Sequence record: HM173637
DNA length: 36,661 bases
Reading direction: 5' to 3' (one strand)
Origin: Escherichia phage HK75
The notes under the pieces are model-generated. The model had not been told where the DNA came from, made no database searches, and saw only the letters and a list, made by a program, of their open reading frames with translations. Positions within the stretch are counted from its first letter, which is position 1; every line of letters begins with the position of its first letter. The position numbers were made by a program, and so were the translations under genes. Positions 1 to 36,661 of this stretch are shown here, in pieces.

Positions 1-49
1 GTTTGAATTTAACGCTAACCCGATTTTTTTAGTTTTAAGGTGTTGACAT

Positions 50-535
50 ATGGCAGATAAACGAATCCGTTCCGACAGTTCGGCGGCAGCGGTTCAGGCC
101 ATGAAAAATGCAGCTGTGGACACCATCGATCCGCCGTCCCATGCAGGTTTGGAGAAAAAAGCCGAACCATTCTGGCATGACAATATCAGATCGAAAGCTC
201 TGGACAGCTGGACGCCTGCCGACCTTCTAGCCGCCGTAGAACTTGCTAATAATCAGCTCTATATCACCGTTTTACGCAAGGATTTACGCAAAGAAGAGCG
301 CATACGCGGGGAGGAGCGAGACGAAGGCCTTATAAAAGACCTCCGCAAGCAAATTGTTGAGCTACAACGAACTATCCTGGCTCAGCGCCGCGACCTCCAG
401 ATCCACTCCCACGCAACCAACGGCGAAAGTCGCGACCAGAAGAAACGTAATCAGAACGATCGTGATGCACGGAATACCAAAAACGAGCATCAGGACCAGG
501 ACGATAACCTGATCGCCTTTCCCAAGCACGGATAA
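50..535 (+). CDS. Terminase small subunit (P27/HK97-type)
   Basis: 161-aa charged protein immediately upstream of and co-oriented with the large terminase; AAGGTG RBS at 36-41. Confidence 0.6.
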   Translation: MADKRIRSDSSAAAVQAMKNAAVDTIDPPSHAGLEKKAEPFWHDNIRSKALDSWTPADLLAAVELANNQLYITVLRKDLRKEERIRGEERDEGLIKDLRKQIVELQRTILAQRRDLQIHSHATNGESRDQKKRNQNDRDARNTKNEHQDQDDNLIAFPKHG

Positions 536-541
536 AAGACT

Positions 542-2056
542 ATGACGCGAGGTGAGCGTGTAATAGCGTTCATTGAGCGCTTTTGCATCGTGCCAGAAGG
601 CAAGCTTATCGGCCAACCTATGCGGTTGGACCCCTTTCAGAAAGATTTCATCCTGGCGGTTTACGACAATCCAGCCGGAACGGATATGGCGATCCTCAGC
701 ATCGCCCGAAAAAATGGTAAGACTGGCCTGATTGCCGGAATTCTGCTGGCTCACCTGGTGGGGCCTGAAGCGGTGCAGAACACGCAGATTGTCAGCGGTG
801 CACTCAGCCGGGAACAGGCGGCCATCGTTTTTAACCTCGCGGTGAAGATGGTTAACCTGAACCCCAAGCTGCAGGAGATTGTGCACATTACGCCCAGCGG
901 CAAAAAGCTGATCGGCCTGCCGTGTAACGTCGAATACAAGGCTTTATCCGCAGAAGGTAAGACGACGCACGGCCTTTCCCCCATTCTGGCCATTCTCGAT
1001 GAAACAGGGCAGGTTAGGGGCCCGCAGGATGATTTTATCGATGCAATAACTACGGCGCAGGGGGCTCATGAAAACCCGCTGCTAATCGTTATCAGTACGC
1101 AGGCAGCAAACGATGCTGACCTGCTTAGCATCTGGATTGATGATGCGGTCAAATCGAAAGATCCGCACATCGTGTGCCACGTTTATGAAGCGCCAAAAGA
1201 CGCTGATATCAGTAAACGCGAGTCCTGGCTGGCTGCGAACCCGGCACTGGGAACATTCAGGTCAGAAAAAGACATGGCGCGCCAGGCTGAGAAAGCTGGC
1301 CGAATGCCAAGCTTCGAAAACACCTTCCGAAACCTCAACCTCAATCAGCGCGTGTCTACCGTATCGCCGTTTATCTCCCGCAGCGTGTGGGAGCTTTGCG
1401 GAGAGATGCCGATTAACACCCCGAGGAAGTGGTACGCGGGGCTGGATCTGTCAGCCAGGAACGACTTAACGGCGCTGGTTATCGCTGGTGAAGCAGATGA
1501 TGGTGTCTGGGATGTTTTCCCCTTCTTCTGGACACCGCAAAAGACTCTTGAAGAGCGAACCAAAACGGACCGAGCACCCTATGACGTTTGGGTGAGGGAG
1601 GGGCTGCTGCGCACCACGCCAGGAGCTTCGGTGGATTACTCATTCGTCGTTGCGGATATCGCTGAAATTATCGGTGATTTCGACCTTACCTCGATGGCTT
1701 TTGACCGCTGGCGCATTGACCAGTTCAGGAAGGATGCCGATGCCATTGGGCTGAGCCTCCCGCTGGTCGAGTTCGGCCAGGGCTTTAAGGATATGGGGCC
1801 AGCTGTAGACACGCTGGAGTCTCTGATGCTTAACGGGCGCGTGAGGCATGGCATGCACCCCGTATTAACGATGTGTGCTGTGAATGCGGTGGTGGTGAAA
1901 GATGCTGCTGGCAACCGCAAGCTCGATAAATCCAAAGCAACGGGCCGTATTGATGGCATGGTCGCAATGACAATGTCCGTTGGTGCTGCTAATGGGGAAG
2001 TTACCGAACAGGGTGGTGACTTCGACGACTTCATTTTCCGACCGCTGAGCATGTGA
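542..2056 (+). CDS. Terminase large subunit
   Basis: 504-aa ORF preceding the portal gene; size and position typical of an HK97-type TerL; stop overlaps the portal start. Confidence 0.85.
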   Translation: MTRGERVIAFIERFCIVPEGKLIGQPMRLDPFQKDFILAVYDNPAGTDMAILSIARKNGKTGLIAGILLAHLVGPEAVQNTQIVSGALSREQAAIVFNLAVKMVNLNPKLQEIVHITPSGKKLIGLPCNVEYKALSAEGKTTHGLSPILAILDETGQVRGPQDDFIDAITTAQGAHENPLLIVISTQAANDADLLSIWIDDAVKSKDPHIVCHVYEAPKDADISKRESWLAANPALGTFRSEKDMARQAEKAGRMPSFENTFRNLNLNQRVSTVSPFISRSVWELCGEMPINTPRKWYAGLDLSARNDLTALVIAGEADDGVWDVFPFFWTPQKTLEERTKTDRAPYDVWVREGLLRTTPGASVDYSFVVADIAEIIGDFDLTSMAFDRWRIDQFRKDADAIGLSLPLVEFGQGFKDMGPAVDTLESLMLNGRVRHGMHPVLTMCAVNAVVVKDAAGNRKLDKSKATGRIDGMVAMTMSVGAANGEVTEQGGDFDDFIFRPLSM

Positions 2057-3330
2057 TGGAAGAACCTAAATACACGATTGACCTGCGAACCAATAACGGC
2101 TGGTGGGCAAGGCTGCAGTCCTGGTTTGTCGGCGGGCGTTTAGTCACCCCAAATCAGGGCTCACAGACGGGGCCTGTTTCGGCCCACGGACACCTGGGCG
2201 ATTCATCCATTAACGATGAACGGATACTGCAAATTTCGACTGTGTGGCGCTGCGTGAGCCTGATTTCAACGCTCACGGCATGCTTACCGCTTGATGTCTT
2301 CGAAACAGACCAGAATGACAACCGTAAAAAAGTGGATTTGAGCAATCCACTGGCGCGACTGCTGCGCTACTCACCGAATCAGTACATGACCGCCCAAGAA
2401 TTCAGGGAGGCCATGACGATGCAGCTCTGTTTCTACGGTAACGCATATGCACTTGTGGACCGCAACAGCGCAGGTGACGTGATCAGCCTACTCCCGCTTC
2501 AGTCTGCCAATATGGATGTGAAACTCGTCGGAAAAAAAGTGGTTTATCGCTATCAACGCGACAGCGAATACGCCGACTTTTCGCAGAAAGAGATTTTTCA
2601 CCTTAAAGGCTTCGGATTCACCGGGCTTGTAGGCCTGTCACCCATTGCTTTTGCCTGTAAATCGGCAGGTGTGGCAGTTGCGATGGAGGACCAGCAGCGA
2701 GATTTCTTTGCCAACGGCGCCAAGTCTCCGCAAATCCTCTCAACTGGCGAAAAAGTGCTAACTGAACAGCAGCGCTCCCAGGTCGAAGAGAACTTCAAAG
2801 AGATCGCCGGCGGCCCGGTAAAAAAACGCCTCTGGATTCTGGAAGCGGGTTTTTCTACATCGGCAATTGGCGTAACTCCGCAGGATGCCGAAATGATGGC
2901 GTCCCGAAAATTTCAGGTAAGTGAACTGGCGCGATTCTTTGGCGTACCGCCTCACCTTGTCGGCGACGTCGAGAAATCAACGAGCTGGGGATCGGGCATC
3001 GAGCAGCAGAATCTCGGCTTCCTGCAGTACACCCTGCAGCCCTATATCTCCAGGTGGGAAAACAGCATTCAGCGGTGGCTTATTCCTGCTAAGGATGTTG
3101 GCCGCATTCATGCTGAGCACAACCTCGACGGCCTGCTGAGGGGCGATTCGGCATCCCGCGCTGCCTTTATGAAGGCAATGGGAGAGGCAGGGCTACGCAC
3201 CATCAACGAGATGCGACGAACGGACAACCTCCCGCCATTGCCGGGTGGCGATGTGGCAATGCGCCAGTCGCAATACGTGCCGATCACCGATTTAGGAACC
3301 AACAAAGAGCCCCGTAATAACGGGGCTTAA
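2053..3330 (+). CDS. Portal protein (HK97 family)
   Basis: 425-aa ORF between terminase and prohead protease; GTG at 2053 or ATG at 2056 overlaps the TerL stop. Confidence 0.8.
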   Translation: MMEEPKYTIDLRTNNGWWARLQSWFVGGRLVTPNQGSQTGPVSAHGHLGDSSINDERILQISTVWRCVSLISTLTACLPLDVFETDQNDNRKKVDLSNPLARLLRYSPNQYMTAQEFREAMTMQLCFYGNAYALVDRNSAGDVISLLPLQSANMDVKLVGKKVVYRYQRDSEYADFSQKEIFHLKGFGFTGLVGLSPIAFACKSAGVAVAMEDQQRDFFANGAKSPQILSTGEKVLTEQQRSQVEENFKEIAGGPVKKRLWILEAGFSTSAIGVTPQDAEMMASRKFQVSELARFFGVPPHLVGDVEKSTSWGSGIEQQNLGFLQYTLQPYISRWENSIQRWLIPAKDVGRIHAEHNLDGLLRGDSASRAAFMKAMGEAGLRTINEMRRTDNLPPLPGGDVAMRQSQYVPITDLGTNKEPRNNGA

Positions 3331-3335
3331 TTTTT

Positions 3336-4025
3336 ATGGGGGCCGTAATGCCTGAAATCGTAAAAACGCTGTCCTTCGACGAGACAGAAATCAAATTCAC
3401 CGGTGACGGTAAACAGGGGATTTTTGAAGGCTACGCCTCTGTTTTTAATAACACCGATTCCGATGGCGACATCATTCTGCCCGGGGCGTTTAAAAACGCG
3501 CTGGCGAACCAGACCCGAAAAGTGGCGATGTTTTTTAACCACAGGACGTGGGAACTGCCGGTTGGCAAATGGGACAGCCTGGCTGAAGACGAAAAAGGCC
3601 TGTATGTGCGCGGTCAACTTACCCCAGGACACAGCGGCGCCGCTGACCTGAAAGCGGCAATGCAGCACGGTACGGTTGAAGGTATGTCGGTTGGCTTTTC
3701 CGTTTCGAAAGACGATTACACCATCATTCCAACAGGCCGCATTTTTAAGAATATCCAGGCTCTGCGCGAAATCAGCGTCTGCACTTTCCCCGCCAACGAA
3801 CAGGCTGGCATCGCAGCCATGAAAAGTGTCGATGGTATTGAAACGATTCGTGATGTGGAGAACTGGCTGAGGGATTCAGTCGGCCTCACCAAATCACAGG
3901 CAGTTGGGCTAATTGCCCGGTTTAAGTCAGCGATTCGGAGCGAGTCCGAGGGCGACGGAAACGAAGCACAAATAAACGCTCTGCTTCAGAGCATCAAATC
4001 TTTCCCTTCTAACTTAGGTAAATAA
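3336..4025 (+). CDS. Prohead maturation protease (HK97 family)
   Basis: 229-aa ORF between portal and major capsid genes, canonical HK97 order. Confidence 0.7.
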   Translation: MGAVMPEIVKTLSFDETEIKFTGDGKQGIFEGYASVFNNTDSDGDIILPGAFKNALANQTRKVAMFFNHRTWELPVGKWDSLAEDEKGLYVRGQLTPGHSGAADLKAAMQHGTVEGMSVGFSVSKDDYTIIPTGRIFKNIQALREISVCTFPANEQAGIAAMKSVDGIETIRDVENWLRDSVGLTKSQAVGLIARFKSAIRSESEGDGNEAQINALLQSIKSFPSNLGK

Positions 4026-4027
4026 TT

Positions 4028-5185
4028 ATGTCTGAACTCGCTCTCATTCAAAAAGCTATCGAAGAATCCCAGCAGAAAATGACCCAGCTTTTCAATGCGC
4101 AGAAAGCAGAAATCGAAAGCACAGGCCAGGTTTCCAAACAGTTGCAGTCCGACCTGATGAAAGTACAGGAAGAGCTGACCAAATCCGGCACTCGCCTCTT
4201 CGATCTGGAACAGAAACTGGCATCCGGCGCTGAGAATCCTGGTGAGAAGAAATCCTTCTCTGAACGGGCTGCTGAAGAGCTTATTAAGTCATGGGACGGT
4301 AAACAGGGCACCTTTGGCGCTAAAACGTTTAACAAGTCACTAGGCAGTGACGCTGATTCGGCTGGCTCACTGATCCAGCCTATGCAGATCCCAGGCATCA
4401 TCATGCCAGGCCTGCGCCGTCTTACCATTCGTGATCTGCTGGCTCAGGGCCGCACTTCCAGTAACGCTCTGGAATATGTGCGTGAAGAGGTGTTTACCAA
4501 TAACGCCGACGTGGTGGCAGAGAAAGCACTGAAGCCAGAATCGGATATCACCTTCAGCAAACAAACCGCGAACGTGAAGACCATCGCGCACTGGGTGCAG
4601 GCATCACGTCAGGTGATGGATGATGCGCCAATGCTTCAGTCCTACATTAACAACCGCCTCATGTACGGCCTGGCACTGAAGGAAGAGGGCCAGCTGCTGA
4701 ACGGCGACGGTACCGGGGATAACCTGGAAGGGCTGAACAAAGTGGCAACCGCCTATGACACCTCGCTGAATGCCACCGGCGACACCCGCGCTGACATTAT
4801 CGCTCACGCTATTTATCAGGTGACCGAGTCTGAGTTCAGCGCTTCCGGTATCGTCCTGAACCCGCGCGACTGGCACAACATCGCGTTGCTGAAAGACAAT
4901 GAAGGCCGCTATATCTTCGGTGGTCCTCAGGCATTCACCAGTAACATCATGTGGGGCTTGCCAGTGGTTCCGACTAAGGCGCAGGCCGCCGGCACCTTTA
5001 CCGTAGGCGGTTTCGATATGGCCTCACAGGTCTGGGATCGCATGGATGCCACCGTGGAAGTTAGCCGTGAAGACCGCGATAACTTCGTGAAAAACATGCT
5101 GACCATCCTGTGCGAAGAGCGTCTGGCGCTGGCGCATTATCGCCCGACAGCAATCATCAAGGGCACCTTCTCTTCTGGCTCATGA
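4028..5185 (+). CDS. Major capsid protein (HK97 fold)
   Basis: 385-aa ORF directly after the protease; N-terminal coiled-coil delta-domain-like region followed by capsid body; hairpin attenuator immediately downstream. Confidence 0.85.
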   Translation: MSELALIQKAIEESQQKMTQLFNAQKAEIESTGQVSKQLQSDLMKVQEELTKSGTRLFDLEQKLASGAENPGEKKSFSERAAEELIKSWDGKQGTFGAKTFNKSLGSDADSAGSLIQPMQIPGIIMPGLRRLTIRDLLAQGRTSSNALEYVREEVFTNNADVVAEKALKPESDITFSKQTANVKTIAHWVQASRQVMDDAPMLQSYINNRLMYGLALKEEGQLLNGDGTGDNLEGLNKVATAYDTSLNATGDTRADIIAHAIYQVTESEFSASGIVLNPRDWHNIALLKDNEGRYIFGGPQAFTSNIMWGLPVVPTKAQAAGTFTVGGFDMASQVWDRMDATVEVSREDRDNFVKNMLTILCEERLALAHYRPTAIIKGTFSSGS

Positions 5186-5191
5186 TGGAGG

Positions 5192-5214
5192 GGGCGGGGA
5201 AACCCGCCCTTTTA
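5192..5214 (+). terminator. Intrinsic terminator/attenuator after major capsid gene
   Basis: GGGCGGG-gaaa-CCCGCCC hairpin followed by TTTTAA. Confidence 0.45.
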
Positions 5215-5218
5215 ACGT

Positions 5219-5545
5219 ATGGCGATAGATGTTCTGGATGTAATTTCCCTCAGTCTGTTTAAGCAGCAGATTGAGTTTGAGGAAGACGACAGGGACGAGC
5301 TGATCACGCTGTACGCCCAGGCCGCTTTTGACTACTGCATGCGCTGGTGCGATGAACCAGCATGGAAGGTTGCGGCTGATATTCCTGCCGCCGTTAAGGG
5401 CGCCGTTCTGCTTGTCTTTGCTGACATGTTTGAACACCGGACGGCACAAAGCGAAGTGCAGCTTTATGAGAATGCAGCCGCCGAACGCATGATGTTCATT
5501 CATCGCAACTGGCGCGGTAAAGCCGAATCAGAGGAGGGCTCCTGA
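5219..5545 (+). CDS. Head-tail connector (gp6-like)
   Basis: 108-aa ORF first after capsid; position and size. Confidence 0.5.
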   Translation: MAIDVLDVISLSLFKQQIEFEEDDRDELITLYAQAAFDYCMRWCDEPAWKVAADIPAAVKGAVLLVFADMFEHRTAQSEVQLYENAAAERMMFIHRNWRGKAESEEGS

Positions 5546-5883
5546 TGGAACCAGGACGATTCAGGCACCGGGTAAAAATTCTCACCTTCACGACTTCGCG
5601 CGATCCATCTGGTCAGCCGGTTGAATCGTGGACAGGTGGCAACCCGGTCCCGGCTGAGGTAAAGGGGATCAGCGGCAGAGAGCAGCTTTCAGGCGGCGCG
5701 GAAACGGCGCAGGCAACGATTCGCGTCTGGATGCGCTTCAGGTCAGAGCTGAATGCCTCTTCTCGTCTGGAAGTGCTCAGCGGCCCGTATAAAGGTCAGG
5801 TGCTAAATATCATCGGTCCTCCTGTAGCAAATGCGACTGGCACTCGCCTGGAAATTCTTTGCAAAACGGGAGCTGAAAAATGA
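5545..5883 (+). CDS. Head-tail adaptor / head closure protein
   Basis: 112-aa ORF, start overlaps the preceding stop (ATGA), canonical position. Confidence 0.5.
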   Translation: MEPGRFRHRVKILTFTTSRDPSGQPVESWTGGNPVPAEVKGISGREQLSGGAETAQATIRVWMRFRSELNASSRLEVLSGPYKGQVLNIIGPPVANATGTRLEILCKTGAEK

Positions 5884-6329
5884 TTGAGACGAGCCTCGAT
5901 TTTTCCGGGTTAAATGACATCGCAAAGGATCTGGAGGCGCTTAGCCGCGCTGAAAACAATAAGGTTCTTCGTGATGCCACCCGCGCCGGCGCGGAAGTGC
6001 TTAAGGAAGAAGTGATCGCCCGCGCGCCGGTGCGTACCGGGAAACTGAAAAAAAACGTGGTGGTGGTGACCCAAAAAAGCCGCCGTCGCGGGGAAATTTC
6101 TTCCGGCGTCCATATTCGTGGTGTTAACCCGCGCACCGGGAACAGCGATAACACGATGAAGGCTAATAACCCGAGAAACGCCTTTTACTGGCGATTCGTT
6201 GAGCTGGGTACCGCGAACATGCCTGCACATCCGTTTGTGCGACCCGCTTACGATACTCGCGAGGAAGAGGCCGCCAGCGTCGCCATTGCCAGGATGAATC
6301 AGGCTATTGATGAGGTATTGAGCAAGTGA
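5880..6329 (+). CDS. HK97 gp10-family tail component
   Basis: 149-aa ORF, translationally coupled, position in the head-tail joining block. Confidence 0.55.
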   Translation: MIETSLDFSGLNDIAKDLEALSRAENNKVLRDATRAGAEVLKEEVIARAPVRTGKLKKNVVVVTQKSRRRGEISSGVHIRGVNPRTGNSDNTMKANNPRNAFYWRFVELGTANMPAHPFVRPAYDTREEEAASVAIARMNQAIDEVLSK

Positions 6330-6673
6330 ATGAAGATAATATCTACGCCTTGCTTTCTCCCCTGGCAGAAGGACGGGTATATCCCTATGTTGCGCCATTA
6401 GGTAGTGACGGTAAACCGTCTGTCTCTCCACCCTGGATTATCTTTTCCATCGTCGATGATGTTTCCGCTGACGTGCTGTGTGGTCAGGCAGAGAGCAGGG
6501 TTTCCGTTCAGGTCGATGTGTATTCCACTTCGATCGCTGAATCACGATCCCTGAGAGATTTGGTGCTCGCTTCGCTTGAGCCGTTAACCCCTACAGAGGT
6601 GGTAAAAATACCCGGGTACGAGCCAGATTATCGGCTCTACCGTGCCACCCTGGATTTTAAAGTTACCCCCTGA
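6326..6673 (+). CDS. Tail completion/terminator-like protein
   Basis: 115-aa ORF, GTG start overlapping the previous stop, last gene before the major tail protein. Confidence 0.4.
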   Translation: MNEDNIYALLSPLAEGRVYPYVAPLGSDGKPSVSPPWIIFSIVDDVSADVLCGQAESRVSVQVDVYSTSIAESRSLRDLVLASLEPLTPTEVVKIPGYEPDYRLYRATLDFKVTP

Positions 6674-6692
6674 CAATTAATTCACCCAACGA

Positions 6693-6719
6693 ACCCGCCA
6701 GATGGCGGGTTTTCTTTTT
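6693..6719 (+). terminator. Hairpin plus T-run upstream of major tail gene
   Basis: ACCCGCC-agat-GGCGGGT followed by TTTTCTTTTT. Confidence 0.35.
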
Positions 6720-6732
6720 CCAGGAGACAGCT

Positions 6733-7437
6733 ATGTCTGCACTTTATGAAAAATCGCAGCTGACGAAGATCCTTATTTCCTCCCTGCCGTCCACCAAAGA
6801 AACGATGGATTCCGCCACCTTTCTCGATCTGAGTTGCACCATCAAAGAAATTCAGTTCACTGGTGGCCAGAAGCAGGATATCGACGTAACAACACTTTGC
6901 TCTACCGAGCAGGAGAACATCAACGGCCTGCCTTCTCCGTCAGAAATCTCTCTGTCCGGCAACTTCTACAATAATCCAGCGCAGGACGCCTTGCGTGATG
7001 CGTATGACAACGACACCACTTACGGCTTCCAGATCATCTTCCCGTCAGGTAATGGTTTTAAGTTCCTGGCCGAAGTTCGCCAGCATACCTGGTCATCTGG
7101 TACCAATGGTGTTGTGGCAGCTACATTCTCACTGCGCCTTAAAGGCAAGCCTGTCCCGATTGACTCTGTACTTAAACTGACCACTGATCTTCCTTCCTCA
7201 CTGTCTGTAGCGGTGGGGGCTGCGATCAGCATGGCTGTAGTAGCTGCCGGTGGTAAGCCTCCGTATGCCTACACCTGGAAGAAGGCAGGTAGCACCGTCA
7301 GCGGGCAGACATCCGATACCTTTAATAAAGCCACCGCAGTTTCAGGTGATGCAGGTGATTACACCTGTGTGGTTACGGATTCTTCTTCTCCGGTCAAAAC
7401 GGTTACCTCAGCTGCCTGCACCCTTACTATCAGTTAA
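6733..7437 (+). CDS. Major tail protein with C-terminal Ig-like domain (lambda V-like)
   Basis: 234 aa; Ser/Thr/Val-rich C-terminal segment resembling a Big_2 Ig-like domain; precedes G/T chaperone genes. Confidence 0.7.
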   Translation: MSALYEKSQLTKILISSLPSTKETMDSATFLDLSCTIKEIQFTGGQKQDIDVTTLCSTEQENINGLPSPSEISLSGNFYNNPAQDALRDAYDNDTTYGFQIIFPSGNGFKFLAEVRQHTWSSGTNGVVAATFSLRLKGKPVPIDSVLKLTTDLPSSLSVAVGAAISMAVVAAGGKPPYAYTWKKAGSTVSGQTSDTFNKATAVSGDAGDYTCVVTDSSSPVKTVTSAACTLTIS

Positions 7438-7471
7438 TGGAGATGCCGGGTTGTCCCGGCATGGATAAGCG

Positions 7472-7858
7472 ATGTCGCAAACTTTAAAACAATTAGCCAT
7501 GGCGAAAATGGCTGGCTTTCGCCATAAGACGGTCGTTGTCCCTGAGTGGGAAGGTGTCAAAGTGGTTCTCCGTGAGCCGTCAGGTGAAGCCTGGCTGCGC
7601 TGGCAGGAGGTGGTGAAAGGGGGGGCCGACGATGAAAATGTGTCGGTATCGGAAAAGGCGCACCGTAATCTTTGCGCTGACGTGGTGCTCTTCATTGACG
7701 TTCTGTGTGACACCGATAAGCAACCGGTATTCAGCGTAGACGAAGAAGAGCAGGTGCGTGAAATCTACGGGCCCGTGCACTCACGTCTGCTCAAACAGGC
7801 GCTTGACCTGATCAACAATGCGGACGAAGCGCGGGAAAAGTCTCAACCCCCGGCGTAA
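7472..7858 (+). CDS. Tail assembly chaperone (lambda G-like)
   Basis: 128-aa ORF between major tail and tape measure genes; ends next to a slippery GGGAAAAG run. Confidence 0.6.
   Translation: MSQTLKQLAMAKMAGFRHKTVVVPEWEGVKVVLREPSGEAWLRWQEVVKGGADDENVSVSEKAHRNLCADVVLFIDVLCDTDKQPVFSVDEEEQVREIYGPVHSRLLKQALDLINNADEAREKSQPPA
7833..7840 (+). other. Candidate -1 programmed frameshift site (G to G-T fusion)
   Basis: cGGGAAAAG at the 3' end of the G-like ORF; the downstream ORF is open in the -1 frame from at least 7831. Confidence 0.45.
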
Positions 7859-7866
7859 AGTTTCTG

Positions 7867-8145
7867 ATGTCGCTTGCGCTCCGGATGGGGCGCACGCTCT
7901 CAGAGCTTCGGCAGAATATGACGGCAAGCGAGCTTCTGATGTGGATTGAGTACGACAGGCAAAGCCCGGTTGGCGATATTCGCGGTGATATCCATGCAGC
8001 GCAGATTGTCTCTGCCATCTACGGCTCGCAGGGGGCAAAAGTACCGCTGGACGATGCGATCCTGCGCTGGGGTGGTGATGAGCAATCAGAACCGAAGGAC
8101 CCGTTTGCAGGGCTTGAGGCGGCACTTACAGCTGCGACACAATAA
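7867..8145 (+). CDS. Tail assembly chaperone T-segment, probably expressed only as G-T frameshift fusion
   Basis: 92-aa ORF in the -1 frame relative to G, no convincing own RBS, conserved G/T arrangement of tailed phages. Confidence 0.5.
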   Translation: MSLALRMGRTLSELRQNMTASELLMWIEYDRQSPVGDIRGDIHAAQIVSAIYGSQGAKVPLDDAILRWGGDEQSEPKDPFAGLEAALTAATQ

Positions 8146-8202
8146 TTGCTTCACATGCCTTCAATGTAGCGATACGCTCTTTCCTTAAGTAAAGGAGGCG
8201 TT

Positions 8203-8391
8203 ATGGAACCACTGGTAGTAGTGTTTGGAATATTCGGCTGGCTGATAAATCTAATTGTGATTTTTTATTTATTACGGTTTAGCACAAGGGCAAATGAACA
8301 AGTTGAAGCCCTTAAAGAGATAAATAAAAAGCAAGATGCGCAAATAGATTTATTAATACAAGTCGCTCACCAAAGAAAAGACAGTTTATAA
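8203..8391 (+). CDS. Small single-pass membrane protein (moron A), unknown function
   Basis: 62 aa; AAGGAGG RBS at 8192-8198; N-terminal hydrophobic helix then charged tail with RFSTRANEQVEALKEI motif; AT-rich; own terminator. Confidence 0.5.
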   Translation: MEPLVVVFGIFGWLINLIVIFYLLRFSTRANEQVEALKEINKKQDAQIDLLIQVAHQRKDSL

Positions 8392-8397
8392 CTCACG

Positions 8398-8422
8398 ACC
8401 CGCTATCAAGCGGGTTTTTTTT
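8398..8422 (+). terminator. Intrinsic terminator after moron A
   Basis: ACCCGC-tatcaa-GCGGGT followed by TTTTTTTT. Confidence 0.6.
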
Positions 8423-8434
8423 ATGGGTGAAAAT

Positions 8435-11400
8435 ATGGCTACGTTGCGCGAACTGATCATCAAAATATCTGCAAACTCTCAGTCATTCCAGTCTGAAATT
8501 TCTCGTGCTTCAAGAATGGGGAATGACTATTACCGGGTAATGCAGACTGGAGGACGCCAATCGGCCGCAGCTTCGCGTGAAACTCAGCGTGCCTTGGCTG
8601 AGGTAACTAGTCAAATAAACACCGCGAAGGCCTCAGCACTGGGAATGGCTGGTGCATTTGCTGGAGCATTTGCGACTGGTCATCTTATATCGCTGGCCGA
8701 TGAATGGAGCTCTGTTAATGCCAGGCTAAAGCAGGCTTCCCAGTCGTCAGATGATTTCACGGAGTCCCAGCGGGCGCTGATGGATATTAGCCAGCGAACC
8801 GGAACCGCCTTCTCTGATAATGCGAGTCTTTTTGCGCGTTCAGCCGCTTCTATGCGTGAATATGGCTACAGTTCAGAAGAGGTTCTGAAGGTAACCGAGG
8901 CTATATCAACAGGGCTTAAGCTGTCAGGCGCAAGCGCGTCTGAAGCGAGTTCGGTAATCACGCAGTTCAGCCAGGCTCTGGCGCAGGGTGTTCTTCGAGG
9001 CGAGGAATTTAACTCCGTCAACGAAAACGGTGATCGAGTTATCCGTGCTCTTGCCGCAGGGATGGGTGTAGCTCGTAAAGATCTGAAGGCAATGGCCGAT
9101 CAGGGGATGCTAACCGCAGATAAAGTTGTCCCGGCCCTGATAAGTCAACTTGGCACTATGCGTGGTGAATTTGAGGCAATGCCGCAGACCGTTTCTGCTG
9201 CCACGACGAAAGTCGAAAATGCTTTCATGGCATGGGTAGGTGGCGCTAATGAAGCCACTGGTGCGACAAGTACTCTTGTTGCCGTATTGAATACGGTTTC
9301 TGACAATATAGACACTGTGGCTACGGCTGCCGGAGCTTTGGCTGCGATAGGTGGAGCTCGCTATCTTGGAGGGATGTTTGGCGATCTTGGGAACCAGACG
9401 GCGCAATTAATAGATGCCAGAAAGAACGAAATTGCGCTCGCAGCTGCAAGGGCTGAATCTGCTACCCAATCACAACGCAAGGCCGCCGCCGATGCTATTG
9501 CTGCTGAGCGAGCTTACCAGCTTGCTCAGTCAGAACTTGTGCTGGCAAAGAATACTAATGCTGAGGCTACTGCCACTCAAAATGCCATATCCAAGCGCCG
9601 GGCAATGATTACAGCAAATGCGGCACTGGTACAGTCAAACAGAGCCGTTGCAGCCTCTCAGCAGGCACTTAACTCTGCAACATCAGTGCTGGGGCTTGTA
9701 AAAACTGGCGCTACGGGTCTTTTGTCGTTAGTTGGTGGTTTGCCAGGAATTTTAATGTTGGGTGCTGGGGCGTGGTACACGATGTATCAACGCCAAGAAC
9801 AAGCCAGGGAATCTGCAATCCAATATGCGGACACAATCGAGCAGGTACGAGATAATCTGAAATCAATGTCTCAGACGCAGATATCCGCCAACCTTGGACA
9901 GGCGAATATTTCACTGGATGCTCAGAATAGTGCGATTGAACAGCAGAAGCAGAAAGTTGCTGAATTATCAAATCAACTTTATAACGCAAAATTAGCAGCC
10001 AATTCTGCTTCAGAGGGGACATGGCTGTATAACGATGCGGTTGAGAAAGCCGCAGACTTTGCTTCAGAACTTGCGGTTGAAGAAGGCCGACTTGAGCAAA
10101 TGCTCAATAAAAGAAAGCAAACACAACAGTTAATAAACGACATAACTGATCAGGCTATAAATAAAACAGTAGAAATGGCTGGCGCCGTAAGTTCTCTTAC
10201 AGAGATGTATGACCGGCTGAACAAGGTTTCCAGACAGTCTACAGCAGTGTCCCCACCAAAATATGCAGGACCTGTACTTCCTGCGCTTGATAATAAGCAA
10301 CAACAAGCTATTGAGAAAGCACAGCGACAGCTTGAGCTATCTGGCCTTCAGGGTTTGGATAAGGCTCGAAAGCAGGCAGAATTCGATGCATCTGATCTGA
10401 ACCTTCCAGCTGGTTGGCGTGAGAAATATGTCAGCATGGAAGTTGAGTCTGCCAGGCAATTACAAGCAATTCGTAACTCAAGCCGCCATAAGGGTGGAAA
10501 ATCCGAGGCGGAAAAAACAGCTGATACCTATGACAAGCTGATCAAGCAGCAAAAAGAGCAGATCGCTCTGCAAGGGCAGAATACCGAGCTGGCAAAGGTT
10601 AAATATCAGGTAAGCCAGGGTGAGCTTTCTACGCTAAGTCAGGCCCAGAAAGCCGAAGTTATGCGTAATGCTGCTCTCATCGATCAGGTTAAATTGCGTG
10701 AGCAACTGCGAAATTACGAAGCCAACCTTGCTGACAGTAACGACAGCGCCCGCGCAGCCAATGAAGCGCAACTGCTGGGCTACGGGCAGGGAACCAGGTT
10801 CCGTGAAAGACTTCAGGAGCAGTTCAATCTGCGTAAGGAGTTTGAGCAGAAGAATACCGATCTTCTCCGCCAGCGTCAGGCTGGTGAAATCGACGAGACG
10901 TTCTATCAGCAGGGGCTGGCACTTAATAAGCGCTACCTCGAAGAGCGCCTGCGCGACCAGGAGGGATATTACGCAGCTTCTGATGCGCAGCGTGACGACT
11001 GGATGACGGGACTGTCTGAGGGTTATGCGAACTGGGTGGATGAAGCGACAGATTACTCCTCCATGGCAGCTGACGGGATGAAGCAGGCAATGGGTGGGGC
11101 GGTAACTTCGATTACTGACATGCTCAATGGTAACGTCGACAGCTGGAAGGACTGGGGTGTCAGCGTACTGAAGATCATCCAGAATGTTCTGGTCAATATG
11201 GCTGTTGCTAACGGCGTCAGTTCAATTGGTTCTCTCTTCAGCTTTGGCGCATCTTCCGCCGCTGCCGCCAGTAGCGGTACTGCAATTCAGAACGCTGGCG
11301 CGAACTTCACCTTTAACGCGAAGGGTAATGTTTACGACTCTCCGTCCCTGAGCGCATACAGCAATGGCGTGTTTCAGACCCCTCAGCTTTTTGCTTTTGC

Positions 11401-11701
11401 CAAAGGAGCGGGTGTGTTTGCAGAGGCTGGACCTGAAGCCATTATGCCGCTTACCCGTGCTGCTGATGGTTCGCTTGGCGTTCGGGCTGTTGGCACTGGT
11501 GGTGGTCAGGCTGTATCTTCGGCTCCACAGGTTTACATCACCATCGATGGCAACGGAAATACTTCCACGCAGACTTCACCCGGCCTTGAGCAATTTGGTG
11601 CTGATGTCGGTAAATATATTGATCAGCGATATAAGCAGAACATCATGCGAGATATTCGGCCTGGCGGTGACATCTGGAACGCAATGAAAGGAACCCGATA
11701 A
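8435..11701 (+). CDS. H: Tail tape measure protein
   Basis: About 1090 aa, Ala/Gln-rich coiled-coil character, between the chaperone genes and M; alternative in-frame ATG at 8423. Confidence 0.85.
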   Translation: MATLRELIIKISANSQSFQSEISRASRMGNDYYRVMQTGGRQSAAASRETQRALAEVTSQINTAKASALGMAGAFAGAFATGHLISLADEWSSVNARLKQASQSSDDFTESQRALMDISQRTGTAFSDNASLFARSAASMREYGYSSEEVLKVTEAISTGLKLSGASASEASSVITQFSQALAQGVLRGEEFNSVNENGDRVIRALAAGMGVARKDLKAMADQGMLTADKVVPALISQLGTMRGEFEAMPQTVSAATTKVENAFMAWVGGANEATGATSTLVAVLNTVSDNIDTVATAAGALAAIGGARYLGGMFGDLGNQTAQLIDARKNEIALAAARAESATQSQRKAAADAIAAERAYQLAQSELVLAKNTNAEATATQNAISKRRAMITANAALVQSNRAVAASQQALNSATSVLGLVKTGATGLLSLVGGLPGILMLGAGAWYTMYQRQEQARESAIQYADTIEQVRDNLKSMSQTQISANLGQANISLDAQNSAIEQQKQKVAELSNQLYNAKLAANSASEGTWLYNDAVEKAADFASELAVEEGRLEQMLNKRKQTQQLINDITDQAINKTVEMAGAVSSLTEMYDRLNKVSRQSTAVSPPKYAGPVLPALDNKQQQAIEKAQRQLELSGLQGLDKARKQAEFDASDLNLPAGWREKYVSMEVESARQLQAIRNSSRHKGGKSEAEKTADTYDKLIKQQKEQIALQGQNTELAKVKYQVSQGELSTLSQAQKAEVMRNAALIDQVKLREQLRNYEANLADSNDSARAANEAQLLGYGQGTRFRERLQEQFNLRKEFEQKNTDLLRQRQAGEIDETFYQQGLALNKRYLEERLRDQEGYYAASDAQRDDWMTGLSEGYANWVDEATDYSSMAADGMKQAMGGAVTSITDMLNGNVDSWKDWGVSVLKIIQNVLVNMAVANGVSSIGSLFSFGASSAAAASSGTAIQNAGANFTFNAKGNVYDSPSLSAYSNGVFQTPQLFAFAKGAGVFAEAGPEAIMPLTRAADGSLGVRAVGTGGGQAVSSAPQVYITIDGNGNTSTQTSPGLEQFGADVGKYIDQRYKQNIMRDIRPGGDIWNAMKGTR

Positions 11702-11703
11702 AA

Positions 11704-12042
11704 ATGGCTATCGAAACTTTCACCTGGTGCCCACGGATTAACGCGGAGGCTGATACAAGTTTCCGCGTCAGAAAAGCCCAGTTTGGCGATGGATATGAGC
11801 AGGTTTCAGGGGATGGATTGAATACCAGAACCCAGCAGTGGACGCTCAACTTTACTGGCAACGAAACCTACATTTCTGCCATTAAATCTTTTCTCGACAG
11901 GCATGAAGGAACGAAAGCCTTTCAATGGAAGCCACCGCTCGAACCTTTGGGTTTGTATCGTTGCGAAACGTATAAACCCACCGGGCTTGGCGCGGGGAAA
12001 TTCAACCTTGAAGCAACATTCATCCAGGCATTTAAACCATGA
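11704..12042 (+). CDS. M: Minor tail protein M
   Basis: 112-aa ORF directly after the tape measure, lambda gene order. Confidence 0.75.
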   Translation: MAIETFTWCPRINAEADTSFRVRKAQFGDGYEQVSGDGLNTRTQQWTLNFTGNETYISAIKSFLDRHEGTKAFQWKPPLEPLGLYRCETYKPTGLGAGKFNLEATFIQAFKP

Positions 12043-12797
12043 GCTTAAACGCAGACTATCAGAAGCTTGAATCCGGAAACGATGTTCGTCTGATTGAGGT
12101 GGACGGTTCTTCCTTTGGGCTAACGGACGTTCTCCGCTTTCACAATTACAGCATTCCCCACACAGAAGCGGAAATCATCGCCGCTGGTGGGGATGAGTCC
12201 AAGCTTCCGGCGAAACCAATCTGGTGGCAGGGAAATGAATACGCCGCCTGGCCGTATCAGCTGGAAGGCCTGGAAAAATCAACCAGTGGGAGCAATGCAA
12301 CGCCATCACTGACGGTTGCGAACATCGAAAGCTCTATTTCTGCCATGTGTCTTGCGTATGACGATCTGCTGCAGGCGAAAGTCACTATTCACGACACAAA
12401 AGAGAAATATCTCGATGCCAGAAATTTCGCGGACGGCAACCCCACAGCAGACCCGACTCAGGAAAAGCTGCAGGTCTGGTATATCGACGGGAAAACTGGC
12501 GAGCTTGCCGGTGAAACCGTTGAATTTGTTCTGTCCAGCCCGATGGACCTGCAGGGGCAAATGATCCCGACGCGACAGCTTCATTCCCTGTGTACCTGGT
12601 GCATCCGAAATAAATATCGTACCGGCGACGGCTGCGACTATGCCGGCACCCGCTATTTCGATAAAAACAACAACCCGGTAAGCGATCCGTCGCTGGATGA
12701 ATGCAATGGCACGCTGACGGCCTGCAAACTCCGATTCGGCGAAAATAACGAACTCTCGTTTGGTGGCTTCCCTGGTACGTCGCTGATCAGGAGTTGA
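12039..12797 (+). CDS. L: Minor tail protein L
   Basis: 252 aa, Cys cluster near the C-terminus (CTWC...C...C) as in lambda gpL, coupled start. Confidence 0.75.
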   Translation: MSLNADYQKLESGNDVRLIEVDGSSFGLTDVLRFHNYSIPHTEAEIIAAGGDESKLPAKPIWWQGNEYAAWPYQLEGLEKSTSGSNATPSLTVANIESSISAMCLAYDDLLQAKVTIHDTKEKYLDARNFADGNPTADPTQEKLQVWYIDGKTGELAGETVEFVLSSPMDLQGQMIPTRQLHSLCTWCIRNKYRTGDGCDYAGTRYFDKNNNPVSDPSLDECNGTLTACKLRFGENNELSFGGFPGTSLIRS

Positions 12798-12798
12798 T

Positions 12799-13509
12799 AT
12801 GCGTCAGAAAACCATCGATGCGATTATGGCGCATGCTGCAGCTGAATATCCTCGTGAGTGTTGCGGCGTGGTGGCGCAAAAGAGCCGGGTAGAGAAATAT
12901 TTTCCATGTAGTAACCTCGCTACCGAGCCGACAGAACATTTTCACCTGTCGCCAGAAGACTATGCAGCTGCTGAGGACTGGGGTACGGTGATCGCCATCG
13001 TTCACAGTCACCCTGACGCCACAACGCAGCCGAGCGAACTGGATAAAGCGCAATGCGACGCAACGCTTTTACCCTGGCATATTGTGAGCTGGCCGGATGG
13101 GGATTTACGCACCATCCAGCCGCGCGGAGAACTGCCACTGCTGGAGCGTCCGTTTGTGCTTGGACACTTCGACTGCTGGGGGCTGGTAATGAGCTATTTC
13201 CGGCAAACGCATGGTATCGAGCTCCACGATTACCGGGTGGATTATCCCTGGTGGGAAAACGCCTATCCGGACAATTTTTATCAGGATTGCTGGTATGAAT
13301 GCGGATTCAGGGAGTTTGACGGCCCGCCTCAGGAAGGGGACCTCGTCATCATGCAGGTGCAGGCCGATAAGTGGAATCATGCCGGGATTTTACTGGAGGG
13401 TAACATGCTGCTGCACCACCTGTACGGACATCTGAGCCAGCGCGTGCCGTATGGGGGCTACTGGCAGGAAAGGACGATGAAGATTCTTAGACATCAGAAT
13501 TTTATTTAA
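12799..13509 (+). CDS. K: Tail assembly protein K (MPN/JAB plus NlpC/P60-like)
   Basis: 236 aa with HSHP motif and conserved Cys/His, lambda K position. Confidence 0.75.
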   Translation: MRQKTIDAIMAHAAAEYPRECCGVVAQKSRVEKYFPCSNLATEPTEHFHLSPEDYAAAEDWGTVIAIVHSHPDATTQPSELDKAQCDATLLPWHIVSWPDGDLRTIQPRGELPLLERPFVLGHFDCWGLVMSYFRQTHGIELHDYRVDYPWWENAYPDNFYQDCWYECGFREFDGPPQEGDLVIMQVQADKWNHAGILLEGNMLLHHLYGHLSQRVPYGGYWQERTMKILRHQNFI

Positions 13510-13556
13510 CAAACTGTCACTGATACTATCGTGTAGCACACAGCAAGGAGAACGAT

Positions 13557-13781
13557 ATGTATACAGTTGGGTTTGGTTGGATCTTCGTCGGTATTTTTAT
13601 TGGGTTAATTCTCTGGTTTTTCATCAACCGCGCCAGCGTCAGAGCGAACAGGCAGGTTGAATTACTTGAGTCTATCGACCAGAAATTATCAAAAATAGTA
13701 GATCCAAACTTCGAGGCAAATAACAAAGACCAGTCGAAAGAAAACTACCTTGAAGAAGCAAGGAAAAAAGCTGGGCTTTGA
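13557..13781 (+). CDS. Small single-pass membrane protein (moron B), paralog of moron A
   Basis: 74 aa; AAGGAG RBS at 13545-13550; TM helix then NRASVRANRQVELLESI motif shared with the 8203-8391 protein; own terminator. Confidence 0.5.
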   Translation: MYTVGFGWIFVGIFIGLILWFFINRASVRANRQVELLESIDQKLSKIVDPNFEANNKDQSKENYLEEARKKAGL

Positions 13782-13796
13782 GAGCGTAAATTAACA

Positions 13797-13820
13797 AACC
13801 ACCTACGGGTGGTTTTTTTT
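13797..13820 (+). terminator. Intrinsic terminator after moron B
   Basis: AACCACC-tacg-GGTGGTT followed by TTTTTT. Confidence 0.6.
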
Positions 13821-13831
13821 ATGGGGGCAGC

Positions 13832-14440
13832 ATGCAAGAGGTAATGACAAGAATTGAGCTAAGTGGCGTGCTAGCTAAGACATATGGAAGGGTTCATCAC
13901 CGTCTGGTTCGCACTACTGCTGAAGCCATTAATGCACTCGCGAAAACCATCAATGGATTCGAGAAATTCTTAAACACAAGCAAGGCCCGAGGGCTGACGT
14001 ATGCCGTTTATAGAGATAAAAAGAATATTGGCGTTGATGATCTCGGCTTTCCCGTCACCGGCGAAGTGATCCGGATTGTCCCTGTAGTAATAGGGAGTAA
14101 AAAGGCTGGTCTTTTGCAGACGATCTTGGGGGCTGTGCTTATTACTGCTGCTGTGTTGACTGGACCAGGCGGTATTGGCGCTGCTTTCGCTGCTGGTGGA
14201 TTGACGGGGTTTGCTGCTGCCACTGGTGCCTCGTTGGTCCTCGGTGGGGTTATTCAGCTGCTTTCACCGCAGCCATCAGGCATAGCCAGTAAACAAAGCG
14301 CAGATAACCGTGCATCGTATGCGTTTGGCGGGGTAACCAACACTGCAGCGCAAGGCTACCCGGTGCCTCTGCTTTATGGTAAGCGTCGAATCGGCGGAGC
14401 GATTATTTCTGCCGGAATTTATGTCGAAGATCAGCAGTAG
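13832..14440 (+). CDS. I: Tail assembly protein I
   Basis: 202 aa with Gly/Ala-rich hydrophobic C-terminal half, between K and J as in lambda. Confidence 0.7.
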   Translation: MQEVMTRIELSGVLAKTYGRVHHRLVRTTAEAINALAKTINGFEKFLNTSKARGLTYAVYRDKKNIGVDDLGFPVTGEVIRIVPVVIGSKKAGLLQTILGAVLITAAVLTGPGGIGAAFAAGGLTGFAAATGASLVLGGVIQLLSPQPSGIASKQSADNRASYAFGGVTNTAAQGYPVPLLYGKRRIGGAIISAGIYVEDQQ

Positions 14441-14459
14441 ATAACTAACCTTTTTTCTG

Positions 14460-14481
14460 GCCACCTTCGGGTGGCTTTTTT
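14460..14481 (+). terminator. Hairpin plus T-run between I and J
   Basis: GCCACC-ttcg-GGTGGC followed by TTTTTT. Confidence 0.5.
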
Positions 14482-14492
14482 ATGGGCGCAAT

Positions 14493-17400
14493 ATGGCTAC
14501 AGATAAAGTGTTAAAAGGCCGCAAGGGCGGCAGCTCAAGTTCCCGAACCCCTACCGAACAGCCTGATGATCTGCAATCTGTAGCGAAGGCAAAGATCCTC
14601 GTTGCGCTTGGGGAAGGGGAGTTTGCTGGACAGCTCACCGGGAAGGATATCTACCTGGACGGAACAGCGCTGGAGAATGCTGACGGCTCCCAAAACTTCA
14701 GCGGGGTAACGTGGGAGTTTCGCGCGGGAACGCAGGCGCAAAAATATATTCAGGGTATTCCCGGTACCGAAAACGAGATCAGCGTAGGAACTGAGGTATC
14801 AAGTGCCACAGCCTGGACGCGCACGTTTACCAATACGCAGCTTTCAGCAGTTCGCCTGCGTCTTAAATGGCCCTCGCTTTTCAAACAGGAAGACGACGGC
14901 GATCTGGTGGGTTACTCGGTCAATTATGCGATTGACCTGCAGACGGACGGCGGCACATGGCAGACGGTACTCAATACCAGCGTGACCGGAAAAACGACGT
15001 CTGGTTATGAGCGCAGCCACCGCATCGATTTACCGCAGGCTGGCAGCACCTGGACAATCCGCCTGCGTAAGATTACCTCTGACGCCAACAGCGCGAAGAT
15101 CGGCGACACGATGACGCTGCAGAGCTTCACTGAGGTTATTGACGCCAAGTTACGATATCCAAACACAGCGTTACTCTACATCGAATTCGATTCAAGCCAG
15201 TTTAACGGCTCTATCCCGCAGATCTCCTGCGAGCCCCGCGGCCGTGTTATCCGCGTTCCTGATACCTACGACCCTGAAACCCGCACTTATAGCGGTACAT
15301 GGACCGGTGCGTTTAAGTGGGCATGGACGGATAACCCTGCGTGGATTTTTTACGATCTGGTTGTTTCTGACCGGTTCGGCCTTGGGCACCGTTTGACCGC
15401 TGCGAATATTGATAAATGGACGCTTTATCAGGTTGCTCAGTATTGTGATCAGATGGTACCAGACGGCAAAGGGGGCAACGGTACAGAACCACGCTATACC
15501 TGCAACGTGTACATTCAGGACCGGAACGACGCCTACACAGTCCTACGTGATTTTGCCGCTATCTTCCGTGGCATGACCTACTGGGGCGGGGATCAGATTG
15601 TGGCCCTGGCTGACATGCCGCGCGATGTTGATTACAGCTATACGCGCGCTAACGTTGTTGGCGGTCGCTTCACCTATTCGAGCAGCACCACGAAAAGCCG
15701 CTACACCACAGCGCTGGTTTCATGGTCAGACCCGGGTAACGCTTATGCCGACGCGATGGAGCCGGTATTTGAGCAGGCGCTGGTGGCGCGGTACGGCTTC
15801 AATCAGCTGGAAATGACAGCCATCGGCTGCACCAGGCAGTCAGAGGCGAACCGAAAGGGGCGCTGGGGTATTCTCACCAATAACAAGGATCGCGTTGTTT
15901 CGTTTGATGTCGGGCTGGACGGAAACATTCCGCAGCCTGGCTACATCATCGCCGTGGCAGACGAGCTGCTTTCCGGAAAGGTTATGGGCGGCCGCATCAG
16001 CGCCGTTAACGGTCGCGTTATCAAACTTGACCGCGTAGCTGATGCAGCACCAGGTGATCGCCTTATTCTCAACCTTCCCTCCGGAGCGTCGCAGAGCAGG
16101 ACCATTCAGGCCGTGAACGGGGAATCAGTCACAGTCACCACGGCATACAGTGAGACGCCACAGGCCGAAGCTGTTTGGGTGGTTGAATCTGACGAGCTCT
16201 ACGCGCAGCAGTATCGAGTTGTCAGCGTTTCCGATAACGGGGATGGCACTTTCTCAATCACCGGCGCATGGCACGACCCGGATAAATATGCCCGTATCGA
16301 TACCGGAGCCATCATTGACCAGCGGCCGGTGAGCGTGATTCCGCCGGGTAACCAGTCGCCGCCTGCGAACATCGTGATCAGCTCGTTTTCCGTGGTTCAG
16401 CAAAATATCAGCGTCGAAACAATGCGCGTGAGCTGGGACCAGGCGCAGAACGCTATCGCCTATGAAGCGCAATGGCGCCGCAACGACGGGAACTGGGTTA
16501 ACGTGCCGCGCACCTCCACCACGTCATTCGACGTCCCGGGGATTTATGCCGGGCGCTACCTGGTGCGGGTGCGCGCAATCAATGCCGCAGAAATTTCATC
16601 CGGATGGGGCTATTCAGAAGAGAAAACGCTGACGGGTAAAGTGGGCAATCCACCTAAGCCGGTTGGCTTCATCGCTTCTGAAAATGTGGTTTTCGGCATC
16701 GAGCTGAACTGGGGATTCCCGGCGAATACCGACGACACGCTGAAGACGGAAATTCAGTACAGCCTGACCGGTACTGAAGACGATGCCATGCTGCTGGCCG
16801 ATGTGCCTTACCCGCAGCGCAAATATCAGCAGATGGGCCTTAAGGCTGGGCAGATTTTCTGGTACCGCGCGCAGCTGGTTGACCGCAGCGGTAACGAGTC
16901 AGGTTATACCGGCTGGGTTCGTGGGCAGGCCAGTATCGATGTTTCTGACATCACAGATGTGATCCTTGAAGACATCAAAGGGTCTGAGACGTTCAAAGAC
17001 CTGATCGAGAACGCTGTGGACAGCAATGAAAAAATTGCTGGCATGGCTGACGACATCAAACAGGCCAACGATGAACTTGAACTCCAGGCGCAGGAAATCG
17101 CAAAAAACGCGCAGGACATCGGGCAGGTTCAGACCAGCGTTAATGAGCTTTCTAGCACGGTCGGTGATGTGTCGTCTTCTCTCTCAGATCTTGAGCAGAC
17201 TGTTGCGACTGCTGATACCGCACTGGGCCAGCGAATCGACAGCATCAGCGTGTCTATGGACGGCATGACGGGCGGGGTGAAGAACTCTGCTATCGCAATT
17301 ATCCAGAACGGGCTGGCACAAGTGGCTACGCGTAAATCGTTGTCAGCTTCGGTCGCAGGGAACAGTGCGCAGCTGGATCGTATTGATGAGGTAATCGTTA

Positions 17401-18044
17401 ACGAGAAGGAGGCAACGGCGCGTTCTCTGCTGAGCCTGCAGACGGATGTCAACGGCAACAAGGCATCCATAAACAGCCTGAATCAGACGTTCTCCGACTA
17501 TCAGCAGGCTACGGCCACGCAGATAAACGGCATTACGGCGACCGTGAACGGGCATACCTCCGCCATCACCACTAACGCTCAGGCGATAGCCAACGTTAAT
17601 GGCGACCTCAGCGCGATGTACAACATCAAGGTTGGCGTTTCCAGCAACGGTCAGTATTACGCCGCGGGGATGGGTATCGGCGTGGAGAATACGCCATCCG
17701 GCATGCAGTCGCAGGTTATCTTCCTGGCTGATCGCTTCGCCGTCACCACGGCAGCCGGAAATAGCGTGGCTTTGCCGTTTGTGATCCAGAATGGACAGAC
17801 ATTCATCCGGGCCAGCTTCATCCAGGACGGCACCATTGAGAACGCCAAAATCGGCAACTATATCCAGTCCAACAACTATGCAGCTGGTTCTGCTGGCTGG
17901 AAGCTTGATAAAGGGGGGACGTTTGAGAACTACGGTTCGACTGCTGGTGAGGGAGCCATGAAACTGACAAATCAGACGATCAGCGTCAAAGATGGCAGTA
18001 ATGTTCTTAGGGTGCAGGTTGGCCGATTAACGGGAGTATTCTGA
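14493..18044 (+). CDS. J: Host specificity / central tail fibre protein J
   Basis: 1183 aa, lambda J position and size, fibronectin-III-like central region, variable C-terminus. Confidence 0.85.
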   Translation: MATDKVLKGRKGGSSSSRTPTEQPDDLQSVAKAKILVALGEGEFAGQLTGKDIYLDGTALENADGSQNFSGVTWEFRAGTQAQKYIQGIPGTENEISVGTEVSSATAWTRTFTNTQLSAVRLRLKWPSLFKQEDDGDLVGYSVNYAIDLQTDGGTWQTVLNTSVTGKTTSGYERSHRIDLPQAGSTWTIRLRKITSDANSAKIGDTMTLQSFTEVIDAKLRYPNTALLYIEFDSSQFNGSIPQISCEPRGRVIRVPDTYDPETRTYSGTWTGAFKWAWTDNPAWIFYDLVVSDRFGLGHRLTAANIDKWTLYQVAQYCDQMVPDGKGGNGTEPRYTCNVYIQDRNDAYTVLRDFAAIFRGMTYWGGDQIVALADMPRDVDYSYTRANVVGGRFTYSSSTTKSRYTTALVSWSDPGNAYADAMEPVFEQALVARYGFNQLEMTAIGCTRQSEANRKGRWGILTNNKDRVVSFDVGLDGNIPQPGYIIAVADELLSGKVMGGRISAVNGRVIKLDRVADAAPGDRLILNLPSGASQSRTIQAVNGESVTVTTAYSETPQAEAVWVVESDELYAQQYRVVSVSDNGDGTFSITGAWHDPDKYARIDTGAIIDQRPVSVIPPGNQSPPANIVISSFSVVQQNISVETMRVSWDQAQNAIAYEAQWRRNDGNWVNVPRTSTTSFDVPGIYAGRYLVRVRAINAAEISSGWGYSEEKTLTGKVGNPPKPVGFIASENVVFGIELNWGFPANTDDTLKTEIQYSLTGTEDDAMLLADVPYPQRKYQQMGLKAGQIFWYRAQLVDRSGNESGYTGWVRGQASIDVSDITDVILEDIKGSETFKDLIENAVDSNEKIAGMADDIKQANDELELQAQEIAKNAQDIGQVQTSVNELSSTVGDVSSSLSDLEQTVATADTALGQRIDSISVSMDGMTGGVKNSAIAIIQNGLAQVATRKSLSASVAGNSAQLDRIDEVIVNEKEATARSLLSLQTDVNGNKASINSLNQTFSDYQQATATQINGITATVNGHTSAITTNAQAIANVNGDLSAMYNIKVGVSSNGQYYAAGMGIGVENTPSGMQSQVIFLADRFAVTTAAGNSVALPFVIQNGQTFIRASFIQDGTIENAKIGNYIQSNNYAAGSAGWKLDKGGTFENYGSTAGEGAMKLTNQTISVKDGSNVLRVQVGRLTGVF

Positions 18045-18045
18045 A

Positions 18046-18348
18046 ATGGCTTATGGAATACAGACCTGGGATGCTTCAGGAAAACCCAACAACTATGGCA
18101 TCAAACCCGTTTCCGTCGTTGGGCGAATACAGCTGGCTGCCGGGCAAACCTCCGGCAGCTGGTCTTTTACGGTGCCCTCAGGAATGAAAGTTGGTTTTGT
18201 TCTTTCACTTGATGAAGGAGGTAACAGCGTAGGGCGGCGCATTGTCGCGTCAGGGAGCACAATAACCGTAAGCGCTGCATCTTCTGTAGGTCTGGGTAAT
18301 TATCCGGCCTCAAAGTGTGAAGTGGTCGTTTTCATGGAGAAAGCATAA
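18046..18348 (+). CDS. Hypothetical protein downstream of J
   Basis: 100-aa ORF coupled to the J stop; shares a WD-x-SGK motif with the next ORF. Confidence 0.4.
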   Translation: MAYGIQTWDASGKPNNYGIKPVSVVGRIQLAAGQTSGSWSFTVPSGMKVGFVLSLDEGGNSVGRRIVASGSTITVSAASSVGLGNYPASKCEVVVFMEKA

Positions 18349-18986
18349 TGGCCGAATTTGGCGCGATGATATTAATGGACAACGGGAACCCATTTGTAAC
18401 GCCCCAGTCAACGCCTTTTTGTCTTTACGGCAAGTACACTTTCAACTCCTCTGCTAATGGCAGTTCGCAGCAGGTTACTCAGAATATTGCATTAAATGCT
18501 GACTACCCTGTGATGGTATTTATCAGGACCACAAATACCGCCCAGCCCACGCCAGTAATATCTTACCGGAACGGCGGGAATATATATGTCGCGGGGGTTA
18601 ATCCCTATAACCAGAGCTTCACGTTAACCGCATATATTTTTGCCATATTTCCCCAGACGTTACCGAAATGGGGGATGGCCATCTGGGATTCGAGCGGGAA
18701 GCTGGTACTCACTAATGAGTCCCGCGTGCTGTCAGACTTGCAGACAATCGGAACGCCTGGAGCAAACGGCGGGATTAACATTGACCAGACGCTTGATGGT
18801 TCATGGGCAGTGGCTCCATCAAGGCTGGGGCAAGTGAACAGAAACGACGCTTACTCATCTTGTAGGTATTCAGGCACAAGTACAAGAATAAACGCCGGTA
18901 CAGCCGCAAATACACCTGGCGGTGCTGGAGGGGTGATAAATAATGGAATTATCCTGACAGCAATTAAAACAGACGCCTATGATTGA
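18348..18986 (+). CDS. Hypothetical protein with internal repeat of the preceding ORF's domain
   Basis: 212 aa, start overlaps the preceding stop; contains two motif copies (MILMDNGNP and MAIWDSSGK). Confidence 0.4.
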   Translation: MAEFGAMILMDNGNPFVTPQSTPFCLYGKYTFNSSANGSSQQVTQNIALNADYPVMVFIRTTNTAQPTPVISYRNGGNIYVAGVNPYNQSFTLTAYIFAIFPQTLPKWGMAIWDSSGKLVLTNESRVLSDLQTIGTPGANGGINIDQTLDGSWAVAPSRLGQVNRNDAYSSCRYSGTSTRINAGTAANTPGGAGGVINNGIILTAIKTDAYD

Positions 18987-19093
18987 TTGTTTTGAGCGAT
19001 CAATAACAAATAATTTATCTATCTAATCAATTATACCCATCGATTATGTATTGGTATCTTCGAAGCTACTGAATACCTCTGGATACTATCAAA

Positions 19094-19327
19094 ATGAAAA
19101 GGCTAATTATCTGCATAGCGGGCGCTTTAATGCTGTCTGGTTGCGCTGGTGTACTTGAGAAACAGAAACCGATTTGCAGCGGCACGGCATATATGGGTGG
19201 CCATGAGAATACCGTTATGATTTACGCCGTTCGAAAGCAAAACAACCAGACGCAATACCGGGCCGGATATCCCTTTAACTGGCGCTGGGTAAGTGCGAAC
19301 ACATTCACAAGCACGACATGTAAATAA
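19094..19327 (+). CDS. Small lipoprotein (moron), possible Cor-like superinfection exclusion protein
   Basis: 77 aa; signal peptide with lipobox LSGC (Cys17); preceded by a 107-bp AT-rich spacer and followed by a hairpin plus T-run. Confidence 0.5.
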   Translation: MKRLIICIAGALMLSGCAGVLEKQKPICSGTAYMGGHENTVMIYAVRKQNNQTQYRAGYPFNWRWVSANTFTSTTCK

Positions 19328-19346
19328 CTCATGATTTTCAATGCAA

Positions 19347-19372
19347 ACCTCGCCTCGGCGGGGTTTTTTATT
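19347..19372 (+). terminator. Terminator-like hairpin after the lipoprotein gene
   Basis: GC-rich imperfect stem (CCTCGCC...GGCGGGG) followed by TTTTTTATT. Confidence 0.35.
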
Positions 19373-19385
19373 GCCTGGAGAAAAT

Positions 19386-20687
19386 ATGCTTTATAACACT
19401 GGAACCATCGCCATTAACGGAAACAGCGCCACCGGCACGGGCACGAACTGGACGGCACCCGCCAGCCAGGTTCGCGCTGGCCAGACGATTATCGTGATGT
19501 CTAACCCGGTGCAGCTGTTTCAGATTTCATCCGTGAACAGCGCCACGTCAATGACGGTTACTCCAGCTGCTTCCCCTGCGCTGAGCGGCCAGAAGTACGG
19601 CATTCTGGTATCAGACAATATCTCGGTCGACGGACTGGCACAGGCGATGTCTCAGCTCATCAAAGAGTATGACGAGAATATTGGCGCATGGGAGACGTTC
19701 GCTACTACCTCAGCAAACCAGAGCATCACGGTAACTATAAACGGCACCCCCGTGACTATCCCCGGCATCGGTAAGCTGGCACAGAAAGGAACCAACGGTG
19801 CTCTCCCGATTGACCAGGGCGGGACTGGTGCAACTAACGCTGCAGACGTTCGCACAAACCTCAGTTTGGGAAGTAGCGCTTTATTGGATGCTCAAAGTTC
19901 CTGGAGTGATTCCGGTCAAAAGAAAGTTCTAACTGTGGGGGCTTTTGGTCTGGGGCGTGAAATTACTGAATCAGTTCCACTTAATACTATGAGCGAGTAC
20001 TACCCCTCATCGTTTATATGGTCGGTAGAGGACGCCAGCTACATGGGTGTCTCAGGAAGTCAGAACATTACCTCTATCGTAATAGCTCGCGGAGGAAGAC
20101 CAACTCGCATTCATCAAATATACACGTTAGGGAGGACTTTCTTCAGTTACCGAACACCTACAGGGTGGCTGTATCAGGAAGCCTACACAACGGGGAACAC
20201 CACTAAGGCGAGCGATGGCACGCTAAAAGCGGCTTCACCAGTTGCCCGCATAGTAACGAGTCGCGATGCATGCCAGCGCGCTGACGTAGCAGAAGATGGT
20301 TTCTCCTGGTGCGGCTGCGGGACAGCAAACGCAGAGGCGGAGGGCATAACCCTTTCTCGCCTTGAGGCGGGTGTTTACCAGCTGACAGGTTCAGCAGGCC
20401 TGGCATCGGAGGGATGGCAACTACTGCCCCCAATGGACCCTGGCGGCATGGGAGAACTGGGCGTGGTTGAGGCAGAGAAAACCGATAACGGCGAACTGAC
20501 AATCCGTCTGTTTAAGCGCAAATACATGCTGGGCGATGAAGGTGAGATTGTAAAAACAAAAGGGGAGCCTATCGACGTACCGGCTAACAGCTGGATTGAT
20601 GTTCGGCTGGACATGCCTGAAAACAGCGTCTGGAATCAGCGCCAGAAAGAGGCGATGGCAAAAGAGACTCAGGAACCTGCTTCGTAA
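19386..20687 (+). CDS. Tail fibre protein
   Basis: 434 aa from the ATG at 19386 (GGAG RBS at 19377-19380); Gly/Thr/Ser-rich, N-terminus typical of fibre anchoring domains; last structural gene before attP. Confidence 0.55.
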   Translation: MLYNTGTIAINGNSATGTGTNWTAPASQVRAGQTIIVMSNPVQLFQISSVNSATSMTVTPAASPALSGQKYGILVSDNISVDGLAQAMSQLIKEYDENIGAWETFATTSANQSITVTINGTPVTIPGIGKLAQKGTNGALPIDQGGTGATNAADVRTNLSLGSSALLDAQSSWSDSGQKKVLTVGAFGLGREITESVPLNTMSEYYPSSFIWSVEDASYMGVSGSQNITSIVIARGGRPTRIHQIYTLGRTFFSYRTPTGWLYQEAYTTGNTTKASDGTLKAASPVARIVTSRDACQRADVAEDGFSWCGCGTANAEAEGITLSRLEAGVYQLTGSAGLASEGWQLLPPMDPGGMGELGVVEAEKTDNGELTIRLFKRKYMLGDEGEIVKTKGEPIDVPANSWIDVRLDMPENSVWNQRQKEAMAKETQEPAS

Positions 20688-20895
20688 AGTAAACCGCCGC
20701 CCATCGTATGCAAGAACGTGCTGCAGCTGGCTGGCGAACTTTCGATAGTGCGAGTATTGAATGATTTCCAGCCGTTACCGATTTTACTATGTTTTCAGTA
20801 GAACATTTAGACAAAACTGAGACACACAAGGCTTTGCACTGGATTGCAAGACTTTGTGCTCTTCTGTGGATGTGTGTCTACATGTTTGAAGATTG

Positions 20896-20911
20896 TTGTG
20901 CCGTATTTGTG
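20896..20911 (+). repeat. Integrase arm-type site candidate (P arm)
   Basis: TTGTGCCGTATTTGTG, identical 16-mer repeated at 21113-21128 on the other side of the att core. Confidence 0.5.
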
Positions 20912-21019
20912 ACATACACATGGCAACATCATGCATCAACTTTCTGTTTGTGCCATCAACTATAGATTAGTGAATGCGGTTAATGCTTGCTAAACAGATA
21001 GTTATGATTGGTGCTACAG

Positions 21020-21065
21020 ATTCGTAATGCGAAGGTCGTAGGTTCGACTCCTATTATCGGCACCA
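21020..21065 (+). other. attP core: 3' 46 nt of a tRNA-Thr(CGU) gene (anticodon loop to CCA end), thrW-like
   Basis: ATTCGTAATGCGAAGGTCGTAGGTTCGACTCCTATTATCGGCACCA: anticodon loop with CGT, T-arm GTAGG-TTCGACT-CCTAT, acceptor 3' strand plus ACCA; no matching 5' half upstream. Confidence 0.75.
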
Positions 21066-21079
21066 TTTAAATCAATAAG

Positions 21080-22240
21080 TTACCTAGCATTTAAGTAAAC
21101 TACGTTCTCCTCTTGTGCCGTATTTGTGCCATTGCGACTTATAATCGCATCGATTTTGCTCGCGTGCTCGGTGAGATGCCCGGCTGAAAGGTGGGCGTAT
21201 CTTTGAACCATTTCGAGAGTTTCCCATCCTCCCATCTCTTTAAGTGCAAGAAGAGAGACACCGGACTGAACCAGCCAGCTTGCCCAAGTATGCCTCAGGT
21301 CATGGAAGCGGAAGTTGCTAATGCCTGCCCGCTTTAACGCTCCCTTCCATGCCTTGTTGCTGTCGGTTCTCATCTTCCTTACCGATGCTGTTTTTGTTCC
21401 GTCGCTTCGGTAGGCAGGTTTGGTGTGGACAAACACCCATCTCTTATGGAGACCCTGCTGTTTTCTTAATATCTGGCATGCGGTTTCGTTAAGAGGAACT
21501 CCGATCGCATTGCCAGCTTTTGTTTCATCAGGGTGCATCCATGCCATTTTCTTATCCAGATCGACCTGTGACCACTCAAGGTCTGTAACGTTGGAACGGC
21601 GAAGGCCTGTCGTGATTGCAAACATGACCACAGGGAAGAAATGAGGAGCAATTTCTGCAAACAGGCGCTTCGATTCCTCCTCTGTAAGCCATCTGATCCG
21701 TCCATTCTTAACGCGTGGTGTTGATATTTTTGGCGCCCTGTCAAGCCATCCCCATTCAACAGCCATATTGAGAATAGCGCGAAGTATTGCCAGATGCCGC
21801 GTCTTCGTTCCTTTGCTTGCCAGCTTTGGTTTATACTCCGGCACTGGCTTGCCAAGCCGCAAACACCTGTCCCGGCTCATTTCCCAGTTCAGGCGATGGC
21901 GGCGGTTTTCCATCCCGTCTACCGCCTCCATTATTTTTTCTGATGTTATGTCTGAGAGAATGGTTTCTCTGAAGTGCAACATCCAGAACGATATAATGCT
22001 CTTGTCATCATCAATGGACTTCTTATCCGATTTCTCTCGCAGCCACCGTATGCAGGCTTCCTTGAATAGCTTTTTCGGTGATTCCCCGAGATTTTTTACT
22101 CTCCACGCTTCTGCTTTCAGACGATCGTGAAGTTCTTGCGCTTGCCTTTTGTCCGATGTTTCAAGAGAGCGTCTAACTCTTGATCCATCTGGCGCGACGA
22201 AATCACAGTGCCACGTGCCACCGCGTAGTTTGATTGACAT
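21080..22240 (-). CDS. int: Tyrosine integrase (P22-like, tRNA-Thr-specific)
   Basis: 386 aa; C-terminal FHDLRHTWASWLVQ...RYAHL with catalytic R-H-R-Y signature; recalled strong resemblance to P22 Int; adjacent to the tRNA-derived att core. Confidence 0.9.
   Translation of the reverse strand: MSIKLRGGTWHCDFVAPDGSRVRRSLETSDKRQAQELHDRLKAEAWRVKNLGESPKKLFKEACIRWLREKSDKKSIDDDKSIISFWMLHFRETILSDITSEKIMEAVDGMENRRHRLNWEMSRDRCLRLGKPVPEYKPKLASKGTKTRHLAILRAILNMAVEWGWLDRAPKISTPRVKNGRIRWLTEEESKRLFAEIAPHFFPVVMFAITTGLRRSNVTDLEWSQVDLDKKMAWMHPDETKAGNAIGVPLNETACQILRKQQGLHKRWVFVHTKPAYRSDGTKTASVRKMRTDSNKAWKGALKRAGISNFRFHDLRHTWASWLVQSGVSLLALKEMGGWETLEMVQRYAHLSAGHLTEHASKIDAIISRNGTNTAQEENVVYLNAR
21113..21128 (+). 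repeat. Integrase arm-type site candidate (P' arm)
   Basis: TTGTGCCGTATTTGTG, direct repeat of 20896-20911. Confidence 0.5.
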
Positions 22241-22464
22241 GCTTTAACCTCCTGCACATCAACCGCATTCACCGCGCTATTGTGTCTTACAGACTTAAGC
22301 GCCGCAATGCAGTCTGACTTGCAAATGCGATATGGGCTTTTAGGTTTATCTGGATTTATCTTTGCGGCCTGAAGTCGTCCACTTCGTATCCACTGCGTGA
22401 TAGTGCCTTTGTCTACCTTCAGATACGATGCTGCCTCTTCACGAGTGAAGATTTCTTCTTCCAC
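22117..22464 (-). CDS. xis: Excisionase / HTH DNA-binding protein
   Basis: 115 aa, N-terminal excisionase-type HTH (EEAASYLKVDKGTITQWIRSGRL), 3' end overlaps int. Confidence 0.55.
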   Translation of the reverse strand: MEEEIFTREEAASYLKVDKGTITQWIRSGRLQAAKINPDKPKSPYRICKSDCIAALKSVRHNSAVNAVDVQEVKACQSNYAVARGTVISSRQMDQELDALLKHRTKGKRKNFTIV

Positions 22465-22651
22465 CTGGAATCTCCATTTATTGAGTTGGTATTATTGCGG
22501 TAGGTCTGGATATCATTGAGCAATGAACAGGCCTCATCGAGTGTGAAGCGGTGTTATTTCATGGTTAGTCCTTGCGTAGCTCGCTGATTCTTCTGTAAGT
22601 CTCTGGTGCTTTGCTATCTCACGCAGTGCCTGATAGTCAATCTTGCTCATG

Positions 22652-22951
22652 TCACATCACCCTGAATCCGTTGCATTTACGTAAGAAATCGCAGATATAG
22701 CCCTTCATTTTTTCATGCCAATCTCGATCATTCCCATTGCACCAACCATCAGGTGGAGTCCAGTTTTCTATCAGAGCAGCCATTTTCTTTGCTTTCGCCG
22801 GAGTAGCTGTTGCGGTATCGCAGTAATGACGAGTGTCAACCAACGAATCCATACCATCGATATCAAGTACGCAAAACCATGTGTGATTCGGAATTCCTAC
22901 AGGTGGTATTTGTTGCCCACGTCGACGTTTATCAATAAGATATACACTCAC
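22652..22951 (-). CDS. Hypothetical protein (Cys-rich, 99 aa)
   Basis: ORF with GTG start overlapping the upstream stop (GTGA), early-left operon. Confidence 0.4.
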   Translation of the reverse strand: MSVYLIDKRRRGQQIPPVGIPNHTWFCVLDIDGMDSLVDTRHYCDTATATPAKAKKMAALIENWTPPDGWCNGNDRDWHEKMKGYICDFLRKCNGFRVM

Positions 22952-23448
22952 TGGTTGCCTCCTTTGCGAAGCTGGTCGGCGAACAAACGTACACTAGACG
23001 CTTCACTGCGTAGAAACTTAACGGCATAATCAAAACCACCTCGTTCTGCGTCGTCTGCTCCGTTGTCGAGGTTATCTGCGTACATCTCTACCCCCTGCGC
23101 CCGTACTTCAGCCAGGAAAGCATCGGTGGCTGGGGTTTCCGTGAAGTTGTCCTCCCAACCGTAGTACTCCTGACGACAGAAGTTATTAAATTCCTTCTCC
23201 GACTGTTTAAGCGCCGCATTCTCCGCCGCCAGCTCAGCGCACTTGCCCTCAAGGTTATCAATCGTGATTCCAGCAGAGCGACACTCCCGCAACGCCGTTT
23301 CTAGTTTTGATTCAAGTTCACCGAACTTACGGGCAAGATATTCAGCGTTTGTTTCGTTAACTTTTAAATCTCGTGGGAAGCATTTACCTTTCAGAAAACC
23401 ATCCATCTCAATTAGTGACATTTGTTTCATTTCTTCCCACTCCGCCAC
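22948..23448 (-). CDS. Hypothetical protein (166 aa, coiled-coil N-terminus, acidic C-terminus)
   Basis: Long ORF in the early-left operon; start uncertain (GTG 23448 or ATG 23430/23421). Confidence 0.45.
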
Positions 23449-23591
23449 ATTGCATTCAGATATTTGTTGTCATTAACAGAGCCGAAACTATTTCTCTTAA
23501 GCAATTCCTCTCTCGATGGCATTGGCTTTACGCGTTGGCGAATAATCATTTCTGCCGGAAGAATGCCGGGATTGTATGCAAGTCCTCTCAT
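23427..23591 (-). CDS. Hypothetical small protein (54 aa)
   Basis: ATG at 23591 preceded by GAGGAA RBS; lies downstream of the 23602-23895 ORF. Confidence 0.3.
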
Positions 23592-23601
23592 GGTAAATTC
23601 C

Positions 23602-23895
23602 TCAGTCATTACTGATAGCGCCATAGCGTGAGCGGTAATTACGCAGGCGCGGGTCAATTTCAGGGAAGTGGGTATATGTGGCTTTGCGGAATGGTCGGAT
23701 TGATGTCTGGTAAATTCGATCGCGTTCTTCTTTCTCTGCAAGCCATATACAATGGCGAAATTCCTTTTCCTCTTTCGTTTCCTGCGGTAGAGACATTATT
23801 CGATCGTAGTTTTTTCTGAATTTATCCAGCACCTCCGATACGGAATTGCCGGAACAGCGGCGCGCGTCATCCGCACCATACAAAGGCGCTGGCAT
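23602..23895 (-). CDS. Hypothetical protein (97 aa)
   Basis: ATG at 23895 with strong AGGAG RBS, immediately downstream of ssb. Confidence 0.5.
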
Positions 23896-23908
23896 GTTTT
23901 TCTCCTGA

Positions 23909-24415
23909 TTAAATTGCGTGAATAGCGTGACGAGGGAAGGGGAGAGTTACTGGTGCAAAGGGTATATCGTCGTCAAAATCCATCGGAGGTTCGTTGTGTT
24001 GTGCTGGTGATGATTGCTGCTGTGGCTTCTGTGATTGCCTGCTGGCTGCTTGTTGTTTGCTGTCGCCAATGCCGCCAAGCATTTGCATCACGCCATTAAT
24101 TCCGACATGAACCTCGGTTGTGTAACGGTCTTGCCCTGACTGGTCTTTCCACTTTCTGGTTCTCAGCATTCCCTCGAAATAAATCTGATCACCTTTTTTC
24201 ACATACTGCCCAACGACCTCAGCCAGTTTCCCGGATACAGCAACACGATGCCATTCAGTCAATTCCTTTTGCTCGCCAGTATTTTTATCTCGCCATTGTT
24301 CTGACGTGGCTATTGTCAGGTTAGCGAACGCTGTTCCTGATGGTGAGTATCGAACTTCCGGGTCTTGTCCTACCCGACCAAGGATAATCACCTTATTTAC
24401 GCCTCTGCTTGCCAT
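23909..24415 (-). CDS. ssb: Single-stranded DNA-binding protein with C-terminal extension
   Basis: OB-fold N-terminus ([17 protein letters not shown]...), Gly/Gln-rich linker, MDFDDDIPF acidic tip followed by 15 extra residues. Confidence 0.85.
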
Positions 24416-25123
24416 TTATGCCGCCTGTTTTAGTTCGTTAACTCTGATGTTCATTACCTGAACGCATTTAGCCTGCGCCTCCTCGTTGCCAGCCATTAAT
24501 TGCCAGTCACGCTGATAACGCTCGATGAGTTTTTTCTTGTCAGTTTCTGTTGACGCATAATCGCTGAAGTCTTTCAGTATTTGTTCGCAGTCAACCGATG
24601 GAGATTTCTGGTTGGTATTTTCTGGTGATGGTTTGTTATCTGATGCTGGGATTGCCCATCCCGGCAGCGATGGAGGAAGCCAGTAAAATCCTGTTCCATC
24701 CTTCAGTTTTGCCCTGTGCCACCCCTGCTTTTTATCGAGAGATGTTTGTGCGAAACCTTCCTCAAGGTTATACAGATACCGACCGATTCCCCACTGAACG
24801 GCAGCGCGCTTCATTGCACCGGAACGACCACCTTTGACGGCTTCTACCTGCGTGTTTTCAGCAGCATCCCATTTGGTTACCCATTCGGAATCAATCTTTA
24901 TTGATATGCCGCATTCAACGCCGCCGTTGTTGGGAATATCGCGGTATTCATTGCGCCATCCTGCTTTGCCGCAAACATCGTCCAGGCGTTTCATGATTGC
25001 CCGGTTCGTGACATAAGCCAGCACCATAGCCCACACTTTGTCATCGCGTGTTTTACCGCTTTGCTGTATTCGCCATTCGATATCTTCAGGGCTGAATGGC
25101 TCATCGAATTTATTCAAATCCAT
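24416..25123 (-). CDS. Single-strand annealing recombinase (Rad52/Erf/Sak superfamily, tentative)
   Basis: 235 aa directly upstream of ssb; GAMKRAAVQWGIGRYLY segment resembling the Rad52-type annealing motif; GAGGTGA RBS. Confidence 0.5.
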   Translation of the reverse strand: MDLNKFDEPFSPEDIEWRIQQSGKTRDDKVWAMVLAYVTNRAIMKRLDDVCGKAGWRNEYRDIPNNGGVECGISIKIDSEWVTKWDAAENTQVEAVKGGRSGAMKRAAVQWGIGRYLYNLEEGFAQTSLDKKQGWHRAKLKDGTGFYWLPPSLPGWAIPASDNKPSPENTNQKSPSVDCEQILKDFSDYASTETDKKKLIERYQRDWQLMAGNEEAQAKCVQVMNIRVNELKQAA

Positions 25124-25131
25124 AATTCACC

Positions 25132-25302
25132 TCAGAATGGACACGGCCCAAGGAAATAACGCTGATTTAATACTTCAGTCTTTGCCGCATTTAAAAATAC
25201 GCGAACACCTTCACGATCTCCCTTCTGGCGATACATTAACGCCTGCTGCGTGTACATGCGTCTCTGTAACTTGCTCTCCTTCACTGTGGTTGCAAGTGAC
25301 AT
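25132..25302 (-). CDS. Hypothetical small basic protein (56 aa)
   Basis: ATG at 25302 with excellent AAGGAGA RBS; overlaps 25211-25381 ORF in another frame. Confidence 0.35.
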   Translation of the reverse strand: MSLATTVKESKLQRRMYTQQALMYRQKGDREGVRVFLNAAKTEVLNQRYFLGPCPF

Positions 25303-25381
25303 GAATATCTCCTTCGTTACCGATTAATTCTTTCATCTGACGAATGAATTCTTCGTCTGACCAGTTATCTGTAAAACTCAT
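25211..25381 (-). CDS. Hypothetical small acidic protein (56 aa), alternative to or overlapping the 25132-25302 ORF
   Basis: ATG overlaps the stop of the upstream Kil-position ORF (ATGA); weak RBS. Confidence 0.2.
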   Translation of the reverse strand: MSFTDNWSDEEFIRQMKELIGNEGDIHVTCNHSEGEQVTETHVHAAGVNVSPEGRS

Positions 25382-25530
25382 TTCCTGCGATACCACGGAA
25401 GGTTGATAGCTGATTTCATCGCTTTATTTGCTTCAAGCCACATTTTGGAATCACCAATAAATCTGGCTATTACTGCTTTGTTCTGTGCTGCACGAAGCAT
25501 CTGGTGATTGATGGCTATTTCATTGCGCAT
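25378..25530 (-). CDS. Small protein at the Kil position (50 aa)
   Basis: ATG at 25530 with GAGGT RBS, immediately after the cIII-like gene, shorter than the ORF-track cutoff. Confidence 0.3.
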   Translation of the reverse strand: MRNEIAINHQMLRAAQNKAVIARFIGDSKMWLEANKAMKSAINLPWYRRK

Positions 25531-25640
25531 AATAAGACCTCAACTCTTTTCCACCCGTCACGTAATTTACGGGTGATTCGTTCAAGTAAAGATTCGGAAG
25601 GGCAGCCAGCAACAGGCCACCCTGCAATGGCATATTGCAT
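25515..25640 (-). CDS. cIII: cIII-like FtsH inhibitor
   Basis: MQYAIAGWPVAGCPSESLLERITRKLRDGWKR matches the recalled lambda cIII N-terminal/central region; 41 aa from the internal ATG of the 25515-25742 ORF. Confidence 0.6.
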   Translation of the reverse strand: MQYAIAGWPVAGCPSESLLERITRKLRDGWKRVEVLLCAMK

Positions 25641-25703
25641 GGTGTGCTCCTTATTTATACATAACGAAAAACGCCTCTCGTGAAGCGTTATTGGTATGCA
25701 TAT

Positions 25704-25727
25704 AAAAAGGCCCTCACACTGGAGGGC
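25704..25727 (-). terminator. Intrinsic terminator (tL1-like) between the N-like gene and cIII
   Basis: On the minus strand GCCCTC-cagtgt-GAGGGC followed by CTTTTTATAT. Confidence 0.4.
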
Positions 25728-25869
25728 AAAGAAGACTTCCAATAATCAGAACAAGTCGGCTCCTGTTTAGTTACGAGCGACATTGCTCCGTGTATTCACT
25801 CGTTGGAATGAATACACAGTGCAGTGTTTATTCTGTTGTTTGCGTGAAAATGAAATCTGCCTAAGCGGG

Positions 25870-26208
25870 TTATGACCACTTTTTGTTTGGGTTTCGTTGG
25901 TGAGCGTGATTAACAACTCTGTGCATTACATCCTCATATTTTTCATCTTCAATTTTTTCGACATCGCGAGGAAATGGTGTTGCTAATGCTTTGTCAACTT
26001 TGTCCATTGGGTCTTCATTAATCTTATATTCCGGACCGTCATCTATAGCATTAAATCCAGGTGTTACACCGTTTTCTAATGCATATGCCATTCTCTTTTC
26101 CCATCTCGCTATTCTCCTCCTGTCTTGAGATGTAAGGCATCTATCAGATACTTTTCTGTTTTGTCCGCGGTCAGGATTAACATAAATAGTCTTTTTCACC
26201 ATAAGCAT
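25870..26208 (-). CDS. Putative N-like antitermination protein
   Basis: First gene leftward of the repressor; basic Arg-rich segment SQDRRRIARWEKR near the N-terminus; ORF-track start at 26214 is TTG, first ATG at 26208. Confidence 0.3.
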   Translation of the reverse strand: MLMVKKTIYVNPDRGQNRKVSDRCLTSQDRRRIARWEKRMAYALENGVTPGFNAIDDGPEYKINEDPMDKVDKALATPFPRDVEKIEDEKYEDVMHRVVNHAHQRNPNKKWS

Positions 26209-26566
26209 ACTCAATAAGCACCGTACGGTAGTTTACTGTACAATTTTATTTTTTGGACTGCATGTATTTTGTTTCCTAATGGGTTTGAATCTTTGCAATA
26301 AATACTTCTATTTTTTCGAACGACTTCTATATCAAAAAGCTGCTTTGCTTTTTGTGACTAAAAGCAAAAAAGCCTTCTCGCTAATGAGCAGCATTGCCGT
26401 TCATCCTGAACCCGCCGCGCTCCCGACGCATGGTTTAAAGACGCGCCGTTCGTCTATGGGCTTATGATGTACCTAAAGTTCATTAATGTAAAGTACCAGT
26501 AGTACATTTTATGGGTATAAAAAGCTCACTACATCATAAGTTAGTGAACTTTAAGGAAATTTATTT

Positions 26567-27274
26567 TTATCCGAATCGCTTGTAATCGATTGACTGCCTA
26601 ATGAGGACTTTGGCTAGAATGTGAAGTTGCTCTTCTTCACCTTCTTCTATGTACCATCGATCATAAGCGGCATTGTCAGAGATGACGGCAAGCCTGTTCT
26701 TTTGCATTTGCAGGCGCTTAACGTGCATTGTTTTCCCGTATACAAACACATAAATGCCATCGCCATCAAAACAGGTTATGGATACATCAACAAAGATCTC
26801 ATCTCCCGGATTGATGGTTCCCTCCATGCTGTCACCGCGAACCGTGATGACTTTTACGCTTTCCTGTGGCCTTCCATTAAATAAAATTCTTGCCTGCTCG
26901 GTCGTATATTCAATTGCTCTTATCTTTTCTATAAATTCATTGGAAACCATGGTTCCTGGCCCGGCGCTCGCCTGAACATCCAATACATCAACACGATAAG
27001 AATCATTTGATCTTGATAGATGATTTACCGTGATACCGTCATCATCAGCATAGCCATGCAGATATGCCGCAGTGGTTCCCAGCACCGAAGCCAGAGATTC
27101 CATCTTGTCTTTTCTTGGTATTGACTCCCCGTTGAACCATTTACTAATGGCTTTTGGTGTGACCTTAAGCCTGACAGCTAAATCAGCCTGCCTACCATGC
27201 AAAGGTAATCCCGCTTTATCACAGGTCAGCGCAAGCCTCTGCGAGAAAGTTTCACGCTCTTTCTGTTGAACCAT
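26567..27274 (-). CDS. cI: cI-like prophage repressor (HTH plus S24 LexA-type peptidase domain)
   Basis: 235 aa from ATG 27274; N-terminal HTH; C-terminal GDSM Ser and VKRL Lys dyad; start codon lies inside an operator repeat (leaderless-type). Confidence 0.85.
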   Translation of the reverse strand: MVQQKERETFSQRLALTCDKAGLPLHGRQADLAVRLKVTPKAISKWFNGESIPRKDKMESLASVLGTTAAYLHGYADDDGITVNHLSRSNDSYRVDVLDVQASAGPGTMVSNEFIEKIRAIEYTTEQARILFNGRPQESVKVITVRGDSMEGTINPGDEIFVDVSITCFDGDGIYVFVYGKTMHVKRLQMQKNRLAVISDNAAYDRWYIEEGEEEQLHILAKVLIRQSIDYKRFG

Positions 27275-27283
27275 AAGTTCAAC
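27267..27283. promoter_or_regulatory. Operator candidate OR-a
   Basis: TGAACCATAAGTTCAAC containing palindrome TGAAC-N5-GTTCA; identical core repeated at 27324-27340. Confidence 0.55.
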
Positions 27284-27294
27284 TATATTAGGTA

Positions 27295-27323
27295 TTGACT
27301 GTACTATCAGTTCCGTCATAATA
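27295..27323 (+). promoter_or_regulatory. pR-like promoter for cro
   Basis: TTGACT (-35), 17-bp spacer, ATAATA (-10); next operator copy overlaps the predicted start site. Confidence 0.55.
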
Positions 27324-27340
27324 TGAACCATAAGTTCACC
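27324..27340. promoter_or_regulatory. Operator candidate OR-b
   Basis: TGAACCATAAGTTCACC, second copy of the 15-bp palindromic core. Confidence 0.55.
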
Positions 27341-27353
27341 ACAGGAGAGAAGC

Positions 27354-27575
27354 ATGAACGAAGTTACGTTTGCAGACGTTATCAAATCCGTTCGAGTTTC
27401 TGTTGTGGCTGAGGTTTGTGGCCTGACTCCAAAAGCCGTTTACAAGTGGCTGGAGAAAGGGGGATTGCCGCGTACAGAATTCACTGATGAAACTGACTAC
27501 GCGAAAAAAATCTCTCGTGCATCTGGCGGCAAATTCTCAACCGCACTGATTAAGCGAGTCGGAAAAGCAGCATAA
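27354..27575 (+). CDS. cro: Cro-like repressor
   Basis: 73 aa, divergent from cI, AGGAG RBS, HTH segment AEVCGLTPKAVYKWL. Confidence 0.7.
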   Translation: MNEVTFADVIKSVRVSVVAEVCGLTPKAVYKWLEKGGLPRTEFTDETDYAKKISRASGGKFSTALIKRVGKAA

Positions 27576-27704
27576 GCACGTTTTTAAAATGTACTTTTAG
27601 TTCCGAACGGCCCGGTATATGGTCGGGTGCCCGGCGTGGTCAAGGATGACTGTCAATGGTGCACGATAAAAACCCAAATTATTTACCTATGGAGATAGTA
27701 AGAA

Positions 27705-28001
27705 ATGGCACAAGCAAGCTACAGCAAGCCAACACAGCGAGAAATTGATCGCGCTGAAACTGATTTACTCATCAACCTGTCAACGCTTACCCAGCGCGGT
27801 CTGGCAAAGATGATTGGCTGTCATGAATCGAAGATAAGCAGAACGGACTGGAGATTTATTGCTTCGGTCTTGTGTGCTTTCGGAATGGCATCAGACATCA
27901 GTCCGATTAGCAGGGCTTTTAAGTATGCATTGGATGGAATCGCAAAGAAAAAATCCCCGGCTGCCACCGAGGATTTTAAGCAAATTGATATGCAATTCTG
28001 A
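27705..28001 (+). CDS. cII: cII-like transcriptional activator
   Basis: 98 aa; C-terminal KKSPAATEDFKQIDMQF close to recalled lambda cII C-terminus; HTH LAKMIGCHESKISR. Confidence 0.75.
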   Translation: MAQASYSKPTQREIDRAETDLLINLSTLTQRGLAKMIGCHESKISRTDWRFIASVLCAFGMASDISPISRAFKYALDGIAKKKSPAATEDFKQIDMQF

Positions 28002-28033
28002 GGGAATTACTGGATCAATCCACAGGAGTAATT

Positions 28034-28195
28034 ATGACAAAACGTCGTAAGAAATACCAGGAAAAAGAAGAGATTCGACACCCTGATTCACCTGAGGGAT
28101 TAGTGGTAGCCGCAGCAAATAACAGGGCGTTCGCAGAGCGCCTTGTTGGTGTTTACAGACTAGCCAAAGCAGGAGTGAAACATGGGCGTCGTTAA
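28034..28195 (+). CDS. Small basic protein (53 aa), unknown
   Basis: ATG with GGAG RBS (28025-28028); Lys/Arg-rich N-terminus; below the ORF-track size cutoff. Confidence 0.3.
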   Translation: MTKRRKKYQEKEEIRHPDSPEGLVVAAANNRAFAERLVGVYRLAKAGVKHGRR

Positions 28196-28244
28196 GTTAG
28201 CTGATTACAGGCATAACCCTGTACAACATCAGGAGGCATCCAGT

Positions 28245-29072
28245 ATGGGGTATGTCTCTATACACCGCCAGTTTATGGACAGCAGGCTCTATAAGGACTC
28301 TCAGGCAGTACATCTTTGGCTTCACTTAATTCTCAAGGCTAATCACGAATCTACTGTCGTCAATACGGATATCGGGCCGATAACTGTTGATCGCGGTCAG
28401 ATGATAACTGGACGCCCGTCGCTGGTCAGAGAAACATTCATCCCCGACAACAAAGTTCGGAGCTTATTACGGACTTTTGAGTCGAAAGGGATGCTTAATA
28501 TTTGCTCGATGGGGAAGAAATTTAGCCTGTTTACAATCGTTAAATATGACGATTTTCAGGCAAAAAATTGTCCAACGGTTGTCCAACGGTTGTCCAACGC
28601 AAACACCAGTAATGGCGCGGCTCTCAGCGGAGATTGTCCAACGGTTGTCCAACGGTTGTCCATAAACAATAATATAAATAATATCTCTAATACTGACGTA
28701 TTAGAGAGTGCCACAGCAGACAAAAAGTCTGACAAGAAAAAACCTTCCGTTAGCTGTCAGGATGTTGTCGATGCTTACCACGAAATCCTTCCTGAAGCGC
28801 CAAAAATCCGCGCACTGAATGACAAGCGTAAAAACCAGATCCGAACGTTCTGGCGCAAAGCCGGAGTGATAACCCGCCAGCTTGACGGGCATGGGTTCAC
28901 GATGCAGGACTGGAGAAATTATTTGAGCTACGTAGGCGAAAATTGTCGATGGATGTTCGAAGAGCGTCCAAACCATCAACGCGGAACTGTCTGGCACAAA
29001 AAGGGATTTGATTTCCTGCTTAACGACAATACCTACCTGAAAGTTCGTGAGGGTGAACACGATGACCGATAA
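28245..29072 (+). CDS. Replication initiator (lambda O / P22 gp18-like) containing the origin iterons
   Basis: ATG 28245 with AGGAGG RBS; two clusters of three 11-bp iterons inside the coding region followed by an AT-rich stretch. Confidence 0.7.
   Translation: MGYVSIHRQFMDSRLYKDSQAVHLWLHLILKANHESTVVNTDIGPITVDRGQMITGRPSLVRETFIPDNKVRSLLRTFESKGMLNICSMGKKFSLFTIVKYDDFQAKNCPTVVQRLSNANTSNGAALSGDCPTVVQRLSINNNINNISNTDVLESATADKKSDKKKPSVSCQDVVDAYHEILPEAPKIRALNDKRKNQIRTFWRKAGVITRQLDGHGFTMQDWRNYLSYVGENCRWMFEERPNHQRGTVWHKKGFDFLLNDNTYLKVREGEHDDR
28568..28600 (+). repeat. ori iteron cluster 1 (3 x TTGTCCAACGG)
   Basis: Three tandem 11-bp direct repeats. Confidence 0.8.
28634..28666 (+). repeat. ori iteron cluster 2 (2 x TTGTCCAACGG plus degenerate TTGTCCATAAA) followed by AT-rich region
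   Basis: Tandem 11-bp direct repeats 33 bp after cluster 1; AT-rich 28667-28700. Confidence 0.8.
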
Positions 29073-30498
29073 TTTTTATGCGCCGCCCCATAGCATCGAG
29101 GCAGAGCAGGCGGTGATTGGTGGATTGCTTCTGGATGATGACAGCAGTGAGCGCGTCCAGAAAGTTCTGGCGATGCTGAAGCCTGATTCATTTTACAGCC
29201 GACCACACAAAATCCTTTTCGAAGAAATAACCAGAATGCACCGGGAGCAAAAGCCAGTAGATGGCCTGACGCTTTTCGATGAACTGGAGCGTAAATCGTT
29301 AACGGCGTCTGTTGGCGGTTTTGCTTATATCGCTGAGATCGCAAAGAGCACGCCAAGCGCAGCAAACATCGTTGCCTATGCAATGCAGGTTCGTGAAACC
29401 GCAATGGAACGCTACGCCATCAACCGCATGACTGAAGCGACGGAATTGCTCTATTCCCGCAACGGAATGACTGCAACGCAGAAGTACGAAGCTATTCAGT
29501 CGATTTTCACGCAACTGACAGACCATGCAAAAACAGGATCGCGTCGCGGCCTTCGCTCATTTGGTGAGGTCATGGAAGACTGGGTTAGCGACCTTGAGAA
29601 GCGATTTGACCCGTCAGGCGAACAACGAGGAATGAGCACAGGGATCCCATCGCTGGACAGGATGCTGTCACCGAAAGGTCTGGTGAAAGGCTCTCTGTTT
29701 GTCATTGGTGCTCGCCCTAAGATGGGGAAAACGACGCTATACAGCCAGATGGCAATCAACTGCGCAGTGCATGAGAAAAAGCCCGCTCTTATGTTCAGCC
29801 TTGAAATGCCAGGTGACCAGATACTGGAAAAACTGGTAGGGCAGAAGTCTGGTGTTAACCCGAATATTTTTTACCTTCCGGCGACAAATGACGCTGATGA
29901 CGGCTATCAGGGTGATTACGATGGTGACTTCAACAGGGCGATCGAAACAGCCAATCGCTTGAGTGAAATCGACCTGCTTTACATCGACGACACGCCGGGA
30001 TTATCTCTGGCTCAAATCGTCAGCGAAAGTCGTCGAATCAAGCGAGAAAAAGGATGTGTTGGCATGATTCTGGTCGATTACCTGACACTAATGACCGCTG
30101 AAAAGGCCGATCGCAACGACCTTGCTTACGGCATGATCACCAAAGGACTGAAGAACCTTGCCAAAGAGCTTGATTGCGTTGTTGTGCTTCTGACACAGCT
30201 TAACCGCGCACTGGAAAGCCGAACCAATAAACGCCCATTACCAAGTGACTCACGAGATACAGGGCAGATTGAACAGGATTGCGATTATTGGGTGGGGATC
30301 CATCGTGAAGGCGCTTTTGATGACAGTGTTCCACCTGGTGAAACTGAACTAATCCTTCGTCTCAATCGTCATGGCAATACCGGCACGGTGTATTGCATTC
30401 AGGCAAATGGCGCTATTTATGACACCGACCAACAGTCTGCTGAAATGCGCCGCCGTGAACGCGAGGAACCGCAGTCCAAGAAGAAAGGAGGATTCTGA
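29062..30498 (+). CDS. Replicative DNA helicase (DnaB family)
   Basis: About 479 aa; Walker A GARPKMGKT; DnaB N-terminal IEAEQAVIGGLL; start overlaps the initiator gene end. Confidence 0.85.
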   Translation: MTDNFYAPPHSIEAEQAVIGGLLLDDDSSERVQKVLAMLKPDSFYSRPHKILFEEITRMHREQKPVDGLTLFDELERKSLTASVGGFAYIAEIAKSTPSAANIVAYAMQVRETAMERYAINRMTEATELLYSRNGMTATQKYEAIQSIFTQLTDHAKTGSRRGLRSFGEVMEDWVSDLEKRFDPSGEQRGMSTGIPSLDRMLSPKGLVKGSLFVIGARPKMGKTTLYSQMAINCAVHEKKPALMFSLEMPGDQILEKLVGQKSGVNPNIFYLPATNDADDGYQGDYDGDFNRAIETANRLSEIDLLYIDDTPGLSLAQIVSESRRIKREKGCVGMILVDYLTLMTAEKADRNDLAYGMITKGLKNLAKELDCVVVLLTQLNRALESRTNKRPLPSDSRDTGQIEQDCDYWVGIHREGAFDDSVPPGETELILRLNRHGNTGTVYCIQANGAIYDTDQQSAEMRRREREEPQSKKKGGF

Positions 30499-30573
30499 TG
30501 ACCATCTACATCACTGAGCTAATAACAGGCCTGCTGGTAATCGCAGGCCTTTTTATTTGGGGGAGAGTAAATC

Positions 30574-30780
30574 GTGGCTGAGTTGATTTTCTCTGCATTG
30601 AGGATTCTCGGTGCTATGTGGATGGTGGCGACGTTCATTGTGGTTGCCAGCAGTTTTGTCCGGTTGGTAGGCGAAGGTAAAGACCTGGTTGGTGTGCTTT
30701 TCGGTAGCATTTTTCTGTGGGTGATTATCGGTGTTATGCCTGTCGCTGTAGCAAAAATGGCGTGGCGTTTTGTTAGTTGA
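30574..30780 (+). CDS. Small two-helix membrane protein, unknown
   Basis: 68 aa hydrophobic ORF (GTG start) after the helicase gene; a 27-codon hydrophobic ORF (30498-30581) precedes it. Confidence 0.3.
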   Translation: MAELIFSALRILGAMWMVATFIVVASSFVRLVGEGKDLVGVLFGSIFLWVIIGVMPVAVAKMAWRFVS

Positions 30781-30787
30781 GGTGACA

Positions 30788-31198
30788 ATGAAGCAAACAA
30801 TCTTCCTCCGAACTAAGCAACAACAGCAAGCTGCAATAAATGCCATCCTCGCAACACCACTCGATAAAGACAAGCCAGTCACCATCCGCATTACTGACTA
30901 CAAGCGCAACCTTGACCAGAACGCAAAATTTCACGTGATGCTGGCGGATATCGCTCGTCAGGTTCAATGGTGCGGCAAATGGTTAAAACCGGAACAATGG
31001 AAGGTTTTGTTGATCAGCGGTCATGCAGTGGCTACAAAGCAGGAAGCTGATGTTTTGCCCGGCCTTGAAGGCGAATACGTCAACATTCGCGAAAGCAGCG
31101 CGCAGATGAGCGTGAAGCGCATGGCAAGCCTGATTGAGTACACGACAGCATGGGCTATTGGTCAGGGTGTCAGATTTACCGACAGGAGGTACGAATGA
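30788..31198 (+). CDS. ninB: NinB recombination protein
   Basis: 136 aa from ATG 30788 (GAGGTGA RBS); core [33 protein letters not shown] resembles recalled lambda NinB. Confidence 0.8.
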
Positions 31199-31377
31199 GA
31201 CGACAACGACGAAGTTTCACCGACACCATCTGCGAAAACTGCAAATACCTTCCAACCAAACGCACCAGAAATAAACGCAAGCCAATCCCAAAAGAATCTG
31301 ACGTAAAAACCTTCAACTACACGGCTCACCTGTGGGATATCCGGTGGCTTAGAGAACGTGCGAGGAATACAAGGTGA
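31195..31377 (+). CDS. ninE: NinE-like protein
   Basis: 60 aa starting [18 protein letters not shown]; AGGAGG RBS; ATGA overlap with the ninB stop. Confidence 0.55.
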
Positions 31378-31544
31378 TTGACCCAAATCGAAGTTACGAA
31401 CAAGAAAGCGTCGAGCGGGCTTTAACGTGCGCTAACTGCGGTCAGAAGCTGCATGTGCTGGAAGTTCACGTGTGTGAGCACTGCTGCGCAGAACTGATGA
31501 GCGATCCGAATAGCTCAATGTACGAGGAAGAAGACGATGAGTGA
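31374..31544 (+). CDS. ninF: NinF-like zinc-ribbon protein
   Basis: 56 aa with CxxC...CxxC; GTG start overlapping the ninE stop; not in ORF track (<60 aa). Confidence 0.45.
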
Positions 31545-32259
31545 GTTAATGAATGGCAATGCCATCAAAATGACAAGCATTGAAATCGCTGAGTTGGTGG
31601 GTAAGCGTCATGACAATGTGAAACGTACCATCGAAACGCTGGCTAAAAATGGTGTTATCCGGCTTCCTCAAATTGAGGTTTCCGAAAGAATCAATAACTT
31701 AGGATTCAATGTTCAGTACGAGCATTACGTATTCGAAGGCGAACAAGGTAAGCGAGATAGTATTGTTGTTGTAGCCCAGTTGTCGCCGGAATTCACCGCT
31801 CGCCTTGTTGACCGCTGGCGAGAACTTGAAGACGCTGCGGTTAATATCCCCAAAACGCTACCAGAAGCGTTGCGCCTTGCTGCTGATCTTGCTGAGCAGA
31901 AAATGCAACTGGAAAACCAGCTCGCAATTGCCGCACCTAAAGTTGAGTTTGCCGATCGCGTTGGCGAGGCCAGTGGAATTTTGATTGGAAACTTTGCAAA
32001 GGTTGTTGGAATTGGTCCAAACAAACTGTTTGCGTGGATGCGCGATCACAAAATCCTTATTGCTTCAGGTTCCCGGCGCAATGTGCCAATGCAGGAATAT
32101 ATGGATCGCGGCTATTTCACAGTGAAAGAAACAGCGGTCAACACAAATCACGGAATACAGATATCGTTCACCACAAAAATCACCGGACGTGGCCAACAGT
32201 GGCTGACCAGAAAGCTGCTCGATAACGGAATGCTGAAAGTAACAGGGGAGGCTGCTTAA
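31537..32259 (+). CDS. Rha-family regulator / antirepressor (Rha N-domain plus ANT/KilAC C-domain)
   Basis: N-terminus MTSIEIAELVGKRHDNVKRTI typical of Rha; C-terminal FAKVVGIGPNKLFAWMRDHKIL typical of the ANT domain. Confidence 0.7.
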   Translation: MSELMNGNAIKMTSIEIAELVGKRHDNVKRTIETLAKNGVIRLPQIEVSERINNLGFNVQYEHYVFEGEQGKRDSIVVVAQLSPEFTARLVDRWRELEDAAVNIPKTLPEALRLAADLAEQKMQLENQLAIAAPKVEFADRVGEASGILIGNFAKVVGIGPNKLFAWMRDHKILIASGSRRNVPMQEYMDRGYFTVKETAVNTNHGIQISFTTKITGRGQQWLTRKLLDNGMLKVTGEAA

Positions 32260-32549
32260 TGGCTAACCTACGCAAAGAAGCACGCGGCAGAGAATGCCAG
32301 GTACGTATTTACGGCGTATGCAATGGCAACCCTGAAACTACAGTTCTGGCACATTACCGGATGGCTGGAATTTGCGGAACGGGAATGAAGCCTGACGACC
32401 TGATCGGCGCATGGGCTTGTAGCGCGTGTCACGATGAAATCGACCGACGCACCCATAACCTCGACAACAAAGACGCCAGACTTTACCACCTCGAAGGCGT
32501 GATCAGGACGCAGGCGATACTGCTGAAGGAGGGAAAGATTAAGCCATGA
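32259..32549 (+). CDS. DUF1364-type protein (YbcO-like)
   Basis: 96 aa, RGRECQVRIYGVCNGNPETTVLAH...ACSACHDEIDRRTH resembles recalled E. coli DLP12 YbcO; directly upstream of rusA as in DLP12. Confidence 0.65.
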   Translation: MANLRKEARGRECQVRIYGVCNGNPETTVLAHYRMAGICGTGMKPDDLIGAWACSACHDEIDRRTHNLDNKDARLYHLEGVIRTQAILLKEGKIKP

Positions 32550-32908
32550 ACGAATATCAGTTTGTGCTTCCATACCCGCCGTCGGTGAATACCTACTGGC
32601 GAAGACGAGGAAGCCAATACTACATCAGCGATAAAGGCCAGAAATACCGAAAAGACGTTCAGCAAATCATCCGCCAACTTAAGTTAGACATTTTCACCAA
32701 ATCACGACTCCGCATCAAAGTCATCGCAGACGTTCCAGACTCCCGCCGCCGCGACCTCGATAACATCCTGAAAGGTTTACTCGACTCACTTATCCACGCC
32801 GGATTTGCGGAAGACGACGAGCAATTCGATGACATTCGCGTAATTCGTGGTGTGAAAGTACCAGGCGGACGGCTTGGAATAAAAATCACCGAACTGGAGA
32901 ACGCATGA
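32546..32908 (+). CDS. rusA: RusA Holliday junction resolvase
   Basis: 120 aa, conserved DSRRRDLDNILKGLLDSL and C-terminal GGRLGIKITE. Confidence 0.85.
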   Translation: MNEYQFVLPYPPSVNTYWRRRGSQYYISDKGQKYRKDVQQIIRQLKLDIFTKSRLRIKVIADVPDSRRRDLDNILKGLLDSLIHAGFAEDDEQFDDIRVIRGVKVPGGRLGIKITELENA

Positions 32909-33093
32909 ACGCCACAATTCAAACGATACCAGAGCTTCTTATCCAGACGCGAGGCAATCAGACCGAAGTGGCGAGGATGCTTTCCTGCGCAAGAGGAACA
33001 GTGCTCAAGTACAACCGAGACAGCAAAGGCGAGCGTCACGTAATAGTTAACGGCGTCCTGATGGTCAAACAGGGCAAAAGGGGAAGACGATGA
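32905..33093 (+). CDS. ninH: NinH-like small DNA-binding protein
   Basis: 62 aa, GNQTEVARMLSCARGTVLKY resembles recalled lambda NinH. Confidence 0.55.
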   Translation: MNATIQTIPELLIQTRGNQTEVARMLSCARGTVLKYNRDSKGERHVIVNGVLMVKQGKRGRR

Positions 33094-33608
33094 GCATAAG
33101 AGAGCTAAACCTCACCAAAGAACAGCACGATTGGCTGAATTGCTGGCTTGAACTGTGGGGCGCATGGGTTTATTCAGGTCGTCTGGAAAAGCGCATGAGC
33201 AGCGTAATAGCGAAGTTCATGGAGAGCGTAGAGCCGGGAAGAGTTATGACAAGGCCAATGTGCAATGATGATGATGGAATGTTGATTTCTCAGGTCGTCG
33301 ATTCCGTCATGTACATTGACAAGAAAGCCTTCGGCATCCTCCTCAGCTACTACGCTCATGGTTCATCTAAGCGAGCAATTGCATCCTACTATCACGCGAC
33401 TGCAAAGCCACGCAAGATGTGTGGACGTGGTGGCGAGGGATGGAGAAAACCTTCACTGGCAACCTGTAGAAACGAAATTGACGACATCCTGAAAGCGTCG
33501 TTATTTGTTTTGTACCAGCCAATGCAAAATGCTTTCAAAATGCGTAAACGTGTTGAGAAAGTTAAGCATGTTGCTGTTAAAAGCCTTGACATGCAATTAT
33601 CCATTTAG
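33090..33608 (+). CDS. Putative late-gene antiterminator (Q-like)
   Basis: 172 aa, last gene before a strong promoter-hairpin-T-run unit and the lysis cassette; several Cys; position-based call. Confidence 0.4.
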   Translation: MSIRELNLTKEQHDWLNCWLELWGAWVYSGRLEKRMSSVIAKFMESVEPGRVMTRPMCNDDDGMLISQVVDSVMYIDKKAFGILLSYYAHGSSKRAIASYYHATAKPRKMCGRGGEGWRKPSLATCRNEIDDILKASLFVLYQPMQNAFKMRKRVEKVKHVAVKSLDMQLSI

Positions 33609-33615
33609 CCATAAT
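33586..33615 (+). promoter_or_regulatory. pR'-like late promoter
   Basis: TTGACA (33586-33591), 18-bp spacer, CATAAT (33610-33615). Confidence 0.45.
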
Positions 33616-33625
33616 TAGAAGGTAA

Positions 33626-33667
33626 GCTGCCGTTAGTGACTCTTAAGTTGCAACGGTGGCTTTTTTT
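33626..33667 (+). terminator. tR'-like terminator shortly downstream of the late promoter
   Basis: GC-containing inverted repeat (GCCGTT...AACGGTGGC) followed by TTTTTTTGTTTG. Confidence 0.4.
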
Positions 33668-33745
33668 GTTTGCACAACAGGTAAGAGCATTGAACCCGCA
33701 GACCTCGCGGAATTGGTGAAAGGTGCCGCGCAGTGCTCTTATCGA

Positions 33746-33872
33746 TGTGGTGAAGCTCAATGGCGAGCTAACAGATAGGCGACAGTGAAAATACTAGTCA
33801 TGTAGCTGACCGCCGCGCGTACTGCAATCGGCAGCGCACCGATGGAAGCCGGTTCGATTCCGGCCGCCACAA
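33746..33872 (+). pseudogene. tRNA-like element / disrupted tRNA (all four arms present, ~59-nt insertion between D-arm and anticodon arm)
   Basis: Acceptor TGTGGTG pairs 7/7 with CGCCACA; D-arm GCTC-AATGGC-GAGC; anticodon-like arm ATCGG-CAGCGCA-CCGAT; T-arm GCCGG-TTCGATT-CCGGC; lacks U8 and U33. Confidence 0.3.
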
Positions 33873-34117
33873 CCCAAACTGAGCCGTAGCCACTGGCTAT
33901 CCTGAATTCATCAGTGATAGTTACGCTGCGGCCTTCTACACATGACCTTCGTGAAAGCGGGTGGCAAGAGGCTGCGCTAACAACCTCCTGCCGTTTTGCC
34001 AGTGCATATCGGTCACGAACAAATCTGATTACTAAACACAGTAACCTGGATTTGTTCTATCAGTAATCGACCTTATTCCTAATTAAATAGAGCAAATCCC
34101 CTTATTGGGGGTAAGAC

Positions 34118-34441
34118 ATGAAGATGCCAGAAAAAAATGACCTGTTAGCCGCCATTCTCGCGGCAAAGGAACAAGGCATCGGGGCAATCCTTGCGTTTGC
34201 AATGGCGTACCTTCGCGGCAGATATAATGGCGGTGCGTTTACAAAAACAGTAATCGACGCAACGATGTGCGCCATTATCGCCTGGTTCATTCGTGACCTT
34301 CTCGGCTTCGCCGGACTAAGTAGCAATCTCGCTTATATAACGAGCGTGTTTATCGGCTACATCGGTACTGACTCGATTGGTTCGCTTATCAAACGCTTCG
34401 CTGCTAAAAAAGCCGGAGTAGAAGATGGTGGAAATCAATAA
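34118..34441 (+). CDS. S: Class I holin (lambda S-like, dual-start)
   Basis: 107 aa beginning MKMPEK (Met1/Met3 dual-start motif), three TM segments, near-identical to recalled lambda S. Confidence 0.9.
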
Positions 34442-34901
34442 TCAACGTAAGGCGTTCCTCGATATGCTGGCATGGTCAGAGGGAACTGATAACGGACGTC
34501 AGAAAACCAGAAATCATGGTTATGACGTCATTGTAGGAGGAGAGCTATTCACTGATTACTCCGATCACCCTCGCAAACTTGTCACGCTAAACCCCAAACT
34601 CAAATCAACAGCCGCCGGACGCTACCAGCTTCTTTCCCGTTGGTGGGATGCCTACCGTAAGCAGCTTGGCCTGAAAGACTTCTCTCCGAAAAGCCAGGAC
34701 GCTGTGGCATTGCAGCAGATTAAGGAGCGTGGCGCTTTGCCGATGATTGATCGTGGTGATATTCGTCAGGCAATTGACCGTTGCAGCAATATCTGGGCTT
34801 CACTGCCGGGCGCTGGTTATGGTCAGTTCGAGCATAAGGCTGACAGCCTGATTGCAAAATTCAAAGAGGCTGGCGGAACGGTCAGAGAGATTGAGGTATG
34901 A
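34425..34901 (+). CDS. R: Endolysin (lambda R-like lytic transglycosylase)
   Basis: 158 aa, near-identical to recalled lambda R. Confidence 0.9.
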
Positions 34902-35335
34902 GCAGAGTCACCGCGATTATCTCCGCTCTGGTTATCTGCATCATCGTCTGCCTGTCATGGGCGGTTAATCATTACCGTGATAACGCCATCTCCTACAAAG
35001 AGCAGCGCGATAAAGCCACATCCATCATCGCTGATATGCAGAAGCGTCAACGTGATGTAGCAGAACTCGACGCCAGATACACAAAGGAGCTTGCTGATGC
35101 TAACGCGACTATCGAAAGTCTCCGTGCTGATGTTTCTGCTGGTCGTAAGCGCCTGCAAGTCGCCGCCACCTGTGCAAAGTCAACGACCGGAGCCAGCGGC
35201 ATGGGCGATGGAGAAAGCCCAAGACTTACAGCAGATGCTGAACTCAATTATTACCGTCTCCGAAGTGGAATCGACAAGATAACCGCGCAGGTTAACTACC
35301 TGCAGGAATACATCAGGACGCAATGCCTGAAATAA
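34898..35335 (+). CDS. Rz: i-spanin Rz
   Basis: 145 aa, N-terminal TM helix, coiled-coil periplasmic domain, follows R. Confidence 0.8.
35091..35282 (+). CDS. Rz1: o-spanin Rz1 lipoprotein embedded in Rz (+1 frame)
   Basis: Signal peptide with lipobox ending in Cys (LVVSAC), Pro-rich mature region, entirely within Rz. Confidence 0.7.
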
Positions 35336-35367
35336 TTTTTTTGCAAATCACAAAGTCAATTTAATGA

Positions 35368-35392
35368 GCCTCGCGAAAAGCGGGGCTTTTTT
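35368..35392 (+). terminator. Intrinsic terminator after the lysis cassette
   Basis: GCCTCGC-gaaaa-GCGGGGC followed by TTTTTT. Confidence 0.55.
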
Positions 35393-35543
35393 ATGTCCGC
35401 AGTAAACCGCGCATTCTCGTGCGCATATCAACCAAGAGCTTTTCGGGATATGAGACAGAGACAGGACGGTGGCTTACATCGTGCCGCTCTTGGGCTGTCC
35501 ATGTCTGCGAGAACTGGCTCATATCACCAAAAAGGTAAATACG

Positions 35544-35840
35544 ATGTCCAATATCATCCCGATTGATTTCGAAGGCCATCCCATGCGTTTTTCTGACGAT
35601 GGCTGGTTTGACGCGACTGCGGCAGCTGACAAGTTCAACAAGGAGCCGGCTCAGTGGCTTAGGCTTCCTGAGACTGTCCGTTACATCGAGGCGTTAAAGA
35701 GTAGATATGGGAATATCACATATGTAAAAACCAGCCGCGCTCGCAAAGACCGTGGTGGCGGACTGATGGAAAGACATCGGTTATTGCAGAGGTCATTCAA
35801 TGAGTGGTCTCGACAATGGCTTATACCCTACACGGGATAA
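35544..35840 (+). CDS. KilA-N domain protein (tentative)
   Basis: 98 aa from ATG 35544; IIPIDFEGHPMRF...DGWFDATAAADKFNKEPAQWLRL pattern resembles KilA-N/APSES-type domains. Confidence 0.4.
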   Translation: MSNIIPIDFEGHPMRFSDDGWFDATAAADKFNKEPAQWLRLPETVRYIEALKSRYGNITYVKTSRARKDRGGGLMERHRLLQRSFNEWSRQWLIPYTG

Positions 35841-35977
35841 CTTAACTGATATCCCTTTTAACGGATAAACGGAGCCAACAATGGCAGAGATTATTCTCAT
35901 GACTGAAGAACAGAAATTCCAGTTAGAGATTTACAAACTGGTCATGAACCAGAACGCCGCCGTGCATGGAGACTGGC

Positions 35978-36319
35978 ATGAACAAAGAGCCCCGCGTATA
36001 TGGCAGCCGATGGGATAAGGCCCGTCTGCGTTTTCTCCAGCAGCACCCACTGTGTGTGATGTGCGAGCAGCAGGGGCGCATAACACCAGCAACGGTGGTC
36101 GACCATATCGTGCCCCACAAACTGAAAGATGCGCTTAAGTCAGGTAACCCTCTGGCCATATCGAAAGCACAGCTCCTGTTCTGGAGTAAAGAGAACTGGC
36201 AGCCACTGTGCAAAGCGCATCATGACTCAACGAAACAGAGAATGGAGAAGAGCGGCGCGGTAATCGGTTGTGATGCCAACGGCTACCCGCTCGATCCTGC
36301 GTCTCACTGGAGCACGTAA
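35978..36319 (+). CDS. HNH endonuclease (terminase-associated type)
   Basis: 113 aa from ATG 35978 (GGAG RBS); CxxC, DHIVPH and CKAHH HNH motifs; sits just upstream of the cos/terminase region in genome order. Confidence 0.75.
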   Translation: MNKEPRVYGSRWDKARLRFLQQHPLCVMCEQQGRITPATVVDHIVPHKLKDALKSGNPLAISKAQLLFWSKENWQPLCKAHHDSTKQRMEKSGAVIGCDANGYPLDPASHWST

Positions 36320-36522
36320 TGAAAGACCTCATCATTGAATACCGAGACGGTAAGTTTGTTCAGCTGGCGATTGATGGCGTGGAGATGAAGCACGTAACAT
36401 CTATCCAGTTCTCCCACACCGCAGGCGAGGACGTACCGACATTGACCGTGTCAGGACATGTGTGGTCCGAGTATGGGGAAGGCGATCACAAACTCGAACA
36501 GGTAGACAAACATTCGGCATAG
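36319..36522 (+). CDS. Hypothetical small protein
   Basis: 67-aa ORF coupled (ATGA overlap) to the HNH gene. Confidence 0.35.
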   Translation: MKDLIIEYRDGKFVQLAIDGVEMKHVTSIQFSHTAGEDVPTLTVSGHVWSEYGEGDHKLEQVDKHSA

Positions 36523-36606
36523 CGCGGCGGCGGCAAGTCGATTATCTATCATGTGAAATCATTTCAAATGCAACGATATCAAATGAGAATGAATCGCATT
36601 CAGGGC

Positions 36607-36619
36607 GGGGGGGGGGGGG
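36607..36619. repeat. Homopolymeric G13 tract in the putative cos region
   Basis: 13 consecutive G between the last ORF and the window end; flanked by GCGGCGGCGG (36523-36535) and its inverted copy CCGCCGCC (36651-36658). Confidence 0.6.
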
Positions 36620-36661
36620 ATCAAATCTTCAAAATCTTTGCCCCAAATGACCGCCGCCAAA

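Follow-up and report, generated by a model that had tools for sequence, protein, structure and literature searches.

The G/T tail chaperone junction of Escherichia phage HK75 and its putative A_AAG frameshift signal

Escherichia phage HK75 carries, 3' of its tail tube gene and 5' of its tape measure gene, two overlapping reading frames that resemble genes G and T of lambda, and the question they raise is how the second frame is reached when the slippery-looking sequence in the overlap, GGGAAAAG at 7833-7840, does not stand in the canonical register. The window analyzed is the whole 36,661-nt stretch of record HM173637, and all positions refer to it. The element is the annotated recoding site of genes 13 and 14 of HK97, a standard model phage, and is as such already known. 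It is very likely that a low-level -1 shift, in which tRNA-Lys re-pairs from AAG to AAA, gives gp13 together with a minor 224-aa gp13-14 fusion. The added value of the present analysis is modest and consists of a family-wide view in which A_AAG is the sole invariant part of the shift signal; beyond the efficiency of such a weak site, itself a minor question, the finding raises no new one.

The gene pair and its existing annotation

The G ORF starts at ATG 7472 and stops at TAA 7856-7858, and the -1 frame (T) is open from 7807, preceded by TGA 7804-7806, and ends at TAA 8143-8145; the two overlap by 52 nt including the G stop codon, or by 49 nt up to where that codon starts (Table 1). The original prediction, of a G/T-type chaperone pair with a T-like ORF open in the -1 frame ahead of the G stop, is borne out by these positions and by the Pfam families of the two products. 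The G ORF matches PF06222 (Phage_TAC_1) over its full length (E = 1.6e-60), and its product is identical at 127 of 128 residues to HK97 gp13 (PDB entry 2OB9, 'Tail assembly chaperone'); for the T-frame ORF the Pfam match is 'Minor tail protein T' (PF06223, E = 1.5e-20). Both parts also align to PHROG 14766, a 224-position profile of the fused GT protein, in which G covers positions 1-127, the T-frame peptide from 7837 covers positions 123-224, and the junction falls at 123; homology of the two parts was found via PHROG 344 and 337 as well. The GT fusion corresponds to join(7472..7840, 7840..8145), 224 aa.

Table 1. Features of the G/T junction and its partner genes in the HK75 window
Feature	Coordinates	Strand	Basis
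Major tail tube protein with C-terminal Ig-like domain	6733..7437	+	Pfam Phage_TTP_11, Phage_tail_3, Ig_3
G-type tail assembly chaperone ORF, zero frame, 128 aa	7472..7858	+	ORF list, PF06222, PDB 2OB9
Overlap in which the -1 shift must fall	7807..7858	+	Frame translations, stop positions
Shift heptamer G_GAA_AAG	7834..7840	+	Codon layout, conservation, annotated fusion proteins
T-frame part of the fusion, VSTPGVKFLM... then lambda-T-like domain	7840..8145	+	PF06223, PHROG 14766
Conserved Met codon in the T frame (FLM motif), not considered a real start	7867..7869	+	SD and codon-substitution evidence
Tape measure protein, 1092 aa	8423..11701	+	Pfam TMP_3, Phage_HK97_TLTM, Tape_meas_lam_C

The gene order is that of a lambda/HK97-type G/GT pair, with the overlapping ORFs between the tube and tape measure genes: the tube protein gene is followed by G, the T frame (7807-8145), a moron (8203-8391), and the tape measure gene, 3' of which stand lambda M-like, L-like, and K-like genes. 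The tube protein, whose equivalent in HK97 is annotated 'major tail subunit', is the presumed partner of the T domain, and the tape measure protein is the presumed partner of the G domain. The Ig-like domain of the tube protein spans approximately residues 154-224 (Pfam Ig_3, Ig_2, I-set).

Several other features were observed around these genes. The moron at 8203-8391, 3' of T and 5' of the tape measure gene, is that of HK97 gp15, for which PMC3594210 gives a role in superinfection exclusion; together with a second ORF at 13557-13781, which sits between the K-like and I-like tail genes, it forms a pair of paralogous small YebO-like membrane ORFs on the + strand (both phrog_5031, 43% identical over 44 aa). 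The chaperone genes are also flanked by G+C-rich hairpins at 7443-7462 and 8397-8416. The first, between the major tail gene and G, is called a 'putative terminator' in HK97, lacked a T tract in our scan, and could make the expression of G, T, and H lower than that of the tube protein; the second is a clear intrinsic terminator 3' of the gp15 moron.

From 7400 to 8450, HK75 and HK97 are 99.7% identical, with 3 mismatches in 1051 bases and with identical coordinates and an identical site, and HK97 genes 13 and 14 are the same element; the two G proteins differ at a single residue, which is A52 in HK75 and G in both HK97 and 2OB9. Over the same interval HK633 is 100% identical to HK75, and across the first 24 kb HK633, HK446, HK106, and mEpX1 are each about 98% identical to it; the HK75 sequence is that of a mosaic relative and not of HK97 itself. 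In the HK97 record (GenBank AF069529), gene 13 is annotated at 7472..7858 as 'tail assembly chaperone' and gene 14 as a two-piece join over 7472..8145, 'translated due to a -1 frameshift'. An exact-sequence look-up in the protein collection found the fusion encoded by the HK97 DNA, ...NNADEAREK|VSTPGVKFLMSLAL..., as AAF31104.1/NP_037707.1, and HK75's own version of the fusion as the HK106 'tail protein' AFH20700.1, while fusions with the other junctions tried in that look-up (R|G, S|S, and PP|G) were not on record there. As AAF31104.1 is the exact K|V fusion, the depositors placed the shift junction at the Lys codon AAG 7838. Annotation of the T part is uneven among relatives: the proper join is given for HK97, HK106, and HK446; the HK633 record (JQ086377) omits T; the mEpX1 record (JQ182727) has a separate 279-nt T CDS, noted as frameshifted, that stands alone as 92 aa; and RefSeq/PGAP bacterial genomes (E. 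coli prophages) list T on its own (92 aa) as 'tail assembly protein T' or 'DUF4035'.

Register and conservation of the shift site

The zero-frame codons across the site are GCG 7829, CGG 7832, GAA 7835, AAG 7838, and TCT 7841, and the -1 frame reads GCG GGA AAA GTC. The register is therefore G_GAA_AAG and not G_GGA_AAG, and the original prediction was right both about the position of the sequence and about its unusual codon layout. The P-site half of this heptamer is not XXY, which sets it apart from the canonical X_XXY_YYZ form; it agrees instead with the NNA_AAG pattern, in which AAG is preceded by A. Re-pairing from GAA to GGA would entail a G:U mismatch at the second position, and only the Lys half can re-pair cognately (AAG to AAA). 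A_AAG at 7837-7840 is the sole Z_ZZN tetramer in register within the 52-nt overlap. The long + strand frames of the whole window contain in-frame A_AAG at a frequency of 0.0039 per codon, which corresponds to about 0.067 expected per 17-codon overlap; its presence here is thus only weakly significant by chance, and it is conservation across the family that makes the case decisive.

Among close viral loci (91-100% protein identity), 83 of 83 keep GCG CGG GAA AAG TCN CAA CCC CCG GCR TAA. For a broader view, a profile scan with one genome per species gave 48 loci at 47-93% identity, mostly from Enterobacterales; 45 of the 48 were intact, and these together with HK75 yielded 44 distinct sequences. 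All 44 have a zero-frame A_AAG at the homologous position and a -1 ORF of 93-102 codons that continues beyond the G stop. A_AAA_AAG is the heptamer in 26 loci, G_GAA_AAG in 9, A_GCA_AAG in 5, G_GCA_AAG in 3, and A_GAA_AAG in 1, so that 18 of the 44 members (about 40%) use a heptamer that fails the X_XXY_YYZ rule; gene callers seeking that form alone will miss HK97-type fusions. The invariant part of the signal is thus A_AAG, with a preceding codon that drifts among AAA, GAA, and GCA. Lys at the site is encoded by AAG in 44 of 44 loci, compared with 118 of 330 (36%) of the other Lys codons in the same genes, which indicates that AAG rather than AAA is selected at the shift codon. In three loci (L094, L095, and L109) no more than 7 nt separate the opening of the -1 frame from the G stop, so that a shift is possible solely on the heptamer, and in L109 that heptamer is G_GCA_AAG, on which the P-site tRNA cannot re-pair.

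The three exceptions in the scan are instructive in their detail. In the degenerate symbiont Ca. Symbiopectobacterium endolongispinus (L120:1850-1900) the run is A9 where relatives have A8, and G and T are joined in frame as a 216-aa fusion (...AKKKVTQPGMQFLM...), in which ...KKKVTQPGMQFLM... is the predicted junction. Serratia sp. L9 (L119:1850-1900) has one A fewer, which places T in the +1 frame, and Leclercia NCTC13032 (L089:1790-1830) has an upstream indel inside G and keeps the shift site. Each of the three could represent decay, a homopolymer sequencing error, or a real variant.

Routes to the T frame

Which tRNA moves at which step, and how often, we infer as follows. Most ribosomes would stop at TAA 7856 and release the 128-aa chaperone, and a small fraction would slip back one base at G_GAA_AAG: tRNA-Lys (mnm5s2UUU) would leave AAG 7838-7840 and re-pair on AAA 7837-7839, after which reading would resume at GTC 7840-7842 in the -1 frame and continue to TAA 8143. 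The product would be a 224-aa G-T fusion, ...AREK-VSTPGVKFLM..., with a lambda-gpT-like C-terminal part, and the junction peptide expected from a shift at A_AAG is AREKVSTPGVKF. In E. coli a single tRNA-Lys reads both AAA and AAG. The shift would be driven by this tRNA because tRNA-Glu, on passing from GAA to GGA, is left with a second-position G:U and cannot re-pair cognately; most likely it is at best near-cognate during the shift. The site is accordingly of the A_AAG tetramer or NNA_AAG hexamer type and not one for a canonical tandem slip. An A_AAG that is kept while the preceding codon varies is what a shift driven by tRNA-Lys predicts, and the variation among AAA, GAA, and GCA in relatives lends support to the original suggestion that any shift here would be a single-tRNA slip on A_AAG or a noncanonical event.

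An alternative is that translation starts anew at ATG 7867, for instance through reinitiation after TAA 7856, and yields T alone (92 aa), the overlap with G being incidental. The Met is invariant in the family, the G stop lies only 9 nt upstream from the ATG, and many automatic annotations carry just such an independent T of 92 aa ('tail assembly protein T'). Upstream from the ATG, no anti-SD duplex is better than -1.7 kcal/mol; this absence of an SD is weak evidence against initiation there, as several genuine starts in the HK75 window share weak SDs and some are equally poor. The codons 5' of the Met are more informative. In 22 loci where the G stop stands right after AAG, we compared T-frame codons 2-9 after the site: the summed entropy at the first, second, and third codon positions was 5.55, 6.44, and 10.25, Pro was found in 21 of the 22 loci with all of CCT, CCC, CCG, and CCA in use, Phe (TTT/TTC) in 22 of 22, and Leu, with four codons, likewise in 22 of 22. 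There is thus a coding constraint on the T frame 5' of its first Met even where G has already stopped, with third-position entropy about twice that of positions 1 and 2, and this third-position-rich variation argues that the eight codons between the site and Met 7867 evolve as coding sequence and hence would be translated from upstream. The -1 relation and A_AAG are moreover kept in all 44 distinct loci, fused GT profiles and proteins are on record, and lambda T is made solely as GT (reviewed in PMC5009743). Independent translation of T, the outcome that would have told against the original prediction, is therefore disfavored by the coding signature in the aligned codons, and we consider it improbable.

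A shift elsewhere in the overlap is less probable still. The candidate considered is the C run CAA_CCC_CCG (7844-7852), on which slippage of a Pro tRNA (C_CCG) would give the fusion ...EKSQPP-GVKF.... This run of five C's falls within the overlap and persists in members of the HK97 clade with as little as about 70% identity, and C_CC.G has been found to shift at 1.8-3.6 fold above background in E. coli when followed by a strong pseudoknot (PMC4066793). However, most family members lack the run, with their G stop immediately 3' of AAG, and yet keep T in the -1 frame; its conservation in the HK97 clade follows from the T frame, where it encodes a conserved Pro-Gly; and the protein collection contains the K|V fusion but not SQPP|GVKF. 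The overlap holds no other shift-prone tetramer in register, and C_CCG at 7849-7852 was rejected.

Slippage by RNA polymerase on the A run, producing mRNA with one extra A so that the ribosome need not shift, has very little to recommend it: relatives carry A7-A8 at the site and the A9 of L120 with its in-frame fusion indicates that the run length does change in DNA, but the HK75 run has four A's whereas transcriptional slippage is reported on about eight or more (PMC3711429), the G_GAA_AAG and GCA_AAG clades keep the arrangement with runs of A3-A4, and a G that invariably closes the A run (AAG, not AAA) is the signature of a ribosomal and not a polymerase event (PMC4066793).

Efficiency, stimulators, and known systems

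Given a ribosomal shift at A_AAG as the preferred reading, its efficiency at G_GAA_AAG is probably low. In E. coli no other tetramer comes near A_AA.G in its tendency to shift, and it reaches up to 5.6% with a strong pseudoknot, but in vivo without a stimulator it gives approximately 0.15% against a background of 0.11%, which is barely above it (PMC4066793). IS1222 uses a site of the NNA_AAG type, and B. subtilis cdd contains one as well; how efficiently such sites shift depends on which tRNA reads the preceding codon (PMC5009743). In a reconstituted E. coli system, G_GAA_AAG itself served as an unfavorable control and gave mainly zero-frame product, the stated reason being the second-position mismatch of tRNA-Glu on GGA (PMC6924986). 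Two members of a cluster that its authors label Phage_TAC, with proteins described as similar to a phage HK97 protein, have been tested in reporters, for which the text gives 6% and 7%; the inserts carried A_AAA_AAG (tabulated at 7%) and G_GGA_AAG, GAA_AAG not being among them (PMC3711429). The sequence 3' of the site in these inserts resembles that of HK75. In a text search of the literature for GGAAAAG, PMC6924986 alone was relevant among the matches listed, the rest being seemingly unrelated to phage tail frameshifting.

No flanking stimulator of the kind associated with A_AAG sites was recognized in HK75 by folding, RNAalifold, or anti-SD analysis. Folds of 7841-7930 and 7800-7960 were no more stable than those of shuffled sequences (z = -0.03 and -0.11), and in an alignment of 35 family sequences that ran from the site to +90, RNAalifold found no consensus pair. 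Upstream, the best anti-SD duplex was -4.3 kcal/mol, formed by a weak GGGA abutting the site, and none was present at the spacing seen in dnaX, whose element scores -7.4 kcal/mol at -17. The hairpin GCGCUCC-GGAU-GGGGCGC (7876-7893) was considered as a stimulator and rejected; it starts 36 nt 3' of the site, and relatives with Lys in place of Arg disrupt it and show no compensating change. This hairpin is inside the T coding sequence (LALRMGR) and is kept in many relatives, and is probably a by-product of the amino acid sequence. A stop codon stands directly 3' of AAG in 28 of the 44 relatives and may act as a stimulator in those; in HK75 the next codon is TCT. We regard it as possible, although rather unlikely, that the HK97 and GCA_AAG clades either reach a lambda-like GT:G ratio of a few per cent via an unrecognized stimulator, from a site that hardly slips when isolated, or assemble tails with a GT:G ratio much lower than lambda requires. 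Candidate stimulators would be the nascent G C terminus, the conserved 3' context UCN CAA CCC CCG, and an mRNA-rRNA contact. If this were true, either outcome would be a small new fact on how the chaperone ratio is set. Xu et al. are said to have confirmed frameshifting experimentally in 2004 for several phages beyond lambda.

Among known systems, E. coli dnaX provides the heptamer A_AAA_AAG, which is found at the homologous position in 26 of the 44 HK75 relatives; dnaX, however, has an upstream SD and a downstream hairpin, whereas HK75 has neither, and the HK75 heptamer is not A_AAA_AAG. IS1222 (G_CGA_AAG) and B. subtilis cdd (A_CGA_AAG) resemble HK75 in that only the Lys tRNA re-pairs cognately and the third base of the preceding codon has to be A, a site class described as NNA_AAG or A_AAG by Licznar et al. 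2003 and Sharma et al. 2014 (PMC5009743, PMC4066793). They differ from it in using CGA (inosine wobble) and/or a defined downstream stimulator, where HK75 has GAA and none was found.

A further parallel is lambda gpG/gpGT with its programmed -1 frameshift (Levin, Hendrix and Casjens 1993; Xu, Hendrix and Duda 2004, 2013, and 2014, as summarized in PMC5009743). As in HK75, the lambda pair lies between the tube and tape measure genes with a -1 shift close to the 3' end of G, and the A-site codon is Lys AAG; the T domains of the two phages are homologous (PF06223). The G proteins belong to different Pfam families (PF06222 in HK75), and the P-site codon is GGA in lambda (G_GGA_AAG) but GAA in HK75, which makes tandem cognate re-pairing impossible and the site intrinsically much less slippery. 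In lambda, many G and few GT molecules bind the tape measure protein via their G parts and the T domain recruits the major tail protein, and neither G nor GT is present in the finished virion (PMC5009743). The G:GT ratio that results from the frameshift is essential for siphophage tails of correct length in lambda. The same logic of abundant G and rare GT applies to HK75, where, by analogy, G parts may coat the tape measure protein and the rare T domain may bring in the major tail protein, with a fixed low GT:G ratio that would be set by the frequency of the shift.

What the first reader, a model, noticed from the sequence alone, without database searches (positions are those of the whole stretch)
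8146..8422. Self-contained small membrane-protein cassette inserted between the tail chaperone and tape measure genes
A 62-aa ORF with a near-consensus RBS (AAGGAGG), one N-terminal transmembrane helix and a charged C-terminal tail sits in its own intergenic island, is visibly more AT-rich than the flanking tail genes, and is followed by a strong intrinsic terminator. Lambda has nothing between T and H. A terminator in the middle of an essential tail operon only makes sense if late transcription is antiterminated, so the cassette behaves like a lysogen-expressed moron. A small inner-membrane protein expressed from a prophage is the classic format of superinfection-exclusion or injection-blocking factors.
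Basis: partly seen in the sequence, partly recalled or inferred. Interest (0 to 1): 0.8.

Follow-up and report, generated by a model that had tools for sequence, protein, structure and literature searches.

The report
HK97 gene 15 superinfection-exclusion moron
The small membrane-protein cassette is real, but it is the already published "gene 15 moron" of coliphage HK97, the element for which the word moron was coined, whose product, made from the prophage, blocks DNA injection by related phages.

Summary
There is a 62-aa ORF at 8203-8391 (+) with an AAGGAGG ribosome-binding site and one N-terminal transmembrane helix. The 277-nt island has 37% G+C against about 55% in the flanks. A strong hairpin plus T8 terminator lies at 8397-8422. 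The island sits between the tail chaperone genes G/GT and the tape measure gene.

It is not new. The 1.8 kb around it is 100% identical to phage HK633 and 99.8% identical to HK97. The protein is HK97 Gp15 with one conservative change (M14L), and the GenBank record annotates Gp15 as "moron product". The literature describes this element as the first moron. It reports that gp15 is expressed from the prophage, sits in the inner membrane, and blocks genome injection by HK97 and HK75 in a way that depends on the incoming phage's tail. It also reports that gp15 resembles the enterobacterial YebO family; here it scores above the Pfam YebO cut-off.

The only weak point is the promoter: I found just an 8/12 sigma-70 candidate, which is no better than background.

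Side observations:
- The same slot holds other AT-rich cassettes encoding envelope-targeted proteins in related phages.
- Terminator-like hairpins recur through the late operon.
- The window encodes a Q-type antiterminator.

The parts
7472..7858 (+). Tail assembly chaperone (lambda G / HK97 gp13 equivalent). This is the left neighbour, not part of the cassette.
   Evidence: Pfam Phage_TAC_1 1.6e-60; annotated gp13 in HK97.
7867..8145 (+). T-like part of the frameshifted chaperone (HK97 gp14, made by a -1 frameshift from gp13). Its stop codon at 8143-8145 is the left edge of the insertion.
   Evidence: Pfam Phage_tail_T 1.5e-20. HK97 annotation 'translated due to a -1 frameshift'. Similarity to SaltyDalty, LAU1 and AsXd-1 ends at window 8141.
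8146..8202 (+). Leader of the cassette. The only sigma-70-like candidate is TTCACA (8150-8155), 17 nt, TACGCT (8173-8178), matching 8 of 12 positions. It is not better than background.
   Evidence: Strict scan finds no promoter. The relaxed scan finds the 8/12 site, and such sites occur 3.7 times per kb on this strand. In the EC2001 prophage allele, 3 of the 4 upstream changes fall in the spacer and both hexamers are intact.
8192..8198 (+). Ribosome-binding site AAGGAGG, 4 nt before the start codon.
   Evidence: Read directly from the sequence.
8203..8391 (+). Gene 15: a 62-aa single-pass membrane protein of the YebO-like family. It is the HK97 Gp15 superinfection-exclusion protein, allele L14.
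   Evidence: 61/62 identical to HK97 Gp15 and identical to the proteins of HK633, HK446, mEp234, HK544, HK106 and mEpX1. Pfam PF13974 YebO 38.7 bits against a cut-off of 27. phrog_5031 4e-29. Hydropathy. AF2 helix 2-61.
8397..8422 (+). Intrinsic terminator: 8-bp stem GACCCGCT/AGCGGGTT, loop ATCA, T8 run. It is also a mosaic breakpoint.
   Evidence: -13 kcal/mol, z -4.4. Annotated as a terminator in HK97 and HK633. In HK544, identity drops from 99% or more to 84.8% just after it. The SW-37 match starts at window 8410.
8435..11701 (+). Tail length tape measure protein (HK97 gp16 / lambda H equivalent). This is the right neighbour, and published hybrid-phage work implicates this part of the incoming phage's tail in sensitivity to gp15.
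   Evidence: Pfam TMP_3 2.6e-58, HK97_TLTM 5.4e-34, Tape_meas_lam_C. 99.5% aa identity to the HK97 tape measure protein. Literature.
33090..33608 (+). Q-family late antiterminator. It explains how late transcription passes the terminator at 8397-8422 and the others in the late operon.
   Evidence: Pfam Phage_antitermQ 1.3e-25; phrog_943 1.1e-92.

Best explanation
The cassette is the gene 15 moron of HK97-like phages. It is a horizontally acquired, AT-rich, one-gene unit inserted exactly between the stop codon of the tail chaperone gene T and the start region of the tape measure gene.

Its product is a 62-aa protein with a very short N-terminus, one transmembrane helix (residues about 4-24) and a charged helical tail. 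I infer that the tail is cytoplasmic from R25 and R29 (the positive-inside rule).

In a lysogen the protein is made while the surrounding tail genes are silent, and the terminator keeps that transcription out of the tape measure gene. From the inner membrane it stops a superinfecting phage with an HK97-type tail from delivering its DNA into the cytoplasm. Adsorption is unaffected, and the block works independently of repressor immunity. During lytic growth, Q-modified RNA polymerase reads through the terminator, so the tail operon is not interrupted.

Shown here: the anatomy, identity with HK97 gene 15, absence of any gene at this junction in HK022, YebO-family membership, and the presence of Q.

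Taken from the literature on HK97: prophage expression, the exclusion phenotype and its dependence on the tail.

Inferred: the topology, that the M14L allele behaves the same, and the position of the promoter.
For: - Identity: window 7400-9200 is 100% identical to HK633 and 99.8% to HK97. The protein differs from HK97 Gp15 only by M14L. AF069529 annotates gene 15 as 'moron product' with a terminator at 8398-8422.
- Insertion: HK022 has a 20-nt gap and no gene between gp14 and gp16.
- Composition: G+C is 0.37 against about 0.55 in the flanks.
- Terminator: z = -4.4.
- Membrane helix.
- Family: YebO Pfam hit above the gathering score. It is 38% identical over 48 residues to K-12 YebO, with conserved R25, S27, R29, N31 and Q33 after the helix.
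- Q antiterminator at 33090-33608.
- Tape measure protein 99.5% identical to the HK97 protein.
- Literature: PMC3594210, PMC10883804, PMC12939059, PMC4465916.
- Klebsiella prophages carry a 77-aa homologue (47% identity, same phrog_5031) in the same chaperone|tape-measure slot.
Against: - No good sigma-70 promoter is visible upstream. The best site matches 8 of 12 positions, which is no better than background. Lysogen expression therefore rests on the published HK97 work, not on this sequence.
- The primary papers (Cumby 2012, Cumby 2015, Juhala 2000) are not held in the library. I read their results only through the authors' own commentary and later papers.
- The L14 allele has not been tested as such in anything I read.
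- gp15 is identical in HK544, whose tape measure 5' region is only 84.8% identical. So the gene is not tied to one tape measure allele.
- PADLOC has no model that matches it.
Confidence: 0.9

Rival explanations
1. The gene is mainly a late, lytic-cycle function. It is transcribed with the tail operon under Q antitermination and acts in the infected cell, for example to stop wasteful re-injection into already infected or lysing cells, or to help tape measure or tail handling at the membrane. Lysogen expression would then be marginal.
For: It lies inside the late operon in the same orientation. No convincing promoter of its own is visible. It must be co-transcribed with late genes because Q reads through. 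Homologues always sit directly before the tape measure gene, even in Klebsiella phages with a diverged tail module.
Against: [quoted passage not shown] HK022 and the LAU1, SW-37 and SaltyDalty relatives build tails without it. So it is dispensable for assembly.
Confidence: 0.06
2. It is a captured yebO gene that keeps the unknown host-physiology role of chromosomal YebO, a small envelope or stress-related membrane protein. It would benefit the lysogen in a way unrelated to phage exclusion.
For: Pfam YebO hit above the cut-off. PGAP names the prophage copies 'YebO family protein'. The helix and the R-S-R-N-Q motif are conserved with K-12 YebO.
Against: The C-terminal part is diverged and 32 residues shorter than YebO. 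PMC3594210 reports that deleting or overexpressing E. coli YebO has no effect on HK97, whereas gp15 excludes it.
Confidence: 0.03
3. The ORF is a chance reading frame in an AT-rich spacer, and the functional element is RNA or only the terminator.
For: It is short, at 62 codons. The Rfam search cannot exclude an undescribed RNA.
Against: It has a consensus ribosome-binding site. It matches Pfam and PHROG families at 1e-9 and 4e-29. It has 47%-identical protein homologues in Klebsiella phages, with the helix and motif conserved. No Rfam family matches: the best hit scores 14 bits against a gathering score of 160.
Confidence: 0.01

Closest known systems
HK97 gene 15 / Gp15 moron (Juhala et al. 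2000; Cumby et al. 2012, 2015)
   Same: Same gene, same coordinates, same flanks, same terminator. The protein matches at 61 of 62 residues, and there are 3 nucleotide differences in 1.8 kb.
   Different: L14 instead of M14, in the transmembrane helix. L14 is the commoner allele, shared with six other HK/mEp phages. The rest of the genome is a different mosaic: HK022-like early region with Nun, a different Q type, and no gp22/23 moron.
Enterobacterial YebO (E. coli K-12 b1825; Pfam PF13974)
   Same: A single N-terminal transmembrane helix followed by R-x-S-x-R-x-N-x-Q and a helical charged segment. 38% identity over 48 residues. Pfam score above the cut-off.
   Different: YebO is 95 aa with a longer N-terminus and an acidic C-terminal extension. 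It is chromosomal, next to mgrB. It is reported to have no effect on HK97 infection.
Ltp of Streptococcus phage TP-J34 and Sie2009 of Lactococcus phage Tuc2009
   Same: Prophage-expressed, membrane-anchored proteins that block DNA injection by siphophages. For Ltp, changes in the tape measure protein overcome the block.
   Different: Unrelated sequences. Ltp is a lipoprotein on the outer face of a Gram-positive membrane. gp15 is an integral single-pass protein of the Gram-negative inner membrane.
P22 SieA
   Same: An inner-membrane, prophage-encoded protein that blocks passage of DNA across the inner membrane.
   Different: Unrelated sequence. It acts on podovirus ejection proteins and is not located in a tail operon.

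Membership tests
HK97 gp15 superinfection-exclusion protein | Sequence orthology to HK97 Gp15 | tested here: met
   98.4% identity over all 62 residues; the only difference is M14L.
HK97 gp15 superinfection-exclusion protein | Single-pass membrane protein | tested here: met
   In silico only: hydropathy 2.5 over residues 3-24, followed by R25 and R29; AF2 gives a single helix. Localisation itself cannot be tested here.
HK97 gp15 superinfection-exclusion protein | Expressed from the repressed prophage; lysogen resists HK97 and HK75 at the DNA-entry step | not testable with these tools
   Reported for HK97 in PMC3594210. No expression or plating data exist for this sequence.
Moron (as described in PMC3594210, citing Juhala et al. 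2000) | Extra DNA between two genes that are adjacent in related phages | tested here: met
   In HK022, gp14 and gp16 are 20 nt apart with no gene between them. Similarity to relatives stops at the T stop codon and resumes at the terminator.
Moron (as described in PMC3594210, citing Juhala et al. 2000) | Base composition unlike the flanking genes | tested here: met
   G+C 0.372 against 0.577 and 0.516 in the flanks; lowest 0.7% of windows.
Moron (as described in PMC3594210, citing Juhala et al. 2000) | Own terminator | tested here: met
   Hairpin plus T8, z = -4.4. However, similar sites also occur at junctions without morons.
Moron (as described in PMC3594210, citing Juhala et al. 2000) | Own promoter | tested here: inconclusive
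   Only TTCACA-17-TACGCT, 8 of 12; sites this good occur 3.7 times per kb. Other cargos in the same slot have better 9-10/12 promoters.
Pfam PF13974 YebO-like | Score at or above the gathering threshold | tested here: met
   38.7 bits against 27, E = 1.2e-9, residues 14-59.
Catalogued anti-phage defence systems (PADLOC-DB 2.0) | Match to any PADLOC model | tested here: not met
   No hit at E <= 0.1. The library simply has no model for it.

The most novel reading that the evidence does not exclude
The chaperone|tape-measure junction of HK97-like tails may be a dedicated exchange slot. In relatives with 93-95% identical G/T genes, the slot holds unrelated AT-rich cargos, each encoding a predicted envelope-targeted protein: a signal-peptide protein in SaltyDalty and two different lipoproteins in LAU1 and SW-37. 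All three share a promoter (GTGACA-17-TAGGAT or TATTAT) that overlaps the T stop codon, and a hairpin-T8 terminator that abuts the tape measure start. If each cargo were an injection blocker matched to tape measure proteins, the slot would be a small, predictable source of new superinfection-exclusion proteins. The fact that gp15 is identical in phages with different tape measure alleles (HK544) would then help map what gp15 recognises.
Probability: 0.3. Interest if true: 0.4.

Novelty: already known. Interest (0 to 1): 0.1.

Why it matters
For this window it matters little. The element is the founding example of a phage moron, its product is an experimentally characterised superinfection-exclusion protein, and this copy differs by one conservative residue. 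The useful result is that a sequence-only reading recovered the published biology correctly, so the finding can be closed as known.

Three things remain open, all in the field rather than in this window:
- How gp15 stops DNA entry at the molecular level.
- Where its lysogenic promoter is.
- Whether the other cargos found in the same slot are also exclusion proteins.

Tried and rejected
- Strict promoter scan of 7000-9500: nothing found. A relaxed scan gave three 8/12 sites, no better than background.
- Reading the primary papers by DOI and PMC id (Cumby 2012): not held. I used the authors' commentary and later citing papers instead.
- NCBIfam: no model above cut-off. PADLOC: no match.
- Rfam on 7900-8700: only a meaningless 14-bit miRNA hit.
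- HK97 Q protein against the window by tblastn: no match. A different Q family member was then found by Pfam and PHROGs.
- I considered whether the terminator alone marks the cassette as foreign and rejected that idea. The same kind of hairpin stays at the I|J junction of this window, although the HK97 gp22/23 moron is absent there.
- From memory, the window length and mosaic fit phage HK75. I could not test this, because no record in the collection matches the whole window.

Full report
**The observation**

An ORF at 8203-8391 on the + strand encodes 62 residues. AAGGAGG lies at 8192-8198, four bases before the ATG. No ORF of 30 codons or more lies on the opposite strand within 8146-8422.

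Hydropathy averaged over 19 residues peaks at 2.5 for residues 3-24. These are followed by R25 and R29, and the remaining 38 residues carry 7 K+R and 6 D+E. AlphaFold2 without an alignment predicts one continuous helix, residues 2-61, with mean pLDDT 94.

G+C is 0.372 for 8146-8422 and 0.333 for the ORF. This compares with 0.577 for the upstream gene, 0.516 for the first kilobase of the downstream gene and 0.50 for the window. Only 0.7% of 277-nt windows are as AT-rich, and they cluster in two places, this one and 26011-26420.

The terminator is an 8-bp stem at 8397-8416 with a 4-nt loop and a run of eight T. Its folding energy is -13 kcal/mol, 4.4 standard deviations below shuffled sequence.

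The upstream genes match Pfam Phage_TAC_1 (1.6e-60) and Phage_tail_T (1.5e-20). The downstream 1088-aa protein matches three tape measure families.

**What it is**

Window 7400-9200 is 100% identical to phage HK633 and 99.8% identical to HK97, with the features at the same coordinates as in HK97. The HK97 record AF069529 annotates 8203-8391 as gene 15, "Gp15, moron product". It places a putative terminator at 8398-8422, with gp13/gp14 (a -1 frameshift pair) upstream and the tape measure gene H downstream.

The window protein differs from HK97 Gp15 only at residue 14, L instead of M. It is identical to the proteins of HK633, HK446, mEp234, HK544, HK106 and mEpX1. It matches phrog_5031 at 4e-29. 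It scores 38.7 bits on Pfam PF13974 (YebO-like), above the gathering score of 27. Against E. coli K-12 YebO it is 38% identical over 48 residues, and the conserved positions lie at the end of the helix and just after it: R25, S27, R29, N31, Q33.

**Evidence that it is an insertion**

HK022, which has the same gene order, has 20 nt and no gene between its gp14 and gp16. SaltyDalty, AsXd-1 and LAU1 match the G and T genes at 93-95% identity, and the match ends at window 8141, just before the T stop codon. Salmonella phage SW-37 matches from window 8410, inside the 3' arm of the terminator. In HK544, the G and T genes and the cassette are 99-100% identical to the window, but the first 760 nt of the tape measure gene are only 84.8% identical. 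The insertion therefore spans the T stop codon to the terminator, and the terminator is a recombination breakpoint.

**How it works**

I could not read the primary papers. The authors' commentary PMC3594210 states the following:
- The term moron was first used for the element containing HK97 gene 15, between the tail chaperone and tape measure genes.
[quoted passage not shown] - The effect is unrelated to repressor immunity.
[quoted passage not shown] - Deleting or overexpressing E. coli YebO has no effect on HK97.

[quoted passage not shown] A 2026 review describes the block as acting through the tape measure protein and PtsG.

The window's tape measure protein is 99.5% identical to that of HK97. 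So this phage carries both the exclusion gene and a tail of the type it excludes.

The inference that late transcription must be antiterminated is sound. The window encodes a Q-family antiterminator at 33090-33608 (Pfam PF06530 1.3e-25, phrog_943 1.1e-92), just upstream of the holin gene.

**The weak point**

No good promoter is visible. The strict scan finds none in 7000-9500. The best relaxed candidate is TTCACA (8150) - 17 nt - TACGCT (8173), matching 8 of 12 positions, and sites this good occur 3.7 times per kb on this strand. In a diverged prophage allele from E. coli EC2001, three of the four upstream substitutions fall in the spacer and both hexamers are unchanged. That is consistent with the candidate but proves nothing. 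Lysogen expression therefore rests on the published HK97 experiments.

**Distribution**

The cassette occurs in 6 of 5426 complete E. coli genomes. It is chromosomal in all six; in the two I inspected it sits in a prophage between T and the tape measure gene. PGAP names it "YebO family protein". Twenty Klebsiella phage records encode a 47%-identical homologue of 77 aa in the same PHROG. In the two inspected, it lies between a DUF4035 (T-like) gene and the tape measure gene, in a 35% G+C island with its own hairpin terminator.

**Side observations**

- The same slot holds different cargos in relatives: a 97-aa protein with a signal peptide in SaltyDalty, a 121-aa lipoprotein in LAU1 and a 137-aa lipoprotein (phrog_890) in SW-37. 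All are 32-39% G+C. All have GTGACA-17-TAGGAT or TATTAT overlapping the T stop codon, and all end in a hairpin plus T-run just before the tape measure start.
- Hairpin plus T-run plus ATGGGNG plus start codon recurs at 3307, 8397, 13796 and 14459. The H and J starts share a 24-25-nt motif, with two matches found and none expected by chance.
- The window lacks the HK97 gp22/gp23 moron at the I|J junction but keeps the terminator there.
- The other AT-rich island holds an ORF on the minus strand, 25870..26214. From memory it looks like the HK022 Nun exclusion protein. It lies in the part of the window that matches HK022, where the HK022 record annotates Nun.

**Verdict**

Interest is low.

Noticed in passing
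window 8146-8422; L004 3151-3556; L005 3151-3623; L006 292-790: The T|H junction is a cargo hot spot. Relatives with 93-95% identical G/T genes carry unrelated AT-rich (32-39% G+C) cassettes: a signal-peptide protein in SaltyDalty and lipoproteins in LAU1 and SW-37. All share a GTGACA-17-TAGGAT or TATTAT promoter that overlaps the T stop codon, and a hairpin-T-run terminator just before the tape measure start. HK022 has nothing there.
   Followed up: partly
window 3307-3350, 8397-8442, 13796-13836, 14459-14500: A recurrent junction unit in the late operon: G+C-rich hairpin, T-run, ATGGGNG, then the next gene's start codon. The H and J starts share TTTTTATGGG[T/C]G..AATATGGCTAC, with 2 matches found and 0 expected. 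This may be a shared translation-initiation or recombination boundary at the two HK97 moron sites.
   Followed up: partly
window 14434-14492: The window lacks the HK97 gp22/gp23 moron (HK97 14436-15107) between I and J but keeps the terminator hairpin that follows it in HK97. At that junction the terminator therefore belongs to the backbone rather than to the cargo.
   Followed up: partly
window 25870-26420 (-): This is the only other region as AT-rich as the cassette. It holds a 114-codon ORF ending ...NKKWS. From memory it looks like the HK022 Nun transcription-termination/exclusion protein, and it lies in the part of the window that matches HK022. It would be a second lysogen-expressed exclusion gene.
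   Followed up: no
window 8415-9183 versus L013 (HK544): A sharp mosaic breakpoint. HK544 is 99-100% identical through G, T and the gene 15 cassette, then only 84.8% identical in the first 760 nt of the tape measure gene. An identical gp15 is thus paired with a different tape measure allele.
   Followed up: partly
window 33090-33608: The late antiterminator is a Q-family protein (PF06530, phrog_943) that tblastn does not match to HK97 Q. The right arm of the window is HK022-like (96.6%), while the left 14.4 kb is HK97-like (98.8%). No record in the phage collection matches the whole window.
   Followed up: partly
L007 1598-3849 (Klebsiella phage ST147-VIM1phi7.2): An IS21-family element (transposase plus AAA ATPase) is inserted between the T-like gene and the YebO-like gene, in the same junction.
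   Followed up: no

Follow-up and report, generated by a model that had tools for sequence, protein, structure and literature searches.

Terminators set against ribosome-binding sites as probable conserved elements of the late operon in an HK97-type phage

Introduction

Why do the junctions preceding genes H, I and J of a lambdoid phage carry almost the same letters? In the 36,661-nucleotide sequence of Escherichia phage HK75 (HM173637; this whole stretch is referred to as the window), a preliminary description noted a hairpin, a T-run and ATGGG at each of these sites. It proposed that the repeat is the footprint of cassette insertion by recombination, or else a shared translational re-initiation signal, and that the I–J junction might be an empty site. 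The window is 98–99% identical to HK633, mEpX1 and HK97, and by its sequence the phage is a lambdoid phage of the HK97/HK633 type. The lambdoid late operon, about 20 kb long, is transcribed by a terminator-resistant polymerase. Juhala and co-workers reportedly described, in 2000, putative rho-independent terminators and "morons" in the late operons of HK97 and HK022.

The junctions thus belong to known biology, with terminators and morons already annotated in relatives. The GenBank records of HK633 and HK97 label the hairpins before H, I and J as rho-independent terminators; those of HK97 (8398–8422, 13799–13824 and one before J) equal the window's elements and occupy the same positions. Genes 15, 20, 22 and 23 are annotated as morons in the records of HK633, HK97 and HK022, the labeled products being gp15, gp22 and gp23 in HK97 and gp20, gp22, gp23 and Cor in HK022 (late-operon annotation: AF069529, NC_002166, NC_019719). 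Morons are defined as carrying their own promoter and their own terminator (PMC3594210). The occurrence of the pre-H and pre-J terminators in moron-free relatives as well, described below, is absent from this usual account of a moron that brings its terminator (PMC3594210).

Results

The likeness of the three junctions is real. The letters quoted in the preliminary description are present, at the positions given for I and J, although the string before H begins at 8412 rather than 8410. All elements lie on the plus strand. Before H, a predicted intrinsic terminator (8397–8422) comprises a hairpin at 8397–8416 (GACCCGCT/ATCA/AGCGGGTT; −13 kcal/mol in the centroid fold) and eight T residues at 8415–8422. 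It runs into the ribosome-binding region of H (8423–8437), which consists of A-T, the Shine–Dalgarno sequence GGGTGA (8425–8430), the spacer AAAT and the ATG at 8435, equivalent to the H start annotated in HK97. The terminator before I (13796–13820) has its hairpin at 13796–13815 (AAACCACC/TACG/GGTGGTTT, with a UACG tetraloop) and eight T residues at 13813–13820, followed by the I region (13821–13834) of A-T, GGGGG as Shine–Dalgarno sequence, the spacer CAGC and ATG at 13832. Before J, the terminator (14459–14481) combines a hairpin at 14459–14476 (GGCCACC/TTCG/GGTGGCT, with a UUCG tetraloop) with six T residues at 14476–14481, and the J region (14482–14495) reads ATGGGCGCAAT and then ATG at 14493. 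ATGGG itself occupies 8423–8427, 13821–13825 and 14482–14486. A terminator scan classed all three hairpins as terminator-like, and centroid folds show the same hairpins.

TTTTTTATGGG occurs in three exact copies, before H, I and J, and in a one-mismatch copy at 3330 before the protease gene, every copy lying directly 3' of a GC-rich hairpin and 11–12 nt 5' of a start codon. With up to one mismatch allowed, these four matches are all on the plus strand and all in the late operon; shuffled sequences gave 0.93 on average, and four were reached in 1 of 100 shuffles. A direct-repeat search of 7400–14700 returned GGTTTTTTTTATGGG as the leading family. Given these counts, the leading repeat and the hairpin at each site, the likeness among the junctions exceeds chance.

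We surveyed 51 prophages from GTDB species genomes and 80 viral contigs, comparing 49 I–J loci, 14 T–H loci and, over all sites, 85 distinct junctions (36 at K–I, 41 at I–J). The suspicion that the I–J junction is an empty site proved correct: the spacer at 14441–14458 (ataactaaccttttttct) is a cargo site left unoccupied in the window, whereas in HK97 and HK022 morons 22/23 sit there immediately 5' of the same hairpin, their cargo ending at its exact 5' foot. Unlike these two phages, the window lacks the 22/23 cargo, and the pre-J terminator is still present. Hairpin, T-run and ATGGGCGCAAT-ATG occur in 46 of the 49 loci, 31 of them without an insert; in those 31 the I–J gap is just 41–62 nt, yet the complete element is in place, and cargo-free loci of several genera have spacers resembling that of the window (..aaCCTTTcwTTCAG). 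By its pattern of variation, the pre-J stem is under selection for structure. Pairing holds in 94.3% of cells but in just 34–68% once the partners are slid out of register, one pair occurs as A-U in 22 sequences and as G-C in 17 (a compensatory exchange), and the covariation score was reached by none of 500 shuffles. The T-run is invariant (44/44 sequences) and is followed by ATGG(G/A) in 39 of 41 distinct junctions. The near-invariance of ATGGGCGCAAT exceeds what a weak Shine–Dalgarno sequence requires and may stem from linkage to the 5' end of J, which is well conserved.

These junctions are, very probably, canonical Rho-independent terminators that immediately adjoin the translation-initiation region of the essential tail gene downstream and are kept by selection with or without cargo. 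Each would consist of a GC-rich stem of 6–8 bp, usually with a UNCG-type tetraloop, and a U-tract of 6–8 nt; a common compact design and a small repertoire of stable stems would make the three copies alike. In support, the design is found elsewhere in the window. A fourth copy, at 3307–3350 on the plus strand, has its hairpin (3307–3328) over the end of the portal gene, followed by AATTTTT, ATGGGGG and the protease start at 3348; HK97 is annotated with a terminator at 3309–3335 and the same protease start. The junction before the major tail gene follows suit with a CC-AGGAGA variant. The proposal that they mark cassette insertions gave way when relatives lacking the small ORFs were compared. 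Hairpin and T-run are not confined to cargo loci, the very outcome that the preliminary description had named as refuting it: cargo-free relatives keep the junction at I–J (31/49), at T–H (9–10 of 11) and in four cases at K–I. Since the junctions are retained with or without an inserted gene, they are not insertion scars. At the level of sequence, the comparison shows the composite elements to be part of a conserved late-operon backbone of HK97/lambda-like phages, maintained by selection irrespective of upstream accessory moron genes, and shows that the three did not arise as copies in a recombination event.

What, then, of the cargo? In the T–H gap, gene 15 (8203–8391, plus strand) encodes a 62-residue YebO-family protein (PF13974, 1.2e-9) with one transmembrane helix, 98–100% identical to gp15 of HK97 and HK633; the HK97 moron product gp15 is a superinfection-exclusion protein (PMC3594210). 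Its GC content is 33%, against 51–56% in the flanks. Gene 20 (13557–13781, plus strand; 40% GC), in the K–I gap, encodes a 74-residue paralogue (PF13974, 1.8e-12; 43% identity to the gene 15 product across 44 residues) that is 100% identical to HK022 gp20, annotated as "moron gene product". Cargo in the survey resembles typical morons in its low GC content and its YebO-type membrane proteins, lipoproteins and KilA-N proteins, and at all three sites its place is invariably 3' of the preceding gene's stop codon and 5' of the hairpin. A simple sigma-70 scan found no promoter 5' of gene 15 or gene 20. The description of the sites as module boundaries is well founded, for varied cargo comes and goes at each: at least 12 different inserts at T–H among close relatives, inserts of 0.3–6.4 kb at K–I (where K and I abut or overlap in four related loci), and genes 22/23 at I–J.

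It is a real but minor possibility that each terminator arrived within a promoter–gene–terminator unit, as the published definition of a moron would have it, and that cargo-free hairpins, including that at the window's I–J junction, are leftovers of cargo deletion. The hairpin at T–H varies with cargo type among close relatives, each of the 12 or more types having a different one. At K–I, hairpins nearly always accompany cargo (36 of 39 cargo loci), and four of eight cargo-free junctions have none, the other four carrying a hairpin that is imperfect in one. These two observations suggest that many terminators may be carried along by the moron, in line with the classical model, and a GCCGC/GCGGC pre-J stem is restricted to a single cargo family. 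The commonest pre-J stems, however, are found at 4 loci with cargo and at 24 cargo-free loci, and the 31 cargo-free I–J junctions, from many genera, combine an intact, compensated stem and a perfect T-run with spacers that are alike rather than heterogeneous deletion scars. The T–H site speaks against remnants as well. Gene 15 is missing from 11 of 14 loci, where the gap is 32–35 nt (25 nt in one); of these, nine show an unambiguous hairpin with T-run, a tenth shows one with a weaker T-run, and one has none. In phages whose T and H share only about 60% identity with their counterparts in the window, the cargo-free arrangement is as tight as it can be, a single nucleotide separating the stop codon from the hairpin; hence the state is old and has been maintained. 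A Kosakonia locus that is cargo-free at all three sites has perfect pre-H and pre-J terminators.

Could the hairpins act mainly on the RNA? As 3'-exonuclease barriers or processing sites, they might determine how stable individual mRNA segments are, or, with a U-rich standby or S1 site, tune translation of H, I and J, termination being incidental; we consider this unlikely. A hairpin is present at most of the non-coupled structural-operon junctions examined, among them the ones on either side of the abundant capsid and tail-tube genes, and the start codon lies at a nearly constant distance from the stem end (14–21 nt in all but three of the 85 distinct junctions). The hairpin at 7443, 3' of the major tail gene, is not followed by a U-tract. 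Lambda, cargo-free at T–H, K–I and I–J, has in the homologous position before J (15,460–15,500) a hairpin of a stem type common in the survey (AACCGCC-TGCG-GGCGGTT), then ATGGAG and the J start (ATGGAGCGTGAGGA-ATG). Unlike in the surveyed pre-J junctions, its U-tract is degenerate and interrupted (TTTTGTCATTT), and the hairpin has been kept nonetheless. The lambda tract and the hairpin at 7443 hint that some of these hairpins are RNA elements rather than terminators. Yet the U-tract invariant before J would be superfluous in a pure stability element, although an S1 or Hfq site would need one, and all sequence features of strong intrinsic terminators are present. A role in the RNA would in any case be compatible with a terminator set against a ribosome-binding site.

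Quite improbable, in our estimate, is the proposal of the preliminary description in its mechanistic form, in which T-run, ATGGG and start region are a short conserved sequence for cassette swapping driven by homology or microhomology. Phages with H N-termini 95–100% identical show six listed cargo classes with different hairpins; the 288/289, 489, 525/526 and 541 nt classes run on as T-run-ATGGGTGAA(A/T)T-ATGGC, placing the breakpoint at the T-run, but the 283 and 730 nt classes lack this continuation. More generally, where H is nearly identical, the T-run is the border between the variable part (cargo and hairpin) and the constant part (ATGGGTGAAAT-ATG-H). Besides the HK97/HK022 cargo that stops at the hairpin foot, similarity of three E. 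coli prophages to the window begins only at base 14460, and YebO-family cargo is found at two different sites. The conserved stretch, however, is about 20 nt long and belongs to the downstream ribosome-binding site, so breakpoints at these places are also expected from selection for a working site and an unbroken terminator, which would account for the T–H border as well as recombination does. No counterpart to the junction sequence was found at the left end of any cargo, and the motif varies freely at K–I and T–H. The DNA of genes 15 and 20, hairpins included, is not alignable, so no recent transfer took place between T–H and K–I. Likeness between pre-I and pre-J stems is at chance level (across 33 loci, 3 same-genome matches observed and 4.4 expected, p=0.89), so that no homogenisation of hairpins within genomes was detected. 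Integron attC and other site-specific cassette junctions likewise have a short repeat that marks the downstream end of variable inserts of one gene each; unlike these, the window's junctions lack both a second repeat on the far side of the insert and a linked recombinase, and their repeat is variable and fully explained as terminator plus ribosome-binding site.

In this reading ATGGG is the end of the U-tract, with one or two spacer bases, joined to the G residues of a Shine–Dalgarno sequence, the start codon following 4–7 nt on. Four-base Shine–Dalgarno-like matches lie at −16 to −4 in 34 of 36 K–I and 37 of 41 I–J junctions. Only 15 of 36 K–I junctions have the ATG of ATGGG, and it is replaced in many T–H junctions, with ATTAGG, ATTGG, CGCCTGGAG and others as equivalents; at K–I, GGAG, GGGG or GGTG stands at the same distance as the GGGGG of I. 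A shared re-initiation signal found no backing, the gaps being 41–52 nt and the G residues an ordinary Shine–Dalgarno sequence. That the upstream ATG is a real start, extending H at its N-terminus or opening a short regulatory ORF across the I and J starts, is barely credible: an ATG lies in frame with H at 8423 in the window and 11 nt 5' of the J start in 39 of 41 distinct junctions, but the pre-H spacer of relatives is one base shorter and breaks the frame, the pre-J ORF is out of frame with 4 to more than 50 codons and no conserved end, only a T-run without a Shine–Dalgarno sequence precedes the ATG, and it is missing from most K–I junctions.

Discussion

We propose the following model for terminators fused to the start regions of tail genes. 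During lytic growth, Q-modified RNA polymerase from pR' would read through the junction terminators, as knowledge of lambdoid phages suggests, and hence they would not interrupt the operon. In the read-through mRNA, hairpin and U-tract would lie just 5' of the ribosome-binding site and may shield it or stabilise the upstream segment. In a lysogen, unmodified polymerase from moron promoters (genes 15, 20 and cor) or from stray promoters would stop at the junctions, leaving the tail genes silent. A gene that brought its own promoter to a position just upstream of a hairpin of this kind would be insulated at once, which could be why diverse cargo accumulates in these gaps and why it is always placed after the stop codon of the preceding gene and before the hairpin.

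The terminators that lambda-type Q overrides, tR' and those downstream, are similar in kind: a GC-rich hairpin is combined with a U-tract, on the transcribed strand of an operon of about 20 kb. Unlike tR', which stands at the operon start, those of the window lie among the structural genes and are joined to ribosome-binding sites, and read-through by the window's Q is putative. A fifth copy of the design follows the cor moron (19094–19388, plus strand), with a hairpin at 19345–19366, six T residues, ATTGCC, the Shine–Dalgarno sequence TGGAGA and an ATG at 19386 that is probably the tail-fibre start. The window's Cor, a 77-residue lipoprotein, is 100% identical to that of HK022, where the junction between cor and the tail-fibre gene is as in the window.

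Putative Terminators Fused to Ribosome-Binding Sites

The region from 7800 to 14600, the tail portion of a lambdoid late operon, is 98–99% identical to Escherichia phages HK633, mEpX1, and HK97, and comprises G/T (7472–8145), a 62-aa ORF of the gene 15 type (8203–8391), the tape measure gene H (8435–11701), M, L, and K (up to 13509), a 74-aa ORF of the gene 20 type (13557–13781), I (13832–14440), and J (14493–18044). The junctions before H, I, and J share one build, consisting of a 7–8-bp GC-rich stem, a 4-nt loop, 6–8 T's, and A-T-G-G-G, with the start codon 11–12 nt past the A of ATGGG in each case. The stems (8397–8416, 13796–13815, and 14459–14476) contain 4–5 G-C pairs and are directly followed by T8 before H, T8 before I, and T6 before J; all three hairpins were called by a terminator scan and reappear in centroid folds. 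The junction strings quoted in the preliminary description are present in the window, the first beginning at 8412 and not at 8410. Their resemblance is real and not a product of chance. TTTTTTATGGG, the top direct-repeat family of the region, has three exact copies in the window and a one-mismatch copy at 3330, also directly 3' of a hairpin; these four matches at no more than one mismatch compare with a shuffle mean of 0.93, and four were reached in 1 of 100 shuffles. A scan of 3000–15000 against Rfam at E≤1 matched no family. Read at the level of sequence, the junctions are shown to be sequence-perfect candidate intrinsic terminators fused to ribosome-binding sites.

The finding is real and ordinary, the hairpins and small ORFs being already annotated as terminators and morons. 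Rho-independent terminators stand in the HK633 and HK97 records at all three places, and the moron products are gp15, gp22, and gp23 in the HK97 record and gp20, gp22, gp23, and Cor in that of HK022. The junction elements of the window correspond to the putative terminators and morons of these last two phages, which Juhala et al. reportedly described in 2000, as seen in the GenBank annotation. Our sole addition is a modest refinement: the putative terminators before H and J persist across genera without morons, at a fixed 14–21 nt from the start codon. The discovery value is small, and the use of the result lies in a clean explanation of a striking repeat.

The same succession of hairpin, T-run, Shine-Dalgarno (SD) sequence, and ATG is found before the protease gene (hairpin 3307–3328, start 3348), before the major tail gene (6691), and between the cor moron and the tail-fibre gene (19345–19388). 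The 77-aa lipoprotein encoded at 19094–19327 is 100% identical to HK022 Cor, a protein of FhuA-dependent superinfection exclusion. Since further terminators stand in the HK97 record behind both the capsid gene and the major tail gene, most of the uncoupled structural-operon junctions examined carry such a hairpin.

Nature of the ATGGG Motif

The T-H, K-I, and I-J junctions were mapped in two sets: 51 loci from GTDB species genomes that encode a homologue of I (Enterobacter, Citrobacter, Kosakonia, Kluyvera, Rahnella, Erwinia, Yersinia, Morganella, and other genera), and 80 viral contigs with close H homologues. The bases after the T-run vary at K-I and T-H (TATGGGGG, TATTGGAG, TATGGTGA, TTTGGAGA, ATTTCTGGAGA, ATTAGGTGG, CGCCTGGAGA, and others), with ATTAGG, ATTGG, and CGCCTGGAG among the forms seen at equivalent junctions. 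At K-I and T-H, GGAG, GGGG, or GGTG always lies 4–9 nt 5' of the start codon. Of the distinct junctions, 34 of 36 at K-I and 37 of 41 at I-J contain an SD-like 4-mer, and only 15 of the 36 at K-I have an ATG between stem and start. Stem end and start codon stand 14–21 nt apart, with three exceptions among 85 distinct junctions. The ORF that would begin at the upstream ATG before J ranges from 4 to more than 50 codons across loci, and a conserved start or uORF at this ATG was ruled out, neither frame nor length being conserved. Given the variable bases, the SD counts, and the unconserved frame, ATGGG is made up of the final spacer bases behind the U-tract and the G's of the SD sequence, and ATGGCTAC, common to H and J, simply codes for Met-Ala-Thr.

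A shared translational re-initiation signal had also been suggested. The stop-to-start gaps of 43, 50, and 52 nt and the inconstant length of the upstream-ATG ORF before J speak against it and against translational coupling; the genuinely coupled junctions of the operon, M/L at 12039–12042 among them, are of the ATGA type. Mechanical ORF calling places the H start at 8423 and the tail-fibre start at 19341. Relatives have an H spacer one base shorter (ATGGGTGAAAT-ATG), so the in-frame ATG at 8423 appears accidental and H likely starts at 8435; the tail-fibre gene probably starts at 19386, at an ATG 3' of the hairpin and an SD sequence.

Hairpins with and without Cargo

Hairpin and T-run are present at I-J in 46 of the 49 loci that have both genes, and the pre-J hairpin is missing only in three Morganella loci. 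Accessory genes, here called cargo, of 317–2029 nt occupy the gap in 15 of these 46; the other 31 have no cargo and a gap of only 41–62 nt. At T-H, gene 15 is absent from 11 of 14 loci of the GTDB set, where the gap shrinks to 25–35 nt and the stop codon nearly touches the stem. Nine of the 11 pass a strict hairpin/T-run test, the exceptions being one locus with a weaker T-run (L014) and one without a hairpin (L024). A Kosakonia locus (L016) carries cargo at none of the three sites, and its putative pre-H and pre-J terminators are perfect.

The pre-J stem is maintained in evolution by compensatory change. In the aligned helix, 94.3% of cells are paired, against 34–68% with the partners slid; one pair is A-U in 22 sequences and G-C in 17, and the covariation score was equalled in none of 500 shuffles. 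The T-run is unchanged in all 44 aligned pre-J junctions. The terminator–ribosome-binding-site elements are shown to stay conserved whether cargo is there or not, and to be physically joined to the gene 3' of them. The same hairpin and T-run at cargo-free sites of related phages refute, on its own terms, the earlier reading of the junctions as footprints of cassette insertion.

A different arrangement is seen in the E. coli ES5 and ECONIH5 prophages (L056 1947–2470, and L057), in which the T-H cargo is a reverse-oriented hypothetical gene of 139 aa with its own hairpin beside the T stop codon; no hairpin or T-run precedes H in these two exceptions to the general design.

Cargo and the Origin of the Terminators

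The three gaps are genuine hot spots for cargo at module boundaries, and this part of the earlier reading is correct: relatives hold varied cargo at all of them. The T-H gap of close relatives contains at least 12 different inserts of 283–1851 nt. Cargo at K-I spans 0.3–6.4 kb and includes two lipoprotein families (12 loci each, neither with a match in Pfam), a KilA-N protein, and a zinc-ribbon membrane protein; the largest is from Erwinia typographi (6.4 kb, L022 615–7000), and three other loci (L010, L040, and L050) carry 1.7–2.7 kb. The suggestion that I-J is an empty site is likewise borne out: the gap is 52 nt in the window, with the hairpin and no moron, and HK97 and HK022 hold genes 22 and 23 there, a cargo that stops exactly at the 5' foot of the pre-J hairpin. 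The order is always upstream stop codon, cargo, hairpin.

Genes 15 and 20 are extra DNA by the same comparison. The T-H gap is 289 nt in the window and 25–35 nt in 11 relatives, the K-I gap 322 nt and −13 to 15 nt in 4 relatives, and their GC contents of 33% and 40% contrast with 51–56% in T, H, K, I, and J. Both products are YebO-family members with 43% identity across 44 aa, and the genes are paralogues; the phage thus has YebO-like small membrane proteins at two separate places in the tail operon. The 74-aa ORF, which is also seen in L002 (7261–7482), is 99% conserved in HK97, yet lacks annotation in AF069529. A recent transfer of a duplicated YebO cassette and terminator between the sites was rejected, the proteins being homologous and the DNA and hairpins not alignable.

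Did the terminator arrive with the cargo? According to the review literature, a moron comes with a promoter and a terminator of its own, and gp15, a YebO-like protein, acts in superinfection exclusion and is reported to be expressed from the prophage (PMC3594210). A sigma-70 consensus scan upstream of 8203 and 13557 found no site, and by eye there are weak candidates only. The K-I data fit this classical model, as do the T-H hairpins of close relatives, whose sequence differs with the type of cargo. A terminator lies 3' of each cargo; yet hairpins stand at the same sites without cargo too, and the I-J and T-H data favour a terminator resident before the cargo.

By analogy with established lambdoid biology, Q-modified polymerase would read through the putative terminators during lytic growth, whereas in the lysogen they would stop transcripts from moron or stray promoters and keep the tail genes silent. 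Such a stop may let new genes be tolerated directly 5' of the hairpin, as a promoter-bearing gene landing there would be insulated at once. We raise, as a tentative proposal that we hold with some doubt, the idea that old backbone terminator–ribosome-binding-site composites precede and channel moron acquisition, making a few tail-operon gaps "safe harbours." If this resident-terminator proposal is true, the terminator credited to a moron is often the phage's own, and the hot spots at T-H, K-I, I-J, and before the tail-fibre gene are set by the positions of backbone terminators. The results bear on how moron boundaries are drawn, on start-codon annotation (8435 and probably 19386), and on the choice of sites for engineering cargo into temperate phages without expression of tail genes in the lysogen.

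Possible Roles at the RNA Level

Two observations hint that hairpin and U-tract have an additional role in the RNA, as an exonuclease barrier, in insulation of the ribosome-binding site, or as an S1 standby site: the degenerate U-tract of lambda and the U-less hairpin at 7443. Lambda has a homologous pre-J hairpin followed by ATGGAG and the start codon, and differs in its broken U-tract. The conserved lambda hairpin, AACCGCC-TGCG-GGCGGTT, lies within 5946–6008 of its locus (L055), or lambda 15445–15507, and we know of no function described for it. After the major tail gene of the window (7443–7472), the hairpin GCCGGG-TTGT-CCCGGC lacks a T-run and is annotated as a putative terminator in HK97; it is followed by ATGGATAAGCG-ATG, so that "ATGG" stands 3' of a hairpin here too.

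After the capsid gene (5186–5221), the hairpin GGGCGGG-GAAA-CCCGCCC and TTTTAA end 9 nt before the gp6 start. The sole SD-like element, GGAGG, is placed either 5' of the stem or inside it, so stem formation would bring it near this start.

Possible Recombination at the Junctions

Recombination at the repeated junction sequence is weakly indicated. Among phages with near-identical H the hairpin changes with the cargo, and in the 288/289-, 489-, 525/526-, and 541-nt classes T-run-ATGGGTGAA(A/T)T-ATG follows, so that their mosaic breakpoint falls on the T-run; no such T-run-ATGGGTGAA continuation is seen in the 283- and 730-nt classes. In three E. coli prophages, the match to the window begins only at 14460, the first stem base. 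Against recombination, selection for an intact terminator and an intact ribosome-binding site predicts the same breakpoints. The left cargo end has no counterpart sequence, a search for direct repeats flanking the cargo found none, and the DNA of gene 15 and that of gene 20, along with their hairpins, do not align. Within a genome, stems are no more alike than between genomes (3 observed, 4.4 expected, p=0.89). The likeness of the pre-I stem of the window to the pre-J stem comes from CCACC/GGTGG with a UNCG loop being the commonest type at both sites. By ungapped identities, stem type is associated with J-5' similarity at p=0.018 and with I-3' similarity at p=0.078, which weakly suggests a link of stem type to J.

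An integron-like site-specific cassette junction was rejected on the missing repeat at left ends and the varying post-T-run sequences. Gene conversion or duplication linking the hairpins before I and J was likewise rejected, since identical stems are not in excess within genomes. Hfq-binding prophage sRNAs, with sites near pR' and stx (Tree et al. 2014, PMC4104026), were ruled out at the junctions as these sites lie outside the tail operon, and the Tai defence (PMC11364771) has no relevance to them.

A Shared Non-Coding Stretch at I-J

Cargo-bearing I-J gaps of several genera share a non-coding stretch directly 5' of the pre-J hairpin (L002 8690–8810 and L003 8100–8205; also L009, L014, L015, L017, L021, L022, L028, L029, and L034), with the motif CCTGATATT(T/C)(G/A)A(T/A)CAG. 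In HK97 and HK022 it contains the perfect inverted repeat CGCCAGTG-n5-CACTGGCG. Its place, with the start of the reverse-oriented gene 23 on one side and the hairpin on the other, would be consistent with a regulatory region, or with a small RNA whose 3' end is set by the pre-J terminator.

What the first reader, a model, noticed from the sequence alone, without database searches (positions are those of the whole stretch)
13510..13822. Second, paralogous membrane-protein cassette between tail genes K and I
The 74-aa ORF at 13557-13781 has the same architecture as the 8203-8391 protein and shares the motif R-x-S-x-RAN-x-QVE-x-L-x-x-I immediately after the TM helix (FYLLRFSTRANEQVEALKEI versus FFINRASVRANRQVELLESI). 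Two diverged paralogs, each with its own RBS and terminator, inserted at two different junctions of one tail operon is an unusual arrangement. It suggests a family of tail-module-associated membrane factors, possibly with two specificities.
Basis: seen in the sequence. Interest (0 to 1): 0.8.

Follow-up and report, generated by a model that had tools for sequence, protein, structure and literature searches.

The report
Second YebO-like moron in tail operon
This is the already catalogued "gene 20" moron of HK97/HK022-type coliphages: a small membrane-protein gene with its own terminator and a likely promoter, wedged between tail genes K and I. It is related to the host protein YebO and to the phage's own injection-blocking protein gp15; its function is untested in anything I could read, and a second superinfection-exclusion factor is the most likely role.

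Summary
ORF 13557-13781 (74 aa) and ORF 8203-8391 (62 aa) are real paralogs: BLASTP E=5e-9, both above the Pfam PF13974 (YebO) cut-off, both in phrog_5031.

It is not new. The window is an HK97-like lambdoid phage. ORF B is HK97 gp15, the founding "moron" and an experimentally shown superinfection-exclusion protein. ORF A is 100% identical to HK022 gp20, which its GenBank record labels "moron gene product" and RefSeq E. coli genomes label "YebO family protein". At least six isolated phages carry both genes intact.

Additions from this work:
- In all but one of 55 fetched loci, the phage-borne YebO-like gene sits among recognisable tail genes, at the T|H, H|M or K|I junction.
- gp20-type genes evolve under purifying selection (dN/dS 0.04-0.2). 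They keep a terminator and an extended -10 box (TGnTAnnnT).
- Hybrid proteins link the two types.
- Laboratory HK97 carries an amber mutation in gene 20.

The function of gp20 is untested in the literature I could reach. The best inference is a prophage-expressed inner-membrane blocker of phage DNA entry, with a specificity different from gp15.

The parts
12799..13509 (+). Tail tip gene K (JAB/NlpC-P60), upstream neighbour of the cassette
   Evidence: ORF. It is 95-100% identical to K of HK97 and HK022.
13521..13529 (+). Promoter-like extended -10 box, TGATACTAT (TGn + TACTAT), 27 nt before the ATG
   Evidence: The generic -35/-10 scan missed it. TGnTAnnnT occurs at -45..-30 in 12 of 17 diverged loci, against a shuffle mean of 0.6 and a maximum of 4. 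Promoter activity itself was not tested.
13545..13550 (+). Ribosome-binding site AAGGAG, 6 nt before the ATG
   Evidence: Read directly from the sequence.
13557..13781 (+). ORF A: gene 20 moron product, a 74-aa YebO-family bitopic membrane protein. Layout: TM 5-23; NRASVRANRQVELLESI helix; hinge D49-P50; C-terminal tail YLEEARKKAGL.
   Evidence: It is 100% identical to HK022 gp20. dN/dS is 0.04-0.2. AF2 models helices 2-48 and 53-71. The positive-inside rule predicts N-out/C-in.
13796..13823 (+). Intrinsic terminator of the cassette (hairpin 13796-13815 plus T-run)
   Evidence: It is annotated as a terminator in HK97, HK633 and other records.
13832..14440 (+). Tail tip assembly gene I, downstream neighbour
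8203..8391 (+). ORF B: HK97 gp15 orthologue (98.4% identical), a 62-aa YebO-family superinfection-exclusion protein at the T|H junction
   Evidence: Function is reported in PMC3594210.
8397..8423 (+). Terminator of the gene 15 moron
   Evidence: (-13.0 kcal/mol, z -4.8); HK97 annotation.
14459..14483 (+). Lone terminator at the I|J junction. It matches the terminator that closes the gp22/gp23 moron of HK97, whose body is absent here.

Best explanation
ORF A is the 'gene 20' moron of HK97/HK022-type phages.

Shown here:
- It is a self-contained insertion between tail genes K and I, with a leader carrying an extended -10 box and a ribosome-binding site, a 74-aa ORF and an intrinsic terminator.
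- It has a low-G+C signature.
- It encodes a YebO-family protein that evolves under purifying selection.

Predicted:
- The protein is a bitopic inner-membrane protein with only about 4 residues in the periplasm.
- One helix runs from the membrane into the cytoplasm and carries the conserved NRASVRANRQVELLESI motif.
- A flexible hinge follows, then a conserved basic C-terminal tail, YLEEARKKAGL.

Inferred mechanism:
- In a lysogen the gene is transcribed from its own weak constitutive promoter and stops at its own terminator.
- During lytic growth, Q-antiterminated late transcription reads through it. This is established behaviour of lambdoid late operons.
- Like its paralog gp15, the protein sits in the inner membrane and stops the DNA of superinfecting siphophages from crossing it. 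It would do so by interfering in the membrane with the tape-measure/tail-tip conduit or with the host inner-membrane protein that the conduit uses.
- Its TM helix, middle segment and C-tail all differ from gp15, so the phages it blocks are expected to differ. The double arrangement would then give a lysogen two exclusion specificities.

The two genes came together by module shuffling: a V-G-T-gp15-H block joined to an M-L-K-gp20-I block. They did not arise by local duplication.
For: Identity:
- 100% protein identity to HK022 gp20, labelled 'moron gene product'.
- The locus is 99.4-99.8% identical to HK633, HK022 and HK97.
- Family membership rests.

Cassette anatomy. Lambda has no intergenic space at K/I or T/H.

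Real, selected gene: dN/dS is 0.06 (window vs L028), 0.08 (L005 vs L039) and 0.04-0.2 elsewhere. There are 17 invariant residues across 21 homologues.

Autonomous expression signals are conserved across diverged loci:
- A terminator follows nearly every copy.
- TGnTAnnnT is present in 12 of 17 loci, against 0.6 expected.

Homology to a proven exclusion protein:
- ORF A matches gp15 at E=5e-9.
- ORF A matches a Klebsiella-phage protein at 47% over 72 aa, E=7e-22. That protein carries both the gp15 middle segment and the gp20 tail, and sits at the gp15 position.
- gp15 blocks genome injection, and the block depends on the tail tube/tape-measure genes of the incoming phage (PMC3594210; PMC10883804).

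Tail-operon linkage across Escherichia, Enterobacter, Serratia, Pantoea, Citrobacter and Klebsiella.

The gene is dispensable for phage growth: lambda lacks it and HK97 has an amber at codon 33.

Module shuffling rather than duplication:
- gp20 occurs with at least four tape-measure types, while K and I stay at 93% identity or more.
- gp15 occurs only with tape-measure proteins 71% or more identical to the window's.
- The two cassettes are barely alignable as DNA.
Against: - No experiment on gp20 was found in the searchable literature. The primary gp15 paper and the HK97/HK022 genome paper are not held.
- No PADLOC model matches either protein.
- In its core, ORF A is closer to chromosomal YebO than to gp15. 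Overexpression or deletion of YebO had no effect on HK97 (PMC3594210), so homology alone does not guarantee exclusion activity.
- The promoter is only a comparative prediction. The generic sigma-70 scan found nothing upstream.
- The predicted topology leaves almost nothing in the periplasm, so any contact with an incoming tail must be within the membrane or indirect.
Confidence: 0.5

Rival explanations
1. Host-YebO mimic, or a lysogenic-conversion factor. gp20 would replace, titrate or mimic chromosomal YebO at its unknown membrane partner and change host physiology, with no direct role in phage exclusion.
For: The TM-juxtamembrane core is 73% identical to E. coli YebO, including a 13-residue identical run, IGLILWFFINRAS. 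DNA identity in that core is only 67% and the longest exact match is 8 nt. The match is therefore kept by selection on the protein, not by recent transfer. In the core tree the gp20 type groups with chromosomal YebO (89% bootstrap for the split).
Against: - All gp20-type genes found lie in tail operons and none elsewhere, a linkage that a general host-physiology gene would not need.
- The C-terminal tail YLEEARKKAGL is shared with phage forms and is absent from chromosomal YebO, which ends in ..IRLVAER or ..VIPER.
- The only tested family member is an exclusion protein.
Confidence: 0.2
2. Same specificity as gp15. gp20 and gp15 would act together, for example as a hetero-oligomer through their similar juxtamembrane helices, on one target rather than giving two specificities.
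For: They share the R-x-S-x-RAN-x-QVE-x-L-x-x-I helix. They co-occur intact in six isolated phages plus this window.
Against: - Each occurs alone in many phages. gp20 is alone in HK022, mEp235, HK542, mEp506, ECP1 and all non-E. coli loci. gp15-type genes are alone in Citrobacter and Klebsiella prophages.
- HK97, with gene 20 knocked out by an amber, still shows gp15 exclusion.
Confidence: 0.1
3. A factor of the lytic cycle. The protein would serve the phage's own tail assembly, DNA ejection or lysis timing, for example as a holin-like small membrane protein, rather than serving the lysogen.
For: It lies on the same strand inside the late tail operon, so it is certainly transcribed late. It is a small bitopic membrane protein.
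Against: - Lambda has no equivalent, and HK97 carries an amber in it while being a standard laboratory phage.
- It has its own terminator, a likely promoter and deviant G+C, which are moron hallmarks.
- The window's lysis genes lie elsewhere.
Confidence: 0.07
4. A neutral passenger: a selfish cassette or a decaying remnant that does nothing for either the phage or the lysogen.
For: The HK97 copy is inactivated. Only 7 of 5426 complete E. coli genomes carry the cassette.
Against: There is strong purifying selection over saturated synonymous divergence. Length, motif, C-tail, terminator and -10 box are conserved across three bacterial families.
Confidence: 0.05

Closest known systems
HK022 gp20 (AAF30371.1, 'moron gene product'); also labelled 'YebO family protein' in RefSeq E. 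coli genomes
   Same: The protein sequence is identical, as are the K|I position, leader and terminator.
   Different: Nothing of substance differs: one extra T in the terminator T-run and one base in the spacer. In the literature I could search, gp20 has no experimentally assigned function.
HK97 gp15, the first described moron and a superinfection-exclusion protein
   Same: Both belong to the same Pfam and PHROG family. Both have an N-terminal TM helix followed by the RAN-x-QVE helix. Both have the moron anatomy, with a ribosome-binding site, terminator and low G+C inside the tail operon. The gp15 orthologue is present in this same window at 8203-8391.
   Different: - Identity is only 43% over 44 aa.
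- gp15 has the middle segment KKQDAQIDLLIQVAH and lacks the YLEEARKKAGL tail. ORF A is the reverse.
- They sit at different junctions: T|H, next to the tape-measure gene, versus K|I.
- The gp15 leader lacks the strict TGnTAnnnT box.
- gp15 has experimental proof of function; gp20 has none that I could find.
Chromosomal YebO of E. coli K-12 (b1825, 95 aa, next to mgrB)
   Same: Both are in Pfam PF13974. The core is 73% identical over 30 aa, E=1e-13. The predicted topology is the same.
   Different: - YebO has a 13-residue N-terminal extension, a QQKRQNALLRRL middle, an acidic linker and an ..IIRLVAER end.
- It is chromosomal, not in a prophage.
- It is reported to have no effect on HK97.
- DNA identity in the shared core is only 67%.
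Three-segment YebO-like proteins of Klebsiella phages (e.g. QBQ71586.1 of ST101-KPC2phi6.3, 77 aa)
   Same: They carry the ORF A-type tail DYLEEARKKAGLI and the RAN motif, and match ORF A at 47% over 72 aa, E=7e-22. They are also morons inside a tail operon.
   Different: They also carry the gp15-type middle segment KQSAQIDLLIALAH, and they sit at the T|H junction.
Other inner-membrane injection blockers: P22 SieA, and Ltp and Sie2009 of Gram-positive phages
   Same: They are prophage-expressed membrane proteins that stop DNA entry after adsorption. For TP-J34 the block is overcome by changes in the tape-measure protein; for P22 SieA, resistance maps to the ejection proteins gp16 and gp20 (PMC10883804). 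This is the same kind of job proposed for gp20.
   Different: None shares sequence similarity with ORF A: Pfam and PADLOC scans gave no such hits. Their sizes and topologies differ.

Membership tests
Pfam PF13974 YebO-like / phrog_5031 | Profile match above the curated threshold | tested here: met
   ORF A scores 47.7 bits and ORF B 38.7 bits against a gathering score of 27. Against phrog_5031 they give 6.9e-41 and 4.2e-29.
Pfam PF13974 YebO-like / phrog_5031 | A single N-terminal TM helix immediately followed by the (N)R-x-S-x-R-x-N-x-Q-[IV]-E-x-L helix | tested here: met
Chromosomal YebO orthologue group | N-terminal extension, QQKRQNALLRRL middle segment, C-terminal ..[IF]IRL[VI][AP]ER, and a chromosomal locus beside mgrB | tested here: not met
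   ORF A has none of these and lies in a phage tail operon. It is a family member but not an orthologue.
Moron (sense of Juhala et al. 2000, as restated in PMC3594210) | Extra DNA between genes that are adjacent in related phages | tested here: met
   Lambda K and I overlap, whereas 322 bp lie between them here. Loci that carry the gene at H|M or T|H have no YebO-like gene between K and I.
Moron (sense of Juhala et al. 2000, as restated in PMC3594210) | G+C content different from the surrounding genes | tested here: met
   0.395-0.405 against about 0.53-0.56.
Moron (sense of Juhala et al. 2000, as restated in PMC3594210) | Own terminator | tested here: met
   It is conserved in nearly all homologous loci.
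Moron (sense of Juhala et al. 2000, as restated in PMC3594210) | Own promoter | tested here: inconclusive
   The generic scan found none. A conserved extended -10 box, TGnTAnnnT, is strongly enriched at a fixed distance (12 of 17 loci against 0.6 expected).
Moron (sense of Juhala et al. 2000, as restated in PMC3594210) | Expression from the repressed prophage | not testable with these tools
   Needs RNA or protein data from a lysogen.
gp15-type superinfection-exclusion proteins | Sequence homology to HK97 gp15 | tested here: met
   E=5e-9, and the same Pfam and PHROG families.
gp15-type superinfection-exclusion proteins | gp15 clade signature: middle segment KKQDAQIDLLIQ[VI]AH, 58-62 aa, T|H junction beside an HK97-type tape-measure gene | tested here: not met
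   ORF A falls in a separate clade (94% bootstrap), lacks the segment and sits at K|I.
gp15-type superinfection-exclusion proteins | Blocks genome injection of superinfecting phages without blocking adsorption | not testable with these tools
   Needs plating, adsorption and injection assays.

The most novel reading that the evidence does not exclude
YebO-like morons would be a mobile family of inner-membrane 'entry locks' that move between junctions of siphophage tail operons (T|H, H|M, K|I). Each variant would be tuned to a different injection conduit or host inner-membrane co-receptor. gp20 would then be an uncharacterised second lock, so HK633-type lysogens carry two non-redundant exclusion specificities. 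The near-identity of the gp20 core to host YebO would mean that chromosomal YebO, whose function is unknown, binds the same membrane partner. YebO might even be a domesticated or ancestral anti-phage factor of Enterobacterales.
Probability: 0.3. Interest if true: 0.5.

Novelty: already known. Interest (0 to 1): 0.25.

Why it matters
If gp20 is a second exclusion factor, it would extend the best-studied moron paradigm from one protein to a small family with several specificities. It would give a handle on which tail or host components decide inner-membrane DNA entry in lambda-like phages. It would also offer the first functional clue for YebO, an uncharacterised protein found in Enterobacterales chromosomes. 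In practical terms, laboratory HK97 carries an amber in gene 20, so published HK97-lysogen phenotypes probably reflect gp15 alone. As it stands, though, the element is an annotated, previously described cassette, and nothing found here contradicts expectations.

Tried and rejected
- **PADLOC and NCBIfam scans:** no meaningful hit.
- **PDB profile search:** only chance matches to rotavirus NSP4 coiled coils, E>0.1. I ran no fold search, because the AF2 model is just two helices.
- **Rfam on the whole window:** nothing at either cassette.
- **Generic -35/-10 promoter scan:** nothing upstream of either gene. I replaced it with a comparative motif test.
- **blastn of the cassette against 5,426 E. 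coli genomes:** it found only 7 prophage copies and did not reach chromosomal yebO. I fetched yebO by coordinates instead.
- **Recent tandem or segmental duplication of the two cassettes:** rejected, because the DNA is barely alignable.
- **Recent capture of ORF A from E. coli yebO:** rejected. Nucleotide identity is 67%, the longest exact run is 8 nt, and half of the identical codons differ at the third base.
- **Minus-strand ORF 13526-13726 (66 aa):** rejected as spurious. The plus-strand frame shows low dN/dS and matches Pfam and PHROG family profiles.
- **Literature:**
  - The primary papers (Cumby 2012, Juhala 2000) are not held.
  - One search on 'YebO' was swamped by surnames.
  - Searches for gp20, the mEp phages or HK633 gave nothing on function.
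- **First homology searches by word index:** they returned only close relatives. The exhaustive profile search showed that the whole family is small, at 73 clusters.

Full report
**What the window is.** The first 25 kb matches HK97-like lambdoid coliphages. The best match is HK633, at 97.9% identity over 86% of the query, followed by HK446, HK106, mEpX1 and mEp234. The 500 bases around the finding are 99.4-99.8% identical to HK633, HK022 and HK97.

**Checking the observation.**
- The ORF at 13557-13781 (74 aa) exists, with an AAGGAG ribosome-binding site 6 nt upstream.
- A hairpin plus T-run follows at 13796-13823. It folds at -14.7 kcal/mol, z -3.3.
- The ORF at 8203-8391 (62 aa) has the same layout and its own terminator at 8397-8423.
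- The pair aligns at 43% identity over 44 residues, E=5e-9.
- Both proteins exceed the Pfam gathering score for PF13974 'YebO-like' (47.7 and 38.7 bits against 27). Both fall in phrog_5031.
- Both cassettes are G+C troughs, 0.345 and about 0.40 against about 0.53.
- In lambda the corresponding gene pairs T/H and K/I overlap, so both cassettes are added DNA.

**What the two genes are.** ORF B is HK97 gene 15, labelled 'moron product' at the same coordinates 8203-8391 in AF069529 and 98.4% identical. gp15 is the first element ever called a moron. [quoted passage not shown] The block depends on the tail region of the incoming phage. Its homologues are the YebO proteins of Enterobacteriaceae (PMC3594210; PMC10883804).

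HK97 injection needs PtsG and FkpA (PMC5099701). From my own recollection of Cumby et al. 2015 (Mol Microbiol 96:437, not held here), a region of the tape-measure protein determines both the PtsG requirement and gp15 sensitivity.

ORF A is 100% identical to HK022 gp20, labelled 'moron gene product' in AF069308. RefSeq E. coli genomes call it 'YebO family protein' and the ECP1 record calls it 'YebO'. The element and its family assignment are therefore already on record. PHROGs lists the family as 'unknown function' and PADLOC has no model for it. I found no experiment on gp20.

**How common the double arrangement is.** tblastn against 50,697 phage records gave the following.
- An intact gene 20 is present in mEp235, HK542, HK446, mEp234, mEp506, HK544, ECP1, HK022, HK106, HK633 and mEpX1.
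- Gene 15 is present in HK446, mEp234, HK544, HK106, HK633, mEpX1 and HK97.
- Six isolated phages, plus this window, therefore carry both genes intact.
- HK97 differs from the window and from HK022 by a single C-to-T change that turns codon 33 (CAG) into TAG. This explains why its record has no gene 20 CDS.
- Only 7 of 5,426 complete E. coli genomes hold the cassette.
- Only 5 of 185,579 species-representative genomes hold a gp20-type gene: Enterobacter, Serratia (two) and Pantoea (two).

**Context of relatives.** I mapped YebO-like ORFs and tail genes in 55 loci from phage records, metagenomes, IMG/VR and species genomes.
- Every phage-borne copy lies on the tail-gene strand.
- In 54 of the 55 loci the neighbours are recognisable tail genes. 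L051 showed no recognisable neighbours at my thresholds.
- The gene occupies one of three junctions:
  - K|I, which holds most gp20-type genes;
  - H|M (L034-36, L042-44, L056);
  - T|H, which holds gp20-type genes in L040/L055 and L041, the gp15 type in L007-10, and a 77-aa form in the Klebsiella phages L013 and L047.
- gp15-type genes occur only next to tape-measure proteins 71% or more identical to the window's, even where the downstream tip genes are of a different kind.
- gp20 travels with the near-identical M-L-K-I block, next to at least four different tape-measure types.

The two-gene state is thus a product of module shuffling. The two cassettes are barely alignable as DNA.

**Family structure.** An exhaustive profile search of 1.84 billion representative proteins found only 73 clusters. 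Their sequences fall into four forms.
- **Chromosomal YebO:** an N-terminal extension, a QQKRQNALLRRL middle and a ..IRLVAER or ..VIPER end.
- **gp20 type:** RANRQ[VI]ELLESI plus the C-tail YLEEARKKAGL.
- **gp15 type:** the middle segment KKQDAQIDLLIQ[VI]AH and no tail.
- **Three-segment phage forms:** both the gp15 middle and the gp20 tail (P0073, P0076 and the Klebsiella phages).

An NJ tree of the 57-column core gives three groups: the gp20 type (94% bootstrap), chromosomal YebO, and gp15 together with the hybrid and other tailed forms. The split that places gp20 with the chromosomal forms has 89% support.
- ORF A matches E. coli YebO (73% over 30 aa, E=1e-13) better than it matches ORF B.
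- It matches the Klebsiella three-segment protein best of all (47% over 72 aa, E=7e-22).
- The shared core is only 67% identical at the nucleotide level, so this is an old relationship kept by selection on the protein.

The simplest reading is a phage-borne ancestor with three segments. gp15 would have lost the tail, and gp20 would have replaced the middle segment.

**Evidence that gp20 is a working, independently expressed gene.**
- dN/dS is 0.04-0.2 wherever dS is unsaturated.
- 17 residues are invariant across 21 homologues.
- Nearly every copy, at any junction, is followed by a hairpin and T-run just before the next tail gene.
- 12 of 17 diverged loci have TGnTAnnnT 30-45 nt before the start codon, against a shuffle mean of 0.6 and a maximum of 4 in 2000 trials. 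In the window this is TGATACTAT at 13521-13529.

The promoter is still a prediction.

**Architecture.**
- The N-flank has no K or R, and three Arg follow the TM segment, so the positive-inside rule gives N-out/C-in.
- AF2 with a 21-sequence alignment gives one helix over residues 2-48, with block-mean pLDDT of 82-94 over the first 30 residues.
- A break follows at D49-P50, then a low-confidence helix over 53-71.
- No relative has a solved structure.

**Mechanism and rivals.** My best explanation is that gp20 is expressed from the prophage and acts in the inner membrane to block DNA entry of superinfecting siphophages, with a specificity different from gp15. Late Q-antiterminated transcription simply reads through its terminator. 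The anatomy, family membership and selection are shown. The expression, location and activity are inferred.

| Reading | Confidence |
|---|---|
| Second exclusion factor with its own specificity | 0.5 |
| YebO mimic acting on host physiology | 0.2 |
| Partner of gp15 on a single target | 0.1 |
| Lytic-cycle function | 0.07 |
| Neutral passenger | 0.05 |

**Verdict.** The element itself is an already described and annotated moron, and the family link is in Pfam, PHROGs and RefSeq. The comparative points added here refine the picture but do not make it a new kind of system. Those points are the three junctions, the hybrid forms, the conserved -10 box and the HK97 amber.

Noticed in passing
L001 6754-6756 (HK97 AF069529 about 13656-13658), equivalent to window 13653-13655: Laboratory HK97 differs from this window and from HK022 by one C-to-T change that turns codon 33 of gene 20 (CAG, Gln) into an amber TAG. 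HK97 therefore makes only a 32-aa stub, and its record has no gene 20 CDS. HK97-lysogen phenotypes probably lack gp20. In a supE host (my own knowledge) the amber would be read as Gln again.
   Followed up: yes
window 14459-14483: A lone hairpin plus T-run sits between I and J. It closely matches the terminator that closes the gp22/gp23 moron of HK97 (L001 8205-8227), whose body is absent here. In the window, all three tail-operon terminators (8397, 13796, 14459) run straight into ...TTTTTATGG. Many homologous loci end in a similar TTTTTAT. This may be a common junction for gain and loss of morons.
   Followed up: partly
L013 6983-7216 (Klebsiella phage ST101-KPC2phi6.3); L047; P0073, P0076: These are three-segment YebO-like proteins of 77-91 aa at the T|H junction. 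They combine the gp15-type middle segment (KQSAQIDLLIALAH) with the gp20-type tail (DYLEEARKKAGLI). They are either an ancestral form or recombinants of the two types.
   Followed up: partly
L049 7962-8426, L050, L051 7947-8411: These are 154-aa YebO-like proteins. In L049 and L050 the gene lies downstream of the V, G and T tail genes, and in L049 directly after the tape-measure gene; L051 showed no recognisable neighbours. The TM helix and RANR motif are fused to an extra C-terminal domain of about 100 aa with no match that I looked up.
   Followed up: no
L005/L006 6276-6707; L054 8210-8712; L055 13380-14203: In Serratia and Pantoea prophages, further unannotated ORFs or gaps (for example a 143-aa ORF with no Pfam hit) lie between K, or the YebO-like gene, and I. 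The K|I junction therefore looks like a recurrent landing site for extra genes.
   Followed up: no
window 25595-25653 (-): Rfam match to the lambda cIII thermoregulator element (RF01804, 88.5 bits, E=1.7e-20). This is expected for a lambdoid early-left region.
   Followed up: no
L012 3262-3767 (E. coli K-12 1908261-1908766): Chromosomal yebO lies 74 bp downstream of mgrB on the same strand. The function of YebO remains 'uncharacterized' in the K-12 annotation.
   Followed up: no

Follow-up and report, generated by a model that had tools for sequence, protein, structure and literature searches.

Two small genes that follow J in an HK022-like phage as candidates for a split, three-module FhuA adhesin

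FhuA (TonA) is the classic receptor of phages T1, phi80 and HK022, yet databases label as membrane proteins the products of two small genes that follow the J gene in such phages. Our literature search did not find an experimental identification of the FhuA-binding phage protein for T1, phi80 or HK022, and the locus therefore raises the question of what these two genes contribute to the tail tip. We addressed it in the genome sequence of Escherichia phage HK75 (record HM173637), whose whole analysed stretch of 36,661 nucleotides is referred to as the window. The original prediction, made from the letters of this DNA, had placed ORFs of 100 and 212 aa, here called p100 and p212, directly after J, and their coordinates were verified together with those of the neighbouring genes:

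14493..18044, plus strand: J-like central tail fibre or tip attachment protein of 1183 aa, HK022 gp24 (Pfam FNIII-A_GpJ, E 2e-50; Phage_Tail_Tip, E 1e-47; Phage-tail_3, E 1.5e-13)
18046..18348, plus strand: p100, 100 aa (HK022 gp25; T1 gp32; phi80 gp22), a single beta-sandwich module and the proposed adhesin module 1
18348..18986, plus strand: p212, 212 aa (HK022 gp26; T1 gp31; phi80 gp23), two modules forming the proposed FhuA-binding part (modules 2+3)
19094..19327, plus strand: cor, FhuA-blocking superinfection-exclusion lipoprotein, HK022 gp27 (NCBIfam lamb_exclu_cor, E 4e-41; phrog_1119, E 2.4e-37; lipoprotein signal MKRLIICIAGALMLSGC)
19386..20687, plus strand: side tail fibre gene, with the start of the HK022_28 annotation (Pfam Phage_tail_C_2, E 2.4e-31; phrog_1591, E 2.7e-141)

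The three first genes are tightly packed on the same strand, with 1 nt between J and p100 and a 1-nt overlap (TAATG) between p100 and p212, and they are followed in order by cor, the side tail fibre gene and the integrase. At the nucleotide level the region matches phage HK022 and its relatives with 98.8% identity, and a prophage of E. coli YPE10 with 100%. The window is an HK022-like prophage, and the two ORFs are therefore HK022 gp25 and gp26, which are annotated in HK022 as hypothetical proteins (HK022_25 and HK022_26) next to a J homologue described as a minor tail protein similar to lambda gpJ. Both belong over their full length to known families, p100 to phrog_557 (E 2.4e-36) and p212 to phrog_425 (E 7.6e-75); searches of Pfam, NCBIfam and PDB sequences returned no match for either. 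p100 is 100% identical to phi80 gp22, and p212 shares 80% of its residues with phi80 gp23 and about 50% with T1 gp31. The HK022-type p212 (212 aa) lacks 12 residues that follow 'LGQ' in the phi80-type and most other relatives (224 aa), and its identity to the phi80-like protein P0004 is 88-96% over residues 1-161 and 57% over residues 162-212. As judged from these alignments, distal module 3 (window 18831-18860, p212 residues ~162-171, plus the rest of the distal C-module) may be a hot spot of recombination or diversification. Upstream, between the K-like and I-like tail genes (window 13557-13815), there is an ORF of 74 aa whose N-terminal half is hydrophobic, and a bidirectional terminator-like hairpin follows it. 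Another terminator-like hairpin is found just 5' of J (window 14459-14476), and the small moron genes of HK022 in this area are different ones (gp22, srb).

The literature already connects this locus with receptor choice. The cassette has been described as confined to the FhuA-dependent phages T1, HK022, N15, ES18 and phi80 (PMC13164509, citing Wietzorrek 2006), HK022 being listed there as FhuA-dependent. The BASEL study proposed dedicated receptor-binding proteins (RBPs) after gpJ, with cognate exclusion proteins and alleles that track the receptor (PMC8594841), and a 2026 preprint likewise found the post-gpJ locus to track receptor type (bioRxiv 10.64898/2026.04.02.716166). Using AlphaFold3, the latter nominated an FhuA RBP with 'accessory proteins' and called the FhuA, BtuB, LptD and YncD RBP families unrelated, its swap experiments being on T-even-like phages only (bioRxiv 10.64898/2026.04.02.716166). 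In a 2025 modelling paper on the Dhillonvirus homologues, the small protein was described as Ig-like and likened to the Ig-like C-terminal domain of lambda J, and the large one, of 23 kDa and 'hand-like', was modelled by AlphaFold-Multimer on the J trimer and on FhuA and favoured as a monomeric FhuA-binding cap (PMC12309495). Our literature search retrieved no experiment placing p100 or p212 in virions or on FhuA, the sole wet-lab hint being an SDS-PAGE band of a distant Pseudomonas phage, and yielded nothing usable on virion proteomics, phage SH6 being devoid of p100 and p212 genes. An adhesin role of the pair has therefore been proposed already, without experiment, and our finding is not new in kind, because both the genes and their probable role are in the literature. 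What we add is the link to a solved adhesin (9rpt), the module architecture and a concrete testable model; the search found no description of the module repeat or of a relationship between split and single-chain proteins.

The starting point for this architecture was a short motif thought to occur three times in the two ORFs, and three copies were indeed located:

18052..18087, plus strand: motif copy 1, YGIQTWDASGKP, p100 residues 3-14, with a predicted beta-bridge W8-P14 and a DASG turn
18357..18392, plus strand: motif copy 2, FGAMILMDNGNP, p212 residues 4-15, opening the N-module; pLDDT 43-54 in the monomer model, yet highly conserved
18669..18704, plus strand: motif copy 3, WGMAIWDSSGKL, p212 residues 108-119, opening the C-module; predicted hairpin E111-113/E119-122, pLDDT 80-86

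The hairpin consensus at the start of each module reads [YWF]-G-x-x-[ITV]-[WL]-D-x-x-G. Copy 1 is among the more conserved regions of the p100 family, with many family-invariant positions, and the N-terminal copy of p212 is the weakest of the three. The motif is kept at all three positions in relatives as remote as ~30-35% identity (T1, Klebsiella, Erwinia and Pantoea phages), and the copies are more alike in distant relatives, as in an Erwinia phage with YGAFLTDQQGNP, YGIAIWDSAGRC and WGIATWDANGVD. A shuffle test of the motif as a regular expression (P(>=1 hit) 6e-4) was set aside as circular and post hoc, because the pattern had been drawn from the same three strings.

Beyond the motif, BLASTP of p100 against p212 gave a sole match of 11 aa (p100 3-13 on p212 108-118, E 0.018 as a single comparison), and the p100-family HMM, run against 1.84 billion proteins, retrieved ~100-aa relatives and Ig-like repeats in giant proteins and no p212-type protein. 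The likeness of p100 and p212 is therefore one of profile and fold, not of plain sequence. Profiles for hhalign were built from database-homologue alignments, the distant ~100-aa relatives of the exhaustive HMM search and homologues of T1, Klebsiella, Erwinia, Pantoea and Dhillonvirus phages, and their scores were compared with a column-shuffle null (mean ~11 +/- 2) that is lenient for all-beta proteins. The p100 profile scored 34.1 with the C-half of p212 (P 1.2e-5, 40 columns) and 23.3 with the N-half (P 1e-3, 78 columns, collinear from residue 1), neither score being reached in 150 shuffles, and the two halves of p212 scored 15.9 with each other (P 0.044, 33 columns), a value reached by 2 of 150 shuffles. 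The idea that p212 arose as a tandem duplication of the 100-aa unit thus holds insofar as the p100 profile recognizes both halves and the folds agree, and falls short in the direct comparison of the halves, whose signal is weak. These profile comparisons support a distant homology of p100 to the p212 halves, a relationship that we take to be real but old. The p100 profile also matched repeats in giant surface proteins (P0233, P0239, P0269, P0284), of which P0284 has Kre9/KNH-like Ig-like domains and P0233 bacterial Ig, cadherin-like and TIG domains; these matches fit an Ig-like sandwich core ('SGSW.F.[IV]P.G') and may be partly composition-driven.

AlphaFold2, supplied with the family alignments, returned confident all-beta models for both proteins (p212 pLDDT 88.6, pTM 0.85; p100 pLDDT 82.9), in which all three motifs form predicted hairpins with a turn of the D-x-x-G type, each opening a beta-sandwich module of ~100 aa. 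The six strands that follow the hairpin in p100 (23-30, 37-40, 47-54, 64-69, 72-77, 91-99) are paralleled in order and spacing by those of the p212 N-module (25-33, 40-48, 55-62, 69-75, 78-85, 92-99). The N-terminal ~20-27 residues of both proteins are strongly conserved, in p212 forming its most conserved stretch outside residues 91-160, yet they are modelled at pLDDT 43-54 in the monomers; the internal p212 hairpin, which is preceded by a module to pack on, reaches pLDDT 80-86. Because the terminal hairpins combine low pLDDT with conservation and the internal one does not share their low pLDDT, the models suggest that the conserved hairpins fold onto the element that precedes them. The closest PDB fold neighbour of p100 is an H-type lectin, a fold that forms trimers, and Foldseek of p100 against viral models gave weak matches only (best E 1e-3). 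Similarity of sequence or fold between the pair and T5 pb5 was sought and not found, and fold likeness to the single-chain RBP structure PDB 9rpt_C, which belongs to a validated RBP, was found at the level of a shared fold.

These data bear on the simplest sceptical reading of the motif, namely that it is a convergent or chance docking peptide carried by unrelated beta-sandwich proteins, with no duplication behind it. Such a reading would accommodate the marginal comparison of the p212 halves, the failure of the p100 HMM to retrieve p212-type proteins and the many low-Z structural matches that small beta-sandwiches yield. It is at odds with a p100 profile that beats all 150 shuffles for both halves, collinearly from the motif on, with the strand order and spacing that the p100 and p212 models share, and with single-chain relatives in which each of the three modules likewise opens with the motif. 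Hence, we regard convergence as improbable.

The single-chain relatives just mentioned are the proteins of the Rtp44 family. Rtp44 is related to the Oekolampad protein (33% identity), and this RBP_Oeko (PDB 9rpt chain C) binds LptDE as a monomer, its tail-proximal part being poorly ordered (bioRxiv 10.1101/2025.07.07.663478). In Rtp44 and eight other members of 311-343 aa the hairpin motif was found three times, at about residues 1, 113 and 207. HMMER revealed matches bridging the two families: PY54 ORF24, of the Rtp44 family (phrog_1265), matched the p212 family phrog_425 (E 1.6e-6, residues 153-255 on positions 34-132), and a Klebsiella p212 homologue matched phrog_1265 (residues 3-132 on positions 123-251), which therefore points to p212 as the equivalent of modules 2 and 3. 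The p212 of this phage gave no match to phrog_1265 at E<=0.1, and thus was not a member of that family by sequence. Landmarks common to the Rtp44 family and p212 include the module 2/3 junction (SVTLDLIIFQQVAPTPGPGINIF versus SFTLTAYIFAIFPQTLPKWGMAIW), a G-x-x-TRI element and a C-terminal ..D.Y end.

Profile-profile comparisons of p212, or of p100 and p212 joined, with the Rtp44 family gave P values from 2.3e-4 to 4e-5. Alone, p212 scored 35.8 (16-223 versus 120-315); when p100 was joined to it in gene order the score rose to 42.8 (P 4e-5) and the alignment ran end to end (2-325 versus 1-315), whereas the swapped order, p212 before p100, scored 35.2 (16-223 versus 120-315) and p212 preceded by shuffled p100 columns scored 35.1 +/- 0.7 (maximum 40.1, n=100). 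p100 by itself resembled module 1 weakly (score 16.8, 2-96 versus 1-111, reached by 2 of 100 shuffles), and an earlier run of this comparison had given no signal. The summed length of the pair (312-330 aa) is in the range of the single chain (311-343 aa), and the stop/start overlap of the two genes sits at the linker between the last strand of module 1 and the hairpin of module 2. There is also a likeness between the N-terminal peptide of p212 and the start of the single-chain RBPs (P 2.4e-4), and the module register is therefore not unambiguous; in our opinion the assignment of p100 to module 1 and of p212 to modules 2 and 3 is likely, albeit not proven.

The main rival to a split adhesin has to be weighed at this point. 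p212 alone could be the FhuA-binding tip, with p100 acting either as an assembly chaperone or adaptor that mounts p212 on J, or as a homotrimeric Ig-like cap forming an alternative tip. The AlphaFold-Multimer work on Dhillonvirus speaks in favour of this arrangement, as it preferred the large protein as the monomeric cap and considered the small one a possible homotrimer or alternative terminus (PMC12309495); the weak likeness of p100 to module 1 and the H-type lectin as its best PDB neighbour can be read in the same way. An autonomous p212 nevertheless leaves aside that the alignment with the single chain is collinear from end to end and that p100 raises the score in the native gene order only, that the pair adds up to the length of the single chain, and that p100 is present in split-type loci and missing from every one of the eight single-chain loci examined. 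Coupling through TAATG is in keeping with synthesis of the two proteins in matched amounts, not 3:1, which it does not by itself show. On balance, we hold it unlikely that p212 works as the tip without p100 as a module.

A split adhesin also agrees with the way in which the genes travel. Phage records with p100 (344) and p212 (348) were retrieved by tblastn in similar numbers and with nearly identical organism breakdowns, next to 432 records of the single-chain type, and the order J-p100-p212 on one strand was found in 84 of 87 loci, J being undetected in two. In Pantoea phage AAS23 tblastn missed the small protein because of its divergence, yet the gene is annotated and its product matches phrog_557. 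Diversity grew little when homologues were sought a second time with the p212 alignment, and a scan of IMG/VR returned close relatives only. Eight records named 'Campylobacter phage' (including MG065688.1 and MG065648.1) carry p100 and p212 homologues, one of them being 93.6% nucleotide-identical to an E. coli Dhillonvirus J gene, and these are probably mislabelled or contaminant coliphage sequences.

The most telling evidence came from two comparisons within genera, SegesCirculi (pair) with TAH8 (single chain) in Webervirus and mckay (pair) with slur06 (single chain) in Dhillonvirus, in which either the pair or the single-chain RBP is found at one and the same position after J. In both comparisons J is nearly identical up to its last ~60 residues, where a tip specific for the adhesin type begins, which in the window corresponds to the following feature:

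17856..18041, plus strand: type-specific J tip, last ~62 aa, '...NYIQSNNY..GW.LDKGGTFENYGS..GEG.MK.TN..ISV.DG...LRVQVGRLTGVF', conserved in split-pair phages (HK022, T1, Klebsiella, Erwinia, Dhillonvirus)

The co-variation of the pair with the J C-terminus, suggested as a check in the original prediction, was thus borne out, the last ~60 residues switching with the RBP type. The tip has independently been flagged as specificity-associated (bioRxiv 10.64898/2026.04.02.716166), and it would be the docking platform for p100 and p212. P0242, a metagenomic protein of 139 aa, passes without a break from the end of J into the beginning of p100 ('...RVQVGRLTGCSDMAYGIQTWDASGKP...') before a frame shift, and it is either an artefact of sequencing or a natural variant with J-p100 read-through.

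Another proposal is that p100 and p212 are membrane or outer-membrane proteins that act with Cor in superinfection exclusion, as the PHROG labels imply and as was proposed for the T1-like phage KanT1. Both genes adjoin cor, and the 2026 KanT1 paper, which found no structural matches for p100- and p212-type proteins, assumed or guessed such a role. The organization of the region speaks against this. No promoter-like or terminator-like site was found between J, p100 and p212, and two signals bracket the following gene:

18954..18983, plus strand: promoter-like site CTGACA-18-TATGAT, 5' of cor and inside the p212 3' end (consensus scan, 10/12 matches; putative function)
19345..19366, plus strand: intrinsic-terminator-like hairpin closing the cor moron (9-bp stem with 5 GC pairs, then a T run)

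With its own promoter-like site and strong terminator, cor (window 18954-19366) looks like a self-contained moron, whereas the pair lies in the late tail operon without a promoter of its own. A mechanically listed 448-aa ORF from 19341 starts inside the cor terminator, the fibre start in HK022 being equivalent to window 19386. Neither p100 nor p212 has a signal peptide, a lipobox or a hydrophobic segment (maximum KD(19) 1.27 and 0.82, respectively), in contrast to Cor (2.09, with a lipobox), which leaves their membrane-protein labels in PHROG unsupported at the level of sequence features. Moreover, Klebsiella and Pantoea phages retain the pair though they lack cor, T1 and mckay carry cor in inverted orientation, the J tip and the pair co-vary, and the fold of the pair matches a validated RBP. 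A membrane or exclusion function was accordingly rejected on operon structure, missing targeting signals and occurrence without cor, and we consider it highly improbable.

Taken together, gene order, co-occurrence, fold similarity, profile alignment and J-tip co-variation, all computed in this work, lead us to favour, as a probable though far from certain reading, that gp25 and gp26 constitute a split, three-module, monomeric FhuA adhesin seated on the type-specific J tip, with Cor as the cognate receptor blocker. p100 would provide module 1 and the halves of p212 modules 2 and 3, the three being diverged beta-sandwich modules, and the assembly would correspond, in split form, to the monomeric LptD-binding RBPs that have three modules in a single chain, the receptor being here FhuA. 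Each hairpin would latch its module onto the preceding element, p100 onto the J tip, the p212 N-module onto p100 and the p212 C-module onto the N-module, and the variable surfaces of p212 at residues ~31-90 and ~161-210 would make direct contact with FhuA, the receptor that the Cor lipoprotein blocks in lysogens and infected cells. Both proteins would be present in the virion with a 1:1 stoichiometry, and it is a possibility that the three modules form a pseudo-threefold cap fitting the C3 J tip. More tentatively, and with a confidence that stays short of even, we propose that gp25 and gp26 form a 1:1 heterodimer equivalent to a naturally split single-chain RBP, with the N-terminal hairpins as inter-module latches. 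The original prediction of a receptor-binding accessory or host-range role pointed in the right direction, but 'accessory' understates what J-tip co-variation, fold and alignment with the Rtp44 family suggest: p212 is probably the primary FhuA receptor-binding protein, and p100 is probably module 1 of this adhesin, encoded by a gene of its own. If the heterodimer, or split, reading is true, the FhuA and LptD tip adhesins of small siphophages and lambdoid phages would be one modular superfamily whose members are swapped along with the final ~60 residues of J, and the model implies that the J tip plus the adhesin gene or genes are the unit of re-targeting.

The systems with which the HK75 pair can be compared differ in their distance from it. 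The T1/N15/phi80/HK022/ES18 cassette (T1 gp32-gp31-cor) has the same genes in the order J, small, large and cor and the same association with FhuA, and nothing essential differs; similarly, the pair is found at the place of the 'bona fide RBP locus' after gpJ of the BASEL phages. T5 pb5 with Llp follows the same logic: FhuA is bound by a monomeric RBP that sits on a trimeric central fibre, and a small lipoprotein, Llp or Cor, closes the receptor from the periplasmic side. In lambda, too, the receptor is recognized at the tip of such a fibre, by the C-terminal receptor-binding domain of J. Rtp44 and RBP_Oeko, on the other hand, hold three modules in one chain of 311-343 aa, whereas the HK75 pair consists of two chains of 100 and 212 aa; they go with a different J tip and with the receptor LptD, whereas the HK022-like pair is associated with FhuA, and because the cassette tracks FhuA in the literature, LptD binding by the HK75 pair is not expected. 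In many cases their gene and J are on opposite strands, whereas FhuA-type adhesin genes follow J. In several LptD-type loci (L087, of phage Rtp, 8753-9918; L088; L089; L093) the adhesin gene lies opposite J and directly 3' of a same-strand exclusion lipoprotein gene, in contrast to FhuA-type loci, with adhesin genes after J and a separate or inverted cor. The three-module single-chain family also occurs in ~76-kb podoviruses, as in Kuravirus SU10 (L095, 1402-2433), where it follows two tail fibre genes, and also in PY54 (L094, 1489-2511), an N15-like phage of Yersinia, directly after J; therefore, the module family of which the HK75 pair would be the split form reaches well beyond the T1-like phages.

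Follow-up and report, generated by a model that had tools for sequence, protein, structure and literature searches.

The stretch of DNA analysed here, the 36,661-nt sequence of Escherichia phage HK75 (record HM173637; hereafter the window), carries beside its integrase gene what is almost certainly the attP of a lambda-style integration module, built around a heterobivalent tyrosine integrase, in the genome of a complete HK97-like temperate phage. The feature is an ordinary thrW attP of an HK97-like E. coli phage, already annotated and not new, and none of the results speaks against its assignment as attP. What is found at the site corresponds to a thrW-targeting lambdoid attP of the P22/SfX type: the core consists of thrW sequence including the CCA, int and xis genes of the P22/SfX clade adjoin it, arm motifs stand at the positions typical of the family, and the two arms are split in lysogens. 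The features discussed below are the following, with offsets given relative to the core.

1 to 36661, plus strand: complete HK97-like phage genome in cos-to-cos (virion) order, as judged from collinearity with relatives and from the HK97 ends
20824 to 20859, minus strand: conserved hairpin on the int-sense strand, then CUCAGUUUUGU, about 40 nt beyond the distal arm sites
20896 to 20915, plus strand: distal pair of putative Int arm-type sites on the P arm, TTGTGCCGTA + TTTGTGACAT, with TGTGCC and TGTGAC at -122 and -111
20947 to 20956, plus strand: proximal putative arm-type site on the P arm, TTTGTGCCAT, with its motif at -70
21020 to 21065, plus strand: att common core, 46 nt, the 3' part of thrW, tRNA-Thr(CGU)
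21027 to 21049, plus strand: probable crossover segment, the counterpart of the 23-bp 'attP core' in the P22 annotation
21070 to 21082, plus strand: predicted IHF-consensus match, AATCAATAAGTTA, 4 nt past the CCA and overlapping the int stop codon
21080 to 22240, minus strand: int, SfX-type tyrosine integrase of 386 aa (Pfam PF00589 Phage_integrase, E 1.5e-34)
21113 to 21132, plus strand: putative arm-type pair on the P' arm, TTGTGCCGTA + TTTGTGCCAT, at +95 and +106, inside the int 3' end
22117 to 22464, minus strand: xis, excisionase (recombination directionality factor) of 115 aa (Pfam HTH_17, E 1.4e-8), overlapping the int start

The core at 21020-21065 reads ATTCGTAATGCGAAGGTCGTAGGTTCGACTCCTATTATCGGCACCA, and when aligned with thrW of E. 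coli K-12 (262871-262946, tRNA-Thr(CGU)) it matches the final 46 nt of that gene at 46 of 46 positions. It begins with the final base of the 5' anticodon-stem strand and ends with the CCA, taking in the anticodon loop (CGT), the 3' side of the anticodon stem, the variable loop, the T arm and the 3' acceptor strand, while the 5' half of the tRNA is missing: in the alignment, the likeness to thrW stops directly upstream of the 46-mer. The original prediction had described this stretch as a tRNA-Thr sequence from the anticodon loop to the CCA without its 5' half, and the alignment, a comparison with a host tRNA-Thr gene of the kind that it had proposed as a check, bears this out. The length of attP-attB identity was gauged against two occupied sites, those of K-12 CP4-6 and of the prophage of E. 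coli HS. The 46 bases are also known from other phages, the att core having been found experimentally in SfI and said to be identical in SfII, SfV, SfX and P22 (PMC3636060); the core of the window agrees with this published 46-base sequence letter for letter (PMC3636060). The P22 record (NC_002371.2) contains the same 46-mer and annotates a 23-bp 'attP core' at 21300-21322, and by equivalence with that annotation the crossover likely takes place within 21027-21049 of the window, in a segment that would hold the core-type Int sites and the overlap region.

The decisive evidence that the site is an attP comes from a lysogen. In E. coli HS, proB and proA are followed by a complete 76-nt tRNA-Thr gene, an integrase gene, xis and then a P22-like prophage whose int shares 99.1% DNA identity with that of the window. 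The HS attL consists of the 5' half of the host thrW, the 46-nt core and the right arm of the window (97/100), after which int begins; the attR, 41.8 kb away, has a near-identical left arm of the window (with one indel), then the core and then DNA of unrelated sequence. The two arms flanking the core in the window therefore part exactly at the core boundaries in the lysogen, which identifies the site as attP, and the complete thrW held by the HS attL accords with the earlier proposal that this attP restores the tRNA gene on integration. At least 80% of the core-to-int segment is present in 143 E. coli genomes, and among the best 25 of these 143 most are annotated with a tRNA-Thr gene beside the integrase.

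Other occupied or unusual sites came to light alongside this comparison. In E. coli QL57EC, the attR (at about 4362-4450 of the segment examined) has a fossil SfX-type P' arm, CCTGTGCCGTATTTGT(A/G)CCATTG, past the core and without an integrase, and in the phi458 record (at about 1647-1720 of the segment examined) an SfV-type P arm is joined to a fossil SfX-type P' arm; such a fossil arm suggests either that thrW was occupied serially or that the record derives from a prophage and takes in some host flank. Uninterrupted SfX-type attPs also occur in E. coli assemblies, both inside chromosome records (NZ_CM142769.1, 3985334-3985785, where the intact site lies between tailspike and acyltransferase genes and int, and NZ_CM143887.1) and on separate replicon records (NZ_LT599830.1, 41.3 kb, and NZ_CP141750.1, 47.9 kb). 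These could be tandem lysogens, assembled excised circles or phage genomes reported as plasmids.

The neighbouring integrase had been called P22-like. Its position next to the core stands, and the label holds at the family level only, since the window Int shares 54% identity with P22 Int over 380 aa and is of the SfX type; the homologous int genes of HK446 and mEpX2 are annotated as 'integrase, similar to SfX'. The xis homologue is likewise annotated as an excisionase in the records of HK446 and mEpX2.

On either side of the core, the window bears the identical 16-mers that had been noticed from the sequence: TTGTGCCGTATTTGTG has exactly two copies in the window, 20896-20911 and 21113-21128, each on the plus strand. 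Dinucleotide shuffles yield a mean of 0.3 matches to this 16-mer even when up to 3 mismatches are allowed, so two exact copies are not due to chance. The repeat lengthens to 20 nt with one mismatch, and the heptamer TTGTGCC has 4 of its 10 occurrences in the window inside the 235-bp att region, all of them on the plus strand. Each 16-mer is made up of two adjoining decamers, TTGTGCCGTA and TTTGTG(A/C)CAT, so that it presents the short motifs TGTGCC or TGTGAC in tandem, 11 bp apart, and a fifth copy is found at 20949-20954; each 16-mer is thus two adjoining putative sites rather than one. The right-hand copy is not intergenic: it lies within the int coding sequence, where it encodes NGTNTAQ, and the C-terminal tail of Int that overlaps the P' pair is not conserved between lineages, P22 having SVPNMSH at this place.

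Six thrW-targeting phages were compared by anchoring them on the common core and reading the offsets of the motifs. Five motif copies stand at nearly identical offsets in these six phage lineages, with motif letters that vary by integrase lineage and with one orientation shared by all five in each lineage, except for the proximal P-arm copies of GF-2:

Window lineage: motif TGTG(C/A)C; P arm at -122, -111 and -70; P' arm at +95 and +106
P22, ES18, SfV and ENT47670: motif TG(G/A)GAC; P arm at -124, -113 and -59; P' arm at +95 and +106
Edwardsiella phage GF-2: motif TGTGTCG; P arm at -132 and -121, plus inverted copies nearer the core; P' arm at +96 and +107

The proximal P-arm site of the P22 group is a single TGGGAC at -59. 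GF-2 (1500-1600 of the segment examined) combines the identical 46-bp thrW core with a third arm motif, TGTGTCG, and with inverted proximal copies on the P arm. In the first 65 residues of Int, the counterpart of the arm-binding domain of lambda Int, identity is 92-98% inside the P22 group and only 55-66% when the three groups are compared with one another. The arm-type sites of P22 number five, besides the sites H and H'. A footprinting study of P22 is reportedly that of Smith-Mungo et al. (1994). Because their positions are fixed and their sequence is lineage-specific, the motifs show the pattern of integrase arm-type sites, and the 16-mers and the fifth motif behave as such sites would be expected to, judging from their positional equivalence to P22.

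A different assignment of the repeats is conceivable, in which the site is still attP and the 16-mers are binding sites for Xis or a host factor, or else a duplication scar, rather than Int arm-type sites. The assignment of SfX-type arm sites to Int is itself a prediction from sequence, the conservation of the right-hand 16-mer may partly reflect the protein that it encodes, and the P arm has further direct repeats (CATCAAC.. at 20934-20972). However, the motifs occur on both arms in the same orientation and with the 11-bp spacing, whereas Xis sites, as in lambda, are normally confined to one arm; the offsets stay nearly the same in six lineages while the motif letters follow the integrase; and the P' pair falls in the non-conserved tail of Int, where protein constraint is weak. 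This assignment is thus considered unlikely, and Int arm-type sites remain the preferred reading of the 16-mers. The further direct repeat of the P arm, CATCAACTTTCTGTTTGTG / CATCAACTATAGATTAGTG with a 20-bp spacing at 20934-20972, lies between the distal arm sites and the core and overlaps the third arm motif; it could contain candidate Xis-binding sites.

As for the form of the genome, the window is collinear over its left 24 kb with HK633, HK446, HK106, mEpX1 and HK97, and over its right 16 kb with mEpX2, HK542 and HK022, in both cases at 95-98% identity and with the usual mosaic gaps, these relatives being HK97-like lambdoid siphoviruses (Hendrixvirinae). The initial 160 nt of the window are 100% identical to the left end of HK97, and its final base is the final base of the HK97 record; because both ends coincide with the ends of that record, the window is a complete cos-to-cos genome. 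No single record in the phage collection compared covers the whole window. The left-hand neighbours of the site are the central tail fibre gene, cor and a side tail fibre gene (19341-20687; Pfam Phage_tail_C_2), and its right-hand neighbours, on the minus strand, are int and then xis. The claim that the element is in phage rather than prophage order is therefore upheld, with tail fibre genes on the left, int and xis on the right and the HK97 cos ends as termini. A complete tRNA gene or flanking host DNA, either of which would have spoken against it, was looked for and not found, no host DNA adjoining the core on either side.

It might be supposed that the window is instead an integrated prophage, whose tRNA fragment marks attL or attR and borders on host DNA at one side, since exactly the same tRNA fragments lie at prophage ends in E. 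coli chromosomes, as in the attR of HS and QL57EC. Here, though, the core has phage DNA on both sides, the P arm and tail fibre gene to its left and the P' arm with int and xis to its right, whereas in a real lysogen (HS) the two arms are 41.8 kb apart; the ends of the window, moreover, coincide with the cos ends of HK97. A prophage junction is ruled out by the phage flanks and the cos termini, and an integrated prophage is given hardly any credence; the window is read as a phage genome in virion order. A prophage or a circular contig could have been re-linearised by computer to give this sequence, in which case it would not be sequenced virion DNA. At the right-hand end, close to cos, a G-rich run at about 36605-36625 reads GGGCGGGGGGGGGGGGG where HK97 has AGGGCAGGGGGGGGGG, with 4 additional nt in the alignment as well as substitutions; a homopolymer of this kind readily varies in length or is misread in sequencing.

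The absence of a full tRNA at this place had been anticipated, and the searches agree: ARAGORN finds 0 tRNA genes in the whole window, and at the att site the Rfam tRNA model, run with permissive thresholds, reaches 15.7 bits, below its gathering score of 29. A functional or complete tRNA gene at the core was thus rejected, no complete cloverleaf being found above the thresholds of either program (ARAGORN 0; Rfam 15.7 bits). The 26 nt directly 5' of the core (20994-21019) bear a faint likeness to the 5' half of thrW (GATA..TTGGT..CAG), a resemblance that could be due to chance or be a decayed remnant, and the sub-threshold alignment of the Rfam model (15.7 bits) extends over its full length, at 20994-21062. 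The reading of the 46-mer as a phage-borne tRNA gene in decay, with repeats unrelated to recombination, which this full-length alignment and the faint 5'-half likeness might suggest, can be practically dismissed, as the score lies under the Rfam threshold, ARAGORN finds nothing, and the boundary of perfect identity is exactly that of the attL/attR junctions in lysogens and of the published att core.

Close to the core, the IHF consensus WATCAANNNNTTR has only two matches in the whole window, one of them at 21070-21082, and an AATCAA....TTA pattern is found at the same place in P22, SfV, ES18, ENT47670 and the attL of K-12 CP4-6. A second IHF site was sought on the P arm, where there is no exact match to the consensus, and a scan for terminators and promoters inside attP returned nothing convincing.

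How the proteins bind, where exactly the strands cross over and what IHF and Xis do is inferred from these sequence features, and the working of an attP of this kind may be pictured as follows. The N-terminal domain of Int would bind the five arm-type sites, at 20897, 20908 and 20949 on the P arm and at 21114 and 21125 on the P' arm, and its C-terminal domains would bind core-type sites inside the 46-bp stretch held in common with thrW, while IHF, at 21070-21082 just right of the core, would help to bend the P' arm. Strand exchange in the core would then join the 5' half of the host thrW to the 3' half supplied by the phage, giving an attL with an intact tRNA gene beside int, and an attR that would keep the tRNA 3' fragment at the tail-fibre end of the prophage; Xis, encoded at 22117-22464, would direct excision.

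When set beside known systems, the site is matched most closely by a group of phages that have the same int and xis, with the site between the tail fibre genes and int. Over 20840-21140, HK446 and mEpX2 are 100% identical to the window and HK542, mEp213, mEp043 and ECP1 are 95-96% identical, and the SfX int-attP fragment (U82084), which belongs to the same group, is about 96% identical over a slightly longer stretch; the HK446/mEpX2/SfX set differs from the window only in the neighbouring tail-fibre allele and other mosaic modules. An attP is annotated in HK446, HK542, mEp213 and mEp043, the HK446 record labelling it 'attP; prophage integration site; similar to thrW tRNA gene and ptwF', and the mEpX2 record notes for the site only a likeness to the tRNA genes thrW and ptwF on either side of CP4-6. 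P22, and with it ES18, SfV, SfI, SfII and ENT47670, has the identical 46-bp core. The P22 group also has the same layout, with five arm motifs, an IHF consensus just right of the CCA, and an int gene whose end reaches into the P' arm and whose start overlaps xis. In contrast to the window, its motif is TG(G/A)GAC instead of TGTG(C/A)C and its proximal P site lies at -59 instead of -70, and P22-type arms cannot be aligned to the window by BLAST beyond the core and about 20 bp, with Int at 54% identity.

Two further systems are more distant. The Int/Xis/IHF recombination mechanism of lambda is well established, and lambda, which works in the same manner, shares with the window a heterobivalent tyrosine integrase, a common core with arm-type sites to either side, an IHF site and an attP between the end of the late genes and int, a layout annotated in NC_001416; it differs in that its core is 15 bp long and lies between gal and bio rather than in a tRNA gene, and in its arm motif, the number and arrangement of its sites and its integrase lineage. 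CP4-6 of K-12 (thrW, ptwF) occupies the same chromosomal site, with thrW followed by related P'-like sequence including the AATCAA....TTA IHF match, but it is a degenerate island and not a phage, and its sequence is unrelated beyond about 25 nt past the CCA.

A conserved element also lies outside the arms. Left of the P arm, a 200-bp non-coding block (about 20691-20892) is 89-92% identical in HK106 and in the Stx2 phage 1717, in both of which it lies a few hundred bp from att, HK106 having a lambda-type int and attP. The block is 81% identical to lambda 27473-27536 over 70 nt, and 81-87% identical over 47 nt to the interval between the distal and proximal arm sites of P22, SfV, ENT47670 and phi458. 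The only conserved structure in 20690-20900 is the local hairpin, in which 4 of the 13 predicted pairs show compensatory changes among nine sequences; as a whole, this segment is no more stably folded than shuffled controls, whichever strand is taken (z = -1.0 and -0.25). A first reading of the block as a relic of a P22-type P arm was given up, and the block was then tested as lambda sib/tI, which was rejected in its turn: the homologous lambda 27473-27536 lies, as we take it, just beyond the classical tI hairpin (TTAGCGCAAG...CTTGCGCTAATTTTTT) and not on it, and for this reason the block is not called sib. Tentatively, the hairpin, with the U-run that follows it on the int-sense strand, may be a terminator or retroregulator for transcripts that leave int via attP, and the block at 20806-20890, common to lambda, HK106 and Stx phages, whose integrases are unrelated, and to the distal P arm of the P22/SfV type, may represent a common element of this sort. 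If this is true, such an element would be linked to int only in phage order, as lambda sib is, and would control int only when attP is intact.

For the biology of these phages, the site adds nothing new, since identical phage sequences are annotated and the core has been published for SfX, SfV, SfI and P22. Its value lies in annotation: from it the phage can be assigned thrW as its integration target and an SfX-like integrase, the sequence can be recognised as a complete virion-order genome rather than a prophage, and annotators should call neither a tRNA gene nor a pseudogene at this position. Beyond this, the thrW family may be a natural series with a core held constant by the tRNA gene and an arm specificity that has switched, at nearly fixed positions, together with the N-terminal domain of Int, the arm motifs of the series being TGGGAC, TGTGCC and TGTGTCG. 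Taken jointly, this series and a common hairpin terminator or retroregulator controlling int make up a speculative proposal with a smaller chance of being right than wrong. If the switching of arm specificity is true, elements could share thrW, or stack at it, without cross-excision.

Follow-up and report, generated by a model that had tools for sequence, protein, structure and literature searches.

The cIII–kil segment of Escherichia phage HK75 leads into two overlapping small genes, one weakly Arf-like and one of the HkaM family, ahead of the recombination module

The stretch of DNA analysed here, referred to as the window, is the 36,661-nucleotide sequence of Escherichia phage HK75 (record HM173637), a lambdoid siphophage genome whose early-left region is HK97/mEp235-like, and the segment of interest occupies its positions 25,132 to 25,640. 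Identity of the region to mEp235, mEpX2, HK022, HK97, Sf6 and many Stx phages is 92–99%, and among 5426 complete E. coli genomes 854 (~16%) carry the segment at a coverage of at least 80%. It holds cIII, kil and two further small open reading frames that we call ORF A and ORF B, all on the minus strand, and together with the flanking features these are arranged as follows:

25670–25727, minus strand: two tandem terminator-like hairpins just upstream of cIII (consensus scan)
25595–25653, minus strand: cIII thermoregulator RNA, over the cIII RBS and first codons (Rfam RF01804, Lambda_thermo)
25515–25640, minus strand: cIII, 41 aa, starting MQYAIAG (Pfam Lambda_CIII, phrog_550)
25378–25530, minus strand: kil, 50 aa, host cell-division inhibitor family (Pfam Lambda_Kil, phrog_2055)
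25211–25381, minus strand: ORF A, 56 aa, acidic, pI 4.6 (phrog_2123)
25303–25381, minus strand: the part of ORF A outside ORF B, A codons 1–26 (dN/dS, polymorphisms)
25211–25302, minus strand: the A/B overlap, 92 nt, comprising B codons 1–31 and A codons 27–56 plus the A stop
25132–25302, minus strand: ORF B, 56 aa, basic, pI 10.1 (phrog_1723)
24416–25123, minus strand: single-strand annealing protein gene ('erf'; Pfam Rad52_Rad22, E = 5.2e-26)
23909–24415, minus strand: ssb, next in the recombination module (Pfam SSB, E = 1.6e-36)

Read in the direction of transcription, the segment would be the promoter-distal part of a lambdoid early-left (pL) operon, in which cIII with its RNA thermoregulator is followed by kil and then by two small genes that appear to head a homologous-recombination module. 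The tandem hairpins fall at a site where early-left terminators are annotated in HK97 and HK620. At the other end, 8 nt separate the B stop from the annealing-protein gene, whose product combines a Rad52/Rad22-type N-terminal domain with a C-terminal part that matches the C terminus of P22 Erf; domain swaps in Erf have already been described (PMC2629481). As a whole, the cIII–kil stretch and the head of the recombination module are ordinary for a lambda-like E. coli phage.

A preliminary description of this DNA, made from its letters and open reading frames, had recognized a clear cIII homologue of 41 aa beginning at an internal ATG, and the assignment was borne out by both Pfam (Lambda_CIII, PF02061; 74.7 bits against a cut-off of 25.7, E = 5.7e-21, residues 2–34) and phrog_550 (E = 5.1e-20). 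An AAGGAG lies 6 nt 5' of this ATG, and the cIII thermoregulator was found over the start at 88.5 bits (gathering score 50, E = 7.5e-22, full model 1–59), which fixes the internal ATG as the true one. The first 19 residues are those of HK620 cIII, from which the protein diverges after residue 32, and a comparison with the cIII proteins of Sf6 and ET826 showed the C-terminal half to be identical to that of Sf6. By these alignments the protein is a mosaic, with an HK620/lambda-type N terminus joined to an Sf6 C-terminal half. The 50-aa ORF that the same description had placed, as a coupled frame, at the position of kil shares 16 nt with the end of cIII and is a genuine Kil homologue (Pfam Lambda_Kil, PF06301, 72.6 bits against 27.6, E = 1.7e-20; phrog_2055, E = 1.2e-35), 100% identical to HK97 Kil and also named Kil by PGAP. 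Both cIII and Kil are thus placed by profile matches as unambiguous family members, for which FtsH inhibition and an FtsZ-dependent division block, respectively, are only predicted.

The two 56-aa frames that follow kil were found just as they had been described, one acidic and one basic, with an ATGA at the start of A, a strong RBS ahead of B, and an overlap of 92 nt in which B lies in the +1 frame relative to A. The pair was already known, being annotated as hypothetical proteins in Sf6 (gene 30, gp30, is A and gene 29, gp29, is B), mEp235 (mEp235_034 is A and mEp235_033 is B), HK022 (both annotated) and HK97 (gp42.1 and gp42), and in one public source an A-type protein already goes by the name 'accessory recombination function protein'. 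A literature search by name for gp42.1 and hkaM gave nothing directly relevant. In E. coli genomes B is annotated by PGAP (as WP_000050554.1) and A is absent from the annotation; gene callers that forbid long same-strand overlaps drop one member of the pair, and the one dropped by PGAP is A. Scans with window-type queries placed first returned identical copies only, and a scan with Arf first in the alignment returned only 9 near-identical Arf loci; a scan of genome contigs gave no more than 8 loci. No Pfam family was found for either A or B.

ORF B has an AAGGAG 6 nt 5' of its ATG and matches phrog_1723 (E = 4.5e-34), as does the B-type protein of Salmonella SPN9CC (E = 1.4e-31). When a profile of B proteins was compared with HkaM of phage HK620 (hhalign), the two aligned over 55 columns with a probability of 96.6% (E = 6e-10), and by this measure B is a homologue of HK620 HkaM and a member of the HkaM family. 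HkaM has no relationship to P22 Arf, and its function is not known (PMC5928155). The HK620 gene had originally been annotated 'arf' on account of its position. An AlphaFold2 model of B (pLDDT 86.8) consists of two helices (residues 7–27 and 30–51) forming a helical hairpin, and a Foldseek search of the PDB with this model gave nothing at E ≤ 0.001, only generic helical hairpins (best E = 2.2). The N-terminal 20 residues of the protein are conserved, with Ser10 and Arg14 invariant and Thr6 and Glu9 nearly so. At the other end of the protein, the last two residues, Pro-Phe, are invariant and are kept through synonymous codons (CCA/CCG/CCC and TTC/TTT) and three different stop codons.

The genomic setting of B is equally regular: across the 12 loci examined the gap between B and the next ORF is 1–10 nt, and that ORF encodes a recombinase in 11 of them (in S9-5 it is an HNH endonuclease). 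The recombinases that follow B are of Rad52 type, ERF type and, in two cases, AAA_24 (Sak4-like). B also occurs without A, in Erwinia phage 59, Salmonella phage S9-5 and HK620 as well as in Yersinia prophages, several metagenomic phages and two further lineages, and in HK97 and HK620 it co-occurs with Abc2. In oligonucleotide recombineering with the HK620 genes, sak4 and ssb together reached the level of the complete module with hkaM (PMC5928155); that assay thus does not require the B family. We picture B as a 56-residue basic helical hairpin that would be translated from a strong RBS of its own, 1–10 nt upstream of the phage's recombinase gene.

ORF A matches phrog_2123 (E = 4e-40), and its ATG overlaps the kil stop codon as ATGA. 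The same (A/G)TGA overlap between the A start and the stop of the upstream gene, which is either kil or cIII-like, was seen in seven of seven loci, among which the start changes from ATG to GTG; translation of A would probably be coupled to that of the upstream gene by termination and reinitiation. A relationship to Arf was suggested by a weak match of the window protein to phrog_2445 (E = 0.042), and relatives of A match the same family at E = 8e-4 to 0.06 over the N-terminal 25 positions only; four of five diverged A proteins match the Arf PHROG, across its first 25 positions. With BLASTP, A and P22 Arf align over 7 residues only, WSDEEFI (pairwise E = 0.013). On these grounds A may be called weakly Arf-like. 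The slot is that of P22 arf, whose product aids Erf recombination by an unknown mechanism (PMC12315714). A form of A without B exists as well, as a 35-aa protein in Kapi1 and HK140 that precedes an unrelated 103-aa ORF and RecT.

Four sequence-diverged lineages carry A together with B, namely the window/Sf6 type, Enterobacter phage MII_001, a Pseudocitrobacter prophage and Salmonella SPN9CC, and in all four the frames overlap by 80–95 nt in the same relative frame. Because the overlap recurs in four lineages and A and B belong to separate PHROG families, the arrangement is more than chance. To resolve which frame is under selection, polymorphisms were counted as synonymous/non-synonymous among 76 distinct copies of the region from A to B:

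A-only region: 28 SNPs; A frame 9/19, including one nonsense allele
A/B overlap: 17 SNPs; A frame 1/16, B frame 16/1
B-only region: 27 SNPs; B frame 19/8

Corrected for the numbers of sites, the A-only counts correspond to an omega of ~0.45, and they include, in prophage copies, the nonsense allele S8* and a recurrent W7C. Over longer distances, the first ~25–26 codons of A gave dN/dS values of 0.13–0.44 in the A frame, which was the lowest of the three frames in six of six deep pairs; the tails of A were not alignable between lineages. Purifying selection on B is strong and extends along the entire protein, for which the window-type allele holds 16 synonymous and 0 non-synonymous changes and the Sf6-type allele 19 and 9. 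In the overlap, the opposite counts of the two frames point to constraint for B only, so that purifying selection, looked for in both frames there, was seen in the B frame alone.

The preliminary description had left two possibilities, that only one of the frames is real or that the segment is genuinely dual-coding, and had proposed conservation and codon analysis of both frames as a check. That analysis found the N terminus of A and the whole of B constrained and the A frame within the overlap unconstrained. The dichotomy is therefore answered in part on each side: both families are conserved and each also exists independently of the other, yet selection on the shared stretch follows the B frame only. 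As far as comparative sequence data go, A and B are both real gene families, and the selected part of A is its non-overlapping N terminus; both frames are probably translated, yet the overlap is, informationally, B sequence. A would accordingly be read as an acidic peptide whose selected part is the N-terminal 26 residues, with the motif W/F-S-D-E-E-F-I as in P22 Arf, and whose C-terminal 30 residues would be an out-of-frame reading across the B start with no sequence constraint of their own.

The length over which the A frame stays open was considered separately. It is open for 27–32 B codons in all four lineages with A and B, and in nine lineages with B only the first A-frame stop falls at B codon 5, 5, 8, 8, 12, 20, 23, 43 and 43, respectively, that is, earlier in seven of the nine (Fisher exact p ~0.02). 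This difference is suggestive, though not decisive, of an A frame that is kept open on purpose. When B was resampled synonymously, the A frame remained open as far as observed in 17–39% of trials per lineage. Avoidance of stop codons was rejected as a proof of dual coding, given this chance openness and the two B-only lineages in which the frame is open as well.

The explanation that we favour, and hold to be somewhat better than an even bet, is that of a pL-operon segment with a real HkaM-family gene, B, and a gene A with an Arf-like N terminus, whose overlap is selected for B. Its main competitor, which we regard as unlikely, takes only B to be real and A to be a non-functional open frame, the −1 frame of B being stop-poor and the upstream 78 nt being conserved for some other reason. 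Much of what has been described could be accommodated in this way: A shows no constraint in the overlap (1 synonymous and 16 non-synonymous changes), chance alone leaves its frame open in 17–39% of the resamplings and for 43 codons in two B-only lineages, nonsense and W7C alleles circulate, and PGAP annotates B and not A. What a non-functional frame would leave unexplained is the N-terminal part, where dN/dS of 0.13–0.44 is confined to the A frame in six of six deep pairs and where the same module is found as a separate 35-aa ORF in a RecT context without B. The overlap of the A start with the upstream stop in seven of seven loci, retained with two different upstream genes and through the change from ATG to GTG, argues in the same direction, as does the difference between the four A+B lineages and the seven of nine B-only lineages with an earlier stop (p ~0.02).

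Two further readings assign the pair a different role. Since B lies in the +1 frame of A, the two could be halves of one product of 82–83 aa made by programmed +1 ribosomal frameshifting, as HK97 gp42.1 might be taken to imply; the HK97 record encodes an A–B fusion directly, by way of two extra bases, and in E. coli prophages at least eight other fusions, of 81–82 aa, have arisen independently and differ in their junctions, P0056 among them being present on 36 contigs. The junctions, however, are spread between A codons 18 and 50, a pattern of random 1-nt deletions and not of a shift site, and shifts into the third frame occur too (P0041, P0045 and P0051). No slippery or shift-prone motif is shared by the diverged lineages, B has a strong Shine–Dalgarno and ATG of its own and exists without A, the fusions would lose its conserved N-terminal 20 residues, and the two-base variant of HK97 is unique among phage records. 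The scatter of the junctions indicates sporadic frameshift mutations in prophages, and together with the third-frame shifts it led us to reject programmed frameshifting, which we consider extremely improbable. The other reading, to which we give very little credence, would make A or B the missing anti-RecBCD function, a functional analogue of lambda Gam. The visible module (annealing protein, SSB and 3'-5' exonuclease) has no recognizable Gam or Abc2, and the slot upstream of the annealing-protein gene is the position of gam in lambda; also in favour, Rec modules with an SSB, a nuclease and an annealing protein and no anti-RecBCD gene are a listed class (PMC12315714). Against it, neither A nor B has a Pfam or PHROG match to Gam, GamL, Abc2 or MuGam, B has no fold match at E ≤ 0.001 and is basic, unlike DNA-mimic inhibitors, and A is conserved only over a 26-residue peptide. 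Moreover, the presence of Abc2 alongside B in HK97 and HK620 means that B is no substitute for Abc2.

Returning to the favoured explanation of a real B overlapped by a gene with an Arf-like N terminus, we infer from context that A and B would be accessory factors in phage recombination, not essential to the module and acting through protein–protein contacts, not by catalysis. The invariant end of B offers one conceivable contact. SSB proteins carry C-terminal tips (...DDDIPF in E. coli) that serve as a dock for phage recombinases and host repair proteins. In HK620, Sak4 requires the NDYPPF tip of the phage SSB (PMC5928155), and the Pro-Phe end of B, though here no more than a resemblance, is for that reason worth following up. 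The joint reading, that the Pro-Phe of B, on a flexible tail after the hairpin, imitates the SSB tip and that the A/B overlap is maintained to set the ratio of A to B, strikes us as improbable. If it were true, B would be a small competitor or adaptor that gates the phage recombinase or host SSB clients onto SSB-coated DNA, and such mimicry would explain why B travels with three unrelated recombinase families; ribosomes translating A would run over the B start and so set the A:B ratio. Folding of the RNA at the B start showed only a modest gain over shuffled sequences (z = −2.15), with the B Shine–Dalgarno not convincingly sequestered, and the single neat 6-bp hairpin, in A codons 9–14, could not be matched by eye in the L007 sequence.

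The main gain of the analysis is one of clarification, in that the ORF after kil can be described as weakly Arf-like and the next one as an HkaM homologue; otherwise little changes. For annotation, it is of use to know that single-base deletions in prophages create spurious A–B 'fusion' proteins. Proteins of the HkaM family are very widespread and strongly conserved, are found with every kind of lambdoid recombinase and have no known role, and for these reasons the family is a reasonable target for work on accessory factors of phage recombination.

Set beside known systems, the first part of the segment corresponds to that of lambda, with members that match all three families (cIII, Kil and the cIII mRNA thermoregulator), although cIII in the window is 41 aa long and its last residues overlap kil. 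For the pair that follows, the comparison with lambda gam made in the preliminary description holds for position, after kil and before the annealing gene, and fails for everything else: A and B have no resemblance to Gam in sequence, size or charge, and no Gam family was matched in Pfam or PHROG. By position, A is better compared with P22 arf and B with HK620 hkaM. P22 Arf (47 aa) and A are both small and acidic, with (F/W)SDEEFI near the N terminus, and Arf occupies the slot between kil and an erf-type gene as A does; Arf abuts erf directly, without an overlapping B-type ORF, whereas B is interposed before the annealing gene in the window, and the similarity of A to Arf is limited to ~7–25 residues and statistically marginal. 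HK620 HkaM shares with B its position directly upstream of a recombinase gene, its Pro-Phe end and PHROG 1723, and differs in being 62 aa long, in preceding a Sak4 (AAA_24) recombinase and in following kil directly, with no overlapping A. The closest counterparts are those of Sf6, HK022, mEp235 and HK97, which have the A–B order and relative frame of the window between kil and the annealing gene; the A and B proteins of HK022, mEp235 and H-19B are 100% identical to those of the window, and for Sf6 the identity is 92% in A and 82% in B. Two additional bases in the HK97 record join the N terminus of A to the C terminus of B as gp42.1, and the window differs from this group in that the pair is joined with an HK620/lambda-type cIII N terminus.

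The segment in which the genes for ORF A (acidic, 56 aa) and ORF B (basic, 56 aa, HkaM family) overlap is present in Escherichia coli prophages as many frameshift alleles, independent of one another, which gene callers have reported as proteins of 70-82 aa. The database proteins (P-numbers) fall into the following types:

A-B fusions: P0010, P0013, P0016, P0038, P0047, P0048, P0056 (carried by 36 contigs), P0057
Shifts of the overlap into the third frame: P0041, P0045, P0051

In the Sf6-type allele, the version of the segment that resembles Sf6 genes 30/29, inspection by eye placed several of the frameshift junctions close to ...CACGCAGAAAGCTCTCTGG..., a stretch with a run of A and, in addition, a (CT)3 repeat. 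Among phages, the GenBank record of HK97 (AF069529, our locus L002, 1502..1753) has two additional single bases spaced 7 nt apart, at the site equivalent to window 25240..25260, and through these two bases the N-terminus of ORF A is joined to the C-terminus of ORF B in the HK97 protein gp42.1. Since the two-base variant is absent from all other phage records, it is either a mutation specific to this strain or a sequencing mistake that entered the original record.

ORF A is also found without B. The Kapi1 (L011) and HK140 (L010) loci, each at 901..1008, carry ORF A in a 35-aa form (MSFTDNWSDEEFIRQMNKMLNQHKEQEKDDDSDSE), followed by a 103-aa ORF and a RecT gene. The 103-aa ORF lies in the +1 frame relative to the short ORF A, as B does to A, and the two share 20-23 nt, the exact length varying with the choice between two neighbouring ATGs as the start.

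A weak hairpin of terminator type with a T run after it lies inside B at 25200..25215 (minus strand), across the position where ORF A stops. It may be due to chance, given that three terminator-like sites were observed in 1.1 kb and 1.4 were expected; in HK620, terminators are annotated within kil and hkaM. Two further features lie at or upstream of cIII:

25595..25653, minus strand: Lambda_thermo, the cIII thermoregulator RNA (Rfam match, 88.5 bits), spanning the ribosome-binding site and first codons of cIII
25870..26214, minus strand: ORF of 114 aa, 5' of the terminators and cIII, with no Pfam match

The position of the 114-aa ORF is occupied by different genes in relatives, for example mEp235_037 and, in E. 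coli ET826, a TolA-like protein.

Downstream of B, the window's 'erf' product (24416..25123, minus strand) combines an N-terminal Rad52_Rad22 domain with a P22-Erf-like C-terminal domain. Among the recombinases encoded 3' of B in other phages (L004, L099, L103, L105), the ERF-type and one AAA_24-type recombinase have, as judged by eye, a similar C-terminal segment of ~40 residues (...VY.IR..EL...A), whereas the Sak4 of HK620 lacks it. The window SSB (23909..24415, minus strand) carries 15 residues beyond the canonical ...MDFDDDIPF tip, an extension through which the terminal Phe, usually free, would become buried.

Every protein of the B/HkaM family ends in Pro-Phe (window 25132..25140, minus strand; L003-L007, L098-L105 and L270), while the codons specifying this end differ between loci, with CCA, CCG or CCC for Pro, TTC or TTT for Phe, and all three stop codons found thereafter. 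This Pro-Phe end is similar to the recombinase-binding C-terminal tips of SSB proteins (DDDIPF, NDYPPF).

Follow-up and report, generated by a model that had tools for sequence, protein, structure and literature searches.

The region 25870-26566 of the window (the whole 36,661-nt stretch of Escherichia phage HK75 DNA analysed here) holds the early-left control elements of a lambdoid phage that has HK022-type immunity, a known and intensively studied system. Judged from sequence matches, its first leftward ORF is the Nun protein of HK022, not an N-type antiterminator, and the phage antiterminator is the putL RNA directly upstream of the AU-rich hairpin in the leader. We consider it very probable that the whole is to be read as a pL-putL-nun region in which the antiterminator is putL RNA and the hairpin has no role in antitermination. 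A preliminary description of the letters had recognised a minimal pL region with its first leftward gene at the position of lambda N, and that outline stands.

Megablast matched HK022 and O276 to 25600-27400 over the full length with ~98% identity. O276 is a laboratory HK022/lambda hybrid (MH547045) annotated by put researchers, and its record marks pL, putL, the nun promoter, nun, and putR at homologous positions. The leftward order in the window is cI, a terminator-like hairpin, OL/pL, putL, an AU-rich stem-loop, an N relic with the nun promoter, nun, terminators, and cIII; HK022 (X16093, AF069308; O276 MH547045) has the same order of cI, OL/pL, putL, stem-loop, nun promoter, and nun. The features are as follows.

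26567..27274, minus strand: cI repressor gene, 235 aa, HTH plus S24 peptidase (Pfam HTH_3 and Peptidase_S24; X16093 alignment)
26521..26552, minus strand: terminator-like hairpin close behind the cI stop, with UUUUUAU after it (fold -11.6 kcal/mol, z -3.5)
26464..26506, minus strand: OL/pL (X16093 and O276 features transferred; the promoter scan gives the same hexamers)
26492-26506, minus strand: OL2, one substitution relative to HK022
26487-26492, minus strand: pL -35, TTTACA (O276/X16093 transfer; promoter scan)
26468-26482, minus strand: OL1, one substitution relative to HK022
26464-26469, minus strand: pL -10, CATCAT (O276/X16093 transfer; promoter scan)
26386..26457, minus strand: putL antiterminator RNA, +1 at 26457, identical to putL of HK022 and O276
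26386-26448, minus strand: putL as annotated in O276, +10 to +72, transferred via the alignment
26334..26378, minus strand: 18-bp AU-rich stem-loop, +80 to +124, with the hairpin 26344-26368 as its tip
26365..26371, minus strand: U6 tract, +87 to +92, and pause position +93 (sequence, and a statement in PMC9378689)
26211..26328, minus strand: 3' relic of a phage-21-type N gene, ~38 codons plus stop, without start codon and without arginine-rich motif
26258-26263 and 26235-26240, minus strand: -35 and -10 of the nun promoter (O276 annotation transferred)
25870..26199, minus strand: nun gene, 109 aa from GTG at 26199 (phmmer against PDB)
25785..25827, minus strand: very strong hairpin just downstream of nun (-24.5 kcal/mol, z -7.5)
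25710-25727 and 25670-25689, minus strand: two intrinsic-terminator-like sites between nun and cIII (terminator scan)
27609..27665, plus strand: putR, second antiterminator RNA, downstream of cro (O276 annotation transferred)

The AT-rich leader, previously estimated at about 350 bp, measures 352 bp with 37% G+C, and, as was also seen before, no rexAB-like gene lies between cI and the nun ORF. From the cI stop, whose codon begins at 26567, to the nun start, the alignment revealed three base differences from HK022 and O276: one in each OL operator (OL1 and OL2) and a third located 15 nt before the GTG start. Between the pL start and a point 15 nt short of the GTG, the hairpin included, the window does not differ from HK022 and O276, and its OR operators are identical to those of HK022. 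The cI product is identical to HK022 cI at 233 of 235 residues (differences A17T and Y92S); a 272-aa cI ORF from TTG was rejected as an over-long call. The hairpin at 26521-26552, just after cI, carries no annotation in any record and may have a timm-like function. Beyond the single substitutions in OL1 and OL2, the window differs from HK022 in lacking IS903 between nun and cIII, in five substitutions in Nun, and in Cro, which diverges from ~27413 onward. Outside this region the genome is a mosaic of other composition, with structural genes ~98% identical to those of HK633, HK446, and mEpX1.

The leftward ORF 25870-26214 encodes 114 aa from a TTG start, one residue more than the 113 aa counted in the preliminary description. 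The nun start in GenBank X16093 is the ATG at 26208 (112 aa), and the 109-aa form from the GTG at 26199 fits the protein in the solved structure. In a phmmer search against PDB, the product was identical to HK022 Nun (6ALG chain N) at 104 of 109 residues with E 9e-69, and its arginine-rich motif was identical at 22 of 26 residues to the Nun peptide in the solved complex with lambda boxB RNA (1HJI_B, E 2e-8). The Arg-rich character noted earlier thus corresponds to a genuine N-type arginine-rich motif in the first leftward protein, but the tentative 'N-like' assignment made along with it has to be replaced by Nun on these two matches. Pfam gave no family for the nun ORF at E <= 0.1 and hence no match to the N family PF25694. 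For N itself Pfam has little power, as a true phage-21-type N (that of mEpX1) scores PF25694 at only E 0.003; it is the PDB match to Nun that is decisive for the ORF being Nun, not N.

HK022 has no N (PMC9378689, PMC6256539). Nun brings RNA polymerase to a halt on nut transcripts of lambda and takes no part in the antitermination of its own phage (PMC5386594, PMC9378689). Its arginine-rich helix binds lambda nut boxB, its C-terminus blocks polymerase translocation, and mutations at H98, K106/K107, and W108 impair it (PMC5386594). Residues 43-109 of the window protein, including H98, K106, K107, and W108, are identical to 6ALG chain N. The gene should therefore not be labelled 'N' in annotation, since the job of Nun is the opposite one of arresting the transcription of a rival phage. 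Nun-like genes were found in 28 phage records.

The antitermination function lies elsewhere. Nascent put RNAs bind the beta' zinc-binding domain of the polymerase at the RNA exit channel and suppress pausing as well as intrinsic and Rho-dependent termination, without a phage protein (PMC9378689, PMC6256539). Antitermination maps to putL (PMC9378689), and O276, which carries only nun, cI, cro, and cII from HK022, needs no phage antitermination protein (PMC6256539). The putL pairings resolved by cryo-EM (A3-G7/U19-C15, G36-C39/G69-C72, a bulged U68, and NANNAT at +23 to +28; PMC9378689) fit the window sequence only with +1 at 26457, and the structured putL RNA therefore spans +3 to +72 (26455-26386), with two stem-loops and a -10-like AACCAT at +23 to +28. 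The window has exactly two matches to the put core pattern, 26388-26412 on the minus strand and 27638-27662 on the plus strand; shuffles have none. During lytic growth, the pL transcript starting at 26457 would fold its +3 to +72 segment into the two-stem putL RNA, which, once on the beta' zinc-binding domain, would let the polymerase resist pausing and termination with no phage protein. There is neither N nor a nut site because put RNA alone gives terminator resistance.

Canonical boxA/boxB elements had not been found in the leader before, and we confirmed that lambda-type patterns, searched with 2-3 mismatches over the whole window, occur at chance level, with none in either early leader. 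Nor did covariance models recover a nut site there, as had been thought possible: an Rfam scan gave no significant nut match in the leader, and over 25500-28200 (E up to 10) it returned nothing significant for nut or put. Matches in the leader were at chance level only (E > 2), as they were at both put sites, and those over the hairpin (mir-4679, E 3; rsmX, E 2.6) were far below gathering scores. At gathering thresholds, only the cIII thermoregulator passed in the whole window. Because Rfam reached only chance level at the put sites, covariance-model scans of such phages can be expected to return nothing, as was the case here. The absence of a nut site is consequently no gap in the annotation, the antitermination signals being putL and putR.

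We then consider the hairpin itself. The perfect hairpin at 26344-26368, TTTGCTTTT-tgtgact-AAAAGCAAA, is present as originally reported, with a 9-bp stem and a 7-nt loop, and it is modestly beyond chance: a perfect 9-bp hairpin arose in 64 of 3000 shuffles of the 352-bp leader (~2%), and the window contains five perfect hairpins of at least 9 bp versus 1.4 +/- 1.4 in shuffles. In the minus-strand RNA, the fold extends the stem to 18 bp with one mismatch (-16.5 kcal/mol, z -2.9); in the plus-strand RNA it has 12 bp (-11.9 kcal/mol), three G.U pairs having turned into A-C mismatches. Since these three G.U pairs form only in the leftward RNA, the stem-loop is specific to the pL transcript. The same pairs, together with the occurrence elsewhere of the same RNA shape in unrelated sequence, led us to reject a DNA palindrome that binds a protein. 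Within the family of the window's own stem-loop, the loop varies among relatives and the stem is invariant; as only the loop varies, covariation gives no evidence for this particular stem.

The stem-loop lies directly 3' of putL, and its 5' arm is the U6 tract. A backtrack pause that is suppressed by putL has been located 21 nt after stem II (PMC9378689, citing Komissarova 2008), a position that we computed to be +93, window 26365. Polymerase would backtrack and pause at the U6 tract unless putL were bound.

New here is the observation that putL-type sites, nearly without exception, have a long hairpin after them and that putR-type sites have none. Sites were collected with a pattern for the put stem II core, found in 74 viral contigs and 5 bacterial genomes (Kluyvera, Siccibacter, Pantoea, and E. 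coli), and the best single hairpin just downstream of each put site was scored for distinct sequences. The median best hairpin was -15.9 kcal/mol downstream of putL-type sites (37 distinct sequences) versus -8.0 kcal/mol for shuffles of the same 37 sequences, and -2.3 kcal/mol downstream of putR-type sites (21 distinct sequences); the best hairpin downstream of the window's own putR likewise reaches only -2.3 kcal/mol. Hairpins after putL are usually 38-49 nt long with stems of 17-20 bp, and they start 3-30 nt, mostly 10-15 nt, past the put core. They fall into about ten families of unrelated sequence, eight of them strong, one weaker, and one weak in the viral set, the last being restored by compensatory changes in Pantoea. 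The recurrence spans phages of Escherichia, Kluyvera, Siccibacter, and Pantoea. Covariation was evident in one family, where 6 of 17 pairs were changed on both sides with the loop UUUACGAG kept, a level reached by none of 500 shuffles.

Going by its form and by earlier work, the 18-bp stem-loop is most likely an RNase III processing site. Consistent with an RNase III-type site, the pL-strand RNA forms a near-perfect duplex of about two helical turns. Sloan et al. reportedly observed, in 2007, rapid cleavage by RNase III just downstream of putL that left putL stability and antitermination unchanged, and we take the stem at +80 to +124 to be the obvious candidate for that cleavage site. A full-text literature search for 'putL' with 'RNase III' returned nothing relevant. 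RNase III acting on the full stem would separate the polymerase-bound putL RNA from the downstream message, and the hairpin would play no part in antitermination. As cleavage reportedly changed neither putL stability nor antitermination, it offers no ready explanation of a selected function for the stem. The activity of put is independent of an RNA tether (PMC9378689, citing Sloan et al. 2007).

Downstream of the stem-loop, the leader holds its only true N sequence, a dead 3' fragment at 26211-26328 in which the nun promoter now resides. This relic is new in the present analysis; a full-text literature search for an N remnant in HK022 found nothing relevant. The segment has one mismatch relative to the 3' end of the N-like gene of mEpX1 and reads in frame ...EVVRKNRSIYCKDSNPLGNKIHAVQKIKLYSKLPYGAY-stop; its stop is TGA, as in mEpX1, and HK022 has TGG there. 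By tblastn, its translation matches N genes of mEpX1, mEp235, PA28, ES18, and P22-like phages. In mEpX1, the homologous ~115 bp upstream of nun are the 3' end of an annotated N-like gene, and the protein encoded by that gene contains the arginine-rich peptide of phage 21 N (PDB 1NYB). The same stretch in a prophage of E. coli LR882493 is a RefSeq pseudogene missing its N-terminus.

The phages with an N-nun tandem (mEpX1, mEp235, PA28, and Stx1a-converting phages) have 25600-26328 in common with the window at ~94-95% identity, the common part comprising nun, ~115 bp upstream of it, the downstream terminators, and cIII. They keep a complete phage-21-type N with an annotated nut boxA upstream of nun, whereas in the window all that lies 5' of the final ~38 N codons has given way to the putL-plus-hairpin module. 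Among E. coli prophages, the shared segment runs from cI to 26325 or from 26464 to 26325, or it breaks off at 26385; Stx1 phages and mEpX1 share 25600-26328. In E. coli genomes and Stx1 phages, the mosaic breakpoints are therefore at 26385, where putL ends, and at 26325-26328, where the stem-loop ends. Because they flank the edges of the hairpin, the hairpin belongs with putL, not with nun. The most economical history would have a putL-plus-hairpin cassette take the place of nutL and of the 5' two-thirds of N within an N-nun tandem. If this is true, the HK022 arrangement is a datable swap of protein-based for RNA-based antitermination.

Taking the survey and the relic together, we tentatively propose, at slightly less than an even chance, that putL-type RNAs have an integral, selected partner in the long near-perfect hairpin directly 3' of putL and that the N relic reflects the cassette swap. 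If so, the phage would benefit from having the putL RNA on the polymerase cut loose from the message, or from another activity of the hairpin, despite the reported lack of an effect on antitermination in the one published test.

Two other accounts of the stem-loop deserve weighing. It could, together with its U-run (GCUUUUUG), be a weak intrinsic terminator or attenuator, a checkpoint that stops polymerases without folded putL before they reach nun and the early-left genes. Such a checkpoint would be sensible given that folded put RNA was present on only ~40% of complexes in vitro (PMC9378689); the inner 14 bp taken alone are followed by UUUUG, and three other post-putL hairpin families also end in a U-run. 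The consensus terminator scan, however, made no call here because G-C pairs are too scarce in the perfect part of the stem. The lowest-energy fold buries the U-run in stem pairs, and most of the other families have no U-run at all. Moreover, the event reported at this place is the backtrack pause at +93, before the 3' arm exists (PMC9378689). We regard a terminator as improbable.

Somewhat less probable still is that the hairpin has no function and is either a chance inverted repeat in an AT-rich spacer or debris from the exchange in which nutL and the 5' part of N were replaced by recombination. Chance alone does produce a perfect 9-bp hairpin in the fraction of shuffled leaders given above, and the stem sits exactly at the mosaic junction beside the N relic. 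A chance repeat, though, would hardly account for long hairpins after nearly all putL-type sites in some ten unrelated families and their absence after putR-type sites, for the compensatory changes in one family, or for the G.U pairs that make the stem specific to the pL transcript. As for debris, a 9-nt match to N coding sequence, CAAAGCAGC, is collinear with the hairpin, but 93 of 2000 shuffles were as good, so the match is not significant, and we discarded the idea that the hairpin is decayed N coding sequence.

The idea of an N-type antiterminator encoded by the ORF, with the AU-rich hairpin as its unconventional nut- or boxB-like recruitment site, raised in the preliminary description, draws on the place of the nun ORF at N's position by pL, on its arginine-rich motif, and on the 1989 GenBank entry X16093, where a feature 'put. 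nutL equivalent' maps to 26333-26366, but it is effectively refuted and extremely unlikely: the ORF is Nun with a complete C-terminal arrest segment and no Pfam N-family match; antitermination maps to putL, the element directly upstream (PMC9378689), and O276 gets by without any phage antitermination protein (PMC6256539); the hairpin has a 9-18-bp A/U-rich stem, a 7-nt loop (AGUCACA), and no boxA, whereas boxB has a ~5-bp G-C-rich stem and a GNRA-like pentaloop and is preceded by boxA; other phages have unrelated hairpins in its place; and nun is present without the hairpin in Stx1 phages and mEpX1. The nutL-equivalent idea of 1989 is superseded by the discovery of put.

We return to the pL-putL-nun reading, which invites comparison with the pL-nutL-N region of lambda. 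Both lie at the same place beside the repressor, both have a long untranslated leader with an antitermination signal, and in both the first gene product has an arginine-rich RNA-binding helix. The lambda N leader, too, has an RNase III site, which lies after the antitermination signal and before the first gene. The two systems differ in that put RNA alone antiterminates here, whereas lambda relies on N and Nus factors acting at boxA and boxB; the first product here arrests transcription on a competitor's RNA, whereas that of lambda promotes its own read-through. The rexAB genes of lambda are absent here.

In a lysogen, cI would shut pL, and nun would be expressed from its own promoter, probably weak and constitutive. 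King et al. (2000) reportedly traced nun transcription in lysogens to a constitutive promoter immediately before the gene and found that these transcripts end at the terminators after nun. Transcripts from the nun promoter, having no put, would stop at those terminators, and, extrapolating from the HK022 literature, we assume that the terminators at 25670-25727 do stop such transcripts and are read through by put-modified polymerase. The terminator-like site previously placed at 25704-25727 is real; its stem is 25710-25727 on the minus strand, followed by CTTTTTAT. Nun would then bind, via its arginine-rich helix, the boxB hairpin in the nut RNA of a superinfecting lambda, and its C-terminus would jam polymerase translocation, so that lambda is excluded.

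As this is a textbook region, the copy in the window adds little biologically; the hairpin that recurs after putL and the N relic offer leads of modest weight. Work on put, Nun, or phage mosaicism may find some interest in these two, the relic with its nun promoter, as well as in a locus free of IS903 and in a cluster of substitutions in the Nun helix. The very strong hairpin just downstream of nun includes a perfect 9-bp inverted repeat at 25790-25817, and a 9-bp site within it, 25803-25811, is the position of IS903 in HK022 and O276; the site, placed by the 9-bp overlap of the blast junctions, is uninterrupted here. The substitutions relative to HK022 Nun (S11R, G21C, R25Q, I37M, and K42E) are all N-terminal, and four of the five (G21C, R25Q, I37M, and K42E) fall in the RNA-binding helix, residues ~20-44. 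We assume that the window's Nun is active against lambda despite R25Q and the three other helix changes. The apparent clustering in the helix, read from the alignment, is a new observation here.

Nearly all putL-type antiterminator sites among the loci that match the put stem II core pattern (L003-L076 from viral contigs, L079-L083 from bacterial genomes) are followed on their 3' side by one long hairpin, which in the window is an 18-bp stem-loop at 26334-26378 on the minus strand. These hairpins are mostly 38-49 nt long, with a median folding energy of -15.9 kcal/mol, and in most cases start 10-15 nt beyond the put core. A comparable downstream hairpin was absent from the putR-type sites, the second put sites located after cro (median -2.3 kcal/mol). 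The post-putL hairpins fall into approximately 10 sequence families that are unrelated to each other. In one family, exemplified by L070, L066, L033, and L080 and located ~8-11 nt 3' of the put core, the loop UUUACGAG is constant and the stem covaries (GAAUUACAGAUCGCU vs GAUUUACCAGGUGGCA). Because the loop is conserved while the stem changes, this pattern suggests that the family has a sequence-specific partner. Four further elements of the leftward region were recognized in the window, as follows.

26521-26552, minus strand: hairpin followed by UUUUUAU, directly 3' of the cI stop codon and ahead of OL2
26211-26328, minus strand: 3'-terminal relic of a phage-21-type N gene (~38 codons plus stop), between the post-putL hairpin and nun
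25785-25827, minus strand: very stable hairpin shortly past the nun stop codon (-24.5 kcal/mol, z -7.5)
25595-25653, minus strand: lambda cIII thermoregulator RNA (Rfam RF01804, 88.5 bits), at the cIII start

The hairpin after cI, which is unannotated in the database records compared, is likely the terminator of cI transcripts. Such a terminator would stop these transcripts from reading through putL and thereby becoming termination-resistant. Farther along, the N relic differs by a single mismatch from the N-like gene of mEpX1, a relative with a complete phage-21-type N gene upstream of nun, and it contains the nun promoter hexamers. Its stop codon is TGA in both the window and mEpX1, whereas HK022 has TGG.

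The nun product (25870-26199) differs from HK022 Nun, the transcription-arrest factor that excludes lambda, at five residues (11, 21, 25, 37, and 42), all within the N-terminal 42, whereas residues 43-109 are identical. Four of the five substitutions (G21C, R25Q, I37M, and K42E) are in the boxB-binding helix, and R25Q presumably corresponds to Gln4 of lambda N. These substitutions could reflect a shift in the target range of Nun. The hairpin past nun has no U-run and may serve as a 3' end stabilizer or processing site. In HK022 and the HK022/lambda hybrid phage O276, IS903 is inserted precisely in this hairpin with a 9-bp duplication, whereas the site in the window (25803-25811) is uninterrupted. 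The cIII element represents the only Rfam family above the gathering threshold in the whole window.

In the immunity region, all three OR operators (27267-27338) are the same as those of HK022, whereas OL1 (26468-26482) and OL2 (26492-26506) differ by one base each and cI by two amino acids. Cro (27354-27575) diverges from its HK022 counterpart starting at ~27413 and has 73 rather than 76 amino acids; we therefore place a recombination joint within cro. On sequence comparison, the window is most of a phage genome of the HK97/HK022 group (1-23895 and 25000-36661). Its structural genes are ~98% identical to those of HK633, HK446, HK106, and mEpX1, and the early-right region is nearest to HK022 (~97%); no phage in the collection matched the window end to end. 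The replication region contains one further element.

28684-28707: perfect 9-10 bp palindrome, TCTCTAATAC-TGAC-GTATTAGAGA, within a 296-aa ORF (28182-29072)

This palindrome may be part of an origin.
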